Program-made: the position numbers and the translations under genes
The notes under the pieces: generated by a model
What the model was told of the DNA's origin: nothing
Database searches by the model: none
The model's input: only the letters and a program-made list of their open reading frames with translations
NCBI GenBank assembly: GCA_051530055.1
Contig: CM121342.1
Location: 3,010,797-3,074,796, forward strand
DNA: 64,000 nt
Direction of reading: 5' to 3'
DNA from: Neoechinorhynchus agilis
Lineage: Eukaryota; Animalia; Acanthocephala
Shown: piece after piece, positions 1 to 64,000 of the stretch
Layout: every line of letters begins with the position of its first letter
Position numbering within the stretch: the stretch's first letter is position 1

Positions 1-129
1 CATAATATCCATGAGTACGAGGTCTTTTGAATATTTGACTAAATTCTTGGCCAGACTCAACCGGACACAAGGAACGCTGAATTTACGACAAGTACTACTT
101 GGAGAGAAGCTAGGAATTGCACGGTCCAT

Positions 130-1210
130 CAGGGTAGTCGGTCCAATGCTCCGAAGCCATCAAATGAAAATATATCCATTCGCCCAACAAACGGAAGCTT
201 AAACTCACTCTGAAAAAGCAAACCCTCCAGTTCAACCTTCCTTGAATTGTCTTACGCTAACTGAGCAGACCTCAGGCTCGACATTAGACGCGCGTTTGTT
301 TCTCGGCGTAATCGTTCTCAGTGGCAATCTTCAGAAAGGAGGAGTTGAGGCCACTCGTTTCCTTTTCCGATTAGCCGTCCGGTTTGCCGAGACAGCGATT
401 CATGCCACTGAAACAGCTACCACTTGGATTTTCGGAAAAAAGGCACCCTGTGAGATGATGGTCGATTTGCAAAGCTTTAATATTGTAATGCCTATTGATT
501 CCAAACAAGCTTCATACGTGAACTATACGCCTTGGAGTCCTATTGGTCTATGTAACTCGCCATACGAAACACTCCTCATGAATATCATTTATTTGGCATG
601 TTCAACGAACCCGAGCATAAAGACAGTCGATGAACAAAGAGTTCCAAAGTATACGAAGAGGCGAAATAGACGCCGAACTGAGTCCTTACCTACAGATTCC
701 AAGGCCGATGACGAAAGGGAAGACCCCAATACTAAATAAATGGAGTGATTGCAAGATTTCTAAGCGAAAAGGGATGGAGACTAATCCGAGGGTGCAGGAA
801 CGGAAGCCTTTAACTCCCGATTACTGAGATCCCGACATATAGCTAGGAACTACCAGCGCAGGAAGGATTACCCAATGCACCATTGATTAATTTAGAACCA
901 AAAGGAAAGCTAGAATTCACCAACTCTTGGAAGAACTTGTCGCTTCTACTTCACTTGCACCTTTAGCTCCAACCACATACAAAACTAATCAATACCCGGG
1001 ATTTTGATTGCCTATGATTGACTCAATATATAGCCATACCTTAACCAATTGGACGGAACTGCATGTAAAGAGGATCATCGATGCTTATACATCAGTCTAT
1101 TGCATTGGCAGTTCCCCTAGTCCACTTCAATCTCGCATAAATCTTTCACTCCGCCTCGGCCCCTTTTTCCATACTGCCCAATCTCTTCGGATATTGAAAT
1201 GGACCTGATA
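130..1210 (+). mobile_element. Heavily decayed Ty3/Gypsy integrase-like scraps
   Basis: Frameshifted LAY/RNTPH at ~556-580 resembles the integrase motif LLAYRxTPH; WTELHV..IIDAYTS in ORF 1008..1208 resembles WxRLHxD..xIDAYSK. No intact ORF. Confidence 0.3.
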
Positions 1211-1887
1211 AAAGACTACTCATAAACTATCCTATGCAGATCGGGCTCGTAATAAACTCCAAAATCAACAGTCACATTCATTTATCCTGTCGGAACTCGA
1301 ATGTTCACGAGATTCCAAAGTTACATGCTTCCTCGTGGTTGTTTATTAATAAAATGTTTTGTTATTTTAATGGTTGGTCAACAAAGTGCAGTTAAGTTTC
1401 AGTGCTTAATATTTTTATTGTTAAAAATAGAGGAAACATTTACCTCTGAGCCCTCATGAACATTCGAACAATATAATAGATGCCTTGGATGTTGTCCGTT
1501 CGGGTGGGAATGTCCGTTCTTGTGGGGATTGGCGGATCTGCTGGCGTTCATTCCACTGATAAGAACCAAAACTTGGAAGCTACTGCGATTCCTGTGCTGG
1601 CATGACGGTTATTTTAAAGTGATGAATATATCCCATTCTATAATTCCATTTCATTTTTACTCTGTCAACCACAGAACCTCAAAGGTTTATTTAACTCGTC
1701 GTAATAACTCACACAATGTAAGAAAATGTGAATTTGTTTTTGTAAGCGAAGGTTAAATCACACATAGCCATTATTTTGTTATCTTACAGAACCATGAAAA
1801 GACTTTCATTCTTATGATTAATAAGAATGAAGTCGCTATAACAACGGTAATAAAGTTTATTTGTTTCAGATTAGGTAAACATAGAGA

Positions 1888-3098
1888 ATGACGGATTCAT
1901 TAAGTTCAGCAGGGCATTCAGACGAAAATGCCCGTTTTTCTATGGATTCATTGGATTCCGTTAACCTACGGATGTTTCACAACTTGTCCCAAGTAGTCGT
2001 TCCGATGAATGTGTCGGAGTTTTTCTCTCTTCGTTTTCCATTTAAAGTCTACGAACTAATTATAAAAGACAGTTTACAGATTGAAAAAGTTCCCGTTCTA
2101 TCTGTTACTTTTCGCAAGTTAGAACCAAATGGAATTAAAGTAAAAATTAGAGGATCGGATGGTCGCCTTAGGGAGAGTGTTATAATAGATTATTCTCGAG
2201 GACTGATCAAAGAAATTTCTAGTGGTCATTACGCATTCGTCGCCAGAGATTCTATGATATTTGAACGGATGCCACTTAAAGAGCAAATGGAAGCTATTGT
2301 AAGGCTGGAACGAGCTGGATACATACGTCTTAAGTATTTACTTCAAAAATTGTATTGGTATCCAAGATGTGAAATCGACCTGAATAACACCGACGGATCA
2401 TGTGGTGGTCGATATAGATTTTGGGCAAACGTGAGAAACGATGGAGTTTGTGCCATTAAAGTCAACAGACTCCAGTTGTGTATAAACGACGTCGAGAACG
2501 GTGCCACATTCATTGAGTGGGGTAAACCGTTTTTATTTAACCCGGAAACGACATTTCGGATCCCGATTGATAAAATTAAAGTGAAATGGTAGGCAGATCC
2601 AGACGCTGGGACTGTCTGCCAATCTTAAAAGTAGATACCTATTGCTATTATCGATTTAACATAAAAAAGATTAGTGAAAACGCTGAGACAATGTTCGATA
2701 TGAGAAGACATGTTCAGCTACTTTCCAGCTACTCAATCCCGCCGACTATGACGGAATTCAAAGAAGACGGTAGATTGTTGATTCAAAAGAAGTTGGATGA
2801 GATAAGTGAGGAAAATCCATTTACGATTGATCTTGGTCCTGATAAGAATCTCAAATGCGTTAGATGTTCTGAGAAAATTGGGCAGAAAAATGTGTCCGTC
2901 ACACTCACTTTTAAAAATAGAAAACGATTTAAAGTGAGTTTCATTTACGAAGAAAGATTTGTCGAGTTTAAACAAACGGTGAAATATTCAAACTTTAGTC
3001 TTGGACAAGGAATTTCTTTAGAAGAAAATGGATTCAACGTGGAAGCCGATGTGGCTGGATTAGAAGCTAAAAGTTTTTCTTACTTAATCGAATTTTAA
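1888..3098 (+). CDS. Orphan protein; probably one two-exon gene (ORFs 1888..2592 and 2586..3098)
   Basis: Two long ORFs overlap by 7 nt. A GT-AG intron at 2522-2592 (71 nt, phase 1) joins them in frame (IEW-G-RSRRW). No family recognised. Confidence 0.5.
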
Positions 3099-3494
3099 TA
3101 AGTTAGTAATGCTTTATTAGTGGGGAAAATAGTTAAGGTTGTTTTAATGAAGATTATCTTTATTGCAAGATTGTTGAACCAGCACACATAAATATTTTAA
3201 TTCTCGATCAATAGCATTCTTAAAAAACTTTAAGTGGTGAGTACTGTACTTAGTTCATTGCTGTACCTTTAAATTATCGCCTCGATCGCCGGGATATTGA
3301 GAAACTACCTTTATAGATTCAGCCGGGATTCTCTGATTTTTAAACGTACAAAATTATTCTATCAAACGAATCTTACAAATTGCGATAATAACAGTGTGTC
3401 CAACAGAAATAGGTCTCAGTACGGAAATAGCATCGTAATTTGAGTTAATTATTAAATCAAGTTTCAAATATTTGTACCACCTCCAATTTTTTTC

Positions 3495-5733
3495 TCAAAA
3501 ACCCCCACGATCAGTGCATCCCGTCATAGTCAAAGAAGCATGAATAGTCTTCGAATTAGGATCCAATAAGCAGTAATTTGCTCTTTGCCGTTCAAGGCGC
3601 CTTAAAGCGTCCACAGTAATCGCAGGACACAAATGCCATTCTTCGTGTAAATCTATAAAAGCGTTTTGACCTGCCCATTCTTCACTGCTAAACTCCTTAA
3701 TATTATTGATACCGATTGTTGCGTCCAAAAAATCATTTAACTCGTTTGTTTTATCAGTTGTACGATTCACATCCAATTCTAAAGAACTTTAGCCGATGAA
3801 ATTATGGTGTTGTTCGTACTTGGAAGATGTGAAAATAGTATCAGAAAATCGTTAACATCTTTGACATCGTTCAAAATTTGTTCTTTCAATTGGAGAATAA
3901 TGCTGACACATGTCAAAGTTATCATTAAAACACCATTTTCACTCTGTAAAATGTTGTCCCAAATGGTCAATGATCGGTTTAATCCAAAAAGACCTATAAA
4001 ACATAACACGTAAAGATATTTAAAGTTTAAAAGTACTTATAAAAACTGTCAGTAGCCATGGAATAGCAAATAACTCAGGACCGAAATTTAGTCGTCTAAA
4101 ACGATTGGCTAATTTTGGCTCGAAGAATGTTAGGAGCTGAAGAAACAGCATTAATCGATTTCTGATGGATTTTGGTGTCATTATTGAGCATAGGAATCCT
4201 TTGAATAACAAGCTGGTGAGTCTGTGGAGACAACTCGCAGCGACCGCATCGTTTCCATAGTTCATTTTAACAAACATCGCAGTGAGTGAATCTAATCCTT
4301 GCCAATAGCGAAGGTCGGGATTTAGAAAAAGCCATGTCTAAATATCATTAAACGCGATGAAAATATCATTAAGGCTTACTCTAAGTACAGTCAACAATTG
4401 CAATTGACCTTCTGGTGAGGATAGAAGAGGATCATATTGATGACATCGTCCGATATCGAGCCGGATTTGTTTCAAATCACTGCATCTGTGTGATTCGTCT
4501 TCTATGACAAGATTAAGATCATTCGTCTAAGTAGGAGTTTTTCGCGAATGCGACCAGCAAAAAGTAGATAAATACTCCAATATCCAATAATAAATGCCAT
4601 ACTGTAGATCTAATCTTCGTAATAAATCCAGCTGAAAATTGTGGCATATTTTTTAGGAAACTGATTGGTGTTTGGTTTCCGTGAGCACATAGGAGTGATC
4701 GTTTGAATTGTCGAATCCATTCAGATGATACAGTGTCCTCGCTTTGTAATTTGAGCAAGTCCATTGATGAAAACAGAATAGCACCTGATTGGCGATCAAT
4801 TGTGCTAAGTTTCTTAATAAAAGTTGTATAGCAAATCAAAGCAAAAAGCTAACAAAATTTGGCAGGTTGAATCGTTTAATTTAGAAGACATTGAGACAAA
4901 ACTCACTCCCAATTTCCAAACTTCGTATTCATCAATGCATCTTTCAGAAAATGCCGTTTCTAAAAAATTAGTTATTGGAGACGGTGCGCGTTTTTAACAC
5001 CAACCAATATTATCAATAGCATTTCTTCTATAGAATGGATCAATAAATTGATCGAATCCGATATACTCATCCATACTATGCCAAGATTCGGTATATACAC
5101 CCGATTTTATTTCTGATAAAAAATCTTGAAATTTCTGTGAATCCAAGACATCACTAATCGCTTCCATCGCAAGCATAATAAGCGAAATAAGATCTTTAAA
5201 TATTTCCTCAGTACTCTTGAATTGCAGTTCCCTTGACTGCTTCAGATAGTTATGTCCGTACGCACGAATCTTCGGTCCATCCTATTCGTAGCCGTTGAAT
5301 TATATAGAGATTAATCTATCAAAAACCTTCGTTAATATCAATCGATCAACCAATTGCTCTTCCTTCTTGAGAAAATCTAAAAGATCTTTTCTCTTTAGCT
5401 CCCTGAGTGCACTAAGGATTTGTTTAAAGAATTCTATTCCTTCTTCTTCACTGCTTATACACTTCCTCAATAATTCCTCATTTTCAAAAACCATTTTCAT
5501 AGCCATTGGAGAATCCTCAGTCACAACGCAAAAGGATTCTATGTGTAATACAATGAGCCTTTCGAAAATTCTAAGAACTTTAAATTACCCCCAGATTGAA
5601 TAACGTCTAAATATTGACAAAGACCTCGATGTTCGATTCCGGAAAGTATATTATATCGAGAAACGAACGCGTTTCTTTGATCTGCACTTGTGGTATACGA
5701 TTTAAAACTCACGTACCGATCCTTAGTCGACAT
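3495..5733 (-). CDS. TBCK: TBC domain-containing protein kinase-like (pseudokinase + TBC + reduced rhodanese-like tail)
   Basis: Motifs STVWHLLL, QIRLDIGRCHQYDPLLSSPEG, PDLRYWQGLDSL, FGPELFAIPWLLTVF, LFSHLP. Exons join in frame through canonical GT-AG introns of ~41-60 nt. Confidence 0.93.
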
Positions 5734-7605
5734 TTTAACTATCTAAAAATACTTTTTTTCGTCTTCTTAAAGGTTTTCAGAGGATATCATCGCTGTTTTT
5801 TATATTACGGCGATGATATTTTAAACGAAATCTATCAGCATTATCGCCGGGCATTCCAGCATCAACGAAAAAATATTTGCCTTATCTTGGCAGTTAGGTG
5901 TGGTGTTAATCTTCACACGAATTTGAAAGTATCGAAGTTTACGAGAAGTGCGAATATTTTGAAATAAAACCCGAATTTTAAACTTTAATTAGTACTAAAA
6001 TGAATATCGAAGTGACAAATAAAAAATACGCTGAATTGAACTTAGATTAATTGATTTGTGTTGATTTGACTTTCTTTGTAGTCTCAATTAATCTGTCGGC
6101 GTCCAAATTAAAGGGAACTCAAGTGTTTAAAATCTTTGATTAAAAAGCACGAGCACAAACTGCATTGATATCGGAAATCATACGTTTCAATCACAAAGTG
6201 CGAAATTAACAGATATTGATCTTATGATTCATATCCGAAAAGCTCAAAAATCAGAAACTCGACTATCCGAAATCTTCAATATCTCCTAATGTATCAACAT
6301 TTCGAATAGTACAACGAAAAATGAGTGATTATATTTTAGCGTAAAATCAAATCGCCAAATTGTTACCGGAGCGATCACAACCGAACGTATTTATCATCAT
6401 ATTTGGTCAATAGTTACAAGAGTGAAAGATCACAAAATTTGCAAGACGAATTGAACAAATGCGATTTGCGACGTTAATATGAAAGCTACCAATTTATAGT
6501 ATTGTTCGTTTAGTACTTCTCGACAGAAATGATTTGGAATCGCAAGAATTCTCGAAAGGATTATATAAAAACCTTTATTTTTAGCCTTAATTTTAAAAGA
6601 CAGTTTACAAACGAATGTCAGACCGACACGAGTTTTCGGTATTCGGGCCTTGTGAACGGAAAAACTCCTAACGTCTCATTTCTTCTTTTAAAACGAGATG
6701 GCAATTTAAAGAACGTAATTTAAACATTCAATTTGAATTTATTTTAAAAATCTGCTCAATAAAACTAAGCTCATAGATTGTATCTATGAAAAAACCGAAA
6801 CGAAAAGATTTTTATTTTTATGATTTTAACGTCTCAAATCTAGAACAGGAGATTCAAAATAATCTCTATACGACCATAAAGCAAAATATATATTTTAGGT
6901 TCTAAGAATTCTTTGCCTCAGCAATAAAACAAGCTTCTTTATTGCTAAGACTTTCTTTCAGAAGTAATGGAATTTCTTTAAATGGATATTGAGTTTTATT
7001 TCCGGGGTTGTATTTCATTACTCGCCTTTAGCTCTTTTTTTACGTGGGGAAAAATATTTTTGGCATTTATACGCCAATTATAACTTTTATATAGTTTACA
7101 AAAATTCTGCAAAAAATATAATTTCACTTTTTAATTATTTTGCGAAGCTCGATTATTGCACTATTTATAATCTCCGTTTTATTATATTGGGTTTAAACTT
7201 GTTTATCTAATTTTGTATAGGCAAAATCAGGCGTTTTACGTTCTTACCCAACTCGAATTTTCGATTAGTTTTCCACGAATGATATCTTTAGATGACATCT
7301 CTTTTTACTTTGATTTGCCAATGAAAATTGCTTATTCCAATTTTTCTCTTAAACATGAAAATTTCGGTATTTCGTAATGGTTATTATATAAAATAATTTT
7401 CGTTTTATTGCGATTTTAAGTCGAAATAAAATAATTGTAGAAGAAAAATGAGAGAATAGCTAAAAGCTTCTATTTTTCTTTATAAATTTTTGCTTTGTTC
7501 GCTTATGTTAATCCCTCAATCTCTTCGTCGGTGATCCTTGTCTTGCCGAACTTCGTCATTTTATAAAACTCCTAATTTGATATTAAGAAAAATTCTAAAT
7601 AAAAT

Positions 7606-10600
7606 TCATACCTTATAAACGTTTTCGTCCTTCTCAAATATAAAATCAGCACCCTTAAAATGTTTCAAGATTTCATTCACTCCTAGCGGTCTATTCTGAA
7701 GTTCATGCTTTCTCATCGGAGTCAAACAATTTTTAATAGCTTCAACAAAATGACCGCCACATAGTCCCTCGGTTACTTCAGCTAAAGCGAACACATCATT
7801 TTCTGAAAAGCCTTTCAGCATAAATCTATCCAATACATGTCGCCAGATTTCTTTAATCGTATTTAAAATTGTACTGAAATGAAATCTAGTCGACTCACCT
7901 AATCTGGACCGCCTGGACGGCCTCGGCATCAGTGTCACAATGTCGAACATTTTTTCCAATTTTTTTATTTCTTGTTTTCGAGGCACGATCATTGTTCCTA
8001 TTATCATTGCCCGGCGACTCTTTATGAACTTTGTTAATGTTTTAATAATCCTTAGACACCGTTTTTGGTTTTTTGTCAAAAAACGTTTCTTCTTTTTTTT
8101 CGGGAACAATTTCTCAACTTCCCCAATCAATATTATGACAGGTGGAAATTCGGTGATTGCCTTCGTAAGTAGATTTTACATTAAGCAAAATTTCATTCTT
8201 TTTCATTAATTTTACCTTTTTCAAAAATGAAATGATCATTTTCCCCTGTCTGTCCATTACATATTTATTCATCAAATTGCTTACCGACAAGTTAATTAAA
8301 AGTCCACCAATAGAGTTGCACAGTGCTTTTGCGACCATCTTTTTTCCAGATTTCGGGGGACCGGCAATTAAAATAGAATTTACGTTTGGAAATTGAGAAC
8401 GCAATTTGTCTGATACTGTCAGAAAAATACGAGTCAAAAATTGCAATTAAGAATAGTCTTACATAAAGGATAAGCTATCATTAGTATCATAAAATCCTTA
8501 ATGTCTCCAATATCTGGCATAGGTTCTATTGTAACTGAAGATTGAGTTTTAACTAACAAGGTTTTTAGTTTTTTATATACGGCAGTAAAAAGTGGAGCTA
8601 CGAGTGACTTAAACTTTTAAATTACTTTTTCTTCAAATGTGCTAGAAACTATAATTTAATTTTACGAATGAGTTTGTATTTATCTAGGGTACGTAATTAC
8701 TGGAAAACTCAGATTTTAGATTTTTATGCTTTGACAAAGCAGAAGTTAATTAAATATCCACGACTCCCCAACTCAATCAGTTACGCTAATCCGCTTTCGA
8801 GTTCCAGAGACGGCATCGGTTGTCGAACGCCTTTGACGTCGTCAAGCGTGAATTCTAATGGATACTCGATAAGTCCAAAATCTAGGAGTTCCGCCATGAT
8901 CCCTTTGACCGTCCTACACTTTAATATGTAGACATAATCTTCATGGTCACTAGAAAATTACCGTTGGTTGATATTGCGTTTCTTTTTCGGTCTGGGTTTT
9001 ATATTTTTGCCTGCTGTTACTTCTTTAAATGGATATTTGGCCGAACCATCTATAGCCTAAATGCCGGTCACAGATTAGCGAATTTTAAAGGAAACTACAG
9101 AAAATCTTCCTTTTATATACTAGTGAACAATATTTAAAATTGTATTTTTGGAATCTATACTATTAAGAAATGGAACATCAACAGAAATATACATTTTTTA
9201 GCCCGTAACGAAATAGTTATGGCTGCTCCGGGAACTTGTTTGTCGCTTAATGGTATTAAGTTGGCGTTTTTGAAGTCTTTGGACCCAATGGATTAATTTT
9301 GAAGTGAAATTTACAAACCCGTTGAAGGATGTTGACTTGATCGCTCATATTCGCATTCACCAAATCCATAAATTGAACGTCAGCATTTAAATCATTAGAT
9401 TCCGTGATCTTCATCCAATCATCAGCGATCTCAGGTTTCTTAGCTGACTTTACTAGATGAATAATTATAATACATTATAGATGTAAACTCTTAAGAAATC
9501 ACATTTAAATTCTTTTGTCAGCTCATTGATGCGTACAAGGTTCGCCGAATACTTATTAGTTGTAACATCCGTCTTCATTTTTGCTTCTTTTTTCGCACCT
9601 TTTTCTTTCTTTGGTTTTACTGGTTTTTCAATTATATCCATTAATTCCAGCGTACTGATATCTTTCATCAGCGCTCGCATTCCTTCCTCGGGAAATGCGG
9701 GAAACGCACCTGTCAGTGCCCTAATGTTAACGAACAAGTAAAAGCTCGGAAAGCAATCTTTAAAACGTAAACCTAAGATGACAAAATTAAATTGATTTCT
9801 TAAGATTTGAACTTTTGGTGCCTGCTAAACTTGCAAAAAACGCTAGCAACTTTTAAGTATTTTGACATTATTTCGCCAAGCGGAACTTTCAAAAATGGAA
9901 ATCCGCACATTCATCGTAATACGGAATTACAATTTCATACGAAAATTTCTCACGTTGTCACATGAACGAGCGAAGTATTCTCAAATTTTCTGTGATTTCG
10001 TATCGGGAACCAAAATCAAGTGAAACTTACCTTGATTCGAACATCCACTGTATAAGTGAGTTGTTCAAGGAAATATATTTTTGAAGATAATCACTTGACG
10101 GATTATCCAGTTTTCCTGTCATTTCATTTTCACTTACTTCTGACTTCTCAATATCTTTGCTGGTTAACTCTTTTTTTGATGGCTCACTTAAATTAACATC
10201 ATTTCGATAAATTAGACTTTTCAAAATAGCTTCTTGAAGGAACTCAATGGCACTATCATCAAGTGAAGACGCGTAATCGTTCAAATATTTAAAAGCGTCT
10301 TCTCGTCGCTGCCGTGAAAACTCGTGGTTCGCTACTATCCTCTCCATGTCTTTTATTTCCATATCATCGTCTGAACTGTCAATGAATTCCCAATCGCCAC
10401 TGATGGTCATAACATTATCAAGCTTTTCCCTTTGCTTTTGTATTCGAGATTTTAGCGCCTCAGGGATTGCCATGAATGATGAACCCTAAATCATTTGATG
10501 AACGTTAGAACTTTTTTTTATTCCAACGCTCACATAATCTACTCGTTCCATTGTTTCAATCTTTTGGAAGTATTGAAACAACCACTCACTTGTATCTACC

Positions 10601-10993
10601 ATTGCGTTCTTTAGTTCGATCAAGCGACCAACCATTGCCTCAACCAACTCCTCAATATACTCAAGTCTTTGACCTGTACTGAATCTCACGCTTTTGCCCA
10701 ATTCATTAATCAATACATTGTAACGGACGAATAGACTCTGCAACTTATCCATTACATCTCTCGATCCCTAAAATAAAGTAAAGTGTTTGATCTTCATCTG
10801 CATACTAAAAACCTGATTTCTAGCTTCCGGCTTAGAAATCATGGCGTCATAATTGACTAAGTTGATCACTTTGGTCAAAAGGATATCAAACTCGGAATCG
10901 AGGATTCTAAGTGGTACTGACGCCGGGCCACTTGCCATTTCGAAATTCGCACAACATACTTAAAAACCTTAAGACAGTTTCATGAGTATCCAT
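7606..10993 (-). CDS. IQCA1: IQ and AAA domain-containing protein / dynein regulatory complex subunit 11, multi-exon
   Basis: N-terminal AMVGRLIELKNAMVD; AAA P-loop region SILIAGPPKSGKKMVAKALCNSIGGLLINLS; C-terminal LMPRPS..LAEVTEGLCGGH. Start MDTHE at 10993 is inferred from splicing. Confidence 0.85.
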
Positions 10994-12080
10994 GACAACT
11001 AGTGAGACTGATGAAGTTAATTGTCCAATGCAAAAGAGCGTTATTTGCTTCTTTATGAACATTCGTTTATTGATAACAATAAATCTAAAAATCCCAGATA
11101 CAGATTGTCCCATCGATTATTCCATCTTGTTTTCCTCTTAGCAAATTAACAATGTCCCTTTAATCCATTAACAAATTAAGACAAAAATCCGTTTTAACTA
11201 GTTGTTTTCACTTTGAGTTTTGCTAACGCAGATCACCGGCTGGTTCATCAGCAATCAACCTTCACCAATCATAACTGATTCCGTTTTTATCCACTTGTTC
11301 TAGTACAGATTCAGTCAAACTACTAAATTACATTGAGCCACATTCGTTTAATACACTTAAAAAATACAAGTAAATCTTTAAATTTCGATCAAAACGATAA
11401 ATTATAAAGTATAATTTAACGTGTATGGATGAACATTCTTTTTTTTTACTTTTTAAGAATTATTGTGCTGGTGTAACTCTCAACAGTATGTCTAAGCATA
11501 ACCAGCGTTTCAATCTTTCCTTATAAATTTACACGGTGTTAGTAATAGTATATTTTCAAATATTCAACTGTCCTTTGTATTAGCAATTGTTTGACAGTAA
11601 AATCATCTTGACAAATTAAAAGACTTTAAATTCGTTACTGCAATCTATGATTGCTGTTCCTTTAATAAACATAGCACTTAATTGAAAAGATTCTAAGTTT
11701 TTGACTATTTTCAGCTATCCTCAAAACCAGATTTATAAACGCATCGAAGTTTTAAATTTCAAAAAAGCATCTACCATATTTTCGATAAAACTACCATAAG
11801 ATCGACGCAACCCTGAAAAAGTAATAGCGCTACAAAAAAATAAACTGGAAAATAATAGATTTTCAATGTGAAAACGAACTCAAGATTGCAAGAAAAGAAT
11901 TAAATTTTAAAAGTAGAAACTCTCAAACAAAAAGTCTTTGTCGTGAAACACAAATAAGCTAAATATAATTTCACTTTTAACAGATTTATCAACTTAATGA
12001 TTGGACTTCTTGTGACCATGAGAAAATATAATTACTTTTTACAATTAGTAATCGTTTAAAAAATTAAAAACTATTCATAC

Positions 12081-12658
12081 TTGTTTATGGCGTAAAAATT
12101 AAAAGAATTTATTAAATCCTCTGGGACGCCACGTGTGTGGATACCCTCGCAGCCAGCAACATTCCCCTCTCCCTCGAAATCGCCGGTGCTGCCGCCAGTA
12201 CAGCGGAAGGGAGGAAAATACGGAAATATCTTCACTTATCGAGGGCTCACTATTTTGTCCCCTTTGGGGTAGAGACGTATGGAGCGCTCGGCACTCTCTC
12301 TGCTCCAGGATCTCTCGAAGAAATTGAGAGAGGCAACCGGAGACTCAAGAGCAGGCGTATTCCTTCGACAAAATATCTCGCTGGCAGTACAACGGGGCAA
12401 TGCTGCCAGCGTGATGGCGACGGTCGAGGAAGGACAAAAGCTGGAATTCGGTGGGAGGTGGTGAGTGTGCTTCAAACAGATTGTTTGAATTGTTAAAAAT
12501 ATATAATGTTTTTTTCGGAACACAATCTTATACACGTTTATCAATGTTGCTTCAAATATCTAAAAAAACCTACAAGCAACCTTGATAAAAAGGCGTACAA
12601 GATTGTGCGCCGAAATATTGGATTTAATAAATTCTTTTAATTTTTACGCAATATACAA
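12081..12658. mobile_element. Hairpin MITE copy interrupted by a CRE retrotransposon fragment
   Basis: Left TIR ttgtttatggcgtaaaaattaaaagaatttattaaatcc (12081-12119) resumes as tttcggaacacaatctt after ~12510. The right TIR ends at tttttacgcaatatacaa. Confidence 0.75.
12121..12464 (+). mobile_element. CRE-clade non-LTR retrotransposon 3' fragment (restriction-like endonuclease domain), frameshifted
   Basis: WDATCVDTLA..AGAAASTAEGRKIRKY..FVPFGVETYG, then in a second frame LREATGDSRAGVFLRQNISLAVQRGNAASVMAT. Confidence 0.85.
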
Positions 12659-12794
12659 GCAAAAAAATTCCATTTAGACGAGCTTCTTGATACTTCGAAA
12701 TTTTACGGTACCTTTTGGTCAGCTAAAAATCCTATAATTTTTTCCTAAGGAATATACAACTACAACTTTCATCATTTGCTATTACTAATAACGC

Positions 12795-12874
12795 TTGTTT
12801 ATGGCGTAAAATTTAAAGGAATTTATTAAATCAGATATTTCGGAACACAATCTTGTACGCGTTCATCAAAGTTG
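12795..12874. mobile_element. Partial MITE copy (left TIR only)
   Basis: ttgtttatggcgtaaaatttaaaggaatttattaaatcagatatttcggaacacaatcttgtacgcg matches the 19595 copy. Confidence 0.7.
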
Positions 12875-13178
12875 TTTGTAAGTTTATAATTATGTATAGA
12901 AATCTCGATGAAGGCAAAAATATGTATGAAGCTTTTTTATTTAGTTGCATTTACGCCCAAATTTCGATAAAAAAAGCATTTAAAATTGGATAGGACGAAA
13001 AGCAAGTTGATCATTTGCCTAATTTTTAGTGGCCGGTTTCCCTTCGCTTCATAGAATATTTAAAAATCTGGGTTAGTGGGCAATTCAAAACAGTTTTGCT
13101 CAATAAAGTCAGACTGAATAAATTTACTAACTAATCCAAGATTCCGATAATGCGATTCGCGCTACGCCTGTAATAGAT

Positions 13179-13589
13179 TTAGCTACGAACTTTTCTCCAG
13201 CATCTCGCCTGAGTTCGTGAAGAAGAGAAATCTTGACTTGAGTAATCGTAACGACTTTCCGATGAATCCAAATTGTAAACAGCAGGTCGTAATGTAAAGG
13301 ATGTTACTTGATTCTTACATGATAATGAAAATTCCAATGAACTATTCGTCGCAGAGCCGCCATCAGGCAACCATTTTCTAGGGCGTTGAGAAATATTACT
13401 GAGTTCGTCGATCACCCTTCGAAAGTTGCTAGAAAAAATGTGAACGGTAAATGCGCACTTTTTGATTGCTTGAGAATATAAACTATCAACTCCATTAAGA
13501 GACTCAGTTTTAGTCGCGTTTTCAAAAATAGGTAAGCATTTCAAATGACGGATTGCGAGGAATAGAAAAGCGAGATGCATTGTGTTCAT
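13179..13589 (-). pseudogene. Signal-peptide ORF; possibly an internally deleted trehalase N-terminus
   Basis: Starts with hydrophobic MNTMHLAFLFLAIRHLKCLP. DSLYSQ and NFRRVIDEL..PRKW loosely resemble GH37 N-terminal motifs. Shares promoter and first 11 codons with the 14739 ORF. Confidence 0.4.
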
Positions 13590-14771
13590 TGTGTCTTCTA
13601 TAGACTTTAAGACACAATTTTATCTACTTAAAACATGTCGAAAACACGTTTAGATTTAATTTGTGGGGACAAAAGCGTTATTCATAAATACAAAGGACGC
13701 TATCACATGAAAACAATTGGCTACGTTGTTATATTTCGACAACGTGTTCCTGTATTCAAATTGAAACTTTCTCAAATTGCATGTTTAATAGTTTTAATAC
13801 TCTCTTTTCTTTAGATTATAAGCGATTAAAAAAGCAATGGCGTGATCACGTAAATCAGCTTATTTTATTAAGTTCGGAACGATCTCCCCACAAAATTATC
13901 ATTTGAATGGATGCTTCAATTTAAAATAAATGTGCTGTTGCTTTTAATAAGGGATACTAAATACGTTTGGACCGATGGAGCGAATAAAATAATCGGAAAG
14001 CCGCTTATTGACCAAACTATACGTCTTTTATGTCCAAAGTTCGAAATCGAGTATAGTGAAAAGCCATTAAATTTTAAACACAAGAAACGGTTGAACCCCA
14101 AAAAATTAAGCAACTAATTTAACATTTCTTGAACAATTCTAAATGCACGACCATATTTCATTCTCTTTTTCAATAACAAATTCTTGCCCTGAACAGAATT
14201 TCTCAGAAACGTTTTCTAATATCTCAATCAATCGATGCTCTTAATACCCAAAGTTAAATAATAAATATTTCTTCAACATTATCTTCAATTAGTTTTACTA
14301 TATTAAACATTCACCATTGGGTCAACTTCATTCGGCGATTACTGAATGTTATCTAAATTATAAAAAAAGTGTCCATCTTGGCGCTTGAGAATATCTTTAC
14401 GAACTCTGTGTTGATCAGGTACATCATTTTGGCCATGACAACATCGTCAATGAAAGGATTGTAGCTCTGCACTAAATCTATTGTGTCGTGTGTCGAATAC
14501 TTTTTTAACTTCTTATCGTTCTATTTCAAGTGGTAACAATACTTTTCAGCTCTTCTATATTGTGAATTAATGAATTGTAGTTGTAATGAATTTGTGGATC
14601 TCCTTCGCTAATTGTTTTCATGTGATAGCGTCCTTTGTATTTATGAATAACGCTTTTGTCCCCACAAATTAAATCTAAACGTGTTTTCGACATGTTTTAA
14701 GTAGATAAAATTGTGTCTTAAAGTCTATAGAAGACACAATGAACACAATGCATCTCGCTTTTCTATTCCTC
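13557..14771. repeat. 162-bp inverted duplication (13557-13718 vs 14610-14771)
   Basis: Reverse complements appear identical by eye. The unit covers the upstream region, the ATG and codons MNTMHLAFLFL. Confidence 0.9.
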
Positions 14772-17656
14772 ACCCAAGGCTTGATGAATGTCAAGTGTGG
14801 AAATTCCACCGGGTTAGCCTCGGATTTGCCAGGAAGATGGATCACAAACAACTATCAAACATTCAAATCAACTTCGAATATGTACGAAAAGTACAATGCC
14901 GTAACTCCCGGATACCACGGGGAGGGCGCCGAATACGACGCCCAAGCTGGTTTTGGACGGACTAATGGGGTGGCGCCCTACAATTTATCCATGTTTGGTC
15001 ATCGCTTAGTCAACAAGCCTCCGTTTGACTACAGGACCGCCACAATAGTCCTTGGCGTAGTTTCTGGACTTCTCGGCATTATCCTGCTATCCATACTTTA
15101 CGTGAAGATTAGAATTGCTATGAGGAATATGCGACACGATTAACGACCGGAACGTGGCTTAAGTTTTGAAATTTGATACTCGTGATCTTTTTTATTGCGA
15201 TTAATAACTCTATATTTTTGTTTCTTTATTGTGCGAAGATTGTGATTGGCCAATGATGCAATTGTCTTCTATAAACCTACAATTTGATTGGGACAGAAAA
15301 TTCATATCTTAATGAGACGATCGTGATACTAAAATGCGCAATTTTTAAAAATATTTACATTCATTTTGATTCTTATGTTCTTAGTTAATTTCAGGTTTTT
15401 GAATATTTTAATAATGTGTTCTTATCTAAATAAGAGGACGACAGTTTTCATCCTTCCTAAAATGAATTTAAATGAGGGCAGATAACGTCATGGCGAAACT
15501 TTCAACCAATTAAACTTGACACGAATGCTTAAAATAGTGGACTTTTCTAAACGTCCTTTACAAGTAGGATACTGTTACTTTTCGTATAGGTTTCAAATTT
15601 CATTTAGTTGAAATCTATTTGAAAGATACAAACGGATGATTTCCATATAACGCATTGAAGTATATTTGAGAATTCGATTTCGGGAAATCCGGTTTTGCTT
15701 TCTGCAAAAAGGATTGTATACTTTTTAATGAAACTTTTGATGAAGTTATTGACCTTAAACCGGACGTAGATTTTCTTCATTAAACAAAATCTCTTGAAGG
15801 AACAGCTGATAATTCGGCGTGGAAAATATCAGCTTTTTTAAATTGCTTAGAAGTGCATTATCCTCTTGAACCGATTAAATGCTTTTGGAAAAGTCGCCTC
15901 TTTCCTTTTTCACATTTCGTTTATCTCCTCCATTAAATTAAACGCTTTTACATGAACGTATTTTTTTAAGTCCGAGCATCAAAGGAGCCATTCAGAATGT
16001 CTGTAATATTTTATAAAATGCTTACATTTTCGCCTACTAAAAACAAACCCGAAAATAAAACAACTGGTTATCTTGTTAATCGTCTAAAATATTGGTATCT
16101 TTTCGAAATAAAATTTGCCCAATTTTATCGGATAACGAATTATTTGTTTCGCAATAACTCACTTATTTTGAAATTCTGTATGAGAAGATATAGAAACGTC
16201 AACATTGAATGCACTTATCTAAGCGAAATAATCTTTAAACTATGTTTTAGTGTTGTTATTCCGTTGTACTAATTTGTACGTTCATATAAGCATTCGTTTT
16301 TTAGCCTTTGTTCCTAGTCTATTTAATGTTTATATTTCAATTTCATGAGACTTGAAGGATTCTGTGTAGCTTATGAAGAATTCAGAACATTTATGAAATT
16401 ATACGCAAAGTTTTGAATGAACATTTGTCGAAATGATATTTAAGCGTTAAAACGTATTAAATAAATCTCATTGCTAAATCTTTATAATTACATAAAAAGA
16501 ATTATGTTAGCTATAGATTTGGTTTTAGCCTTATGCATGGTTAATATTGCATAGAAAATTGCAAGTTCAACTTAATTTCTAAAGTGAGTTTCAATTTAAA
16601 TACAGGAACACGTTGTCGAAATATAACAACGTAGCCAATCGAAGTGTGATTTGAAATGTTCTCTCGATTTCTATTAGTCGTCTTTATAATTTATGAAAGA
16701 TTATTTGAGCAATGTCGTTCTCGATTACAGTTTTAATCTTCCTTAAGAAACGTTGCAAACGTTTGAATCTTACCAGGCACTTTTTGTTGGACGAAGGGTA
16801 TAGAAGAGATCGACAGAATTTTTTGCTATTTCCCATTCATAAATTAATATTGATAAAAATTTCACATCAAGTAAAAGGGAGACAAAAGTTGTTCTCTAAA
16901 CGTACGACTGATTTTGAACTTATTGATGTCTTTTTATATGAGAAAACGGCAACAAGAAGCGATTTTAGATCTCACTTCGTATCAACTAAAAATGTGGATA
17001 AGTCTTTATACACATTTCAATTTTTTACAGTGTTTACAAGTCTTAATTTAAGGTAAAGTCTCGCTTTTAGAAGATGTGAGGGATTTTTTGAAGTTCGGAA
17101 CGATCTCCCCACAAAATTATCATTTGAATGGATGCTTCAATTTAAAATAAATGTGCTGTTGCTTTTAATAAGGGATACTAAATACGTTTGGACCGATGGA
17201 GCGAATAAAATAATCGGAAAGCCGCTTATTGACCAAACTATACGTCTTTTATGTCCAAAGTTCGAAACCGAGTATAGTGAAAAGCCATTAAATTTTAAAC
17301 ACAAGAAACGGTTGAACCCCAAAAAATTAAGCAACTAATTTAACATTTCTTGAACAATTCTAAATGCACGACCATATTTCATTCTCTTTTTCAATAACAA
17401 ATTCTTGTCCTGAACAGGATTTCTCAGAAACGTTTTCCAATATCTCAATCAATCGATGCTCTTAATACCCAAAATGAAATAATAATATTTCTTCAACATT
17501 ATCTTTAATTAGTTTCACTTTATTAAACATTCGCCATTGAGTCAACTTCATTCGGCGATTACTGAATGTTATCTAAATTATAAAAAAAGTGCCCATCTTT
17601 GCGCTTGAAAACATCTTTACGAACTCTGTGTTGTTCAGGTACATCATTTTGGCCAT
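13870..17656. repeat. ~567-bp direct duplication (13870-14436 and 17091-17656)
   Basis: Near-identical 68-aa ORFs at 13911 and 17132; nucleotide match from aagttcggaacgatc to ttttggccat with scattered substitutions. Confidence 0.92.
14739..15143 (+). pseudogene. Chimeric ORF: borrowed signal start + C-terminal fragment of a membrane-anchored trehalase (GH37)
   Basis: RWITNNY..MYEKYNAVTPGYHGEGAEYDAQAGFGRTNGV matches trehalase MYEKY..GGGGEYxxQxGFGWTNGV (W to R here), followed by the TM helix TIVLGVVSGLLGIILLSILYV. Confidence 0.8.
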
Positions 17657-18347
17657 ATCAACGATTGCGTTCGTAAATACTCGATGTAGTGTGTTTCGTG
17701 AATATCGACCGCTGATGATTTCATCCTCGATTTGGATGCGGCATTGCAGCTGTTGCCACCGTCGGAACTTCCACAATAATCGACAATACAACTTTTCACA
17801 TTTATTTGTAAGTGCGCAGCATTCAAATGTGAGTCACGATTTTACTCACATTAGAAAAGATGTTAAGCATTTGAGTGAGATGACTTAAGTAACTTACAAA
17901 ATAGTTCACACTCGTTTCTTACAACGGATACCTGTACTGAAAATTTCGTATAGGCTGAACAAAAATTATGTATAGAGTAAGAAAAATGATAGTATTTTTG
18001 AATTGTACCAAGTGAACCACGTCTAATGTGCTTTGATTTTACTTAAATTTCAACTCCATTAATTCTAAGTTTATTTCATTTAAAAAGTGGAGTTTAAATT
18101 CGTACTAGAGATCGAGAGTTATTAAAATGATTTCTCATTAGGAGCATTATTCTCATGAGCCAAGCAATTCCGTGATCTTTTCCTCATCGACGAGATACCA
18201 GTCTGAACCTGCCATTCTTGATTACGATTTGGAATTCCAAAACTTCGAAAATGATTTTGCGGATGACTATGGGGAAATTGTCTCGGTAGGACGTCTATCT
18301 CGTATTTAAGTCATTTGTATTTCGCTAAAACATAGGAAACAAATCCA

Positions 18348-21040
18348 ATGGGGATGGATGATCCTGAGATGGATAGAATTATTCGAAAATTGGGCCATAG
18401 AGCATATAAAAGATCATCTAGAGAGCAAGATCCAACCGAAGTTATAAAAAGCTTCTGGAACCTTATGACCGCACTTCCCGAGTTGCCGAGTGAAGCCCGG
18501 ACACCAAATGCGTTTCAGTGGGATTTATTAAACACTGCAGTAGGGGATGATACGACAGCAAAAGCGGAACGGATTTGCGTCTACATTCACAAAAATATGA
18601 TTGGACGCGGAAAATTGATCCGCGGGCCTTTCGGACCTCACGAAATGATATACTGTGATTTTGTTGCATCTGGACGTCCTCTTAGGTTTATCGAGGGTGT
18701 GATCCGTTATTTCTTTAGTTCTCCGGACGAAAATGACTTTTATACTCGTAGAGAACTTTTGAAGGTACAATGTCATGCCGGATTACGCCAATACCCACAG
18801 TGAGGCTAGTGCACTTGCTCAGCAAACTAACACATACCGAGAGGAAAGTCGTCAAATAATCAAACAATGCATCAATGCAAACGAAAATGATAGACTAATT
18901 TTTACCGGTTCAGGCAGCACTGCTGCGATTAATAAGATCATCCAAGTTCTAGCAAAATCGCAGACTATTGACATACGACGATGTGTGGTAATCGTAAGTC
19001 CGTTTGAACATCACTCAAATATGCTACCGTGGAGTACAGTCGGAGCCCAGGTTAAGCGACTAAAGCAAAACGAAAACGGTGAAGTTGACTTAAATCGCCT
19101 GAGTAATCTATGTAGACATCAGGTTATGAGTGGATTTATGCCGATTTGCTCTCTGAGTGCTGCTAGCAATGTGACCGGTATACTAACAGATACTGAAACC
19201 GCAGCTAGAATCGTCCACAGTTATGGCGGATTAGCTTTCTTTGATTATGCAACTGCAGCTCCGTATGTCAAAATTGATATGAACGCTCCTGATGGGGCCC
19301 ATAAAGACGCGGTGTTCATTTCGGCTCATAAGTTCGTTGGTGGCCCTGGAAGCCCGGGGATTCTTGTAGCCAAAAAAGCTTTGTTTACAAACAAAACGCC
19401 TACAACTCCTGCTGGAGGTACCGTTGATTTTGTGTCGAGGTCTATGGTCATCTAGGTAGAAGGTGCTGGTGATTAAGGAATATGGGACAAAATACGCGTC
19501 TTTGATTGCTTAATATGCTTTTAAACAGTTAGAGGCCCAGGAGAGATGCTTTTCAATGCTAAGAATTTCATCATGGACAATGATTAAATATTTGCATCTG
19601 GCGTCAAATTTAAAAGAATTTATTAAATCCGATATTTCGGAGCACAATCTTGTACGCGTTCATCAAAGTTATTAAAGGTGCGGATAAAACAATTCAATAA
19701 CCTTGATCAAAAGCGTACAAGATTGTGGGCCGAAATATCAGATCTAATAAATTCTTTTTATTTTTACGTCAGATGGAAACATGAACAATTCAATCGTCAA
19801 ACAAAGATTTAATAACCGAAATTAGATGCTGCTGAGTTTTCTCAATTAAGATAAAGAGAAAAAGGTTTTCTTGGGCATGTTTGATAGGTCATAATTGAAC
19901 GAAATACGCAAAGTATTTTGGTAATAATTTTCGCTTGAATTTAGTTGTTTTTTAAATCACAGTGAATACAAATCGGGTTTAAAAAATTATTAGGCGAACT
20001 TGCTCACTTTTTCTAAACTTACCAGCTATCTCCTATTTACACGGACGACATTGAAATAAAAGAAGAGGGTGGAACCCCGGACATTATTGGATCAATCCGT
20101 GCCGGTTTGGTTTTCCAACTAAAGGCTTCAGTTGGAGAAGACTACATATTACAAAGGGAAAGCTACCTCGTCAATTTGTTCATGCAGAAATTCGGATCTA
20201 ACCAGAATCTGGCACTCCTCGGTGAAAGTGATGCCCATAAGCTACCAATTTTCTCGTTTGTCGTTCGACATCCACAGACGGATCACCTGCTTCATCATAA
20301 CTTCATAGGATTACTCCTCAACGATCTTTTTGGACTTCAGTGTCGACCTGGATGCGCTTGTGCTGGACCATATGCAATGGATCTACTTCACATTGATGAA
20401 AACGTTGCTCGCCGTATGGCGAAGTACGTTACCGACTGCGAGGACTCACCGCCATCACTGGGCGGGAAGCCGTTAGTGATTCTGAAAACGGGATTTGTTA
20501 GAGTGAATCTGCCTTACTTTTACCCGGACGACGAAATCAACTTCATTTTGGAAGCAATAAACTTCGTAGTGGACAACGGATGGTACTTTTTGCCTCAGGT
20601 GAGTAAATTTCATCCTATTCGACTTTTTATGAACTTATGTATTTGACTGCTTTAATTCACCTGATAGATTTCTCTTGAACCACAATATCGTTTAGTACAC
20701 GTACTCAACCGAAACTGGATTTTGGCGACATAGATTCTATAAAAAGGAATACAACAGCATAAAAAGAATTACTTATGATCAAGGAACAATACAATTCAGG
20801 CAATTAGAAGATACTGGACCTCCTCCAGAGGTGAATCCGGTTTCAAATCATAATTCATAAACCACCGTTGTTTAGGACCCATTGCAAGCCGCGCATGGTC
20901 TTTTAAAAGATGCCGCTCAAATTGCTTCAACCATAGACTTCCGAGAGGATCCACCGATAAGATTCGAACAAGTAGACGAAGGCTTGAGATGGTTTATGTT
21001 GCCTGAGGAAGCTGCAATGAACATCCTTGCTTCTCATTGA
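18348..21040 (+). CDS. Class V PLP-dependent aminotransferase / cysteine desulfurase-like
   Basis: GPFG..IYCDFVASGR, YANTH, FTGSGSTAAINK, PFEHHSN, DYATAAPY, SAHKFVGGPGSPG (PLP lysine), EEGGTP, GCACAGPY, LRWFMLPEEA. Five exons; the first junction is ambiguous. Confidence 0.9.
19595..19775. mobile_element. Complete ~181-bp hairpin MITE inside an aminotransferase intron
   Basis: Long imperfect TIRs (catctggcgtcaaatttaaaagaatttattaaatccgatatttcgg ... ccgaaatatcagatctaataaattctttttatttttacgtcagatg); no ORF. Confidence 0.8.
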
Positions 21041-21813
21041 CAAAACTTTGGCGAATGAATTGTTCATCTAATGTTCTGCACTCAAACCTATTCAGTAAAA
21101 AATAAATTGACAAGAAAATTGTTTAATTAGAAATGCTTGTTACTTGAATTACAATGACAAGTTAACAGTAGCCATCCTCTCGAAAAAAATCAATAATTTC
21201 GAAATCCTGCCCATTGGTTCTTTTACTTAAAATATTTACGTAGTAATTACAAGTTTTTTTTAATAATAATTAGTAAAATTAAATATTAAGAAGGAAGCGT
21301 TCTGGGCGCGTTTTGGTAACTACCACTTTTTAAATTCACAAAAACAAATGCTATCAAGATTAATAGTTCATTTTATGTGGGTAGCTTATCAATCTTGAAA
21401 ATAGATAATTAACACCAACAATGCTCATTAACATCCCAGAAACAAAAATGCAACACTGATATTTGAAAGTATATGATTTTTCAAGCAAAAATATTTGTTA
21501 GATTAAATAATTATTGCCCAAAAAAGACTAAAAATACTTGTTGGATTAAATCTTAGTGTGATATTTGTTAAATTCTCGTTCTACGTATCATATACTTTTT
21601 CGAGAAATGTTAGGCCTAATTGTACCAGAAACTTAAATTTAGAATTCGGATCTTGTGGAAAATCGCCTTCAACATTTTTCCTTCTCCGATTTGGATGCCA
21701 CGACCTAACTCGCTTATCTCACAAAATAATTGATTGTGATTTTTTAAGAGAGTCAATCCTCAAACGTCCGCACCTTATTTGGTGGTTTTAAGGTTAGTTC
21801 CACCTTTAAAATA

Positions 21814-23884
21814 TCAAATCATGCACTCAATCGTCATTTTGAGATCGCTAACTCCGAGTACATTGCCGAAACTCGATGTAAGATAGAACTTCCCAGGTTT
21901 GATGCAAACAAGATTCGCAACATCGAACATTTCATTCGCAACTCCAGATTTACGCATTTTGTATTCATTCACAGATGAGTATTGTCCGCCGGTGGCGTAC
22001 CAGAATGCGAGATTTATCGTTTCCTCGTTCTCAATGGAACGAAAAGACAACCAAAACTGTGAGTTATTAAATGTAACGTAACGTCCTAAAGAGTCCAACT
22101 CGATCAAATTGTATCTTTGAGGATCTATAAATTCCTCTATAGACAATCTAAAACATGCTTACCGATACTCACATTGGCTCCATTGGAAGTGAATAATATC
22201 TTTTCCACGATTTAATTTTATATACTTAGGAACAAAAGAAGTTTGAGTAGACGTCTGATCTATATTGACATTTCGTATCCGAAAACCAGATAGTTTTTCT
22301 ACATAATTCAATGGAAATTCGTAAGCAAAATGTTTATCATTTTTACTAAGAGAATTTGTCGGTAAAATGGCTGCCAGGATGGAAAGTGAAAATGATTAAA
22401 TATAGTCGAGCTTCTTTTATTAAGTCACAAATCACAATAATTTGTAGCGAAACGTTACAGAAAAACGAACCTGGTCTTGGCTTAACTATAAACACAATTG
22501 AACGGTCTTCAAAAACCGTACCGACTCGCGAAGTCTTTAAATTCACAGGAACTACAAGTTTCTCATTATCAAGAACAAGAGTGATATTCGGATCATTTAA
22601 TATGGGTGATCGATAGATTCCACTAAAGCATGCGTCAGATATTGATTAGAAATCTTGGCAGTACCTCAAATGATTAAAAGTGGAATTTATGCGCATTGTG
22701 TCATAGTCTGAACTTGATACGTTCAACCTATTTAATAAGTCAATGAATATAAGATAGAAACAAACCTGATGCGTAATTGACACTTCTTCGATTTTGCAAA
22801 TTTAGGTATGGTCCAATCAAGTTTTACTTTTGATCCAAATGACATTTTGTCCCATTCGAGGCACTTTAAACGAGATTGAATTTTTCGAAAGCAGTGGTAG
22901 TCGCTTGTATTTTGGGAATCAATAGTCAAATCCCAATCGTGTTTACACTGAGACTTCGACATCACACCTTTTATCCGAAAAAAACAGTTTAAGTAAATAA
23001 ATTTCACTTAAATGCACAAACCAAAGAATCGTTCTTCATAGTTGTACAGCGCAACCCATTTAGCTCCATTATTAAGACAAGTTAATTCACTATTCCAGCG
23101 ACGAGCCAAAATGTTATTATCTCTGGGTATAGAGTCGGATCTTTTGAGACAAAACGATGGCTTAGAGCAAAAGATCAGACTCAATTAAACATTCAAATTT
23201 TTTTTGGTTTGAATGTGCAACGACGATATTGCAATAATCGTCATGATCAGTGGTTAGATAAATTGCATCAATCCAAGGCGATGATCTCCAATACGGATAA
23301 TAGTCACGCTCTTCAGTACATTCATTACCGAATGTGAAACCCAAAGGATTCTGTCTGGTAAACATAGCTGAGCTGTATCCCAATGGGTTCACGCCTAATT
23401 TCCTATCGGCAGTGTAAAGACCAAGAGTACGACCTCTAATTTTGCAACTCATTCCATATTGATCGGTTTCAGCTTTGAATTCCTCTGCTTTATCTCTACA
23501 TCTGTATTGAACAAGAATTGAAGCATTCGCCAAAGTCCAATGAACGCCGGATTTATTAGGGTCAATCTTCAGTGTGACCACAGAATCCGCGGATTTATGA
23601 TCGCTTGTGTAGAACTTTTGTTAATTTTAGCCAGAGAATATGTGATCTAACGGGAAAATACCTTTAAAGGGATTTTTAAGCGCTCGCTATTTTTTGAACA
23701 CTCATTATTCTATTTTTGCGCCATAGAATATAAATCACGTTACAAGTGGATATTATACCTGAGAGTTGAATAGAGTAGCAGTTTTGTCTTTAGAAGGTAT
23801 AGAATTTAGTCCAATTGGTGATTGAAGATATACATCCGTGATTGCGAATCGCAGAAAAGTCAAAGAAATCACAACCGTTATCAT
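21814..23884 (-). CDS. DD3-3-like secreted protein, divergent, multi-exon
   Basis: Signal peptide then DVYLQSPIGLN..LFNSQ; GNECTEERDYYPYWRSSPWID; GTVFEDRSIVFIVKPRP; IIHFQWS. These resemble Dictyostelium DD3-3 family motifs (ECPEERDYYPYW, TFQDRSHVF). Confidence 0.72.
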
Positions 23885-24423
23885 AATTGTCGATGCATGC
23901 AACACAAATACATGATATCGACTTTACAAATCTGGAATGACAGAAAACCACACATTTTTTGTATTTGTTTGATCAGTATCGATTAGTTAGTTCGACCAAA
24001 AGTGACACTTCATGTCTTAATCTCTCGCAAAATTCATAATTGTTGAGAAATCTATCGCCACCGATAGTTGTATATGTTATTAAGAACGGAAAAAATGAAA
24101 CTTTACTAATTGAGCACTAAAAGAGATTTAAAAGAATAATCTTATAAATAGGAAACATGCAATATTCTTAGCTTTTGATGTGCTAAAAAAATCACCCTTT
24201 GTTCTAAAAGCATGTTGCTCATTTGCTCAATAAATTGTGAACGAAAAGCAGAAAAATGTCTTTGTCAAAAAAATAAGACTAGTAGAATTTTGCACTGGAT
24301 CATAAAAAACTATTTTAATAATCGAGAGTATTCAGATCGAAATTCCGCTATATGAAAAGGATGAAGTAAAATGAACAGCGGCAATATTTGTTTTGCAATG
24401 AGAAAACGTAATGCTTGCTTATC

Positions 24424-24507
24424 GCATAAAAATTAAATGGATTTATTAGATCTGATTGCCGAAGCATCGGATTTAATAAATCTTTTTAATTTTTACGCCA
24501 TAAACAA
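24424..24507. mobile_element. Internally deleted MITE copy (short hairpin)
   Basis: aaaattaaatggatttattagatctgat..atcggatttaataaatctttttaatttttacgccataaacaa. Confidence 0.65.
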
Positions 24508-24795
24508 TCAATCAGTAAAATGTAAAAAATGTTAAAATTTCGGTCAACCTTAAAAGTGGTTCTTTAAAAGTCGATATTAGCGCAAAAGATATATAAAAAC
24601 ATACATTATATAGGTTTCGGCACAGTATTAGGTTTCGTTTTTAACAAATACAAAAAAATATTCAAAACGCACTACATCTAGACTAGCAGAAATTCTTCGA
24701 CAATCGAGCATTTTCGTGACAACCTCAACAGTCGAAAAGTTCAAGGTTCTGCAAAAAAAACGCAATTCGATATGGCAAACGCGAAAAAAAAACTC

Positions 24796-26879
24796 TCAAA
24801 GTTCATCTTTAGAATCCCACTCGTAAATCGACACAAAAACTGACTTGTCCCCATTGATGTCCCTTTGTCTTTTAACAAAGGCGGAAAATGACGAAAAACA
24901 GTTAAGAATTGCTTGTGAGCATTTCGGTGAACTAAGAATGTACAAGTCCATTTGAGGATAATCCCGAGGGTATTTGTAAATTGTCACCTAAACGATTTAT
25001 AGCACTTTAAGAGGAACAAAAACATTTTCTCACCTGAGGTAAGAACTCTCTAAAGCTCTCAGAATCGTAATCGGAATCTGAGGCAATGAAAAGTGACTTT
25101 ATTCCGGTCTTTTTTAGGACTTGTTGTACCTTTATTAAAATTTCTTGATTTGCAAGACCACCAAAAAGCCATACACCTTTTCAATTAAAATCTCAAATGG
25201 TGGTGAACATACGGATTGATTCAATGTCTTATCATTATCGTATCCAAAGCATTGAGCAGATGAGAACAATTGTTTCATGTTAAACTTTTTGAGCATTTCA
25301 CACGCTCTTATCTTCGTGGGAAAACGAAACGGTATTGGTAATTTGAAAATGTTGCTCGATATCGACTATCAGGAAATTTTATATCAGTGTAAAGAAAGGA
25401 ATCCATAAAAAGAATTATTAACTATTGCATCTGAACATTGAGCGGCAACATTGTAGCTGGAGTTAAAAAAAATCGCACCAAAAAACATTTCGTGACAAAA
25501 ACAAAAGATCCACGATTGGTTTAATGTCTCAAATTTGTTCGTTTATGCAAAACTTTATAATACTCGGAATGAAAAATAAAATTTTGAGAATTTGAGCACA
25601 GAATGTGTACTTACAAAATCTGATCCATTGCGCAAATGCAGTCCGATATAAGGCTGATTAATATTTCCAATAAATTCTTCACCTTCTTCACGAATACTTT
25701 TAGACCAATCGAGATATCTTTGAAGGTGGATATTCTGTTGTGCGATTGGGAACGGAGCAGGTGCACCAACAAATGCAATGACCGGATACTTTTCATTTGA
25801 GTATCTTAAGTTAGATTTAAACACTTTTTAGCGCTTGTTTACGTCTTACTTGATTTTCCATTTATCACTTTGATGATAGGACAATGGTTTATAAAATTCA
25901 TCGCGAACAAAATCGACATTGATGGAGTTCCAATAAGATTTAAATGGTTCGCCGTCTTTTGCGGCGCATGTACGACGGTCTCGCGAACGGGAATCGTAGC
26001 AGAACACTAAATGAGAATCGATGATGTTATAAAGCGTAGAAATTCCCACAAAACCCGTTGATTTTCTTAGGAACTTAAGAAATTACGAAACAAACCATCT
26101 ATCGAATATTATATTACAAATATTGATGAAAAAATATCTTGTATCTTTTAGAAAGATTCATTCATTTCTGTGTACCTGTCCGCTCATTGTTTGGCCAAAT
26201 TTGAGGTGCAATATCTTGCATAAACTCAGTTGTTGAAACTGCATCTACATACTGCTTTATCGTCTCAGTTTTGAAGAATGTCTCAAATGGACAATGGTAC
26301 TAAGCATAAAAATGTTTTCATGAATTCTTAGTTTAATCTAACCGTGCCAGGCCAATTTGGCAACACAAGTGTTCGATTGATTCTTCGAGAAAAATCCATT
26401 GTGCCAAGAAATTGCTCTACCTGGTTTCCCATTCGTCCTAATTGGCAAAAAGCGGCACTTATTGTTTTCTTTAAAAAAATTCATACCCATACAAGGACAA
26501 AATAAAAGGTAACCTTTACAAAGCAGTGATCACCAAACATTCGTTTCAATGCAAACGTGATTTTCCTAGTAAATTTTTTCGACAAAAATTTCCCCCAAAA
26601 AAGTTAAATAATGCATAGCTTAGATTTAGAACAAAAGTGCATTTTCAGGGCAATAATTTCAAGAATATTCTATCCCACGAATTGATCGATCCATTTAGAG
26701 CAACTATATGATGTTTGAAATAGTATCAATGAAAACTATATTGATCGCCGTAAATTCCGAGTAAGAAGACGAGTCCAAACACAACCCAAAAAGATGACCA
26801 CTGCTCCACTTCCATCAACCGCATAAACTACAACATTTACGATAGCTAACGCCGGGAACAATGTCGAAAATGCATTCAT
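24796..26879 (-). CDS. POFUT1: GDP-fucose protein O-fucosyltransferase 1
   Basis: YLLFCPCMG-RMGNQ, GAPAPFP, YIGLHLRNGSDF, FIASD, NCFSSFSAFVKRQRD; C-terminal KDEL ER-retention signal; canonical introns. Confidence 0.95.
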
Positions 26880-26919
26880 CTACAATACAAAAAAATTACA
26901 CAAATAATAAAGACATAGC

Positions 26920-29900
26920 TCATGTTTTCCTCTTTCGATAGAAGACTTTATCATTTACAGTGTATACATGAGTGTACTTCATTAGAGTTTTCTTAAGAGC
27001 TTCTTCGGTGCCTTCGAAATCTTCAACGTAAGGCGATAACTCATCGTAAGACAATGCTCGTTTCACTTCGAACAGAATATCGATTCGTTCCTGTACATTG
27101 TGAGGAAGATCAAATTTATCCATATAATATATTGACCGCTTGTCTTCGGACAATAGAGCGAATCCATTCAAAATAGAGAGCTCAGGAACCAAACCTTGGG
27201 GTAAAATACTTTCCCACACTTGCAGAAATTCCTTAATCAGCATACTCTTAACGTGCCGAAGAACGCTTATTGCGAACGATCGCTTAATGGTTTTTTCAAA
27301 ATCCACAAATAATGTTGATACCATCGATTGAATGAAGTCTTCTATCTCGGGCATTTCCTCTGTCAATGTACCGGTACATTTGTATTATGCCATTTTTCAA
27401 CTTAAAGTGATCTTTGGAGCACTACGTTACGGAATCATGAGATTCCTCAACATAAATAGTTTTTGGGTCGAACTTTGTGAAATTATCGGACAGAGACACA
27501 AAACCGTAATTTTTTGTCAAAATATTAAAATAGCAATATAGCAGTGGTATTCCACGCTTCGATCCTGAATAAAGCTATGCTTTTTGTTGCAATTTAATTT
27601 AAAACAAGGAAAACCGTAATTTTTTGTCAAAATATTGAAATTGCAATATAGGAGTGGTATTCCACGCTTTGATTCTCAATAAAGCTAAGCTTTTGTTGCA
27701 ATTTAATTTAAAACAAGGAAAACCGTAATTTTTTGTCAAAATATTAAAATTGAAATATAGGAGTGGTATTCCACGCTTTGATCATCAATAAAGATAAGCT
27801 TTTGTTGCAATTTAATTTAAAACAAGGAAAACCGTAATTTTTGTCAAAATATTAAAATTGCAATATAGGAGTGGTATTCCAAGTTTTGATCATCAATAAA
27901 GCTAAGCTTTTGTTGCAATTTAATTTAAAACAAGGAAAACCGTAATTTTTTGTCAAAATATTAAAATTGCAATATAGGAGTGGTATTCCACGCTTTGATT
28001 CTCAATAAAGCTAAGCTTTTGTTGCAATTTAATTTAAAACAAGGAAAACCGTAATTTTTTGTCAAAATATTAAAATATCAATATAGGAGTGGTATTCCAC
28101 GCTTTGATCATCAATAAAGATAAGCTTTTGTTGCAATTTAATTTAAAACAAGGAAAACCGTAATTTTTTGTCAAAATATTAAAATTGCAATATAGGAGCG
28201 GTATTCCACGCTTTGATTCTCAATAAAGCTAAGCTTTTGTTGCAATTTAATTTAAAACAAGGAAAACCGTAATTTTTGTCAAAATATTAAAATTGCAATA
28301 TAGGAGTGGTATTCCAAGTTTTGATCATCAATAAGGGTAAACTTTTGATGTAGTTCAATTTAAAACAAGGAAAACCGTAATTTTTTGTCAAAATATTAAA
28401 ATTGCAATATAGGAGTGGTATTCCAAGTTTTGATCATCAATAAGGGTAAACTTTTGATGTAGTTCAATTTAAAACAAGGAAAACCGTAATTTTTTGTCAA
28501 AATATTAAAATTGCAATATAGGAGTGGTATTCCACGCTTTGATCCTCAATAAAGCTAAGCTTTTGTTGCAATTTAATTTAAAACAAGGAAAACCGTAATT
28601 TTTTGTCAAAATATTAAAATATAAATATAGGAGTGGTATTCCAAGTTTTGATCATCAATAAGGGTAAACTTTTGATGTAGTTCAATTTAAAACAAGGAAA
28701 ACCGTAATTTTTGTCAAAATATTAAAATTGCAATATAGGAGTGGTATTCCACGCTTTGATCCTCAATAAAGCTAAGCTTTTGTTGCAATTTAATTTAAAA
28801 CAAGGAAAACCGTAATTTTTTGTCAAAATATTAAAATTGCAATATAGGAGTGGTATTCCACGCTTTGATCCTCAATAAAGCTAAGCTTTTGTTGCAATTT
28901 AATTTAAAACAAGGAAAACCGTAATTTTTTGTCAAAATATTAAAATATCAATATAGGAGTGGTATTCCACGCTTTGATCATCAATAAAGATAAGCTTTTG
29001 TTGCAATTTAATTTAAAACAAGGAAAACCGTAATTTTTTGTCAAAATATTAAAATTGCAATATAGGAGCGGTATTCCACGCTTTGATTCTCAATAAAGCT
29101 AAGCTTTTGTTGCAATTTAATTTAAAACAAGGAAAACCGTAATTTTTTGTCAAAATATTAAAATATAAATATAGGAGTGGTATTCCAAGTTTTGATCATC
29201 AATAAGGGTAAACTTTTGATGTAGTTCAATTTAAAACAAGGAAAACCGTAATTTTTTTGTCAAAATATTAAAATTGCAATATAGGAGTGGTATTCCATGT
29301 TTTGATCATCAATAAGGGTAAACTTTTGATGCAGTTCAATTTAAGGCAAGGAAAACCGTAATTTTTTGTCAAAATATTGAAATTGCAATATAGCAGTGGT
29401 ATTCCACGCTTTGATTCTCAATAAAGCTAAGCTCTTTTTGCAATTTAATTTAAAACAAGGAAAACCCCAATTTTTTGTCAAAATATTAAAATTGCTAGAA
29501 GAGATTATGGTTTTGCGAAAATGTTAAGGCCAGCAACACCCATTTATAATAATACAACAATACCCCAGTAATAAATTCAGGAGTCAAGGAAAGACGATCA
29601 ACGAACATTCGAGGTTCATTATAATATCCGACTAGTTCAATGATCCAAGACACGAATTCAGGGGTTAATAGAAACCATTGGTTTCTGAAGTTCATGCAAG
29701 TCAAACATTTTACTAAATAGCAAGAAGCTTTGCTGAATGTGCCGTCCCCGTCATTATACATCGCAGGAATAGTAAATCCGTGTAATTCGCCATTGATTAC
29801 CTTCTTCACGTCATCAATCGATTTAATAAGCGATTGGTTGTGACAAATTAATCCATAAAGTTTCTGATAATTCGTAGGATGGAATCGAAGATCATAATAA

Positions 29901-30311
29901 GAATTGAAGACTCCGATGATTTCCTTAGTCGCAAAAGTGTGTTCCCCATTTGATTGTTGCTTAATTTCAGCGAGCAAATCGCTATTTATTGGTAATAATC
30001 GAAGGAAAAAAAGACTCAAACTTTCGATTGCTACAAAGTATTGGCATGATCGTATCTGTAGTTTCGACTAATTTTATTTCATATTTATTATCTCCGGCAC
30101 ATCCAATAGCTACATCATCAGGTCGTCCATAAATGTTAAGAATTTCATCAGAAGATAATTTGATCTCTTCAGGAAGTTCAATCAATCGGGACTGGCGTTC
30201 TCGAGGTTTCATGATAAGACGAATGTGAGTAGATTGAAGGTCTGCAAGCTCCAAATTCGCCAACTCTAGATTTTTAAGCATCGATTCTTGTAAATCAAGT
30301 TCGTCACTCAT
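26920..30311 (-). CDS. DSCC1: Sister chromatid cohesion protein DCC1
   Basis: IYGRPDDVAIGC..YEIKLVETTD; EIIGVFNSYYDLR; EFLQVWESILPQG..LNGFALL..DLP..QERIDILF..LMKY. Predicted introns at 29982-30021 (40 nt) and ~27358-29563 (~2.2 kb, contains a satellite). Confidence 0.88.
27500..29494. repeat. Tandem satellite, ~109-bp unit, ~18 copies
   Basis: Unit aaaacaaggaaaaccgtaattttttgtcaaaatattaaaattgcaatataggagtggtattcc... recurs every ~108-110 bp with two main variant tails. Confidence 0.97.
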
Positions 30312-31329
30312 TTCTAAAAACGAGTTTGGATCTGGATAAGATGCAGGAAAATCGTTTTAAAATACACAGTTAAAATCCTTAGCCGAGTTATATAACCTAT
30401 TTTCCTTCAAACTGACCGGATATTCCAACCCCGACTGGACTCGTAATCCACCCAAAAACCAACAAACCGCATTTATTTATCCTATCATTTGGTGCGAATG
30501 TTCATGATTTTCTCTAGGCGATCTATCGATTCAATTTATCTCAAAACCAAAAACGAATTCCAGTTTTAAGGTTCATCGAAATCGATAATATCGAATAGTG
30601 CAACAAAGCACGGCAGAAATATTTTAGGAATTGATGCCAATAAAAATGCATTTGAATTATTTCTCAACGGTTCCTTCCCCATATCTTCGAGACTTTCGTT
30701 TTATGACTTAACAGGACTTATTGATTTGAATTCGAAGTAAATAAGTCGAATAAAGGAAAAACTTCATGTTTACACTATTGCACAATTATTGTTGTTTTTG
30801 TTTTTTCATGCAAACAATCGCATCAAAGATTTGACTGAAAAGGTGAAGAAAATCCATACGAAATATTTTATAATAAATTGATGAATAATTCATTGACCGG
30901 AATAAGGAATTAAGAAAATCAATATTATCCATGGAATTCACTGCTCAATAAAGTGGGGGTTTTTCCGAGTAAAGTAACAACGAAAAATTTGATCTTCCAA
31001 AACAACTTTTAAGCTGATTTGAACGTCAATTTTATCATAAATCGGGCAAATTCGATCATCTTATATTCGCTGATTTTAGGGGCAAACAATTTTTACGATC
31101 CAAAGTTGAACGCCTAAAGAATTATTATGGTTTGTGTATTTCGCGAAAAATACACAATTTATTATTTTGAAAATAAACATTGCGTGTGAAGTATCAGGGT
31201 CATTTAAAATTAATCGAAATCGATTATCAGGAACTCTTATATCAATGCAAAGAAAGGATTCTTGTAGCTTCCGCAACAACTTAAAAGAATTTATAACTGT
31301 TTCAAGATTGAATTATTCATGTTTATTAA

Positions 31330-31415
31330 TGGCCGAAAAATTGAAGGAATTTTATTAAATCCGATATTTCAGAATAGAATTTAATAAAATTCCTTCAACT
31401 TTTTCGCCCTAAAAC
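31330..31415. mobile_element. Short hairpin derivative of the same MITE family
   Basis: gaaaaattgaaggaattttattaaatccgatatttc..atttaataaaattccttcaactttttcg. Confidence 0.6.
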
Positions 31416-32346
31416 GAGTCTTTAATTATTGAATCTAAAATCACACCAATGAAATCAAATTTGAGGTGGAATAAACATCAATGCTATAAAGTTTGGTTAT
31501 GTGCATAAATTAAAAAAAATAAAAAAAACCAATCGAAGCGCAATTCTCCTTAAATATCGAATATTTCAATTCCGGACCACAGCCGTTTCAGTGTTTCTCG
31601 AGTGGTCCAATTGCTAACGTGCTGAAGTAACGACATTTCTTCTTAGAAGCTGGAACTCATCTATAAGGCACAAAGCTCCTGAAGATTAACATTTTTGTGT
31701 TTCTGTTATTGGTACACTCAAATATGGGTTTAATTAGACCAGCCGCTAATTAGGACCGAATTCTAAATGGCGTAATATAAAGTCCAATCGCCGATTAATC
31801 GGACGAACCGGTCACTCGAAGCAAAACGATCGCGTCTCGATTTGATCCGATTAACACCGGAATCGATTACAACTGCTTGTTTCAGTGGGATTTCTTTAAA
31901 CTGATGTGATCATTCGTTTCCCGTTTTTTGGATCAGTACATCCAGAAACGGCAATATCTCATACGGCTACTGAGGTGGTCGAGTGGACTGATGCTCCTGA
32001 TCTCATTTAGGATCAACTGGTTCGAATCCGTTACCGCCGATGACGCTCAACCAACGGGGACGAAATGCCTCGTTGAAGGGAGGAAACTCACCAATGAGTC
32101 CCGCCTCCTCGGGAGGTATCTGAGAATCCGGAGAGATGTACAAACTTATAACTGTGACCAGCGCTTTCCCAGACCGAAATCGGTGGACTGTGTGTCCATT
32201 CAGCCGTCCATGGAAAAAATAATCCCAAACATATCTGTTATCTTCTTGTTTTCGGGTGCGGGTGACTCCATGACACTTTTCTATTATTCTTTACCGGAAC
32301 AAAAACTCACACCACACAACCTACGCGCGAAACGTCAACTTCATCG

Positions 32347-33340
32347 CTAACATCTCCTCCTTACTTTTAAAAAGTCGTCATACGGTCTTTTCGGAGGTCC
32401 CCTTACTCTTTTGCCCCTTCGTAATCCAACCACCTCTTCCACCGTTTCGGTATTCTCGTCCTTGTCGGGAACCGGTGGTTGTATCGCGGATTGACCAGTA
32501 ATTTCCTCCTCTCTGGACTGCGGCATATCCTCGGCCACGTCATTCAATACTGCTGATCCTTCTTGTCCATGATCTTCCTCCTTGTTCGAAATTCCCGTCG
32601 GTCCCAAATCGTCATTCTCCTTTCGATCTCAGACCAAACTTCCATGCGTCGTGCACGATACCGGACCGTTCTGTTTTCTTATCTCTCCTCGCTTCCATTT
32701 GCTGTCAAGATCTCTCCTAAACCAGACATCCTGGCCTTCCTGAAATTTCCGCTTCTCGATTTCAGCCTGCCTCTCAGCCACGTACTCATCGATTCGCTCC
32801 TCGTCCTCGTTATCAGGCATTACCCGGTCTAGAGCTCCTCTTAATCTTCTCCCCATCATTGCCACAGCAGGTGCTTCCCCAGTAGACGAATGACGTGTGT
32901 GTTACGATAGGCGAAATGGAAATCGTTGAGATCTTCTCGTGTGATCCGCCCATCCATGGTCATAGAACGTGTTCTGGTCTTCGTACGAAGGCATGGGTAA
33001 ACGCGAGAAGCAATCCGCGTGAACATTATCGCTTCCCTTTACATATTCTACGATGTAATCGTACTCTCCCAATAGCCGAGTCCACCTTACCACTCGACTG
33101 TTCGGCATTCTCGTCAAGTCGCGATCAGCAACCAGAATATATTCTAGCGGTTTATGATCCGTCTGTATGGGGAACCGACGTCTGCATAAATACAGCGTGA
33201 ATCTCTTAACCCCAAAAATAATTGCCAACGTTTCCTTGTCAATAGTAGCGTAATTCTGCTCTGCTTTCTAGGGTTTTCTTCGACCGTCCGACAGCACATG
33301 GTATAATACAGCGCCCACTCCGATATCGCTTGCATCGCAG
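32347..33340 (-). mobile_element. Internally deleted Ty3/Gypsy LTR retrotransposon (RNase H + integrase C-terminus + PPT; the 3' LTR extends left from 32352)
   Basis: DASDIGVGAVL..NYATIDKETLAIIFGVKRF..TDHKPL..RWTRLLGEYDY..ADCFSRLP; TGEAPAVAMMGRRLR; RRGKRVRGPP. Polypurine tract aaaagtaaggaggaga (32353-32370) abuts TG. Confidence 0.9.
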
Positions 33341-33419
33341 ACAACTTCAGCGAAGATAGATGCTGGCAAGTGTATGGATCGTTTTTCTTAATTAATAAAA
33401 CGTGTTTTGCTTATATATA

Positions 33420-33605
33420 CAAAGCCTGAGACAGTCCAGGCAGTCCAAATACCTCCCCGACGCTGCCCAGTCCCTTGACGATGCATTGGCACACCTAGTC
33501 GACCAATTTTCTGGGAAAGAGTTGATTCCGAAGGCATTGAGCTATTTTTCTGCGCATCTTTGTGTGCCCTCGCTAAAAGGAAGGTGGGATTCGTCCCATT
33601 GCATT
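33420..33605 (+). mobile_element. CRE-like reverse transcriptase fragment
   Basis: FFCASLCALAK followed by a one-base-shifted EGGIRPIA resembles the CRE RT motif FFGAxLxALxKKDGGIRPIAVG. Confidence 0.6.
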
Positions 33606-35194
33606 TGTAACAATAATCGTTTTGAATACAGAGAATTGTAGATTCGTGCAATAGGAATATATGGGAAGAATGTGTATAATGAATTCAATATCTATAAATC
33701 TAATGCTTTAGAAATATCAAACGAAATCAAAACATTCATTGATTTCTGATAATTATTGAAAATTTGACGGGTAAGCAGGATTACCTGACCGGAAAGCTTT
33801 GGTGACTTGGATTTGAAGGGTTTTTAGAAAAGGCGAGAACCATGGAGGGTCGCGGTTCGAGATTCATATTGTTTTGCAAGGAAAGGAGGCCTTCATCGCG
33901 CTCGGATCACGACTCTGTGTAATTTCTACAAATGTAGTCGAAGGGTCGCTCACGATCCCTGGAATCTCACATGTAAGTCGATCCGCATTGTTAAGATAAC
34001 TGAGGCGGCACACTCGACCATTGCCTATGCAGTTTGTGTTTACGAATCTTAAATTTATGAGCACTTGCTTAGGCTGACACCTTTATCATGGAAAATGAAA
34101 TCACCATTATCATCGGGTATAGCTTTAAAATTCATTCCCAACTATCTCCGTTTTTCAAACCATTTTTGACTTTGTTCGTGAGCCGAACACCAACTTTCAT
34201 CTTAAGATTAAAGTTTTTGAATCGTTATTAAAGAGCTTTTAAAAGTACACAAATTTCAATCTCTGTTAACTCATTGCTGTAACAGTGATTTATTTTTCTT
34301 CAATATTCTTTTAAGCAGATTAAATCAGTCGATTAATTTCTTTACTTAAAAGTCTAAAGCGGGATTATTTTATCTTTACGGCTAACAAATCTATCGTATT
34401 GATATCAAATACAATCTGTGAAATTTTATAAATGTTGAACTTAAATCGCAAAATACGTGTTATTGTTAAGCTCTTCATCCGGTGAATGATTTTTTATTAA
34501 AGAAGATGAACCTGACGAGGTTCGAAACATCTATAATAAAAAAATCATTTACCGGATAAAGAATTAAACAATAATTCCAATCATTGTCCCCGGTACCTCA
34601 ATTATCAACATTTTGCAAATGACGTGTTCTTTGCCTTTTAAGTTTTAATAAATCTTTTTTTCTTAGAAATTTATTTTGAACATTCATTGAACTTTGACAT
34701 TTCAAACTTATTTGTTTAAGTGCTATCAGCCAAGGCGTTAATAAATTCGGCTTATAGAAATTCACTCAGGCATTTTTTCATTTAGAATATCTTAAAAACA
34801 TTTTTGGTCATAGAGTGATTTTTTCTTTGCAATTTGATTTCAGACTCATTAAAAGTTGCCGATGATAACTATGAATCCTGTGAGTTTTGATAGCTTTTAT
34901 TTCCATGCGATATTGTCAAACTCCAAATCACATTCCCCAATGATATTTGCAAACAAATAACTGACAAGCAGCGTCGAAAAAATATACATCATTGATGTGA
35001 AAAATTATATTTTTAAATTATATTTATCGTGTAGGAAATGAAAGGCTTTCCGAAACACAAATTTATTCATTCTTTGAACAGAATGCATAGATAGTTGCGA
35101 CTACGACTAAAAGCTCCTTGAATATCATGAACAATATTTTATCCTTGGTCAATCGTCTCTTAAACATGGGTAAAATCAGCGATGATTGATAATA

Positions 35195-36141
35195 TCAGCC
35201 GCCATTTATTTTCTTCAGCAGTTTTTCAAGCAGTCCCTTGTGCCGAATATTTAATTGATTCGAACGAACTTGACTTAGGATGTTGACCAAATTGTTATTC
35301 CGAATTTCACTCAGCGCTATTTCACGTTCAATCATCGCGTTGAGTATCCGCTTTAGCATCGCGTGGTTCCGAACTGTGAACTTCTCGTCCAAGATGCTTT
35401 TTAAACGATCGCAGAGTCTTTGAGGCTCAAGTTCATTTCAATTGAAGGCTTTGATTTTCTTTTTGAAATCGATTCATTGAGTGGTTTGTCCTTCAATTGT
35501 GACCCTGATTTATTTTCGATCGGAATATTGGACATTTCCATAGGTTGCCGATTATAGATTCCCACCATCTTTTTTCCGATTTTATCGATAATGTCGATTA
35601 ACGGTTCGTTTTCCCCGTTGCTGGCCATCTTATGGAGAATATTTATAAGATCGGAATCTTTGATTTCATCCACTGTCATCTCTAATTCTGAAATCTCGGA
35701 AAGGACATCGTCCACCAGTTCTAGGCTTTTGGTTGCGTATTGTGAATCCAATAAAAATTTTAGTAATTTAATCTTCTTGGTTAAACGAGAAGGCGGCATC
35801 AATTGTTTGGATTCTGAAATCTGTTGACTGTGAACGTTTTCGACATTGTGAAGTCCAGTTTCTATTCCTCCATCGCTATTGATTCTCTTCGGCGATTCTG
35901 TTCTCTTTTCCGAAATTGCGTTGGAATCCTGATCACTAGAATCAGTATCTGATATTTCGGGTTCTACTTCTTTTGGTTTATTCAATTTGGGTTTGGTCGC
36001 TGGTCTTTCTTTAGATCGCTTTTGATTGAAAGCCTCCTTGACCTTCATAGCAACTTGGATTAAGAGTTTCTTGGGTGGAGCATTATCCTTGCTGTCGAGC
36101 ATCTCTCCAAGGACATCTATCAATCCGGATTGACGAATTTC
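35195..36141 (-). pseudogene. 5'-truncated, frameshifted third copy of the TFIIS-N-repeat gene
   Basis: ORFs 35401..36123 and 35195..35392 are near-identical to the C-terminal half of the 670-aa ORF; similarity stops at 36141. Confidence 0.9.
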
Positions 36142-37543
36142 ATCACAATGCGTTCATGTAGCACAGTAGCCGGAATTCTCCTTAATTAAAAAGAAAACAG
36201 ATTCGTTGTATTCAGTTTAAAGTATTTGCGTTCTTTTCCAGCCCTTCACTACGAATTTAACGCTTCTTTAATTGTTCAAAATTTCAGCTCTTGCTACACT
36301 GTTCAATAATACGCCTGACAAAATTCTCTTCACCATAAAGTTTAATTATTAGATGCTTTGATTATATGAAAATCAACACCATTAAAGGTTAGCGATCAAA
36401 ATAAATTTCTATCACTATGCTCACAAGTCTTATTGTTCCCCAAAGCACCCTGAAGTAGTCATTGTTACAAATTAGATCAATCGACTTAGCATCCTTTGTT
36501 TCTCAGAATTGTCAGTAGAAAAATTCCGTTATTGAAAGAAGAAGCTAAACTCTGGTCGTTTTCCATTAGGGACATCTTGTGTACTAAACAACGTGGACTC
36601 CACCTTCACATACCTACAAATGTTCAGACGGCGGGATTAAAAAGAACCAAATTTTTGATAGAAATAATTTATGTAAAATGGCTGAAAAGGGTCTCCATCA
36701 AAGTTCAATTTAAACAAAAAATTTACATAGTTTATCATTAAAAGTTTTAAAAAAGGGGATCCATAGTTCTGGAGGTCTACCGCGCGCAAAGAAGCACAAT
36801 GATTCTCCTACAATACTTTTGAGTGCACGGACGAGGGTTGGGAAAGGAACCAGGAGATGCCTTGAGAGCTTGATAATAGATTTAATTTTACAGAATGTAC
36901 TCTTCAGAGAAGTATTAATAAAAATTCGGTTTTGTGTAGAAGGGAAGTCAATTCCCAGCACACGAGAGTGCTTTTTGAAACCAAAACACGAACTTAAATC
37001 ACCCTTTCGTGCAAACCAATGAACATTTCTCCGGTTTCAATTAGATTTGTCTTTTGAGTGGGAAGTCAACGCTCGTGGCTATTTTAAAGTACGAACTAAA
37101 AACTTACCATGAAGTTATCGACGAGATCTACAAGGTTCTCAATTGTGTTGAAGCAAAACCCGTCGGTGGTGGAGACGGCAAGAGCGATCTCAACCGAGCG
37201 CAAAATCCGTTTAAATTAATGGCGGAAACTATTCACTGATTTTATTTTTTGTATTGTCTCTGATTGGTTAAATTCCAGCGAAGGAGCGACGACAAATGAA
37301 ACTTGAAAATTAAATGAAAGATTCCTGGGAATAATTCTTAGCAAAAAAATCCCGATTTCCAGTATGAACGAGAACCTATTTAAAATAAGGGGAATTATAT
37401 TTTTAAATTATAGTACACCCTTTTATTTAGTACGGCAATCACGTCGATAATATCAATCTTAAAATATTTTCTTTTACCAAAAAACCAAGAAAAGCACACA
37501 AAAGTTATAAAATTTATAGCGTATGTGGAGATTGAACTATTCA

Positions 37544-37616
37544 TGTTTTTTTGCTTAAATTTAAAGGAATTTTATAAATCCGATATTTCAGTACAATCTC
37601 ATGCCTTCATCAAAGT
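37544..37616. mobile_element. Partial MITE copy
   Basis: aaatttaaaggaattttataaatccgatatttcagtacaatctc..catcaaag. Confidence 0.55.
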
Positions 37617-37777
37617 CTAAAATCCACACGTGTAGGATAATTAACTTTACACCGTACTTTGATTCATTCCCCGGTCCACTGTTTCAACCTGGCGAATAAA
37701 TAGGGCTTCCATTCAGAGCGATCCAATTTGAATTCACCTCGGGCCATCACGTGACCTTGTTGATCAAAATGGTGGCG

Positions 37778-38170
37778 TTATCGCAGAACTGAATCGATTC
37801 CCCTCCTCAGAGCGCATATTTGTCTTCTTTGGTTCTTTTTTTCCAAATTATTTGTTTGGCCTACATAGGATTTATTCCATTCGACGCAGGGAATCTCGTA
37901 CACTTTGCTTTCATGCTCATCTCGTTTCTTAACCATGGAGCTTAATGCTCGAGCTTTCTTCGTGTCGATATCTTTAGGCGCAACTTCCTTTATCAGATTG
38001 TTAATTGCACTGAATAACTCATCATCGACGAATGGTGAACCTATGGAGGTCCTTCGATTGGGCTCCCGGCACACTGCTTTCCTTCCATGAAGCCATTTTT
38101 ATCATAGAGATTGGATAGCCCTTTCCTTTGAGCATATTGCTAACTCATTATTGAGGGAATCTTGGTTGGA
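37778..38170 (-). mobile_element. Penelope-like element GIY-YIG endonuclease fragment
   Basis: VYEIPCVEWNKSYVGQTNNL matches the PLE motif VYxIPCxxCxxxYIGQT. Confidence 0.7.
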
Positions 38171-39809
38171 ATTCAATTCCCTAGTCGGCGATTGCATTAT
38201 TCTTAAATAATTAACAGCGAAAGGACATTGGCGTTATCGGTCTCAATATCACGCGGATTCTTTATTTCCTAACAGTCTCTTGCTTTATTCTTGTACCGAA
38301 TACGTTTTGGATTTTCTAACTCAATGGAATTTTCGATTTCAATTCTATAGATTTTCTGAATTCGAACACGCAAAGCGAAGGTGCACTTTTGATTTTCAGG
38401 AGTAATCGAGTGAGGTCGTGACTTTTGTTAGTATTGTCATTTTGGTTGTTGGTTCAATGACAGTAAAAGTTGGTTCATCGTAGATTGCTTTCATATAAGC
38501 AAGCAAATCTTCATAACAAACCGATTCAAATCAATGTTTCTTCAGAATACCTTTATTCTCCCAATTTACGACACTATGTGGATTATGGCAGTTCGGGCCG
38601 AATCGGCAACTATTGCTTGCCACAAAATAAAAACAAGCATGAACCTTCTGGCACTCTTTATCCATCACAAAACCGTCACACAATCTAAGCATACGACCAG
38701 TCTCGAAATCCGTTATAAATAAGATCTTTTTGAGGGTTCGGATTTTTACTTTATCGGCACCATGGAACTTTGCTGCCTGGAGATTGTGTTCCGACTTGAG
38801 ATCGTGGTCAAATGCACATTTTCGGCCTTTTGTAGAGCTTCCTTTGAGAGTTGTTAAAAAGTATTTACATCCATGAATATATTTGCAATCCTCATTGCGT
38901 GATGGTTAAAACCTACATCTCATGATTTTTGTATTCAAAGCCAGAATGAATTTTGTGTTGTTTTCGTCCGACAATAAACTTAGAAATCGGTGAGTTAAAC
39001 TGAGTTTGTACATATCGAGGAGCATTGTTGAAGGATCAACGTCCGTAGGAGTGAGATTCGCGACACTAATTTTAGTTTGCATTGTTTCCACCAATTTGTC
39101 AATAAAGGCATCATTAAAGGCTTCAGGACTCTCCATTATAAGTTGAAATTGTTAGTTTTTTCAACGCCATCGAACCAAATCTTCTGATATTTCTCTATTT
39201 CCTAACAGTCTCTTGCGTGATTCCTGTACCGAATACGTTTTGGATTTTCCAACTCAATGGAATTTACTTTAGATTTCAATTCACTAGTTGGCTTTTTCTT
39301 GATTCCTGCTCACTTGATTGCTATGGAACAATAGCGCCATCGAACCAAATCTTCTGATATTTCTCTATTTCCTAACAGTCTCTTGCGTGATTCTTGTACC
39401 GAATACGTGCGGGATTTTCTGACTTCATCAAGTTTTTTATTGCAAAGCTCAACATTACAGCTCGCCGCCGGTGGAGGTCGTGAGTTCCTAGCGGTTTCTT
39501 CAACATCGCTAATTGTCGTTCTTTGTCTTTGGCTTACAACCCTAACTTCAATGATATAAAATCGTAGCTTTAACAATCCTTTGTAAAGTCTGTTAGTTTC
39601 TTATTGATATCCTTCGACTTAATCAAATTTCGAACTGGTATTATCTGCCGAATTCATCCTCTAAGCAAAAAATCGGTTTGAAGTACTCGACCTTGTACCC
39701 ATCGTTCCTGGGCCAAACGAGCACGGCGAATGGCACTCTTGTTGTTTGGTTGAGTTCATTTTGTATGCTTCGGTTAATATTTTATTTACATCAGCTTGTC
39801 GTTAATGAA

Positions 39810-40690
39810 CTGCAAGCCAAAATAAACTTTCTCTCATAATCCAATAATAGAGTACAGTGATTGCGACTAGAAGATAAACTGCCAAATAAAGATTCCGCCA
39901 TCCTCTAACAAAATAAACGACTAAATCCAAAATCAACATTCCTATACCCCAAATGAAATTAGCCATTATACACGGGTGCCTCGGTATTCTGCTGCAAAAA
40001 CTTCAATCCTGAGAATATAACAAGAAAGGTGACCAATCTGCCAGCAAATTCCAAATAAAAAAACGGAATACTATAAAAAATATCAAGATGATTCCGATCA
40101 ATAACAAGATATAATGATTTTAACTGAACGGATGCATCCGATTTAGATGGTGTTTGAAAGTGCACAGCCGATTCCGAATATGATATTGATCCAAGCCCCG
40201 AGAAGAGCAATTGGATTCTTACAAAAGTTGTCGCCAAACATTGACAAAACGGCTGCCCCAATTACTGATCCTATGAAAAAGGCTGGCTGTGGAATATCCT
40301 TTAAGAATTTCCGATCGCAATATAGATCAAAAGCGAATACCAGCGATCTGTCGTCGGGAAGCGGGTGGATGTAGCCGTTGGACAGGGTATTGTTTTATTT
40401 GACAGTGAATAATAATTCTCAAACTTTCCATCTGCATTAATTGAAATCGCGTCGCTCATCGGCCATCAAATTAATTTAAAAATTTCTATTCTACTTATAT
40501 TTTTGAAAATAGTAACGTTAAAGCTTTCAATATTTTATTTTTTGAAGCTCTATCATTCAAAGCCTCGTGATCATTTTCTTCAATTCTTTTACTTTTCGCC
40601 CCAATTCTCGTTCTTATACAACTCAAATCCTCCATTAGTAAAGGACATTTATGTTCCGGCATTTGAAATAAATCTAACGAATGAATTTCC
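39810..40690 (-). pseudogene. SLC22-like (MFS organic ion transporter) pseudogene fragment, left arm
   Basis: PEHKC; SLVFAFDLYCDRKFL..AFFIGSVIGAAVLSMFGDNFCKNP; YFVRGWRNLYL..YWIMRES. Contains stops and frameshifts. Confidence 0.72.
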
Positions 40691-41489
40691 CTTCGCTGTT
40701 TTGTGATTACATTGAGTGCCATTTAAACATTTATGGCATCATAGACGTATCTTCTTATATTCTTATAATCTGCCACCTTTTCAGCTATTCTCAAAACCAC
40801 ACCATGGAAAATCCCCTGATTTTCATGATCGAAGTAGATTCCAACAAGTTCATCGGCGACTTCGCTGTATGTTGTATTGCTTGGTGCTGATCATGCGTAG
40901 TCCGAATGTTTTTCTCGTGGTTTTGCAAGGTTCATTGCCTGATTCTGTTCTCGAGTAGAAATGACTGCTGATTCGGTTGAAGATGAAATGATTGAACGTT
41001 GTATTGAACGTGGCTTTTGATCGAATCGATGAGTACGAGTCTATTTCACTATTGTGGCTCATTTGATCACTGAACGATGGTGAACAGTTCATGTTGTGGT
41101 ATGGCGGTACGTTTTCCATTGTGCTTAAATACTTGGATTTGAAGATTCGAATCAGTGAAAGGAAATGCTGAGATCGTGAAAATAAAGATGGCTGAGTTAG
41201 GTGAGGATGCCTTTCAATAGTAAAAGAATGAGAACTTACATTGAAATCATTAAAGCATTTCTGATTCGCAGGATAAAGGCTACTTTGTATTAATGCTGAT
41301 TTTTTGACATTTTTAAATTTTTATCCTTTTTTGCTTAGCGAAAAAATGTTAAAATTAGTCCATAGACAACATTTAGTTGTTAATTGAGAAGCGATTTCCG
41401 TATCGATAACATTTTGTTAAACATACTCATTTTTTTGAGACATCAAATCATTCACACAATCGCTCTGGATCCCTGAGATGCCGTTTTGG

Positions 41490-41730
41490 TGTAACGGTCG
41501 AAAGGACGGATGAAGCGTTCCCTCTCGTTTTCAGAGCAGATTTTTGTAGGAGGAATGCTCCTGATCTCGGATCGCCAGTGATTCGTCTCAATCTCTTAGA
41601 CAATTCCTAGACCAGGTCCTGGGCCGCAGTGAGCTCACACTTTCCAGCATTAAGCTTAACGCTTAATCTCGCATTCTCCCTAATCTTTCCTGATCTCTCG
41701 GTTCGGATATCAGCCTTATGGACGTCAAGA
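41490..41730. mobile_element. Possible solo-LTR-like GC-richer block upstream of the TFIIS-N-repeat gene (mirrored at ~46400-46640)
   Basis: Starts TGTAAC and is abruptly richer in GC than its flanks. No TSD or second LTR identified. Confidence 0.25.
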
Positions 41731-41962
41731 AGGAAGTAAAATGATAATCAGACTCAAGATATAGACAAATAACTACCATACAAATGAAGATTCTTACTAC
41801 GAACAATAAATCATTTTAGTAGGCTGCTATTATTTTTGTCAGCTCTTCTTCAGTACTAATTTTGATTACTAATTCATCAAAACAATGAAAATAAAGCTTC
41901 CATTTCACGTTTGACAATATCTCAGATATTTGTACATTTGAAAGACGCCAATTGAGGTCGAA

Positions 41963-43976
41963 TTGACGTCGTTCAATTTCGGTGCAGTAAAACTAAAACC
42001 ATACTTTAGAATTGTCTTTAAGGTGCAAGAGAACGAATCAAAAATGACGATCAAGCGAACATCAAATGCTAAGGATAAATCACTCGCTCAAATATGTGAT
42101 GAATTGAGAGATAATCTCGACGGTGATTCTTGTACAATCAACCAATCTTTGGCCAAACGAAACCTGCGAGAGTTGTTAACGCGATCGATTACAGCCGAAG
42201 AAATCTTAAACTTTGGGATGCTTGAGATGGTAGACGAAATGGCCGTAGACAAAGATTGCAAAAGTACAAGTTGGTTCCTAAGTAAATTAAAGAGCAAATT
42301 CAAAAAGATTGTCGGTGAAAAATATATTCCAAGGATGAAAACGACGAAGACATTGGTCAGTACGACCTCAACTCTAAAACGAGCAAATAAAGATGAAGTA
42401 ATGGCGAAAAAGAAGATGACAGATTCAAGCGATAAAGGACGAATCCATTATGAAATGGCAACGTCCAAATCATTAAATATGCTGGTTAAAAAAGTTAAAA
42501 TTGGATTGGACTCACAGTTTAAGGTTACAAACAAGAGCTTAGTAACCAGTGTCTTTTCTGAGATTCTCAAACAAGAAATGACCATCTCTCAGATTGGTAA
42601 GTCCGGCCTAATAAAGATTCTCCACCAAATGAATCAAAACAAAGAAAACGGAGAACTTGACCATTTGATTAAAGAAGTTGCAGCAAAAATTAAAGTAGTG
42701 CTTGGCATGGAGAAAGGTAAAAATGCCGATGATAAATCTCATACGATGTCCGGTATCCACTCAAAGTTTGATGTTGAGATTGAAGAGCAGTGTCCGATAG
42801 AAACGAAATCTAAATCCAGTTTTGAAGACGCGAGCTGTAAAGAAATTTCAAGGAAGAGACTGTCATCAACCATTCAAGGCGAAGAGAAAACAAAAATTCA
42901 GCGGACAAATTCAACACATCTCCGTCAAAGAATCTTGATGACTATGAACTCTGAGCACAAAATTGTGAATTCTGATTTATTAAGGAGCATCGTTGATGAA
43001 ATTCTGAAGGGCGAAGTTAGCCTGAGTGAAATTCGTCAATCCGGATTGATAGATGTCCTTGGAGAGATGCTCGACAACGAGGATAATGCTCCACTCAAGA
43101 AACTCTTAATCCAAGTTGCTATGAAGGTCAAGGAGGCTTTCAATCAAAAGCGATCTAAAGAAAGACCAGCGACCAAATCCAAATTGAATAAACCAAAAGA
43201 AGTAGAACCCGAAATATCAAATACTGATTCTAGTGATCGGGGTTCTAACGCAATTTCGGAAAAGAGAACAGAATCGACGAAGAGAATCAATAGCGATGGA
43301 GGAATAGAAACGGGACTTCACAATGTCGAAAACGTTCACAGTCAACAGATTTCAGAATCCAAACAATTGATGCCGCCTTCTTGTTTAACCAAGAAGATTA
43401 AATTACTAAAATTTTTATTGGATTCACAATACGCAACCAAAAGCCTAGAACTGGTGGACGATGTCCTTTCCGAGATTTCAGAATTAGAGATGACTGTGGA
43501 TGAAATCAAAGATTCCGATCTTATAAATATTCTCCATAAGATGGCCAGCAACGGGGAAAACGAACCGTTAATCGACATTATCGATAAAATCGGAAAAAAA
43601 GATGGTGGGAATCTATAATCGGCAACCTACGGAAATGTCCAATATTCCGATCGAAAATAAATCAGGGTCACAATTGAAGGACAAACCACTCAATGAATCG
43701 ATTTCAAAAAGAAAATCAAAGCCTTCAATTGAAATGAACTTGAGCATCAAGGAACTCTGCGATCGTTTAAAAAGCATCTTGGACGAGAAGTTCACAGTTC
43801 GGAACCACGCGATGCTAAAGCGGATACTCAGCGCGATGATTAAACGTGAAATAGCGCTGAGTGAAATTCGGAATAACAATTTGGTCAACATCCTAAGTCA
43901 AGTTCGTTCGAATCAATTAAATATTCGGCACAAGGGACTGCTTGAAAAATTGTTGAAGAAAATAAATGGCGGCTGA
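41963..43976 (+). pseudogene. TFIIS-N-repeat gene, left-arm copy, split by a 1-nt insertion in an A-run at ~43594-43600
   Basis: The 551-aa and 124-aa ORFs together equal the 670-aa mirrored ORF; A7 here vs A6 in the other two copies. Could be a homopolymer error. Confidence 0.8.
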
Positions 43977-44154
43977 TATTATCAATCATCACTGATTTTA
44001 CCCCATGTTTAAGAGACGATTGACCAAGGATAAAATATTGTTCATGATATTCAAGGAGCTTTTAGCTAAAAGCTCCTTGAATATCATGAACAATATTTTA
44101 TCCTTGGTCAATCGTCTCTTAAACATGGGGTAAAATCAGTGATGATTGATAATA

Positions 44155-46167
44155 TCAGCCGCCATTTATTTTCTTCAACAATTTTTCAAGCAGTCCCTTG
44201 TGCCGAATATTTAATTGATTCGAACGAACTTGACTTAGGATGTTGACCAAATTGTTATTCCGAATTTCACTCAGCGCTATTTCACGTTTAATCATCGCGC
44301 TGAGTATCCGCTTTAGCATCGCGTGGTTCCGAACTGTGAACTTCTCGTCCAAGATGCTTTTTAAACGATCGCAGAGTTCCTTGATGCTCAAGTTCATTTC
44401 AATTGAAGGCTTTGATTTTCTTTTTGAAATCGATTCATTGAGTGGTTTGTCCTTCAATTGTGACCCTGATTTATTTTCGATCGGAATATTGGACATTTCC
44501 GTAGGTTGCCGATTATAGATTCCCACCATCTTTTTTCCGATTTTATCGATAATGTCGATTAACGGTTCGTTTTCCCCGTTGCTGGCCATCTTATGGAGAA
44601 TATTTATAAGATCGGAATCTTTGATTTCATCCACAGTCATCTCTAATTCTGAAATCTCGGAAAGGACATCGTCCACCAGTTCTAGGCTTTTGGTTGCGTA
44701 TTGTGAATCCAATAAAAATTTTAGTAATTTAATCTTCTTGGTTAAACGAGAAGGCGGCATCAATTGTTTGGATTCTGAAATCTGTTGACTGTGAACGTTT
44801 TCGAGATTGTGAAGTCCCGTTTCTATTCCTCCATCGCTATTGATTCTCTTCGTCGATTCTGTTCTCTTTTCCGAAATTGCGTTAGAACCCCGATCACTAG
44901 AATCAGTATTTGATATTTCGGGTTCTACTTCTTTTGGTTTATTCAATTTGGATTTGGTCGCTGGTCTTTCTTTAGATCGCTTTTGATTGAAAGCCTCCTT
45001 GACCTTCATAGCAACTTGGATTAAGAGTTTCTTGAGTGGAGCATTATCCTCGTTGTCGAGCATCTCTCCAAGGACATCTATCAATCCGGATTGACGAATT
45101 TCACTCAGGCTAACTTCGCCCTTCAGAATTTCATCAACGATGCTCCTTAATAAATCAGAATTCACAATTTTGTGCTCAGAGTTCATAGTCATCAAGATTC
45201 TTTGACGGAGATGTGTTGAATTTGTCCGCTGAATTTTTGTTTTCTCTTCGCCTTGAATGGTTGATGACAGTCTCTTCCTTGAAATTTCTTTACAGCTCGC
45301 GTCTTCAAAACTGGATTTAGATTTCGTTTCTATCGGACACTGCTCTTCAATCTCAACATCAAACTTTGAGTGGATACCGGACATCGTATGAGATTTATCA
45401 TCGGCATTTTTACCTTTCTCCATGCCAAGCACTACTTTAATTTTTGCTGCAACTTCTTTAATCAAATGGTCAAGTTCTCCGTTTTCTTTGTTTTGATTCA
45501 TTTGGTGGAGAATCTTTATTAGGCCGGACTTACCAATCTGAGAGATGGTCATTTCTTGTTTGAGAATCTCAGAAAAGACACTGGTTACTAAGCTCTTGTT
45601 TGTAACCTTAAACTGTGAGTCCAATCCAATTTTAACTTTTTTAACCAGCATATTTAATGATTTGGACGTTGCCATTTCATAATGGATTCGTCCTTTATCG
45701 CTTGAATCTGTCATCTTCTTTTTCGCCATTACTTCATCTTTATTTGCTCGTTTTAGAGTTGAGGTCGTACTGACCAATGTCTTCGTCGTTTTCATCCTTG
45801 GAATATATTTTTCACCGACAATCTTTTTGAATTTGCTCTTTAATTTACTTAGGAACCAACTTGTACTTTTGCAATCTTTGTCTACGGCCATTTCGTCTAC
45901 CATCTCAAGCATCCCAAAGTTTAAGATTTCTTCGGCTGTAATCGATCGCGTTAACAACTCTCGCAGGTTTCGTTTGGCCAAAGATTGGTTGATTGTACAA
46001 GAATCACCGTCGAGATTATCTCTCAATTCATCACATATTTGAGCGAGTGATTTATCCTTAGCATTTGATGTTCGCTTGATCGCCATTTTTGATTCGTTCT
46101 CTTGCACTTTAAAGACAATTCTAAAGTATGGTTTTAGTTTTACTGCACCGAAATTGAACGACGTCAA
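44155..46167 (-). CDS. Intronless Lys-rich protein with five TFIIS-N-like helical repeats (first ATG gives ~643 aa)
   Basis: Uninterrupted 670-codon ORF with five copies of a pattern such as SEILKQEMTISQIGKSGLIKILHQM..ELDHLIKEVAAKIK, separated by S/K/E-rich linkers. Confidence 0.8.
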   Translation of the reverse strand: MTSFNFGAVKLKPYFRIVFKVQENESKMAIKRTSNAKDKSLAQICDELRDNLDGDSCTINQSLAKRNLRELLTRSITAEEILNFGMLEMVDEMAVDKDCKSTSWFLSKLKSKFKKIVGEKYIPRMKTTKTLVSTTSTLKRANKDEVMAKKKMTDSSDKGRIHYEMATSKSLNMLVKKVKIGLDSQFKVTNKSLVTSVFSEILKQEMTISQIGKSGLIKILHQMNQNKENGELDHLIKEVAAKIKVVLGMEKGKNADDKSHTMSGIHSKFDVEIEEQCPIETKSKSSFEDASCKEISRKRLSSTIQGEEKTKIQRTNSTHLRQRILMTMNSEHKIVNSDLLRSIVDEILKGEVSLSEIRQSGLIDVLGEMLDNEDNAPLKKLLIQVAMKVKEAFNQKRSKERPATKSKLNKPKEVEPEISNTDSSDRGSNAISEKRTESTKRINSDGGIETGLHNLENVHSQQISESKQLMPPSRLTKKIKLLKFLLDSQYATKSLELVDDVLSEISELEMTVDEIKDSDLINILHKMASNGENEPLIDIIDKIGKKMVGIYNRQPTEMSNIPIENKSGSQLKDKPLNESISKRKSKPSIEMNLSIKELCDRLKSILDEKFTVRNHAMLKRILSAMIKREIALSEIRNNNLVNILSQVRSNQLNIRHKGLLEKLLKKINGG

Positions 46168-47429
46168 TTCGACCTCAATTGGCGTCTTTCAAATGTACAA
46201 ATATCTGAGATATTGTCAAACGTGAAATGGAAGCTTTATTTTCATTGTTTTGATGAATTAGTAATCAAAATTAGTACTGAAGAAGAGCTGACAAAAATAA
46301 TAGCAGCCTACTAAAATGATTTATTGTTCGTAGTAAGAATCTTCATTTGTATGGTAGTTATTTGTCTATATCTTGAGTCTGATTATCATTTTACTTCCTT
46401 CTTGACGTCCATAAGGCTGATATCCGAACCGAGAGATCAGGAAAGATTAGGGAGAATGCGAGATTAAGCGTTAAGCTTAATGCTGGAAAGTGTGAGCTCA
46501 CTGCGGCCCAGGACCTGGTCTAGGAATTGTCTAAGAGATTGAGACGAATCACTGGCGATCCGAGATCAGGAGCATTCCTCCTACAAAAATCTGCTCTGAA
46601 AACGAGAGGGAACGCTTCATAAGTCCTTTCGACCGTTACACCAAAACGGCATCTCAGGGATCCAGAGCGATTGTGTGAATGATTTGATGTCTCAAAAAAA
46701 TGAGTATGTTTAACAAAATGTTATCGATACGGAAATCGCTTCTCAATTAACAATTAAATGTTGTCTATGGACTAATTTTAACATTTTTTCGCTAAGCAAA
46801 AAAGGATAAAAATTTAAAAATGTCAAAAAATCAGCATTAATACAAAGTAGCCTTTATCCTGCGAATCAGAAATGCTTTAATGATTTCAATGTAAGTTTTC
46901 ATTCTTTTACTATTGAGAGACATCTTCACCAAACTCAGCCATCTTTATTTTCACGATCTCAACATTTCCTCTTACTGATTCGAATCTTCAAATCCAAGTA
47001 TTTAAGCACAATGGAAAACGTACCGCCATAATCGTTCAATGATCAAATGAACCACAATCCTGAAGTGGACTCGTACTCATCGATTCGATCAAAAGCCACG
47101 TTCAATACAACGTTCAATCATTTCATCTTCAACCGAATCAGCAGTCATTTCTACTCGAGAACAGAATCAGGCAATGAACCTTGCAAAACCACGAGAAAAA
47201 CATTCGGACTACGCATGATCAGCACCAAGCAATACAACATACAGCGAAGTCGCCGATGAACTTGTTGGAATCTACTTCGATCATGAAAATCAGGGGATTT
47301 TCCATGGTGTGGTTTTGAGAATAGCTGAAAAGGTGGCAGATTATAAGAATATAAGAAGATACGTCTATGATGCCATAAATGTTTAAATGGCACTCAATGT
47401 AATCACAAAACAGCGAAAGGAAATTCATT

Positions 47430-48300
47430 CGTTAGATTTATATCAAATGCCGGAACATAAATGTCCTTTACTAATGGAGGATTTGAGTTGTATAAGAACG
47501 AGAATTGGGGCGAAAAGTAAAAGAATTGAAGAAAATGATCACGAGGCTTTGAATGATAGAGCTTCAAAAAATAAAATATTGAAAGCTTTAACGTTACTAT
47601 TTTCAAAAATATAAGTAGAATAGAAATTTTTAAATTAATTTGATGGCCGATGAGCGACGCGATTTCAATTAATGCAGATGGAAAGTTTGAGAATTATTAT
47701 TCACTGTCAAATAAAACAATACCCTGTCCAACGGCTACATCCACCCGCTTCCCGACGACAGATCGCTGGTATTCGCTTTTGATCTATATTGCGATCGGAA
47801 ATTCTTAAAGGATATTCCACAGCCAGCCTTTTTCATAGGATCAGTAATTGGGGCAGCCGTTTTGTCAATGTTTGGCGACAACTTTTGTAAGAATCCAATT
47901 GCTCTTCTCGGGGCTTGGATCAATATCATATTCGGAATCGGCTGTGCACTTTCAAACACCATCTAAATCGGATGCATCCGTTCAGTTAAAATCATTATAT
48001 CTTGTTATTGATCGGAATCATCTTGATATTTTTTATAGTATTCCGTTTTTTTATTTGGAATTTGCTGGCAGATTGGTCACCTTTCTTGTTATATTCTCAG
48101 GATTGAAGTTTTTGCAGCAGAATACCGAGGCACCCGTGTATAATGGCTAATTTCATTTGGGGTATAGGAATGTTGATTTTGGATTTAGTCGTTTATTTTG
48201 TTAGAGGATGGCGGAATCTTTATTTGGCAGTTTATCTTCTAGTCGCAATCACTGTACTCTATTATTGGATTATGAGAGAAAGTTTATTTTGGCTTGCAGT
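47430..48300 (+). pseudogene. SLC22-like pseudogene fragment, right arm
   Basis: Mirror of 39810-40690. Confidence 0.72.
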
Positions 48301-49713
48301 TCATTAACGACAAGCTGATGTAAATAAAATATTAACCGAAGCATACAAAATGAACTCAACCAAACAACAAGAGTGCCATTCGCCGTGCTCGTTTGGCCCA
48401 GGAACGATGGGTACAAGGTCGAGTACTTCAAACCGATTTTTTGCTTAGAGGATGAATTCGGCAGATAATACCAGTTCGAAATTTGATTAAGTCGAAGGAT
48501 ATCAATAAGAAACTAACAGACTTTACAAAGGATTGTTAAAGCTACGATTTTATATCATTGAAGTTAGGGTTGTAAGCCAAAGACAAAGAACGACAATTAG
48601 CGATGTTGAAGAAACCGCTAGGAACTCACGACCTCCACCGGCGGCGAGCTGGGATGTTGAGCTTTGCAATAAAAAACTTGATGAAGTCAGAAAATCCCGC
48701 ACGTATTCGGTACAAGAGTCACGCAAGAGACTGTTAGGAAATAGAGAAATATCAGAAGATTTGGTTCGATGGTGCTATTGTTCCATAGCAATCAAGTGAG
48801 CAGGAATCAAGAAAAAGCCAACTAGTGAATTGAAATCTAAAGTAAATTCCATTGAGTTGGAAAATCCAAAACGTATTCGGTACAGGAATCACGCAAGAGA
48901 CTGTTAGGAAATAGAGAAATATCAGAAGATTTGGTTCGATGGCGTTGAAAAAACTAACAATTTCAACTTATAATGGAGAGTCCTGAAGCCTTTAATGATG
49001 CCTTTATTGATAAAATTGGTGGAAACAATGCAAACTAAAATTAGTGTCGCGAATCTCACTCCTACGGACGTTGATCCTTCAACAATGCTCCTCGATATGT
49101 ACAAACTCAGTTTAACTCACCGATTTCTAAGTTTATTGTCGGACGAAACAACACAAAATTCATTCTGGCTTTGAATACAAAAATCATGAGATGTAGGTTT
49201 TAACCATCACGCAATGAGGATTGCAAATATATTCATGGATGTAAATACTTTTTAACAACTCTCAAAGGAAGCTCTACAAAAGGCCGAAAATGTGCATTTG
49301 ACCACGATCTCAAGTCGGAACACAATCTCCAGGCAGCAAAGTTCCATGGTGCCGATAAAGTAAAAATCCGAACCCTCAAAAAGATCTTATTTATAACGGA
49401 TTTCGAGACTGGTCGTATGCTTAGATTGTGTGACGGTTTTGTGATGGATAAAGAGTGCCAGAAGGTTCATGCTTGTTTTTATTTTGTGGCAAGCAATAGT
49501 TGCCGATTCGGCCCGAACTGCCATAGTCGCGGTCGTCCACCCGAACAGCGGCCTATATTCGGCGAGGCCCTTCTACAAAATGCGTCCTTTTTAAGACAAA
49601 AAGAGAAGATGGAACTGGTCAGGAGGATGAATTATTGGTTGCAAGTATTATAAACAAACGAATAACATAACTTCCATGTGTGACAATTAACCGCTCTCAC
49701 GATCGCTAAAGTT

Positions 49714-50260
49714 ATGGTCAGTGCGTCCACCGACGAATGGGCTCAAATGAACCTCAGCCGGTGGAGATGTTCGTCCAATATCCATTCAGAACTCACTGGT
49801 TTCAATCTACGAACGGGCACTAATTGCATCGACCACGGATGCCACGGTTTTTTACCCCATAAATCCGTTCAGACGGCTTTGTCTGAAATTATCACCAATT
49901 TTAATTCGAATCAGGAGTCAATGAACATTTTAATTTCCTTCGATATCTCTAAGGCTTTTGATAGCATTGATATCGCTTTTATAATAAAGATCCTTTGTTA
50001 TTTTCAGTCTAAGCAATTTTTTTATCAAGATGACACATCTCTCAAGATTTATCATCAAACTAAAGGAGTTCCGCAAGGGTCCCCTCTCTCACTCATCCTC
50101 TTCTAATTTGCTTCCCAATTTCTGCTTAAGAACTGCCGAGCCTGCAATGAATTAACCCTATATGCAGACGATTTCAATGCGGTGATCAAGGAAGCGAACT
50201 ACCTAGCCGCTATAAGGAAACTCTCAGATTTACTGTCATGTCTTAATTCTATTCTCCTTC
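49714..50260 (+). mobile_element. Degenerate LINE (CR1/L2/Jockey-type) reverse transcriptase fragment
   Basis: HGFLPHKSVQTAL, FDISKAFD, GVPQGSPLS and, after a stop, LYADD. EAFNDAFI at ~48973 may be the upstream linker. Confidence 0.85.
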
Positions 50261-51321
50261 AGACCCTTTAAAGACGAAATTTATTTTAAAATCTTAGTCG
50301 GTTTTTGATAAACAACGTGTTCGCGAATTTTATAAACAATTTTTTAATCTGACCTCGTCGTCAGTTTCTAATAAGATCACAATCTTGGGAAACACCCTAC
50401 GACCTCCGCAAATTCAAAAAACTTAAGTGTCGCTAAGCTTAAATGCAGAAGATCTTTTAAACTTGAACTCTGCTCTCATGATACCAGAAGCATTTGGAAC
50501 TCTTGAGCAATCTCGGGCCTAGTTTTTTACTCGTGAGGAATACCCCCGAATAACGATTAAAGTACATTATCACTTTCCTAGAGGCTCTGGGCAAACTCCC
50601 TTACTCCTGGAAACAAGCGCTTAAATGGACAGCGATGATATAACTTTATTACTATCGAATTATAATTATTCCTACACATAAATTATGTCGGTTAATCATC
50701 CAATGTCTTCCTTCGAATAAATCTTGAGCCTCGTGTTAGGATAATTCATCAATTCGTTCACACAGCACCGAAACTTGCAGTTGAAGATTGGCAATCTCTT
50801 TTTCCACATTTGAGTCAAAAATAGAGCTTCCTAGAAGATGTAACAGGCGTAGAGTGATCTCGCAGGATTCAGTTCAATGTAAATTTTCGTAACTAAGTAT
50901 TCAAGCTATTGCAATTATAAATTTTATTAGCAACGTTAGACGTCTAAAATCCAATTCGTTAGGACGCAACGTAGTGACCAAAGTTTAAGTTTTGATGAAA
51001 TCCGATTTAAATCGGTTATAGAATTTGCTAGTTAGAAATCTCGTAGACTACTGGGATTTGGAATTAACTTTATTTCTCGTGAAAATACTGAAGCCAATCC
51101 CCTGCACATATCTTTTGCTTTTTTAATTAAAACAGCGCTTTAGAAAGGCCAACTAATTCTTTGGGTTCACTCGAATACGGACGTTTGCTGATAAATACCG
51201 TGATTTGCCGGAAAGCAAATCGAGTTGTTTACAAAACATTTCAATGTTACGCTCTAATTATTTGTTTATGTTCCGCCAATTTTCCCGATTGATGGGTTCT
51301 TAGACTCACAATCTCTCGCCG

Positions 51322-52068
<747 letters not shown>

Positions 52069-52459
52069 ACGTAATACAGTAATCGATAGGCGTGATAGTT
52101 TCATAATTTTTTCTAAAATAAAGCATAGTCGCAATTTGAGTTTTTATGGCGGTACCATGTTGAAACATTTATTTCGCGGACGACTCTCGGATCCTCGAAT
52201 CAAGTAAGCATTGCACATGAGTATCTCGGCTCATCAAGTAAGATAAAAATTGAAATCGGTAAGCGTTAACTAGGAAAAATGACACAGACAAAAATCAAAG
52301 GTTAATATATCCTCCGCCAATTTCCTGTTCATGACTGTTGTGCCGATGACTAGGCGAATCGTGCTCGCTACTTTATCGTCGTCAAAGTTAAAAAGTGCAA
52401 CCCTTTTCGTTGTTTTTAAGAGAACTGTATCGACTTTAATGACACTTACGACTAATCGA

Positions 52460-53144
52460 TCACTTTTTGTCTCGTTTATGATGTCGGATCTTTTTTGATT
52501 TCCTTATTGTTCCAAACAGTTTAGGCTTTCGCTTTAAAACTCGTTTGTCATTTTTACTCAGTGCATCAATTGCTCTCAATGCATCCTTCGTACTTCTCAT
52601 TTGAACAATTCTTCTAATATGTTTAAACAACAGAACTTCCCAACAACCAAATCACGACTAATGGCACCTTTTCGCATGGGTAACCCGTCCTTCTTCATTT
52701 TTGCGAGTAGTTCCATGTTGGACATGTCACCGGACGACGGTCCTTGCTCATCACTAGAGTCCTTATCGGCCTGGCCTCGTTGTTGGCACTTTATGCATCG
52801 GACATCCCTAATTTGTATGCCAAACGGTTGGTCTTTTACTTTATCATTGGGTTTGGCCCATTGCTCACGTGGAGCTCCTCGCCACCGTCTTTTCCACCAT
52901 CGTCGGCTGTCATACCAATCGGAGGATTGTACATGAATGAAAGTCCCAAACGACCTTTCTCATCACCCAGCAACCACCGATTCGCAAACATCTCCTTTTC
53001 CTTGTCATGCTGCTCTTTTAAAAGTTGCTGCTGTAGCCGTTCAGCTTCGGCCTTTTGCTCAGCCATCCAGAGGCGTTTCATGTTCCCCAAATTGCTGGGA
53101 TGAAACCACTTCTTGGACATGTAATTCTCGTAGCCTTTCCCCAT
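52460..53144 (-). CDS. CIR1: Corepressor interacting with RBPJ 1 / CWC25-like N-terminal region, compact and possibly decaying
   Basis: MGKGYENYMSKKWFHPSNLGNMKRLWMAEQK..LLGDEK..GLSFMYNPP; GAPREQWAK..KDQPFGIQIRDVRCIKC; DALSKNDKRVLKRK. Needs two frame changes. Confidence 0.82.
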
Positions 53145-53529
53145 GTCGAATCGAAGCTCTTAATAAAAAATCAATTAGAAATTCTTTAAATCTTGGTTTC
53201 AAAAAGAGCTCGTTACAGCACACAAAAACAGCATGTCCATTTAAGAGCTGGCTTTCAAGTTCGATCGAAATCGGGGCCTTCGAGCAAGATTGGCCCGAGT
53301 TTGAGGCGCTACTTGAGTCTGATAGGGGAAAATTTTAAAGAAAGTCTGATTTTAAAGAATTTTTCGACTTCTAAATGGATATTTGGAATCTTTTCTTGGG
53401 ATTCGTTGATCAATTTACGAAAAAATAGCACCCTAATATCGCTTATTTCGATATGTGAGTGCATGTTATGTTTTTGGAGGAGAAAGGATGTCTTTGCGAG
53501 GGACAACATTTTAGAATCAAAGATCGGAA

Positions 53530-54575
53530 ATGCCAAGTTCGACGGAATTGATCACTATATTGCTTTTTTCTCTTCTATTTGTTTATCTTCTCTTCAAAGT
53601 CTTCTCAAATGTGAGGTTGCTCAGTTCGTGCGGTCGAACATGCTTAATAATTGGACCGAGTGGCAGTGGAAAGACAAAGCTTTTTCTCGTGCTGAATGAT
53701 CAGACAGCAAGATCTTCGGTGACTTCACTGACCGCGAATGTCTCGGAGTATTCAGAATTGGTTCAATTAGTCGATCTACCTTCTCATCCTCGTTTGTGGA
53801 ACAAAAGTCGAACCTCGATTAAGTCTTATGACATTGGAAAAATTATTATGGTAATAAAACCCTTCGAAGATTCAGCAGGACTTTCCAAACATGAACATTT
53901 CCTACATGCTGCTGAGTTATTTCGGGATACTCTTTCGGAAATAAGCCACCGCCAAGATCCACTAGGACATGGATATTGCCATTCGTAGTAAAATCTTCAT
54001 CGTTTTAGAAAAAGAACACATATTCGGTCTGAGAAAAATCGAAGGCGAAAGTTACGATCCCATTGGATTTAGGGATCATCGTTTTTTAATTCGAATGTAT
54101 ACTTTGACTTTGGTTAACGAACTCTGCCAAAAACAACTCACATATTTTTAGGTTATAATATTGAGGTCGGTCCTCCAGTTCCGACAGGGAAGTCAAATTT
54201 TATCGTTATCAGATTTAAAAAATGAGTACTTTTAATTGGTAATCACTGATAACGATTTTTGTCAGGTTTCGAGGGCCGACTGCAAAATAATAACATATCT
54301 AACCGCCGCCTACTTTTTAAGAATGTGCAAAAATTCATGTCGCAAAATTGCCTGCTCTCGTAGTGTGGAATGATTGGCGCGAGGACGCCAAACAATTATT
54401 CGAAAACGGAAGGAGTGAATTAAACAAGCAAATTGTTGATACTGTGAGTAAATGCGAGGAAATACGTTCGAGTAGTTCAGTGGAGCAGTACGTGGAATCG
54501 TTTAATTGGCTAAAAGGCGATTTAAGTAAAGATGAATTCGTAAAAGAGGTCGGTGATTGGATTAAACAAAGCTAA
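53530..54575 (+). CDS. SRPRB: Signal recognition particle receptor beta subunit (splice path unresolved)
   Basis: N-terminal [40 protein letters not shown]; last exon [18 protein letters not shown]. Confidence 0.7.
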
Positions 54576-54596
54576 TTTTTGAGTTGAGTTTTTGGA

Positions 54597-54717
54597 CTTT
54601 ACGTTCTCATCTTCCCATTATAACGGAGGAATATTCGATAATGGAGAAGATATTGGAGAATCAAGTGGTTTTAGTATGCGGAGAAACGGGATCCGGCAAG
54701 ACTACTCAACTTCCTAG
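54597..54717 (+). pseudogene. DEAH-box helicase Walker A fragment (DHX37-like)
   Basis: [35 protein letters not shown]; no start codon; ends at the following insertion. Confidence 0.8.
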
Positions 54718-54719
54718 GA

Positions 54720-55410
54720 TGGGAGGGGTTTATGGTTTTTTCTAGCAGTACTGGGTGCTAGAGAGGAGGTGGGGGATTTAGATTAGGCCGAGGAGGAAGG
54801 GGGTTCGGTTTTAATGGTGTAGCAGAGTGAGACTTAGAATGCAAGGACGAGGGAAGAGGGGTATGCGGGATGATGAGAACGGAATTAAGGGAGAAGATTG
54901 TTGAGGAGTAGTCGAATTTGAGTGTGGAGAGGAGTTTTGGAGGGCGTCGACAGCAAAGGGTGGGTGGACAGTATTTAAAGGGTGAAGCGAGGGAGAAGAG
55001 GAGGTTTGGGGTGGGGAAACTGAAGATGGAAGGGGTTGGGGATTAGGGGTTTGGGAGTGGTTAGTATTGGGAAGGGGGGGGACCGGAGAACACGGTTTGG
55101 GCCAGGCGGCAGTACAGAAACCGCAAATGAATTTCCGGCCTGCTGCCCAAGTACTTGAGACGCATATTTGAGTTGTAAAAGGGCAGTCGTCCATGTTGCA
55201 GGGAACGAGCTTGGTGGTTGGGCGCTTTGGCCTCGGCATCTTTGATTGTAAGTTTTAAATAACCGAGGAATTCAATTGCTTGTACGACGATGAATAAGAC
55301 GATGACGTAACGCATTGTGCAATGCGTTACTAAGAAAAGATTTTTGTTAGGAACTTGTTTGTAAGTTTTTAAATATGTGAGTTCGTCTGATATGTGATGT
55401 GAGTTCGTCT
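54720..55410 (-). mobile_element. Probable LINE 5' region/ORF1 with partial PHD-like Cys cluster and Pro/Ser-rich tail
   Basis: PCNMDDC..QICV..RKFICGFC then a P/S-rich stretch; strong G/A strand skew; 22-23-nt tandem duplication atgtgagttcgtctgatatgtg at its left (5') border, ~55375-55418. Confidence 0.5.
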
Positions 55411-55477
55411 GATATGTGCCCCATCCGACTCTTATGGAACACATTTTTATTCTGGGTTTATTAATCAAAACTAAAAC

Positions 55478-56677
55478 TCATGCCGTTTCTTTTCCAACTT
55501 CAAACTCAAACCCATGCTTTTTCACAATGGCATACTTCGTGAATCCTTCACTCACGGTCTTCTTTATCGTATACAATGCCGCTTGGCCAAGCACAGCTCC
55601 AGTGTAACGTTTTTGGCTTAAAAAAGTAAGAAGATCAAACTTGTCTTGTTTTAATCCCAAGCTAGGTTCGATTGAAGAATTACATAAATATTCAACTAAA
55701 GGATATCGGGTATCCTTCAGTGTTATCAATCCTTCTTCACTCGAACATAGAGCTCCAATCAATTTGATGAAAGCAACTCTATACTCGGGAAAGGGTGTTT
55801 GTTCGTATTTTCGACAAATTTCATCTAAATGGATTTGAGCAACTAGTTCGCGAGTTTCTTCGACCCATCGATGAATGAATATATCCTCCAGTGAGTGAAA
55901 TACAGCAAGACACATTTGCATATTGGCCAAGGTTCCTCGCCTCATTCGATCCACGCCGTCGATGAGTGTAGCAAGAAAATGTTTATGAAGACCGAGTTCC
56001 ACCCAACCTTTTCCAAGAATATTGAAAACTACACAAAACTCCATTTCAGAATGGCGATAGGCAGTATTGTTGAGATAGTTATTGACCATAGTTATGAGGC
56101 GCTCTCGCCATTCTGAATTGCAAAGACTTAGTTTGTATAGAAGGTCGAATTGATCTGGGTTTCTAAGATGGTCGTCAAATGTCTCACATATTGAACATAA
56201 TAGATTCTGAAGTGAGTCACTCATTGTATAAAGAAGAAGATCGTTGGCTAGGGTGTTAATAACATTTGCTCTCAGTAGTTCGTCTTCCTTTTGAGTAGCG
56301 TCCTCTAAAACCATAGAAGCGAATTTCTCTTTGTCACACATTAATGAAGTGAGTTTGTAAAATACAACACGATTCCAATCGGTCTTTATCTCATCTAATC
56401 GTCGAAGAATAGATTCTTGCACTCTTGTGCTTGACTTTAGTGCTGATTTGAATGTAGTTTCGAAATCACTGTTGTGATCGGCGCCGACTGCCCATAAAAG
56501 CAGCTTTTTAATAGTACTTTCATCCTTAGGTGTGGGTTGATCGAGTAAGAACTGTAGAATGCGGCCAGATTGGTCAACTATGTCTTCTTGTGTGAATTTA
56601 GTCTCAATAAATCTATCGCTTCTAATACAGTCTAGTATCCATCTTTTAATTGAATCATTAGTGATAACGGAATCCAT
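55478..56677 (-). CDS. PSMD5: 26S proteasome non-ATPase regulatory subunit 5 (S5b/Hsm3 chaperone), intronless ORF
   Basis: PFPEYRVAFIKL..VEYLCNSSIEP..KQDKFDLL..SEG matches the S5b C-terminus (PFPELHCAALKV..VEYVVDRSVE..KDAKYELV); helical-repeat character. Confidence 0.8.
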   Translation of the reverse strand: MDSVITNDSIKRWILDCIRSDRFIETKFTQEDIVDQSGRILQFLLDQPTPKDESTIKKLLLWAVGADHNSDFETTFKSALKSSTRVQESILRRLDEIKTDWNRVVFYKLTSLMCDKEKFASMVLEDATQKEDELLRANVINTLANDLLLYTMSDSLQNLLCSICETFDDHLRNPDQFDLLYKLSLCNSEWRERLITMVNNYLNNTAYRHSEMEFCVVFNILGKGWVELGLHKHFLATLIDGVDRMRRGTLANMQMCLAVFHSLEDIFIHRWVEETRELVAQIHLDEICRKYEQTPFPEYRVAFIKLIGALCSSEEGLITLKDTRYPLVEYLCNSSIEPSLGLKQDKFDLLTFLSQKRYTGAVLGQAALYTIKKTVSEGFTKYAIVKKHGFEFEVGKETA

Positions 56678-57336
56678 CTAAAAATAACGATTACTCATAA
56701 GAATGGTTATCGATTTGTACAAATTGTTTTTTTTCGACAAAAAACATATGGGAGGAATAGATAAAAACATTTCAAATAAAACAATTTTTGAACGTTCCAC
56801 ATGGAGTTACTATCTAAGGTTCAACTTAAAAATCAAAAACGCTAATGATCGACAAGTACATATTTTAGAAGAAAATTATGTCTTATGAAATACTTAACAG
56901 CATTTGTAACAATTGATTTTAATGGCCTTTAAAAATGCGTAAATTTGTGCGCCTTAATTTCAATTTATTTTTCGGCGATTCACGTAAAAGAAAACGATTG
57001 CAAGTCAAAGTCTGGCAAGTATTTGTATGATTGGATAAATTTAGATTGACTATTTGTGACCAATTCCGCTCGATTTTGTGCTATTTGGTTAACAAAAAAG
57101 ATAGTTTTAGACGATAGGTTGCAGAGGACCTGAATCGGAATTAGTACAAAGGGGCAGCTTTTCTCGAAATGAAACCGAGAAATGTGGGCTTTGTGTTCAT
57201 TGCAATTCGGAATGAGGTCATAATTTTTCAAATGGGCAAAAAATTAGGGATTACCTACGAGATTGACCCAGTTTTTGTATCTTAAAACAAAGACAATCAA
57301 ATCCACACAAACACAAAAAAATAAATTCAATGGTAA

Positions 57337-59984
57337 CTAAGGCGGCATGCGAGTTCCAGCATCCAACCTAATGACTTCTCCATTTAAATATGGATGATCT
57401 ATGATCATTTCGACAAATTGCGCGAACTCTTCTGGACTACCAAGTCGTCGTGGCCAAAGCATAGTTTTTGCCAAGAATTTCTTAGCTCGATCAGGAATTG
57501 TTTCATCGATAAGTTTTGTTAAAAATATTCCGGGTGCAATTGTACAAACCCGTATACCGTACATTGAAAGATCTCGAGCCAACGGAAGGGTCATCGCTGC
57601 GATAGCGCCTTTGCTGGCAGCATAGGCAACTTGACCGATTTGACCATCAAATGCTGCAATACTCGATACATTGACTATTACAGGAGTCGATTTTATTTCT
57701 TCTTTGGATTCATCGATATCATCAAACATTTTTTCGTGAATTTCTTGGGATGTTTGCGGTAACGGAATAGCCATTTTGTTATCAGGGATCATTAGTGAAC
57801 AACAAAGCCGTGTTACGTTAAACGTTCCAACGACGTTTGTGTTCAAAATCGACTTGAAATCTTCTATAACAGATTATCTCGTCGGATAAAAGAGAAAAAA
57901 TGCGACTTTAATTAATCATTCAAAACATTGTTATTGATTTTGTTTAAGAGTGAGTAGGCGGCACATCCATTGGAAACATTGTTTACAATAATTAATAACA
58001 TACCATTGATTTTTTGCAATAAGAAATTTTTTATTGTCTTTAATACATCTACTCAGTTCATGGTGTATTGTTCAAAACGAACACCTAGAACGCTCAAGTT
58101 GGATTCTTTGTGGAATTTAAAGAAAATAGATGAATTTGAAGCACAATTGCGAAAAATAAAAATTTTCAATGAAAAGAACTGTCTTTTGGTAAGAAAGGCT
58201 TTCTTGTTTTTTTCTCTGCAAACAATTTGAGTTACCGACGTGAAATATCGGGGAAATAAATTAGTGAATTTAAATCCAGGGTAGGAAAACTACCAAAAGA
58301 AAGTATATTTTCCCCGAATCCATTTTAGCCGATTTTATGATTTCGAGGTCAAACTTTTGAATGAAATAAGGAAGCTAAATCTTCAAATCTTAGAATTTTT
58401 AAGATTCCACAACGATATTTTAGTGCCGTCGGAGCAAGCAGTGTAGAATTTTTAACAAAGCCAAATATTTTTTATCAGAAAATCATTTATGCGATTAAGA
58501 AAAGGAAGGCAACAGAGAATAAAAATGTTTCACCTTTCACATTGAAACATTTATAAATAAAATATGGTATGAAATTTAAAAATAAATGCAATTAAGATTT
58601 TATAAGTACAGTGAAACGTCGATTATCCGAAACTTCAATTATCCGCATCATCCTACTCAAATACTTTTGCTAACAGCGAAAAAACAAAAAGTAAGTATTT
58701 TAAAAAGTAAAAGCTAAAATTATGTAATTCTCTTCGCTAATTTTCTTTTTTTAAAAACTTCCATGAGACACCGAAAAAATATCGTATCCAAACGGTGACC
58801 GCTCCCAATTAATTCGCGAATAAACGAAGTTCTAATGCCTTTAATTTTTGGAACAAAAGTTCCTATTTGAGATTTTTATAATGAAATCTTTTCCTATGCT
58901 GTCAAAGAAAACGAACTTTAAGTATATTTTTGAGGAAAATTGTTTCTTAAAGCCAAATACAAGGGAAAGTAGATTATCCGAAACGTCGGCTTTTGTCCGG
59001 AATGTTCTCCTACTCAACTACTTTTGCTAAAAGATAATCAGAGACTTTACAGCGAAAAAACTAAAATGTACGATGGTAAAAAGAGATCAAATAAGTGATT
59101 ATTTTCATCAATAAAGCTAAAATTGTGTAATTCTTTTCCCCTAGTTTTTCCCGAAAGTTAAGAACTTTGATATCTGTAGTCTATGTTTAAAAAGTGGATA
59201 CACTGGGTTATCCAGAATTTTTTTGTCCGCTCCCAATTAATTCGCGAATAAACGACCATGCCGATTGGTTGTTATTAACCGAAACACGAAAACAATCGGC
59301 GTACGCGATTAAGAAAAGGAAGGCAACAGAGAATAAAAATGTTTCACCTTTCACATTGAAACATTTATAAATAAAATATGGTATGAAATTTAAAAATAAA
59401 TGCAATTAAGATTTTATAAGTACAGTGAAACGTCGATTATCCGAAACTTCAATTATCCGCATCATCCTACTCAAATACTTTTGCTAACAGCGAAAAAACA
59501 AAAAGTAAGTATTTTAAAAAGTAAAAGCTAAAATTATGTAATTCTCTTCGCTAATTTTCTTTTTTTAAAAACTTCCATGAGACACCGAAAAAATATCTTA
59601 TCCAAACGGTGACCGCTCCCAATTAATTCGCGAATAAACGATGTGTAATAAGGGGAAAACGAGATTATCCGTTTTTAAACTGTGAACCCGTTGCTTAGCG
59701 TGATTATAAATCCGAAAGGCCCTTGCGATTCCAGCACAGTTGACGAGCACATCAAGACGTTTATCGAACCTTTCCGAGATTTGCTCAATTGCCGTTTTCA
59801 TGGCCGTTTCGTCGGAGACATCAGCCTGAATGTCCAAAAAACGGTCCAGTGTCTCCTGATTGCCTGATTTCACCAAATCAACGGAAGCTACCAAATTATC
59901 CGGATGCTTCGAAAGTAGACGTTGAACCACTGCTCGGCCGAGTCCAGAAGATCCACCTGTTACCAAACAACGAAGAACACTCAT
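57337..59984 (-). CDS. HSD17B10: 3-hydroxyacyl-CoA dehydrogenase type 2 (SDR5C1/scully), two exons
   Basis: TGGSSGLG, LVNCAGIA, NVVGTFNVTRL, SSIAAFDGQIGQVAYAASKG, GIRVCTIAPGIF, YLNGEVIRLDAGTRMPP. GT-AG intron 57864-59680 is in frame. Confidence 0.95.
57867..59675. mobile_element. TA-flanked composite non-autonomous insertion with pogo/Tc1-like TIR motifs
   Basis: TA at 57865-66 and 59676-77; imperfect terminal IR (13/16); two TA-CAGTGAAACGTCGATTATCCG motifs (58607, 59421) inside a 337-bp direct repeat (58491-58827, 59305-59641). Confidence 0.65.
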
Positions 59985-60257
59985 TTAAGGTTCAATTGTT
60001 CATTAAACAGTGGACGAATTGAAGAATATAGGACTAAACGAAAGAATAGCACCAGTTGGGAAACGTAGGATATCATCCATTGAAGCGATTGAAAATTCAA
60101 GCTATCGAACACTTTCTGAATTGGAGTTAAGTTTGAAACGATAGAGAATGTTTCTTTAATGGTCGATAATAAAGCACAATTTATTTCCTTTTAATTTGAA
60201 ACACAAATTTTAGTAATAGTATTTAATCGCTTATTCTTAATAAGGCAAATATTGAAC

Positions 60258-62012
60258 TTGCTTATTTTATTTAGATTTTTTGGTCTGTTTTCCTCGATTT
60301 AATATTGCCTTCCTTGAACATGCGAAAATTAAAATATTTAATTTTAATAAATCTCTAAAAATGCCGATAAATCTGCTTCCGAAAAAAATTAAAAGTATTC
60401 TGCTTTCAAAGTTTGCTTATTTTATTTAGATTTTTTGGTCTGTTTCCCTCGATTTAATATTGCCTTCCTTGAACATGCGAAAATTAAAATATTTAATTTT
60501 AATAAATCTCTAAAAATGCCGATAAATCTGCTTCCGAAAAAAATTAAAAGTATTCTGCTTTCAAAATTTGCTTATTTTATTTAGATTTTTTGGTCTGTTT
60601 TCCTCGATTTAATATTGCCTTCCTTGAACATGCGAAAATTAAAATATTTAATTTTAATAAATCTCTAAAAATGCCGATAAATCTGCTTCCGAAAAAAATT
60701 AAAAGTATTCTGCTTTCAAAGTTTGCTTATTTTATTTAGATTTTTTGGTCTGTTTCCCTCGATTTAATATTGCCTTCCTTGAACATGCGAAAATTAAAAT
60801 ATTTAATTTTAATAAATCTCTAAAAATGCCGATAAATCTGCTTCCGAAAAAAATTAAAAGTATTCTGCTTTCAAAATTTGCTTATTTTATTTAGATTTTT
60901 TGTCTGTTTCCCTCGATTTAATATTGCCTTCCTTGAACATGCGAAAATTAAAATATTTAATTTTAATAAATCTCTAAAATGCCGATAAATCTGCTTCCGA
61001 AAAAAATTAAAAGTATTCTGCTTTCAAAGTTTGCTTATTTTATTTAGATTTTTTGGTCTGTTTCCCTCGATTTAATATTGCCTTCCTTGAACATGCGAAA
61101 ATTAAAATATTTAATTTTAATAAATCTCTAAAAATGCCGATAAATCTGCTTCCGAAAAAAATTAAAAGTATTCTGCTTTCAAAGTTTGCTTATTTTATTT
61201 AGATTTTTTGGTCTGTTTCCCTCGATTTAATATTGCCTTCCTTGAACATGCGAAAATTAAAATATTTAATTTTAATAAATCTCTAAAAATGCCGATAAAT
61301 CTGCTTCCGAAAAAAATTAAAAGTATTCTGCTTTCAAAGTTTGCTTATTTTATTTAGATTTTTTGGTCTGTTTCCCTCGATTTAATATTGCCTTCCTTGA
61401 ACATGCGAAAATTAAAATATTTAATTTTAATAAATCTCTAAAAATGCCGATAAATCTGCTTCCGAAAAAAATTAAAAGTATTCTGCTTTCAAAATTTGCT
61501 TATTTTATTTAGATTTTTTGTCTGTTTCCCTCGATTTAATATTGCCTTCCTTGAACATGCGAAAATTAAAATATTTAATTTTAATAAATCTCTAAAAATG
61601 CCGATAAATCTGCTTCCGAAAAAAATTAAAAGTATTCTGCTTTCAAAGTTTGCTTATTTTATTTAGATTTTTTGTCTGTTTCCCTCGATTTAATATTGCC
61701 TTCCTTGAACATGCGAAAATTAAAATATTTAATTTTAATAAATCTCTAAAAATGCCGATAAATCTGCTTCCGAAAAAAATTAAAAGTATTCTGCTTTCAA
61801 AGTTTGCTTATTTTATTTAGATTTTTTGGTCTGTTTTCCTCGATTTAATATTGCCTTCCTTGAACATGCGAAAATTAAAATATTTAATTTTAATAAATCT
61901 CTAAAAATGCCGATAAATCTGCTTCCGAAAAAAATTAAAAGTATTCCGCTTTCAAAATTTGCTTATTTTATTTAAATTTTTTGTCTGTTTCCCTCGATTT
62001 AAAATTGCCTTC
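60258..62012. repeat. Tandem satellite, ~155-bp unit, ~11.3 near-identical copies
   Basis: ttgcttattttatttagatttttt... starts at 60258, 60413, 60568, 60723, 60878, 61031, 61186, 61341, 61496, 61650, 61804 and 61959. Confidence 0.97.
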
Positions 62013-62508
62013 AATTGTTCGTAATATTGGGTTTTTCTGCTCTTTATTGACTCCATTATGGCACTTTCTGTTCTTTTGGTATTCTTGGTCTTATAATCGT
62101 GCTAATGTCTTTTTGTCTGCACCAATGATAAAAAATATAAGACAGGATTATTTCTTACAATTATTATATTTATTTTTCTCCTTGTTTAACTCTTCTATTC
62201 TTCACTTGGAAGCAAACTTTCTATGTATTTGAGTGCATAAATTGATCTTGTTGATTAATGTGTTCTGTTAAGTCGAAACGATTGAAACTTTTTTAATTGC
62301 GCGTAGTTTTAGAAGATTGACAAACTGAAGATCAATTTTTGAGTTAAATCTGATTTATTGAAGCTGATCATTTTTCGATAGGTCACAAAATCTACTTAGA
62401 TTTCCTAAAAGATACCAGACTGAAGATGACCGCTTGCATTTCCTTTATGTCGTCTCGTCAGGATAAAAAAATTACATAATTTTCTCTTTTATTAGAATTG
62501 CAGACACG

Positions 62509-63440
62509 ATGAAACTCAGTTTGATTCGACAACTAAAGCTCTTGCCTTCGATTTCACGTCTGAATCGTTTTGCGGCTCATAAAGCAAAATCAACTTCATC
62601 TCCTTCCTCATTTGAGGAAGATGAAAAATTACAGGTACAACGACAACGTTTAAAAGAAAAGATCGATAAGCGTCAATGGATTCGACTTTCTGATATTCCG
62701 ATTCAAGACCGTCAAAAGTACCAACAAACAATGCTTATGCTCCGTTTGGTAGAAGTAACGAGTTCATTGGCACAGATTGGTCTTGGAACTGCCATTGTTT
62801 ATTTCCTTTATAAAAAAGCAACCGGAAATAAAGATAAAAAGAAGACAGTGACTGCTTTTGATGTATTTACAACCAAGTCCGGTTGTGTATTGCCAAAGGT
62901 TAATCAATCGGAGGCAGACGAGTCGGACATTTCAATTGATCGGCTCAAGTCTAACGATGTCGTAATCACAGGAATGCCTCGATCTGGTGAGACGACTATA
63001 CTTTTATATTTTTATCTGTGACATTTTCAGGAATGTCTCTGGTGAGGGAGATTGCTTGGCTTTTGCGAAACCATTGTGATTTGGAGAAAGCAAAGAACAT
63101 TTTATCGGATATTAGGACTCCTTGTCTACACCGGACGCTTGCTGGAGATCCAAAAGGGTTCCTAATCGAATACACTGAAGACGAAACTAATTCTGGGATC
63201 TATACTAGTCTTATTCCTTTAATTGCAGGTATTTTAAGAGTAGGAAGTTTCTCTCTTATTTTAAAAAGGTTACAAATGAGCGTGGTTTTATTTTTTAATT
63301 CTCGCCTAATCGAGGTTAATACTTCTTTGACTTGAAGAACAACGAGTTTTTAAGCTGTTAAGACAAGCAGAAATGTTACGAGACCGAAATTTATTTTACA
63401 TGGGAGCTAAAAACACTCAAATTGGACACCATGGGACATT
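62509..63440 (+). CDS. Divergent cytosolic-type sulfotransferase-like protein with N-terminal targeting-like peptide and TM segment; 3' end unresolved
   Basis: NDVVITGMPRSG|intron|MSLVREIAWLLRNHCDLEKAK..IRTPCL resembles SULT DDVxIxTYPKSGTTWxxEIVWLIxNxxDxExA..RxPFL. Confidence 0.6.
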
Positions 63441-64000
63441 TAATGTAGGCACTTATCTCTTTTTTGTTGTCGATTCGCACTGTCCTACTCTTCGGTCCAT
63501 TATTCTCTAGCTTCTTTATGCATTCCCAAGACTTTCCTTTTAACCTCAATGCCCCAATCAACACCTCCTTTCACAAGTTCCTTTTAAGAGAATTCTTTGT
63601 CGCAAGACATTCCCATAAACATTCTTAGCAATACACTTTCTATCGCAAAAGCATTCTCGGATTTCTCATCTTTTCTTAGTTATTCTTTATTCCCAATGAA
63701 ACAGATATGTTTATTAAGATTATGTTGCAATCGGACTTACGACAATAAACTTACTCGGGAGTTTCCTTTTTGGTCAGGAATGGTGAGACATCATTCACTT
63801 CTCTATACCGCATTATCATTCCTCTGCTATGCAATTTACATTCTCCGTATGTTTTGCAGACGTCTCATCTTCCCCTCGTGGCATCATTCACATCCACTGA
63901 TTCTCCTTTTTCCTTATTATCCACCAAGTTCTTCATCACTTCTTTTTTTGCGCCTGCTCTTACTACCGTCTCTCACTCCGAAGATATTTTCCTAAAATCG

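Follow-up and report, generated by a model that had tools for sequence, protein, structure and literature searches.

The assembly of the thorny-headed worm Neoechinorhynchus agilis (GCA_051530055.1) contains, on chromosome CM121342.1, a palindrome of ~11 kb in which two gene-bearing arms meet without a spacer. The question raised by this locus is whether the palindrome exists in the DNA of the worm or whether its centre was created during assembly. The window analyzed here is the whole 64-kb stretch surrounding it. An earlier note on this window had proposed a candidate hairpin-RNA locus.

Anatomy of the palindrome and its arms

The palindrome was present in the assembly as the earlier note had described it, with 0 nt between the two copies of module U that form its arms (Table 1). 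An inverted repeat of 5.5 kb in perfect register is far beyond chance. The arms differed by 28 substitutions and four indels, with 99.05% identity (BLAST). Three of the indels were 1 nt long, and the fourth was the 21-nt insertion of the left arm, which accounted for the indel of ~20–30 nt suspected near 41060–41100. The innermost 471 nt of both arms were identical, and a CCCC variant in the innermost arm sequence was private to the two arms and absent from other copies.

Table 1. Features of the locus in coordinates of the window.
Feature	Position	Strand	Description
Third copy (T)	34213..36145	-	5'-truncated; last 233 codons and native 3' flank, including an AATAAA without counterpart downstream in the arms
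Segment X	36146..38580		between T and left arm; weak GIY-YIG-like fragment at 37778-38074
CCCH zinc-finger gene fragment	38582..38905	-	zf-CCCH_PARP12, E = 8e-8; cut at outer edge of left arm
Left arm	38584..44065	+	module U, sense on + strand; entered from segment X
170-nt tandem repeat inside arm	39165..39435		mirror at 48690-48944
Diverged block	41042..41232	+	14 substitutions and 21-nt insertion (41079-41099); left arm only; upstream of gene
Left gene copy	42044..43976	+	ACOME3_005277, KAL7670340.1; frameshifted
Fold point	44065..44066		...GGAGCTTTTAG / CTAAAAGCTCC...; CM121342.1 positions 3,054,861/3,054,862
Junction k-mer	across 44065/44066		CAAGGAGCTTTTAGCTAAAAGCTCCTTG
Right arm	44066..49525	-	module U, sense on - strand; runs on into module R
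Right gene copy	44155..46412	-	ACOME3_005278, KAL7670341.1, 682 aa; intact
Module R	49529..52118	+	common to L001 and contig 25; decayed reverse-transcriptase fragment at 49684-50103
Poly-C run	51698..51954	+	perfect, 257 nt; paralogues without C-run at same site
Module F	52137..54711	+	gene fragments: Cir_N, SRPRB, start of DEAH helicase
G-rich, C-poor stretch	54712..55110	+	45% G, 8% C; starts exactly where helicase frame is cut

The differences between the arms were unlike read errors, as had been suspected. Private variants of the left arm were located at 40667, in the diverged block, and at 41376, 42022, and 43594; those of the right arm were located at 38961, 39094–39098, 41508–41509, and 43325. 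At the diverged block the left arm stood alone against the right arm, the paralogue L001, and contigs 63 and 25, all of which agreed. Other polymorphisms were shared with further copies of the family and split between the arms (e.g., 39336, 39391, 40691, 42047, and 43382). Because each arm holds both private and shared variants, the two arms are real, separate copies of the ~5.5-kb U. Arms identical save for random read errors, which a fold-back of a single molecule would have left, were not what was found.

The two arms were also each other's closest relatives along all of U, with 0–4 differences per 500 nt, vs. 5–22 per 500 nt between the arms and contig 63, L001, or contig 25. Contig 63 possessed the X-to-U junction of the left arm, yet it was not the closest relative of the left arm, from which it differed by 2–22 per 500 nt. 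Closer similarity between inverted arms than between copies with common flanks is the pattern of gene conversion, but artefactual copying would look the same.

Besides the family gene, the arms contained fragments of ordinary genes: that of the CCCH zinc finger and one of an SLC22-like transporter, the latter named by eye only. The mirror CCCH fragment in the right arm (49204–49650, +) extended beyond the arm edge, whereas the fragment in the left arm was cut there. This indicated that the R-to-U junction is the older one and that the X-to-U junction is derived. The arms did not resemble copies of a transposable element, which would have terminal repeats or target-site duplications and a boundary common to all copies; the shared extent varied from 3–3.7 kb in paralogues L004 and L005 to at least 8 kb in L001. 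Arm homology ended at 38581 and 49528, with different, ordinary genes beyond on both sides. Neither distal loss nor a chromosome-scale mirror, as in a breakage-fusion-bridge or fold-back inversion, was observed, and the breakage-fusion-bridge intermediate once suggested for this locus is unlikely because both flanks run into ordinary genes.

The gene copies and their family

The two gene copies were convergent, tail to tail, and the 178 nt reported between their stops were found again (43974–43976 and 44155–44157). The left copy was split into ORFs 41963–43618 and 43602–43976 by one additional A (A7 at 43594–43600 vs. T6 at 44531–44536), and the annotators had spanned this frameshift with a 34-nt "intron". 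The right copy had an intact ORF at 44155–46167 (-), and residues 7–682 matched 46185–44158 at 100%. The T/A, V/L, and C/R codon changes between the arms were confirmed at 42047, 43325, and 43382.

The family had at least 23 members, all in N. agilis, and no relatives outside this species were detected among 1.84 billion representative proteins. The paralogues shared 91–98% identity, with a dN/dS of ~0.4. The family evolves as protein-coding genes, and the right copy is intact and under purifying selection.

The TFIIS-N repeats recognized in the earlier note stood up to comparison, though Pfam remained silent. TFIIS_N/Med26 gave no match at an E-value cut-off of 0.1 for the full protein or of 10 for individual repeats. 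A profile built from all five internal repeats reached the TFIIS-N-terminal domain of MED26 in the PDB (E = 0.0016). The model of a single repeat (pLDDT 93.6) was a five-helix bundle with MED26 as the best match (PDB 6zv3; TM 0.84/0.78, 1.9 A), and its first 27 Foldseek matches in the PDB were all TND, LW, IBD, or IWS1 domains. The full-length model showed five bundles, such that the protein is predicted to comprise five TFIIS-N-terminal-like domains with disordered linkers and nothing else. On the profile match and these models, the assignment of the repeats to the TFIIS-N-terminal (TND) fold holds. The same five-helix bundle is found in TFIIS, MED26, Elongin A, PPP1R10/PNUTS, IWS1, and LEDGF; however, the known TND proteins combine one such domain with other modules, unlike the predicted N. 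agilis protein.

The fold point, other copies of the locus, and the assembly

Colinearity of the right arm with L001, a non-palindromic paralogue on chromosome CM121341.1, ran from 52118 and ceased exactly at 44066. Sequence went on natively (TCGT...AATAAA) across the fold position in L001, in the two copies of contig 25, and in the window's third copy. The third copy was 97.7–97.8% identical to the arms over 35107–36145 and extended past the fold point to its AATAAA, in agreement with the earlier observation.

The unplaced contig 63 had the same T-X-U order (97–98.5% identity, the order itself being given at 98.5%), the same X-to-U junction nucleotide as the window, and a full U behind X. It terminated at ...GGAGCTTTTA, 1 nt before the centre, which it did not cross. 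Its final 137 nt were 100% identical to a contig-25 copy that goes on natively. Among the assembled contigs examined, none supplied independent sequence across 44065/44066. The last two arm bases abutting the join were SNP sites among the copies, and a 27-nt indel polymorphism began 4 nt further; a k-mer graph or a tiling of reads would naturally stop here. The fold point is the sole element of the palindrome whose reality is doubtful.

Inverted arrangements of the family were also found elsewhere. Chromosome CM121343.1 carried an older pair of convergent copies with 7.1-kb arms, 97.65% identity, and a spacer of 1868 nt, and contig 25 carried a divergent pair. Within the window, segment u11098–12138 (L001 coordinates) occurred three times, in the order forward, inverted, forward. 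Over this segment the third copy had diverged by 2.2% and the arms differed by 0.3%, and 2.4 kb of unrelated X lay at the second junction. No further spacerless palindrome was present in ~250 kb examined of the N. agilis assembly, which argues against a pervasive artefact.

Other assembly errors were located within 11 kb. The poly-C run, 2.2 kb outside the right arm, is read here as assembly junk. The helicase frame was broken at 54711 in the window and unbroken in contig 63, and each of three contigs had a different sequence after module F. Therefore, the block 44066–54711 was bounded by two suspect junctions. In addition, contig 63 joined F-helicase-T, whereas the window joined other sequence to T; thus, one or both of these assemblies must be in error at this place.

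The assembly was built from Nanopore R9.4 reads of a pool of ~50 worms plus Illumina reads, with MaSuRCA hybrid mega-reads and Flye, and the contig N50 was only 482 kb (PMC12690905). Scaffolding was performed with instaGRAAL Hi-C, which marks joins by 10 N, followed by TGS-GapCloser (PMC12690905). Only 0.9 N per 100 kb were left afterwards (PMC12690905), so most scaffold joins were filled with Nanopore reads. Neither an amplification step nor a fold-back filter was described (PMC12690905). Such a pipeline of Nanopore reads, pooled worms, Hi-C, and TGS-GapCloser is capable of producing a fold-back join.

Origin of the palindrome

On balance, we favor the explanation that the centre at 44065/44066 is an assembly join absent from the worm DNA. 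The step by which the join arose we infer as follows. Two genuine, near-identical copies of U are present in the gene cluster of CM121342.1, one entered from X and the other from R. The X-U and R-U blocks would both have ended at a single position within the 3' flank of U, from which multiple copies and pooled haplotypes begin to differ. The ended blocks may then have been set tail to tail and the gap closed, and a Nanopore fold-back read with zero spacer is just the type of read that could bridge such a gap. Fold-back artefacts make up 0.55–0.6% of Nanopore genomic reads (1–4% in other work), often have nothing between their halves, may recur at one site, and are not removed by standard read filtering (Heinz, Meyerson & Li 2026, PMC12870357). 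They share with this locus a near-perfect palindrome without spacer and the data type (a Nanopore ligation library). However, such reads are one molecule read twice, and the N. agilis arms are not; because the arms differ, any artefact would be confined to the join between two real copies. The earlier caveat of an assembly or MDA artefact is now favored in its assembly part, while the amplification part does not apply, as the genome paper mentions none (PMC12690905); the sources to consider are instead fold-back reads from Nanopore sequencing and the closing of gaps after Hi-C scaffolding.

A precedent came from the same phylum (Rotifera/Syndermata). In the first Adineta vaga assembly, near-identical sequences were palindromic within scaffolds and were later judged scaffolding artefacts (2021, PMC8494291). 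Polymorphic input DNA and an overlapping author group and toolset were common to both projects (PMC8494291). Unlike that case, the outer flanks here (X-T vs. R-F) were not allelic to each other, and thus the locus is not simply two haplotypes set head to head. If the join is artificial, there would be no cruciform and no obligatory hairpin transcript, and both genes would retain the native 3' flank seen in other copies.

The other serious explanation, to which we give distinctly less credence, is that the palindrome is a real, young germline inverted duplication. U would have been copied back on itself after a break, or through a template switch, at a site 89 nt beyond the stop codon, for instance when a hairpin-capped end was replicated. 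The X-to-U junction, inside the CCCH zinc-finger fragment, would mark the outer breakpoint; gene conversion between the arms would since then have held them ~99.7% alike, and contig 63 would represent the other haplotype, with its assembly broken at the centre. The close kinship of the arms is the pattern that such conversion would give, and it speaks to that extent against a join: they were sister sequences throughout, yet had private variants and one diverged block resembling a conversion tract. The X-to-U junction cut a reading frame and was common to two contigs, and the forward/inverted/forward segment resembled the product of a duplication-inverted triplication-duplication; however, the third copy was 2.2% diverged from the arms and therefore did not arise in the same recent event. 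The older inverted pair with a spacer and the divergent pair of contig 25 indicated that inversions of this family are real, and the lack of a second spacerless palindrome in ~250 kb likewise weighs against a join. That a second contig is discontinuous at the same nucleotide is expected of an assembler at a true palindrome as well, but no contig crossed the centre, and contig 63 halted 1 nt short rather than a few bases beyond. In bacteria, yeast, and mouse transgenes, no form of palindrome is less stable than one that lacks a spacer, as this one does over 11 kb; this also disfavors a real structure, as do the assembly junk at most 11 kb away and the disagreement of contig 63 and the window on the neighbor of T, which leaves at least one assembly wrong.

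Two further explanations are improbable. In the hairpin-RNA proposal, the palindrome is real and read-through transcripts would form long dsRNA, from which diced small RNAs would act in trans and silence the family (at least 23 members). The claim of a lost poly(A) signal was half right: the AATAAA downstream of native copies was missing, and the next on the read-through strand lay at 44711, 646 nt past the centre, but each arm retained an AATAAA within the coding sequence (43961), 13 nt before the stop. A 600-nt read-through RNA was predicted to fold perfectly (-547 kcal/mol, z = -65), as that of any palindrome would, and the high identity of the paralogues would make them targetable. N. agilis has PIWI proteins and piRNAs, and public small-RNA libraries exist (PMC12256650). 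In Drosophila, including D. simulans, hpRNA loci arose by inverted duplication of young gene families, which they silence (PMC10292708, PMC10317233); the N. agilis locus was likewise an inverted duplication in a fast-expanding, lineage-restricted family, where the read-through RNA would be one long perfect hairpin and would have its targets in trans. In contrast to those loci, one arm here still carried a gene that was intact and under purifying selection. The proposal presupposes a junction that no independent contig confirmed, the intact right copy and the dN/dS are more in keeping with a gene than with a locus dedicated to hairpins, and no Rfam match was found; as a source of hairpin RNA, the locus is not proven. 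Least probable of all is the existence of a single U, with the whole left arm contributed by the complement strand when the right-arm molecule was sequenced as one fold-back Nanopore read or formed a whole-genome-amplification chimera. The zero spacer, the identical innermost 471 nt with their CCCC variant, and the 1-nt homopolymer frameshift in the left copy would fit. However, both arms held private substitutions, which makes them other than two readings of one molecule and in turn limits how far a join can be invoked; a clean 21-nt insertion lay in the 190-nt diverged block, the left arm met X at the same nucleotide as the independent contig 63 with its full U behind X, and the genome paper described no amplification (PMC12690905). 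The preferred assembly join accommodates two real copies of U.

The ampliconic palindromes of the human X and Y are reportedly large inverted repeats with multi-copy, lineage-specific genes. The CM121342.1 palindrome resembled these and the CM121343.1 pair in carrying a young multi-copy family in arms >97% identical, and it resembled the human palindromes in having arms more alike than allelic or paralogous copies, a signature of gene conversion. However, the human palindromes and the CM121343.1 pair (1868 nt) have a unique spacer, which the CM121342.1 palindrome lacked, and the genes of the CM121343.1 pair kept ~4 kb of native 3' flank.

Anatomy of the palindrome

The earlier note had described an 11-kb palindrome without a spacer, and this palindrome was confirmed in the assembled sequence (table). 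In a global alignment of one arm with the reverse complement of the other, the arms differed by 28 substitutions and 4 indels. The innermost 471 nt contained no difference, and divergence showed no convincing rise away from the centre once a 190-nt block of the left arm was excluded. The reading frame of the right-arm gene was intact, and its left counterpart was frameshifted by one extra A in an A-run. The two convergent stop codons were 178 nt apart, as had been claimed, and the third family copy (T) indeed ran beyond the fold point, where its native 3′ flank contained AATAAA.

Features of the palindrome and its surroundings
Feature	Window	CM121342.1	Content
Satellite arrays	27500-29495 and 60258-62012		one array with a 109-nt unit, 18 copies, 92% identity; the other with a 155-nt unit, 11 copies, 98% identity
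Reverse-transcriptase fragment	32902-33228		retrotransposon RNase H domain (Pfam RT_RNaseH, E = 6e-9)
Third family copy (T)	34213-36145 (-)		5′-truncated
Segment X	36146-38580		left of the left arm
Left arm	38584-44065		meets the right arm with zero spacer
Divergent block of left arm	41042-41232		14 substitutions and a 21-nt insertion
A-run of left gene	43594-43600		A7; T6 at 44531-44536 in the right arm
Junction	44065/44066	3,054,861/2	k-mer across the junction CAAGGAGCTTTTAGCTAAAAGCTCCTTG; native (non-palindromic) contexts at the same position GGAGCTTTTAGTCGT
Right arm	44066-49525		meets the left arm with zero spacer
Right-arm gene	44155-46167 (-)		intact reading frame
Module R	49529-52118		right of the right arm
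Poly-C run	51698-51954	3,062,494-3,062,750	257 nt, perfect; 2.2 kb outside the right arm
Module F	52137-54711		gene fragments
Gene pieces within F	52836-54711		Cir_N, SRPRB and DEAH helicase
Break in helicase frame	54711	3,065,507/8	just past the GETGSGKT motif
G-rich stretch	54712-55110		about 400 nt, 45% G, 8% C
Arm module (U)			5.5 kb; from outer edge to centre: CCCH zinc-finger fragment, 170-nt tandem repeat, SLC22-like fragments, ~1 kb of upstream sequence, family gene

Each arm is a copy of module U, ordinary DNA that has undergone segmental duplication. On the left, the CCCH zinc-finger fragment was cut short by the outer arm boundary, and on the right it extended beyond the arm; the SLC22-type transporter-like fragments within each arm were judged by eye only. 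The arms were ruled out as transposon copies, since they had no common ends and formed a mosaic of ordinary gene fragments. A Penelope-like GIY-YIG match within X fell below the threshold. The reverse-transcriptase fragment sits in a GC-rich (46%) stretch immediately left of T. The short gene pieces of module F also occurred at two other loci, L008 (on contig 25) and L009. The SRPRB gene model in this module omits the P-loop, and an identical 131-aa SRPRB product was annotated on three contigs.

Paralogous loci and neighbouring anomalies

The paralogous locus L001 on CM121341.1 (about 8.12 Mb) followed the right flank and then the right arm without rearrangement between window positions 52118 and 44066 (98% identity). 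This colinearity ended precisely at 44066, beyond which L001 showed a native continuation matching T. Two divergent copies on the unplaced contig 25 (JBMGUZ010000025.1) both passed the fold-point position. In these read-through copies the sequence ...GGAGCTTTTAG was followed by TCGT...; the native continuation expected of X-U and R-U, should the join be an artefact, is ...TTTTAGTCGT.... A further unplaced contig, contig 63 (JBMGUZ010000063.1), carried in order F, about 870 nt of helicase, T, X, and U. Its T-X-U part corresponded to the left half of the palindrome with 97–98.5% identity, and it terminated 1 nt before the palindrome centre. The last 137 nt of contig 63 matched a contig-25 copy exactly, and that copy continued natively. 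Thus, the junction has no second witness: L001 and contig 25 read through, and contig 63 stops short. The two bases flanking the join were polymorphic among the copies, and a 27-nt indel polymorphism began 4 nt further on. This puts the junction at the onset of differences between the copies, a typical stopping point for graph-based assembly when the input is pooled and multi-copy.

Other arrangements of the family were also observed. On CM121343.1 (2,897,018-2,930,896) two convergent family copies lay in 7.1-kb arms with 97.65% identity and an 1868-nt spacer, with the genes about 4 kb from the spacer; this inverted duplication is older than the window palindrome. An additional 1-kb inverted match (99%) was found outside its arms. 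Contig 25 (35 kb) had the order R, F, full antisense copy, R again, and sense copy; beyond the sense copy it was 99.98% identical to chromosome CM121341.1. Such a contig is either chimeric or a haplotig that escaped purging. A family locus at ~1.89 Mb of CM121341.1 shared 2431 nt, including the family gene, with the CM121343.1 pair (~2.9 Mb) at 99.96% identity, and another 355 nt at 100%; the cause is either misplaced sequence or a duplication between chromosomes that happened very recently. In L001, 475-nt direct repeats (3536-4010 and 20088-20562; 98.7% identical) enclosed 16 kb that contained R and U as well as a partial copy from the family, and the homology to the window started precisely where the left repeat ended on its inner side.

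Three further irregularities lay to the right of the junction. At the site of the poly-C run, the corresponding sequence was ...GACTACTGCGATC... without the run, both in L001 and at two positions of contig 25. The run gives rise to spurious poly-proline and poly-glycine reading frames and probably represents no-signal G calls of two-colour Illumina machines taken into the k-mer-based hybrid assembly. The G-rich stretch began exactly at the helicase cut, where in contig 63 the helicase frame goes on; the stretch may be junk, or it may be a genuine minus-strand exon of low complexity. In the window, contig 25, and contig 63, module F had a different continuation each time, although its last 207 nt were 100% identical across all three. 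Thus, both ends of the block 44066-54711 are suspect junctions, and a third anomaly lies within it.

Assembly join or genuine palindrome

The window spans 3,010,797-3,074,796 of CM121342.1 in the assembly GCA_051530055.1 of the acanthocephalan Neoechinorhynchus agilis. This assembly was built from Nanopore R9.4 reads of a pool of about 50 worms and NovaSeq reads, with almost no HiFi data, by MaSuRCA with Flye (contig N50 482 kb), followed by purge_dups, instaGRAAL Hi-C scaffolding with 10-N joins, manual curation, and TGS-GapCloser (PMC12690905). The final assembly contained 0.9 N per 100 kb (PMC12690905), which indicates that Nanopore reads had filled most of the joins. Fold-back reads with zero spacer are a documented Nanopore artefact amounting to 0.55–0.6% of genomic reads, and more in some data; often nothing lies between their halves, and they are sometimes recurrent (PMC12870357). 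By rough reckoning, several such reads would be expected per 64-kb stretch at the size of this dataset. Normally outvoted, they would gain weight only at places through which ordinary reads fail to extend, such as an unresolved repeat end or a scaffold gap, and the termination of contig 63 at the palindrome centre suggests that the centre is such a place. We favour, at somewhat better than an even bet, an assembly join that connects two real copies of nearly the same sequence; as a feature of the genome, the junction is probably not real. The artefact caveat of the earlier note thus became the favoured reading, and its interpretation overall was partly supported. A true order of U(-)-R-F-helicase-T-X-U(+), as suggested by contig 63, would explain most of the conflicting adjacencies; the centre itself would still have to come from an abutment or from a fold-back read, and this model was merged into the explanation by an assembly join.

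A real young palindrome at the junction is the less probable explanation, and we consider it rather unlikely. Each arm had private variants, and the arms divided between them polymorphisms common to other copies, which indicated that they were two real copies and not one molecule read twice, as the earlier note had argued against a simple read fold-back. Throughout U the arms were mutual closest relatives, and the left arm was nearer to the right arm than to contig 63 despite the X-to-U junction that it shares with contig 63; this pattern would be expected from gene conversion between the arms of a true inverted repeat. The inverted family pair on CM121343.1 and the finding of no second spacerless palindrome in about 250 kb of assembly also favour a real palindrome. 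However, a spacerless palindrome of 11 kb is the least stable form of inverted repeat, and no contig other than the window crosses the junction. The same private variants, together with the independent occurrence of X-U in contig 63, argued against a single fold-back read or an amplification chimera, to which only the remaining probability falls; the genome paper mentions no amplification step (PMC12690905), which leaves the suggested amplified-DNA (MDA) source without a basis. In the first genome of Adineta vaga, from the same phylum, palindromes were later ascribed to scaffolding errors (PMC8494291), whereas here the outer flanks X-T and R-F shared no homology, so that the simple form of two haplotypes of one locus placed head to head was rejected. 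A breakage-fusion-bridge product, also proposed earlier, was considered unlikely and rejected because ordinary genes continue on both flanks. A join at a DpnII or HinfI site from the bins of the Hi-C scaffolder was rejected, since no such site was visible in the sequence around the centre, where only AGCT was formed (by eye).

The N. agilis assembly is the first chromosome-scale acanthocephalan genome. If the join is an artefact, the order would be wrong for about 20 kb near 3.05 Mb of CM121342.1 and for two gene models, ACOME3_005277 and ACOME3_005278. Flags would then also be due on the poly-C run and on the broken helicase fragment, and no small-RNA or structural-variation story should rest on the locus. 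If it is real, the locus would be one of very few multi-kilobase spacerless palindromes tolerated in an animal germline and a natural test of the birth of hairpin RNA out of a young gene family.

Hairpin-RNA proposal and gene family

That a real palindrome also works as a hairpin-RNA locus appears very improbable. The full scenario, in which the terminator-less convergent genes of a spacerless germline palindrome would be transcribed through the centre and yield a perfect hairpin of kilobase scale and small RNAs restraining the family of at least 23 members, seems to us a long shot. If true, this would add, outside the arthropods, an independent case of a hairpin-RNA suppressor that arose by inverted duplication within the very family it controls. 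The supposed loss of the poly(A) signal held only in part: the native downstream AATAAA was absent from the arms, but another AATAAA remained at 43961, 13 nt before the stop, and the next on the read-through strand was at 44711. The computed fold of a 600-nt read-through RNA was strong (-547 kcal/mol, z = -65), but such a value is inherent in the palindrome and carries no further information. A search of window 34000-56000 against Rfam gave no match. N. agilis has PIWI proteins and piRNAs, and small-RNA libraries from it are public (PMC12256650), so the proposal is testable.

The right-arm protein was 100% identical to KAL7670341.1 (ACOME3_005278), and the left-arm protein corresponded to KAL7670340.1 (ACOME3_005277), in which an annotated short intron conceals the frameshift. 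The 670-aa reading frame of the window had no exactly matching product on record, and the protein of T was encoded nowhere but in the window. The annotated family comprised at least 15 close copies and 8 more distant ones on three chromosomes, and no relatives outside N. agilis were found among 1.84 billion representative proteins. The dS within the family reached 0.11 and dN/dS was 0.3–0.5 (about 0.4), which indicated that it evolves as protein-coding genes under relaxed constraint. The predicted structure consisted of five helical bundles with disordered linkers between them and nothing else. No domain was detected in a Pfam search of the family protein; a five-repeat profile matched the MED26 TFIIS N-terminal domain (E = 0.0016), and a single-repeat model (pLDDT 93.6) superposed on that domain with a TM score of 0.84 (1.9 A). 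The first 27 Foldseek matches of this model all had the TFIIS N-terminal fold. Thus, the earlier assignment to TFIIS-N repeats was correct at the level of the fold. Our guess is that the protein may serve as a decoy or scaffold for elongation-factor motifs. The worm-specific, recently amplified family with five TFIIS-N-terminal-like domains is solid whatever the status of the junction, and so is its second, older inverted pair. Two family copies on unplaced contigs (L003, 10001-11931; L008, 8951-10872) each had frameshifts bridged by annotated short introns, and they are either pseudogenes or carry uncorrected indel errors of low-coverage contigs.

Follow-up and report, generated by a model that had tools for sequence, protein, structure and literature searches.

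Tandem TFIIS N-terminal-like domains in a predicted protein family of the acanthocephalan Neoechinorhynchus agilis

What might a protein do that consists of five similar helical modules and little else? This question is raised by an intact open reading frame (ORF) of 670 codons, counted from a TTG, on the minus strand (44155..46167) of the window, the 64,000-nucleotide stretch of DNA analysed in this study. The window belongs to a 16.4-Mb chromosome of Neoechinorhynchus agilis (assembly GCA_051530055.1), an acanthocephalan worm parasitic in fish. A preliminary description had placed the ORF at these positions and proposed that it encodes five tandem domains resembling the N-terminal domain of TFIIS (TND), joined by disordered basic linkers and accompanied by no catalytic domain. 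The ORF was confirmed on the minus strand, and all five quoted motifs were found (residues 70, 200, 346, 504 and 624 of the 670-aa reading). In the TND:TIM code by which RNA polymerase II (Pol II) elongation complexes are assembled, the TND is the reader (PMC9987994), and a protein made only of five differentiated TNDs would be a ready-made multivalent reader.

Gene model and modular organisation

The ORF product is identical across 670 aa (100%) to the N. agilis protein P0006, which is KAL7670341.1 (ACOME3_005278) and carries the NCBI name 'hypothetical protein'. The annotated model of ACOME3_005278 splices a short upstream exon onto an in-frame extension (46087..46167, minus strand) that lacks an ATG, starts with TTG and has a stop codon immediately upstream. 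Judged from the sequence, translation probably starts instead at the ATG at 46086 (MAIKRT...), which gives a five-module coding sequence of 643 aa (44155..46086, minus strand, with the stop codon at 44155-44157). This ATG was chosen because a stop lies just upstream of the ORF and because it is conserved in all paralogs, being the first ATG kept across them; at the site of the paralogs' annotated ATG, the window copy has a stop codon. Rfam and tRNA scans of the whole window gave no match.

The modules, all on the minus strand, occupy amino acids 11-93 (module 1, 45808..46056; net charge -1), 141-223 (module 2, 45418..45666; +5), 287-369 (module 3, 44980..45228; 0), 445-527 (module 4, 44506..44754; -3) and 564-643 (module 5, 44158..44397; +9), the last helix of module 5 reaching the C-terminus. 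BLAST of the whole protein against itself returned the identity match alone. When the modules were excised as five segments and compared pair by pair with BLASTP, every pair was similar (E between 0.08, in the weakest pair, and 6e-16, in the strongest; identities of 20-43%); the module alignment spans about 83 columns. The pairwise comparison bears out the proposal of five tandem modules, at a size of ~80 aa. The linkers between them have AlphaFold pLDDT values below 50 and a high content of Ser, Thr, Lys and Glu, contain basic clusters that resemble nuclear localisation signals (KRKSK, RKR and KKK) and have net charges of +6, 0, +1 and +2. Of the two properties that had been attributed to the linkers, disorder is thus predicted throughout, whereas a basic character is clear for linker 1 only. 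Pfam applied to the whole protein yielded no catalytic domain, as had been claimed, and no other domain.

Relationship of the modules to TFIIS N-terminal domains

Pfam contained no above-threshold match for the whole protein, for any single module or for the family consensus, a result consistent with the NCBI label. The gathering threshold of the Med26 family (PF08711) is 20.6 bits, and this family was the top match, below threshold, of both the family consensus (15.5 bits) and one module of the paralog P0017 (16.2 bits). In the Pfam Med26 check that had been suggested for each repeat, no module reached the threshold; the best single-module match in Pfam had E=0.046, also below threshold, and the other sub-threshold matches were scattered (DUF3689, F-box-like_2 and BDHCT_assoc). 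Against PDB sequences, a profile built from the five window modules placed TND chains at ranks 1-8, with E=0.0015 for the MED26 N-terminal domain and E about 0.1 for PPP1R10. A wider profile, from an alignment (A3) of 18 modules taken from 7 N. agilis family proteins, matched human MED26 over residues 7-84, the full extent of its TND (E=9e-8, 35 bits); weaker PDB matches were the next unrelated protein (0.0035), PPP1R10 (0.27) and TFIIS (2.5-4.3). In a shuffle control the real MED26 fragment scored 33.9 bits, as high as none of 2000 shuffles (maximum 21.1), and in a reversed-sequence control the fragment scored 2.2 bits. The one match in a single-sequence phmmer search of the PDB with the whole protein, the 30 kDa polypeptide of a DNA-directed RNA polymerase (6rfl_S), was set aside as non-significant (E=0.22).

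Structure prediction led to the same domain. Module 2, modelled alone by AlphaFold (AF2) with A3, formed five helices (pLDDT 92.5, pTM 0.80), and in a Foldseek comparison of this model with the PDB the top 19 matches were all TND-type domains. They included the MED26 TND (6zv3; TM 0.75/0.73, rmsd 2.6 A, probability 1.00), the LEDGF IBD (TM up to 0.77), PPP1R10, Spn1/Iws1, Elongin A and a trypanosome LW domain, and unrelated helical proteins ranked below the TNDs (TM <= 0.41). The Foldseek E-values for the 87-residue query were weak (0.15-1.4), as is typical of small helical domains, so it is the ranking and the TM-scores that speak for the fold. The full-length model has an overall pLDDT of 54, a pTM of 0.23 and no confident packing between modules; it contains five bundles (pLDDT 60-82) that share a helix pattern of roughly 13, 13, 6, 10 and 20+ residues, and most of its top Foldseek matches were again TND-type domains. 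The combination of AlphaFold and Foldseek that had been recommended as a check therefore predicted a five-helix bundle with TND-type domains as its best PDB matches, and no different fold. The TND is a right-handed five-helix bundle of low sequence conservation (27% identity) around a conserved core (PMC9987994), a definition that the predicted modules fit. By profile, shuffle control and predicted structure, the fold and ancestry of the modules are those of the TND, in support of the original assignment.

The closest known domain is the TND of MED26 (PDB 5ODD and 6ZV3), which is the best match in both sequence and structure and is equal to the modules in size and helix pattern. Identity between the two is only about 20%, however, and residues R61/K62 and W80 of MED26 are not kept. 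The architectures also differ: MED26 combines one TND with a middle and C-terminal Mediator anchor, whereas the N. agilis protein consists of five TNDs only. It was not accepted as a MED26 orthologue, having five TNDs rather than one and no Pfam match to Med26_M or Med26_C, the parts that bind MED4/MED7. The same five-helix bundle occurs in TFIIS domain I/LW, Elongin A, PPP1R10 (PNUTS), IWS1/Spn1 and the LEDGF IBD (PF08711, PS51319), all of which were among the top Foldseek matches and which resemble the modules in being non-catalytic and set in disordered regions, but to which sequence similarity is marginal (PPP1R10 E=0.27, TFIIS E=2.5). In each of these proteins, and in every other one described in PMC9987994, the TND occurs once and alongside other functional domains. 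The domain itself is already known; a protein consisting solely of a five-TND array, and a family of roughly 30 members with such arrays, appear to be new, neither being described in PMC9987994. A phrase search of limited literature found no papers on tandem or multiple TNDs.

The modules depart from canonical TNDs in several respects. In a HMMER alignment, the equivalents of R61/K62 in modules 1-5 are A/V, N/Q, L/D, A/S and R/S, and the corresponding loop is filled by a strongly conserved Asn pair (M-x-x-N-x-x-N). Mutation of this dyad in MED26, as Takahashi et al. are said to have found in 2011, abolishes the docking of elongation factors; mention in the review is limited to an interaction-site mutation (PMC9987994). 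The equivalents of W80 are F, I, V, K/M and I, hydrophobic in four or all five of the modules, and hydrophobic columns are conserved across the 18 family modules. The preliminary description had noted a replaced C-terminal Trp (the LW motif), and there is indeed no Trp at this position in any of the five modules. Part of the TIM-binding surface is a basic patch of 3-5 residues, flanked by two shallow hydrophobic pockets, that is needed for canonical TIM binding (PMC9987994). Helix 5 carries 3-5 lysines in each module; the MED26 TND has a net charge of +7, and only modules 2 and 5 (+5 and +9) are basic. Modules 1, 3 and 4 are neutral or acidic, which places canonical binding of acidic TIMs in doubt there; for modules 2 and 5 it is plausible.

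Gene family, selection and local duplication

In all, about 30 gene models were counted in the family, every one of them in N. agilis. Fifteen are close copies (84-100% identity) that are spread over three chromosomes and two small contigs and often have adjacent locus tags, and the divergent members (about 40-50% identity) have 1-4 modules or are fragments. A profile search run exhaustively over 1.84 billion representative proteins recovered divergent N. agilis members with 1-5 modules and yielded no convincing relatives outside N. agilis, and a word-indexed homologue search with A3 returned two further N. agilis fragments and nothing more. Two ENA proteins (P0025 and P0027) considered as outside relatives proved to be repetitive sequences with short partial matches and were set aside as spurious. 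The single-module paralog P0023 was likewise rejected as a MED26 orthologue, there being no PDB or Pfam match beyond its module.

Selection was estimated by the Nei-Gojobori method from the window copy and two paralogous loci (L001 and L002, on another chromosome). The whole coding sequence has a dN/dS of about 0.44, which is made up unequally: the value is 0.25-0.33 in the modules (Fisher p = 2e-5 to 4e-4) and 0.7-1.4, not significant by Fisher's test, in the linkers. The modules are under purifying selection and the linkers are nearly neutral, which is the outcome of the comparison across copies that had been proposed. The 643-codon frame is unbroken in at least three loci, with dS up to 0.10. 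Modules 1-4 of the four-module paralog P0016 are closest to modules 1-4 of the window copy, in that order (48, 39, 40 and 38% identity); off-diagonal pairs reach 14-32%. Module 2 of P0019 resembles window module 5 (51% identity), and the three modules of P0017 correspond to window modules 1, 2 and 5. The order of the modules thus predates the recent copies. This diagonal matching implies that the five modules are differentiated and individually conserved, as would be expected if each had its own partner.

The published N. agilis assembly measures 46.2 Mb, with 13,655 genes predicted in it and 44.7% of metazoan BUSCOs missing (PMC12690905); the ACOME3 locus tags and the accession GCA_051530055 are absent from the main text of that paper. 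The neighbours of the family at three loci and at the window copy are ordinary genes, which code for Forkhead, protein kinase, RRM, LRR and PSMD5-like proteins, a class-V aminotransferase, an SDR and SRP receptor beta. Immediately upstream of one paralog is a fragment with an Argonaute PIWI domain. Pfam domains of a transposase, reverse transcriptase, integrase or the like were found neither in the ORF nor among the neighbours of three loci, so the ORF does not resemble a known transposable-element protein, a possibility that had been raised at the outset. Similarity between the window and L001 extends, across chromosomes, over more than 7.6 kb at 98%, and the duplicated blocks, which exceed 7.6 kb, contain no gene model with a Pfam match. 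Long blocks at 98% identity without a transposon domain indicate that the family spread by segmental duplication and not by an obvious mobile element.

Within the window, the gene is part of a palindrome without a spacer, whose centre (44065/44066) is 89 nt past the stop codon, and occupies its right arm. The left arm (38581..44065) holds a twin of the gene with a 3.4 kb upstream region, and outward of the right arm (44066..49528) the similarity to L001 goes on to about 51696. Over 5486 nt, identity between the arms is 99.05%; they differ by 28 mismatches and 9 gaps, among which is a 21-nt indel. Neither of the two additional local copies was mentioned in the preliminary description. The twin in the left arm (ACOME3_005277; 42044..43976, plus strand) shows 3 amino-acid differences and, in the linker that joins modules 4 and 5, one additional A (43594), which causes a frameshift. 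The truncated third copy (35107..36142, minus strand) runs from the middle of module 3 to the stop, has a frameshift in module 5 and starts exactly at the equivalent of the palindrome centre; the adjacent 34216-35106 is the ancestral downstream flank, as at L001. From these alignments, the layout resembles that of an ancestral gene on the minus strand (34216-36142 joined to 45104-51696) that was interrupted by a fold-back inverted duplication together with 2.4 kb of unique sequence. As the twin is frameshifted and several members are fragmentary, part of the family is decaying.

It is also important to consider how the assembly was made, a MaSuRCA hybrid in which Nanopore R9.4 reads from a pool of about 50 worms were combined with Illumina reads. 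Fold-back reads may have produced the palindrome as an artefact, and the extra A at 43594 may be a homopolymer error. A simple fold-back read chimera was set aside, given that the arms differ by 28 substitutions and 9 indels, and it is further disfavoured by the complex pattern of duplication and inverted duplication, in which one junction contains 2.4 kb of unique sequence. An AATAAA overlaps the last codons of the gene, a position that suggests that the transcript ends before the palindrome centre.

Candidate role and alternative explanations

The reading that we favour overall, with a probability of roughly 0.6, is that of a nuclear multivalent TND-array adaptor. Of the preliminary proposal, the domain assignment is supported, and the function that it suggested, a multivalent scaffold or sponge for Pol II elongation factors or a selfish regulator, is a possible one. 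The protein would resemble beads on a string, with five differentiated MED26-like TNDs carried on disordered linkers rich in Ser, Thr and Lys. By analogy with characterised TNDs, which are non-catalytic readers of short disordered motifs in transcription regulators (PMC9987994), each module would probably be a docking pad for such a motif, and it is this role of TNDs elsewhere from which that of an adaptor is inferred. The protein would then act in the nucleus, where it would gather as many as five partners or sequester them; the most plausible candidates are components of the Pol II initiation and elongation machinery, and the five modules probably have different specificities. Because the Mediator-binding parts are missing and the modules differ in charge and in docking residues, these partners are probably not those of MED26 (EAF/ELL and TFIID). 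A protein without a Mediator anchor could also compete with MED26-type docking. Recent segmental duplication would account for the growth of the family in N. agilis, the inverted duplication of the window being one such event.

Known systems offer partial parallels. Like the N. agilis protein as envisaged here, the IWS1 hub, with three TIMs and one TND, is a single polypeptide that assembles several transcription factors through TND:TIM contacts; the valency is inverted, however, in that IWS1 multiplies the motifs and the N. agilis protein the reader domain. Repeated motif-binding domains with their own specificities, joined by flexible linkers, are familiar from multi-PDZ, multi-SH3 and multi-WW scaffolds. 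These arrays are an analogy only, since their folds and cellular roles are unrelated and there is no homology.

The alternative that survives best, although we consider it unlikely, is that the fold has been repurposed, so that TND-derived bundles no longer read acidic TIMs and serve a process unrelated to Pol II elongation. The ligands would then be other proteins, nucleic acid (for the basic modules 2 and 5) or one another. The loss of the R61/K62 equivalents and of the Trp speaks for such a change, as does the neutral or acidic character of three of the five modules; the columns conserved in the family are mostly hydrophobic or helix-capping and therefore look structural, and no relative outside N. 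agilis ties the family to a conserved pathway. On the other hand, the characterised TNDs are all found in transcription regulators, where they read disordered motifs (PMC9987994), helix 5 retains its 3-5 lysines per module, and the separate conservation of module positions together with purifying selection argues that specific surfaces have been maintained.

A bolder extension of the adaptor reading appears rather improbable as a whole. In it, the pentavalent family would be a Pol II assembly hub, or a competing decoy, in a drastically reduced genome, with a different motif read by each module, and its recent amplification and inverted duplication would reflect a demand for dosage or an intragenomic conflict, possibly with control by hairpin RNA. 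More improbable still is a family driven by conflict, in which the protein would be a selfish or dosage-driven decoy of the MED26 TND without the Mediator anchor, and read-through of the tail-to-tail palindrome would yield hairpin RNA that silences the family. Such a family could explain about 30 gene models in a 46-Mb genome (PMC12690905), segmental copies of more than 7.6 kb that are 98% identical across chromosomes, two convergent copies in a zero-spacer inverted duplication 89 nt past the stop, linkers that evolve near-neutrally or faster, and the Argonaute PIWI-domain fragment directly upstream of one paralog. The module dN/dS, however, indicates selection that is purifying and not positive, Nanopore R9.4 reads of pooled worms may have given rise to the palindrome as an assembly artefact, and the AATAAA at the last codons suggests termination short of the palindrome centre.

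Finally, it is very hard to credit that the gene is non-functional, as a decaying recent duplicate or the cargo of an unrecognised mobile element in which the TND likeness is a relic, for although the twin is frameshifted, the third copy is a fragment, several family models are truncated and the window copy has a stop at the paralogs' annotated ATG, at least three loci keep the 643-codon frame intact (dS up to 0.10), the module dN/dS is about 0.3 (p=2e-5), transposase, reverse-transcriptase and integrase domains are absent from the ORF and its neighbours, and divergent paralogs (about 40-50% identity) retain the module order.

The five-TND protein could show how far the specificities of TNDs can diverge and whether valency on the reader side organises transcription factors or sequesters them. 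About 30 'hypothetical proteins' of a parasite relevant to aquaculture gain a domain assignment, and the A3 profile can be used to seek the family in other Syndermata. In addition, the protein could show how regulatory hubs are rebuilt in a parasite whose gene set is stripped down.

Linker 2 and divergent paralogs

The second linker of the five-module protein, which joins modules 2 and 3 (aa 224-286; window 45233-45421), contains aromatic residues within two acidic stretches, SKFDVEIEEQCPIE and SSFEDAS, neither of which varies among close paralogs. A resembling stretch, QSFNELMD, is found in the divergent paralog P0016. The acidic/aromatic stretch of linker 2 may be a short linear motif, and it is conceivable that this putative motif binds modules of its own protein.

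Two other divergent members of the family differ in their architecture. P0024 (N. agilis ACOME3_002643, outside the window) has a single TND, preceded by approximately nine tandem copies of an acidic/Lys-rich repeat of ~80 aa (NLPTGENLAP...KSEQKTEPEK); in this paralog, the part that has been multiplied is the disordered part and not the domain. The three-module paralog P0017, annotated as a partial protein, is encoded at the end of N. agilis contig JBMGUZ010000028.1 (locus L004, 1-2185). Its residues 1-20 match the C-terminal end of an Argonaute PIWI domain (SIPAPCYYAHHVAFRARHYVE), and the DNA upstream of it encodes more of the PIWI domain, with an in-frame stop. There are two readings of the PIWI-like start of P0017: neighbouring genes were fused in the gene model, or Argonaute and TND sequences are truly juxtaposed.

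Satellites and other repeats in the window

Two tandem satellites were observed, one at 27473-29623 (unit ~109 bp, ~20 copies, 64-96% identity) and the other at 60203-62048 (unit ~155 bp, ~12 copies, some 99% identical), the latter located in a stretch of 26% GC. In addition, a pair of 165-nt inverted repeats (13557-13721 and 14607-14771; 99% identity) adjoins direct repeats at 13862-14442 and 17083-17662 (93-99% identity), and the repeats at 13557-14771 and 17083-17662 may represent a small mobile element present in two copies. The spike in GC skew at 50-52 kb is due to an uninterrupted run of 257 C at 51698-51954. This run is missing from the paralogous locus L001, which is 98% identical over the part that it shares with the window, and is probably either an artefact of assembly or base calling or an extreme homopolymer.

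Palindrome around the gene

The gene lies in a zero-spacer palindrome (38581-49528, centre 44065/44066) with arms of 5.5 kb that are 99.05% identical. The two gene copies are convergent, each with its stop codon 89 nt from the centre and with an AATAAA overlapping its final codons. The upstream region co-duplicated with the gene carries short tandem repeats of ~170 bp (39165-39419 and 48690-48944 in the window; 6924-7521 in L001), the copy number of which differs between the window and L001. It should be noted that the palindrome could be a fold-back artefact of Nanopore assembly. If the palindrome is transcribed by read-through, a long hairpin RNA would result.
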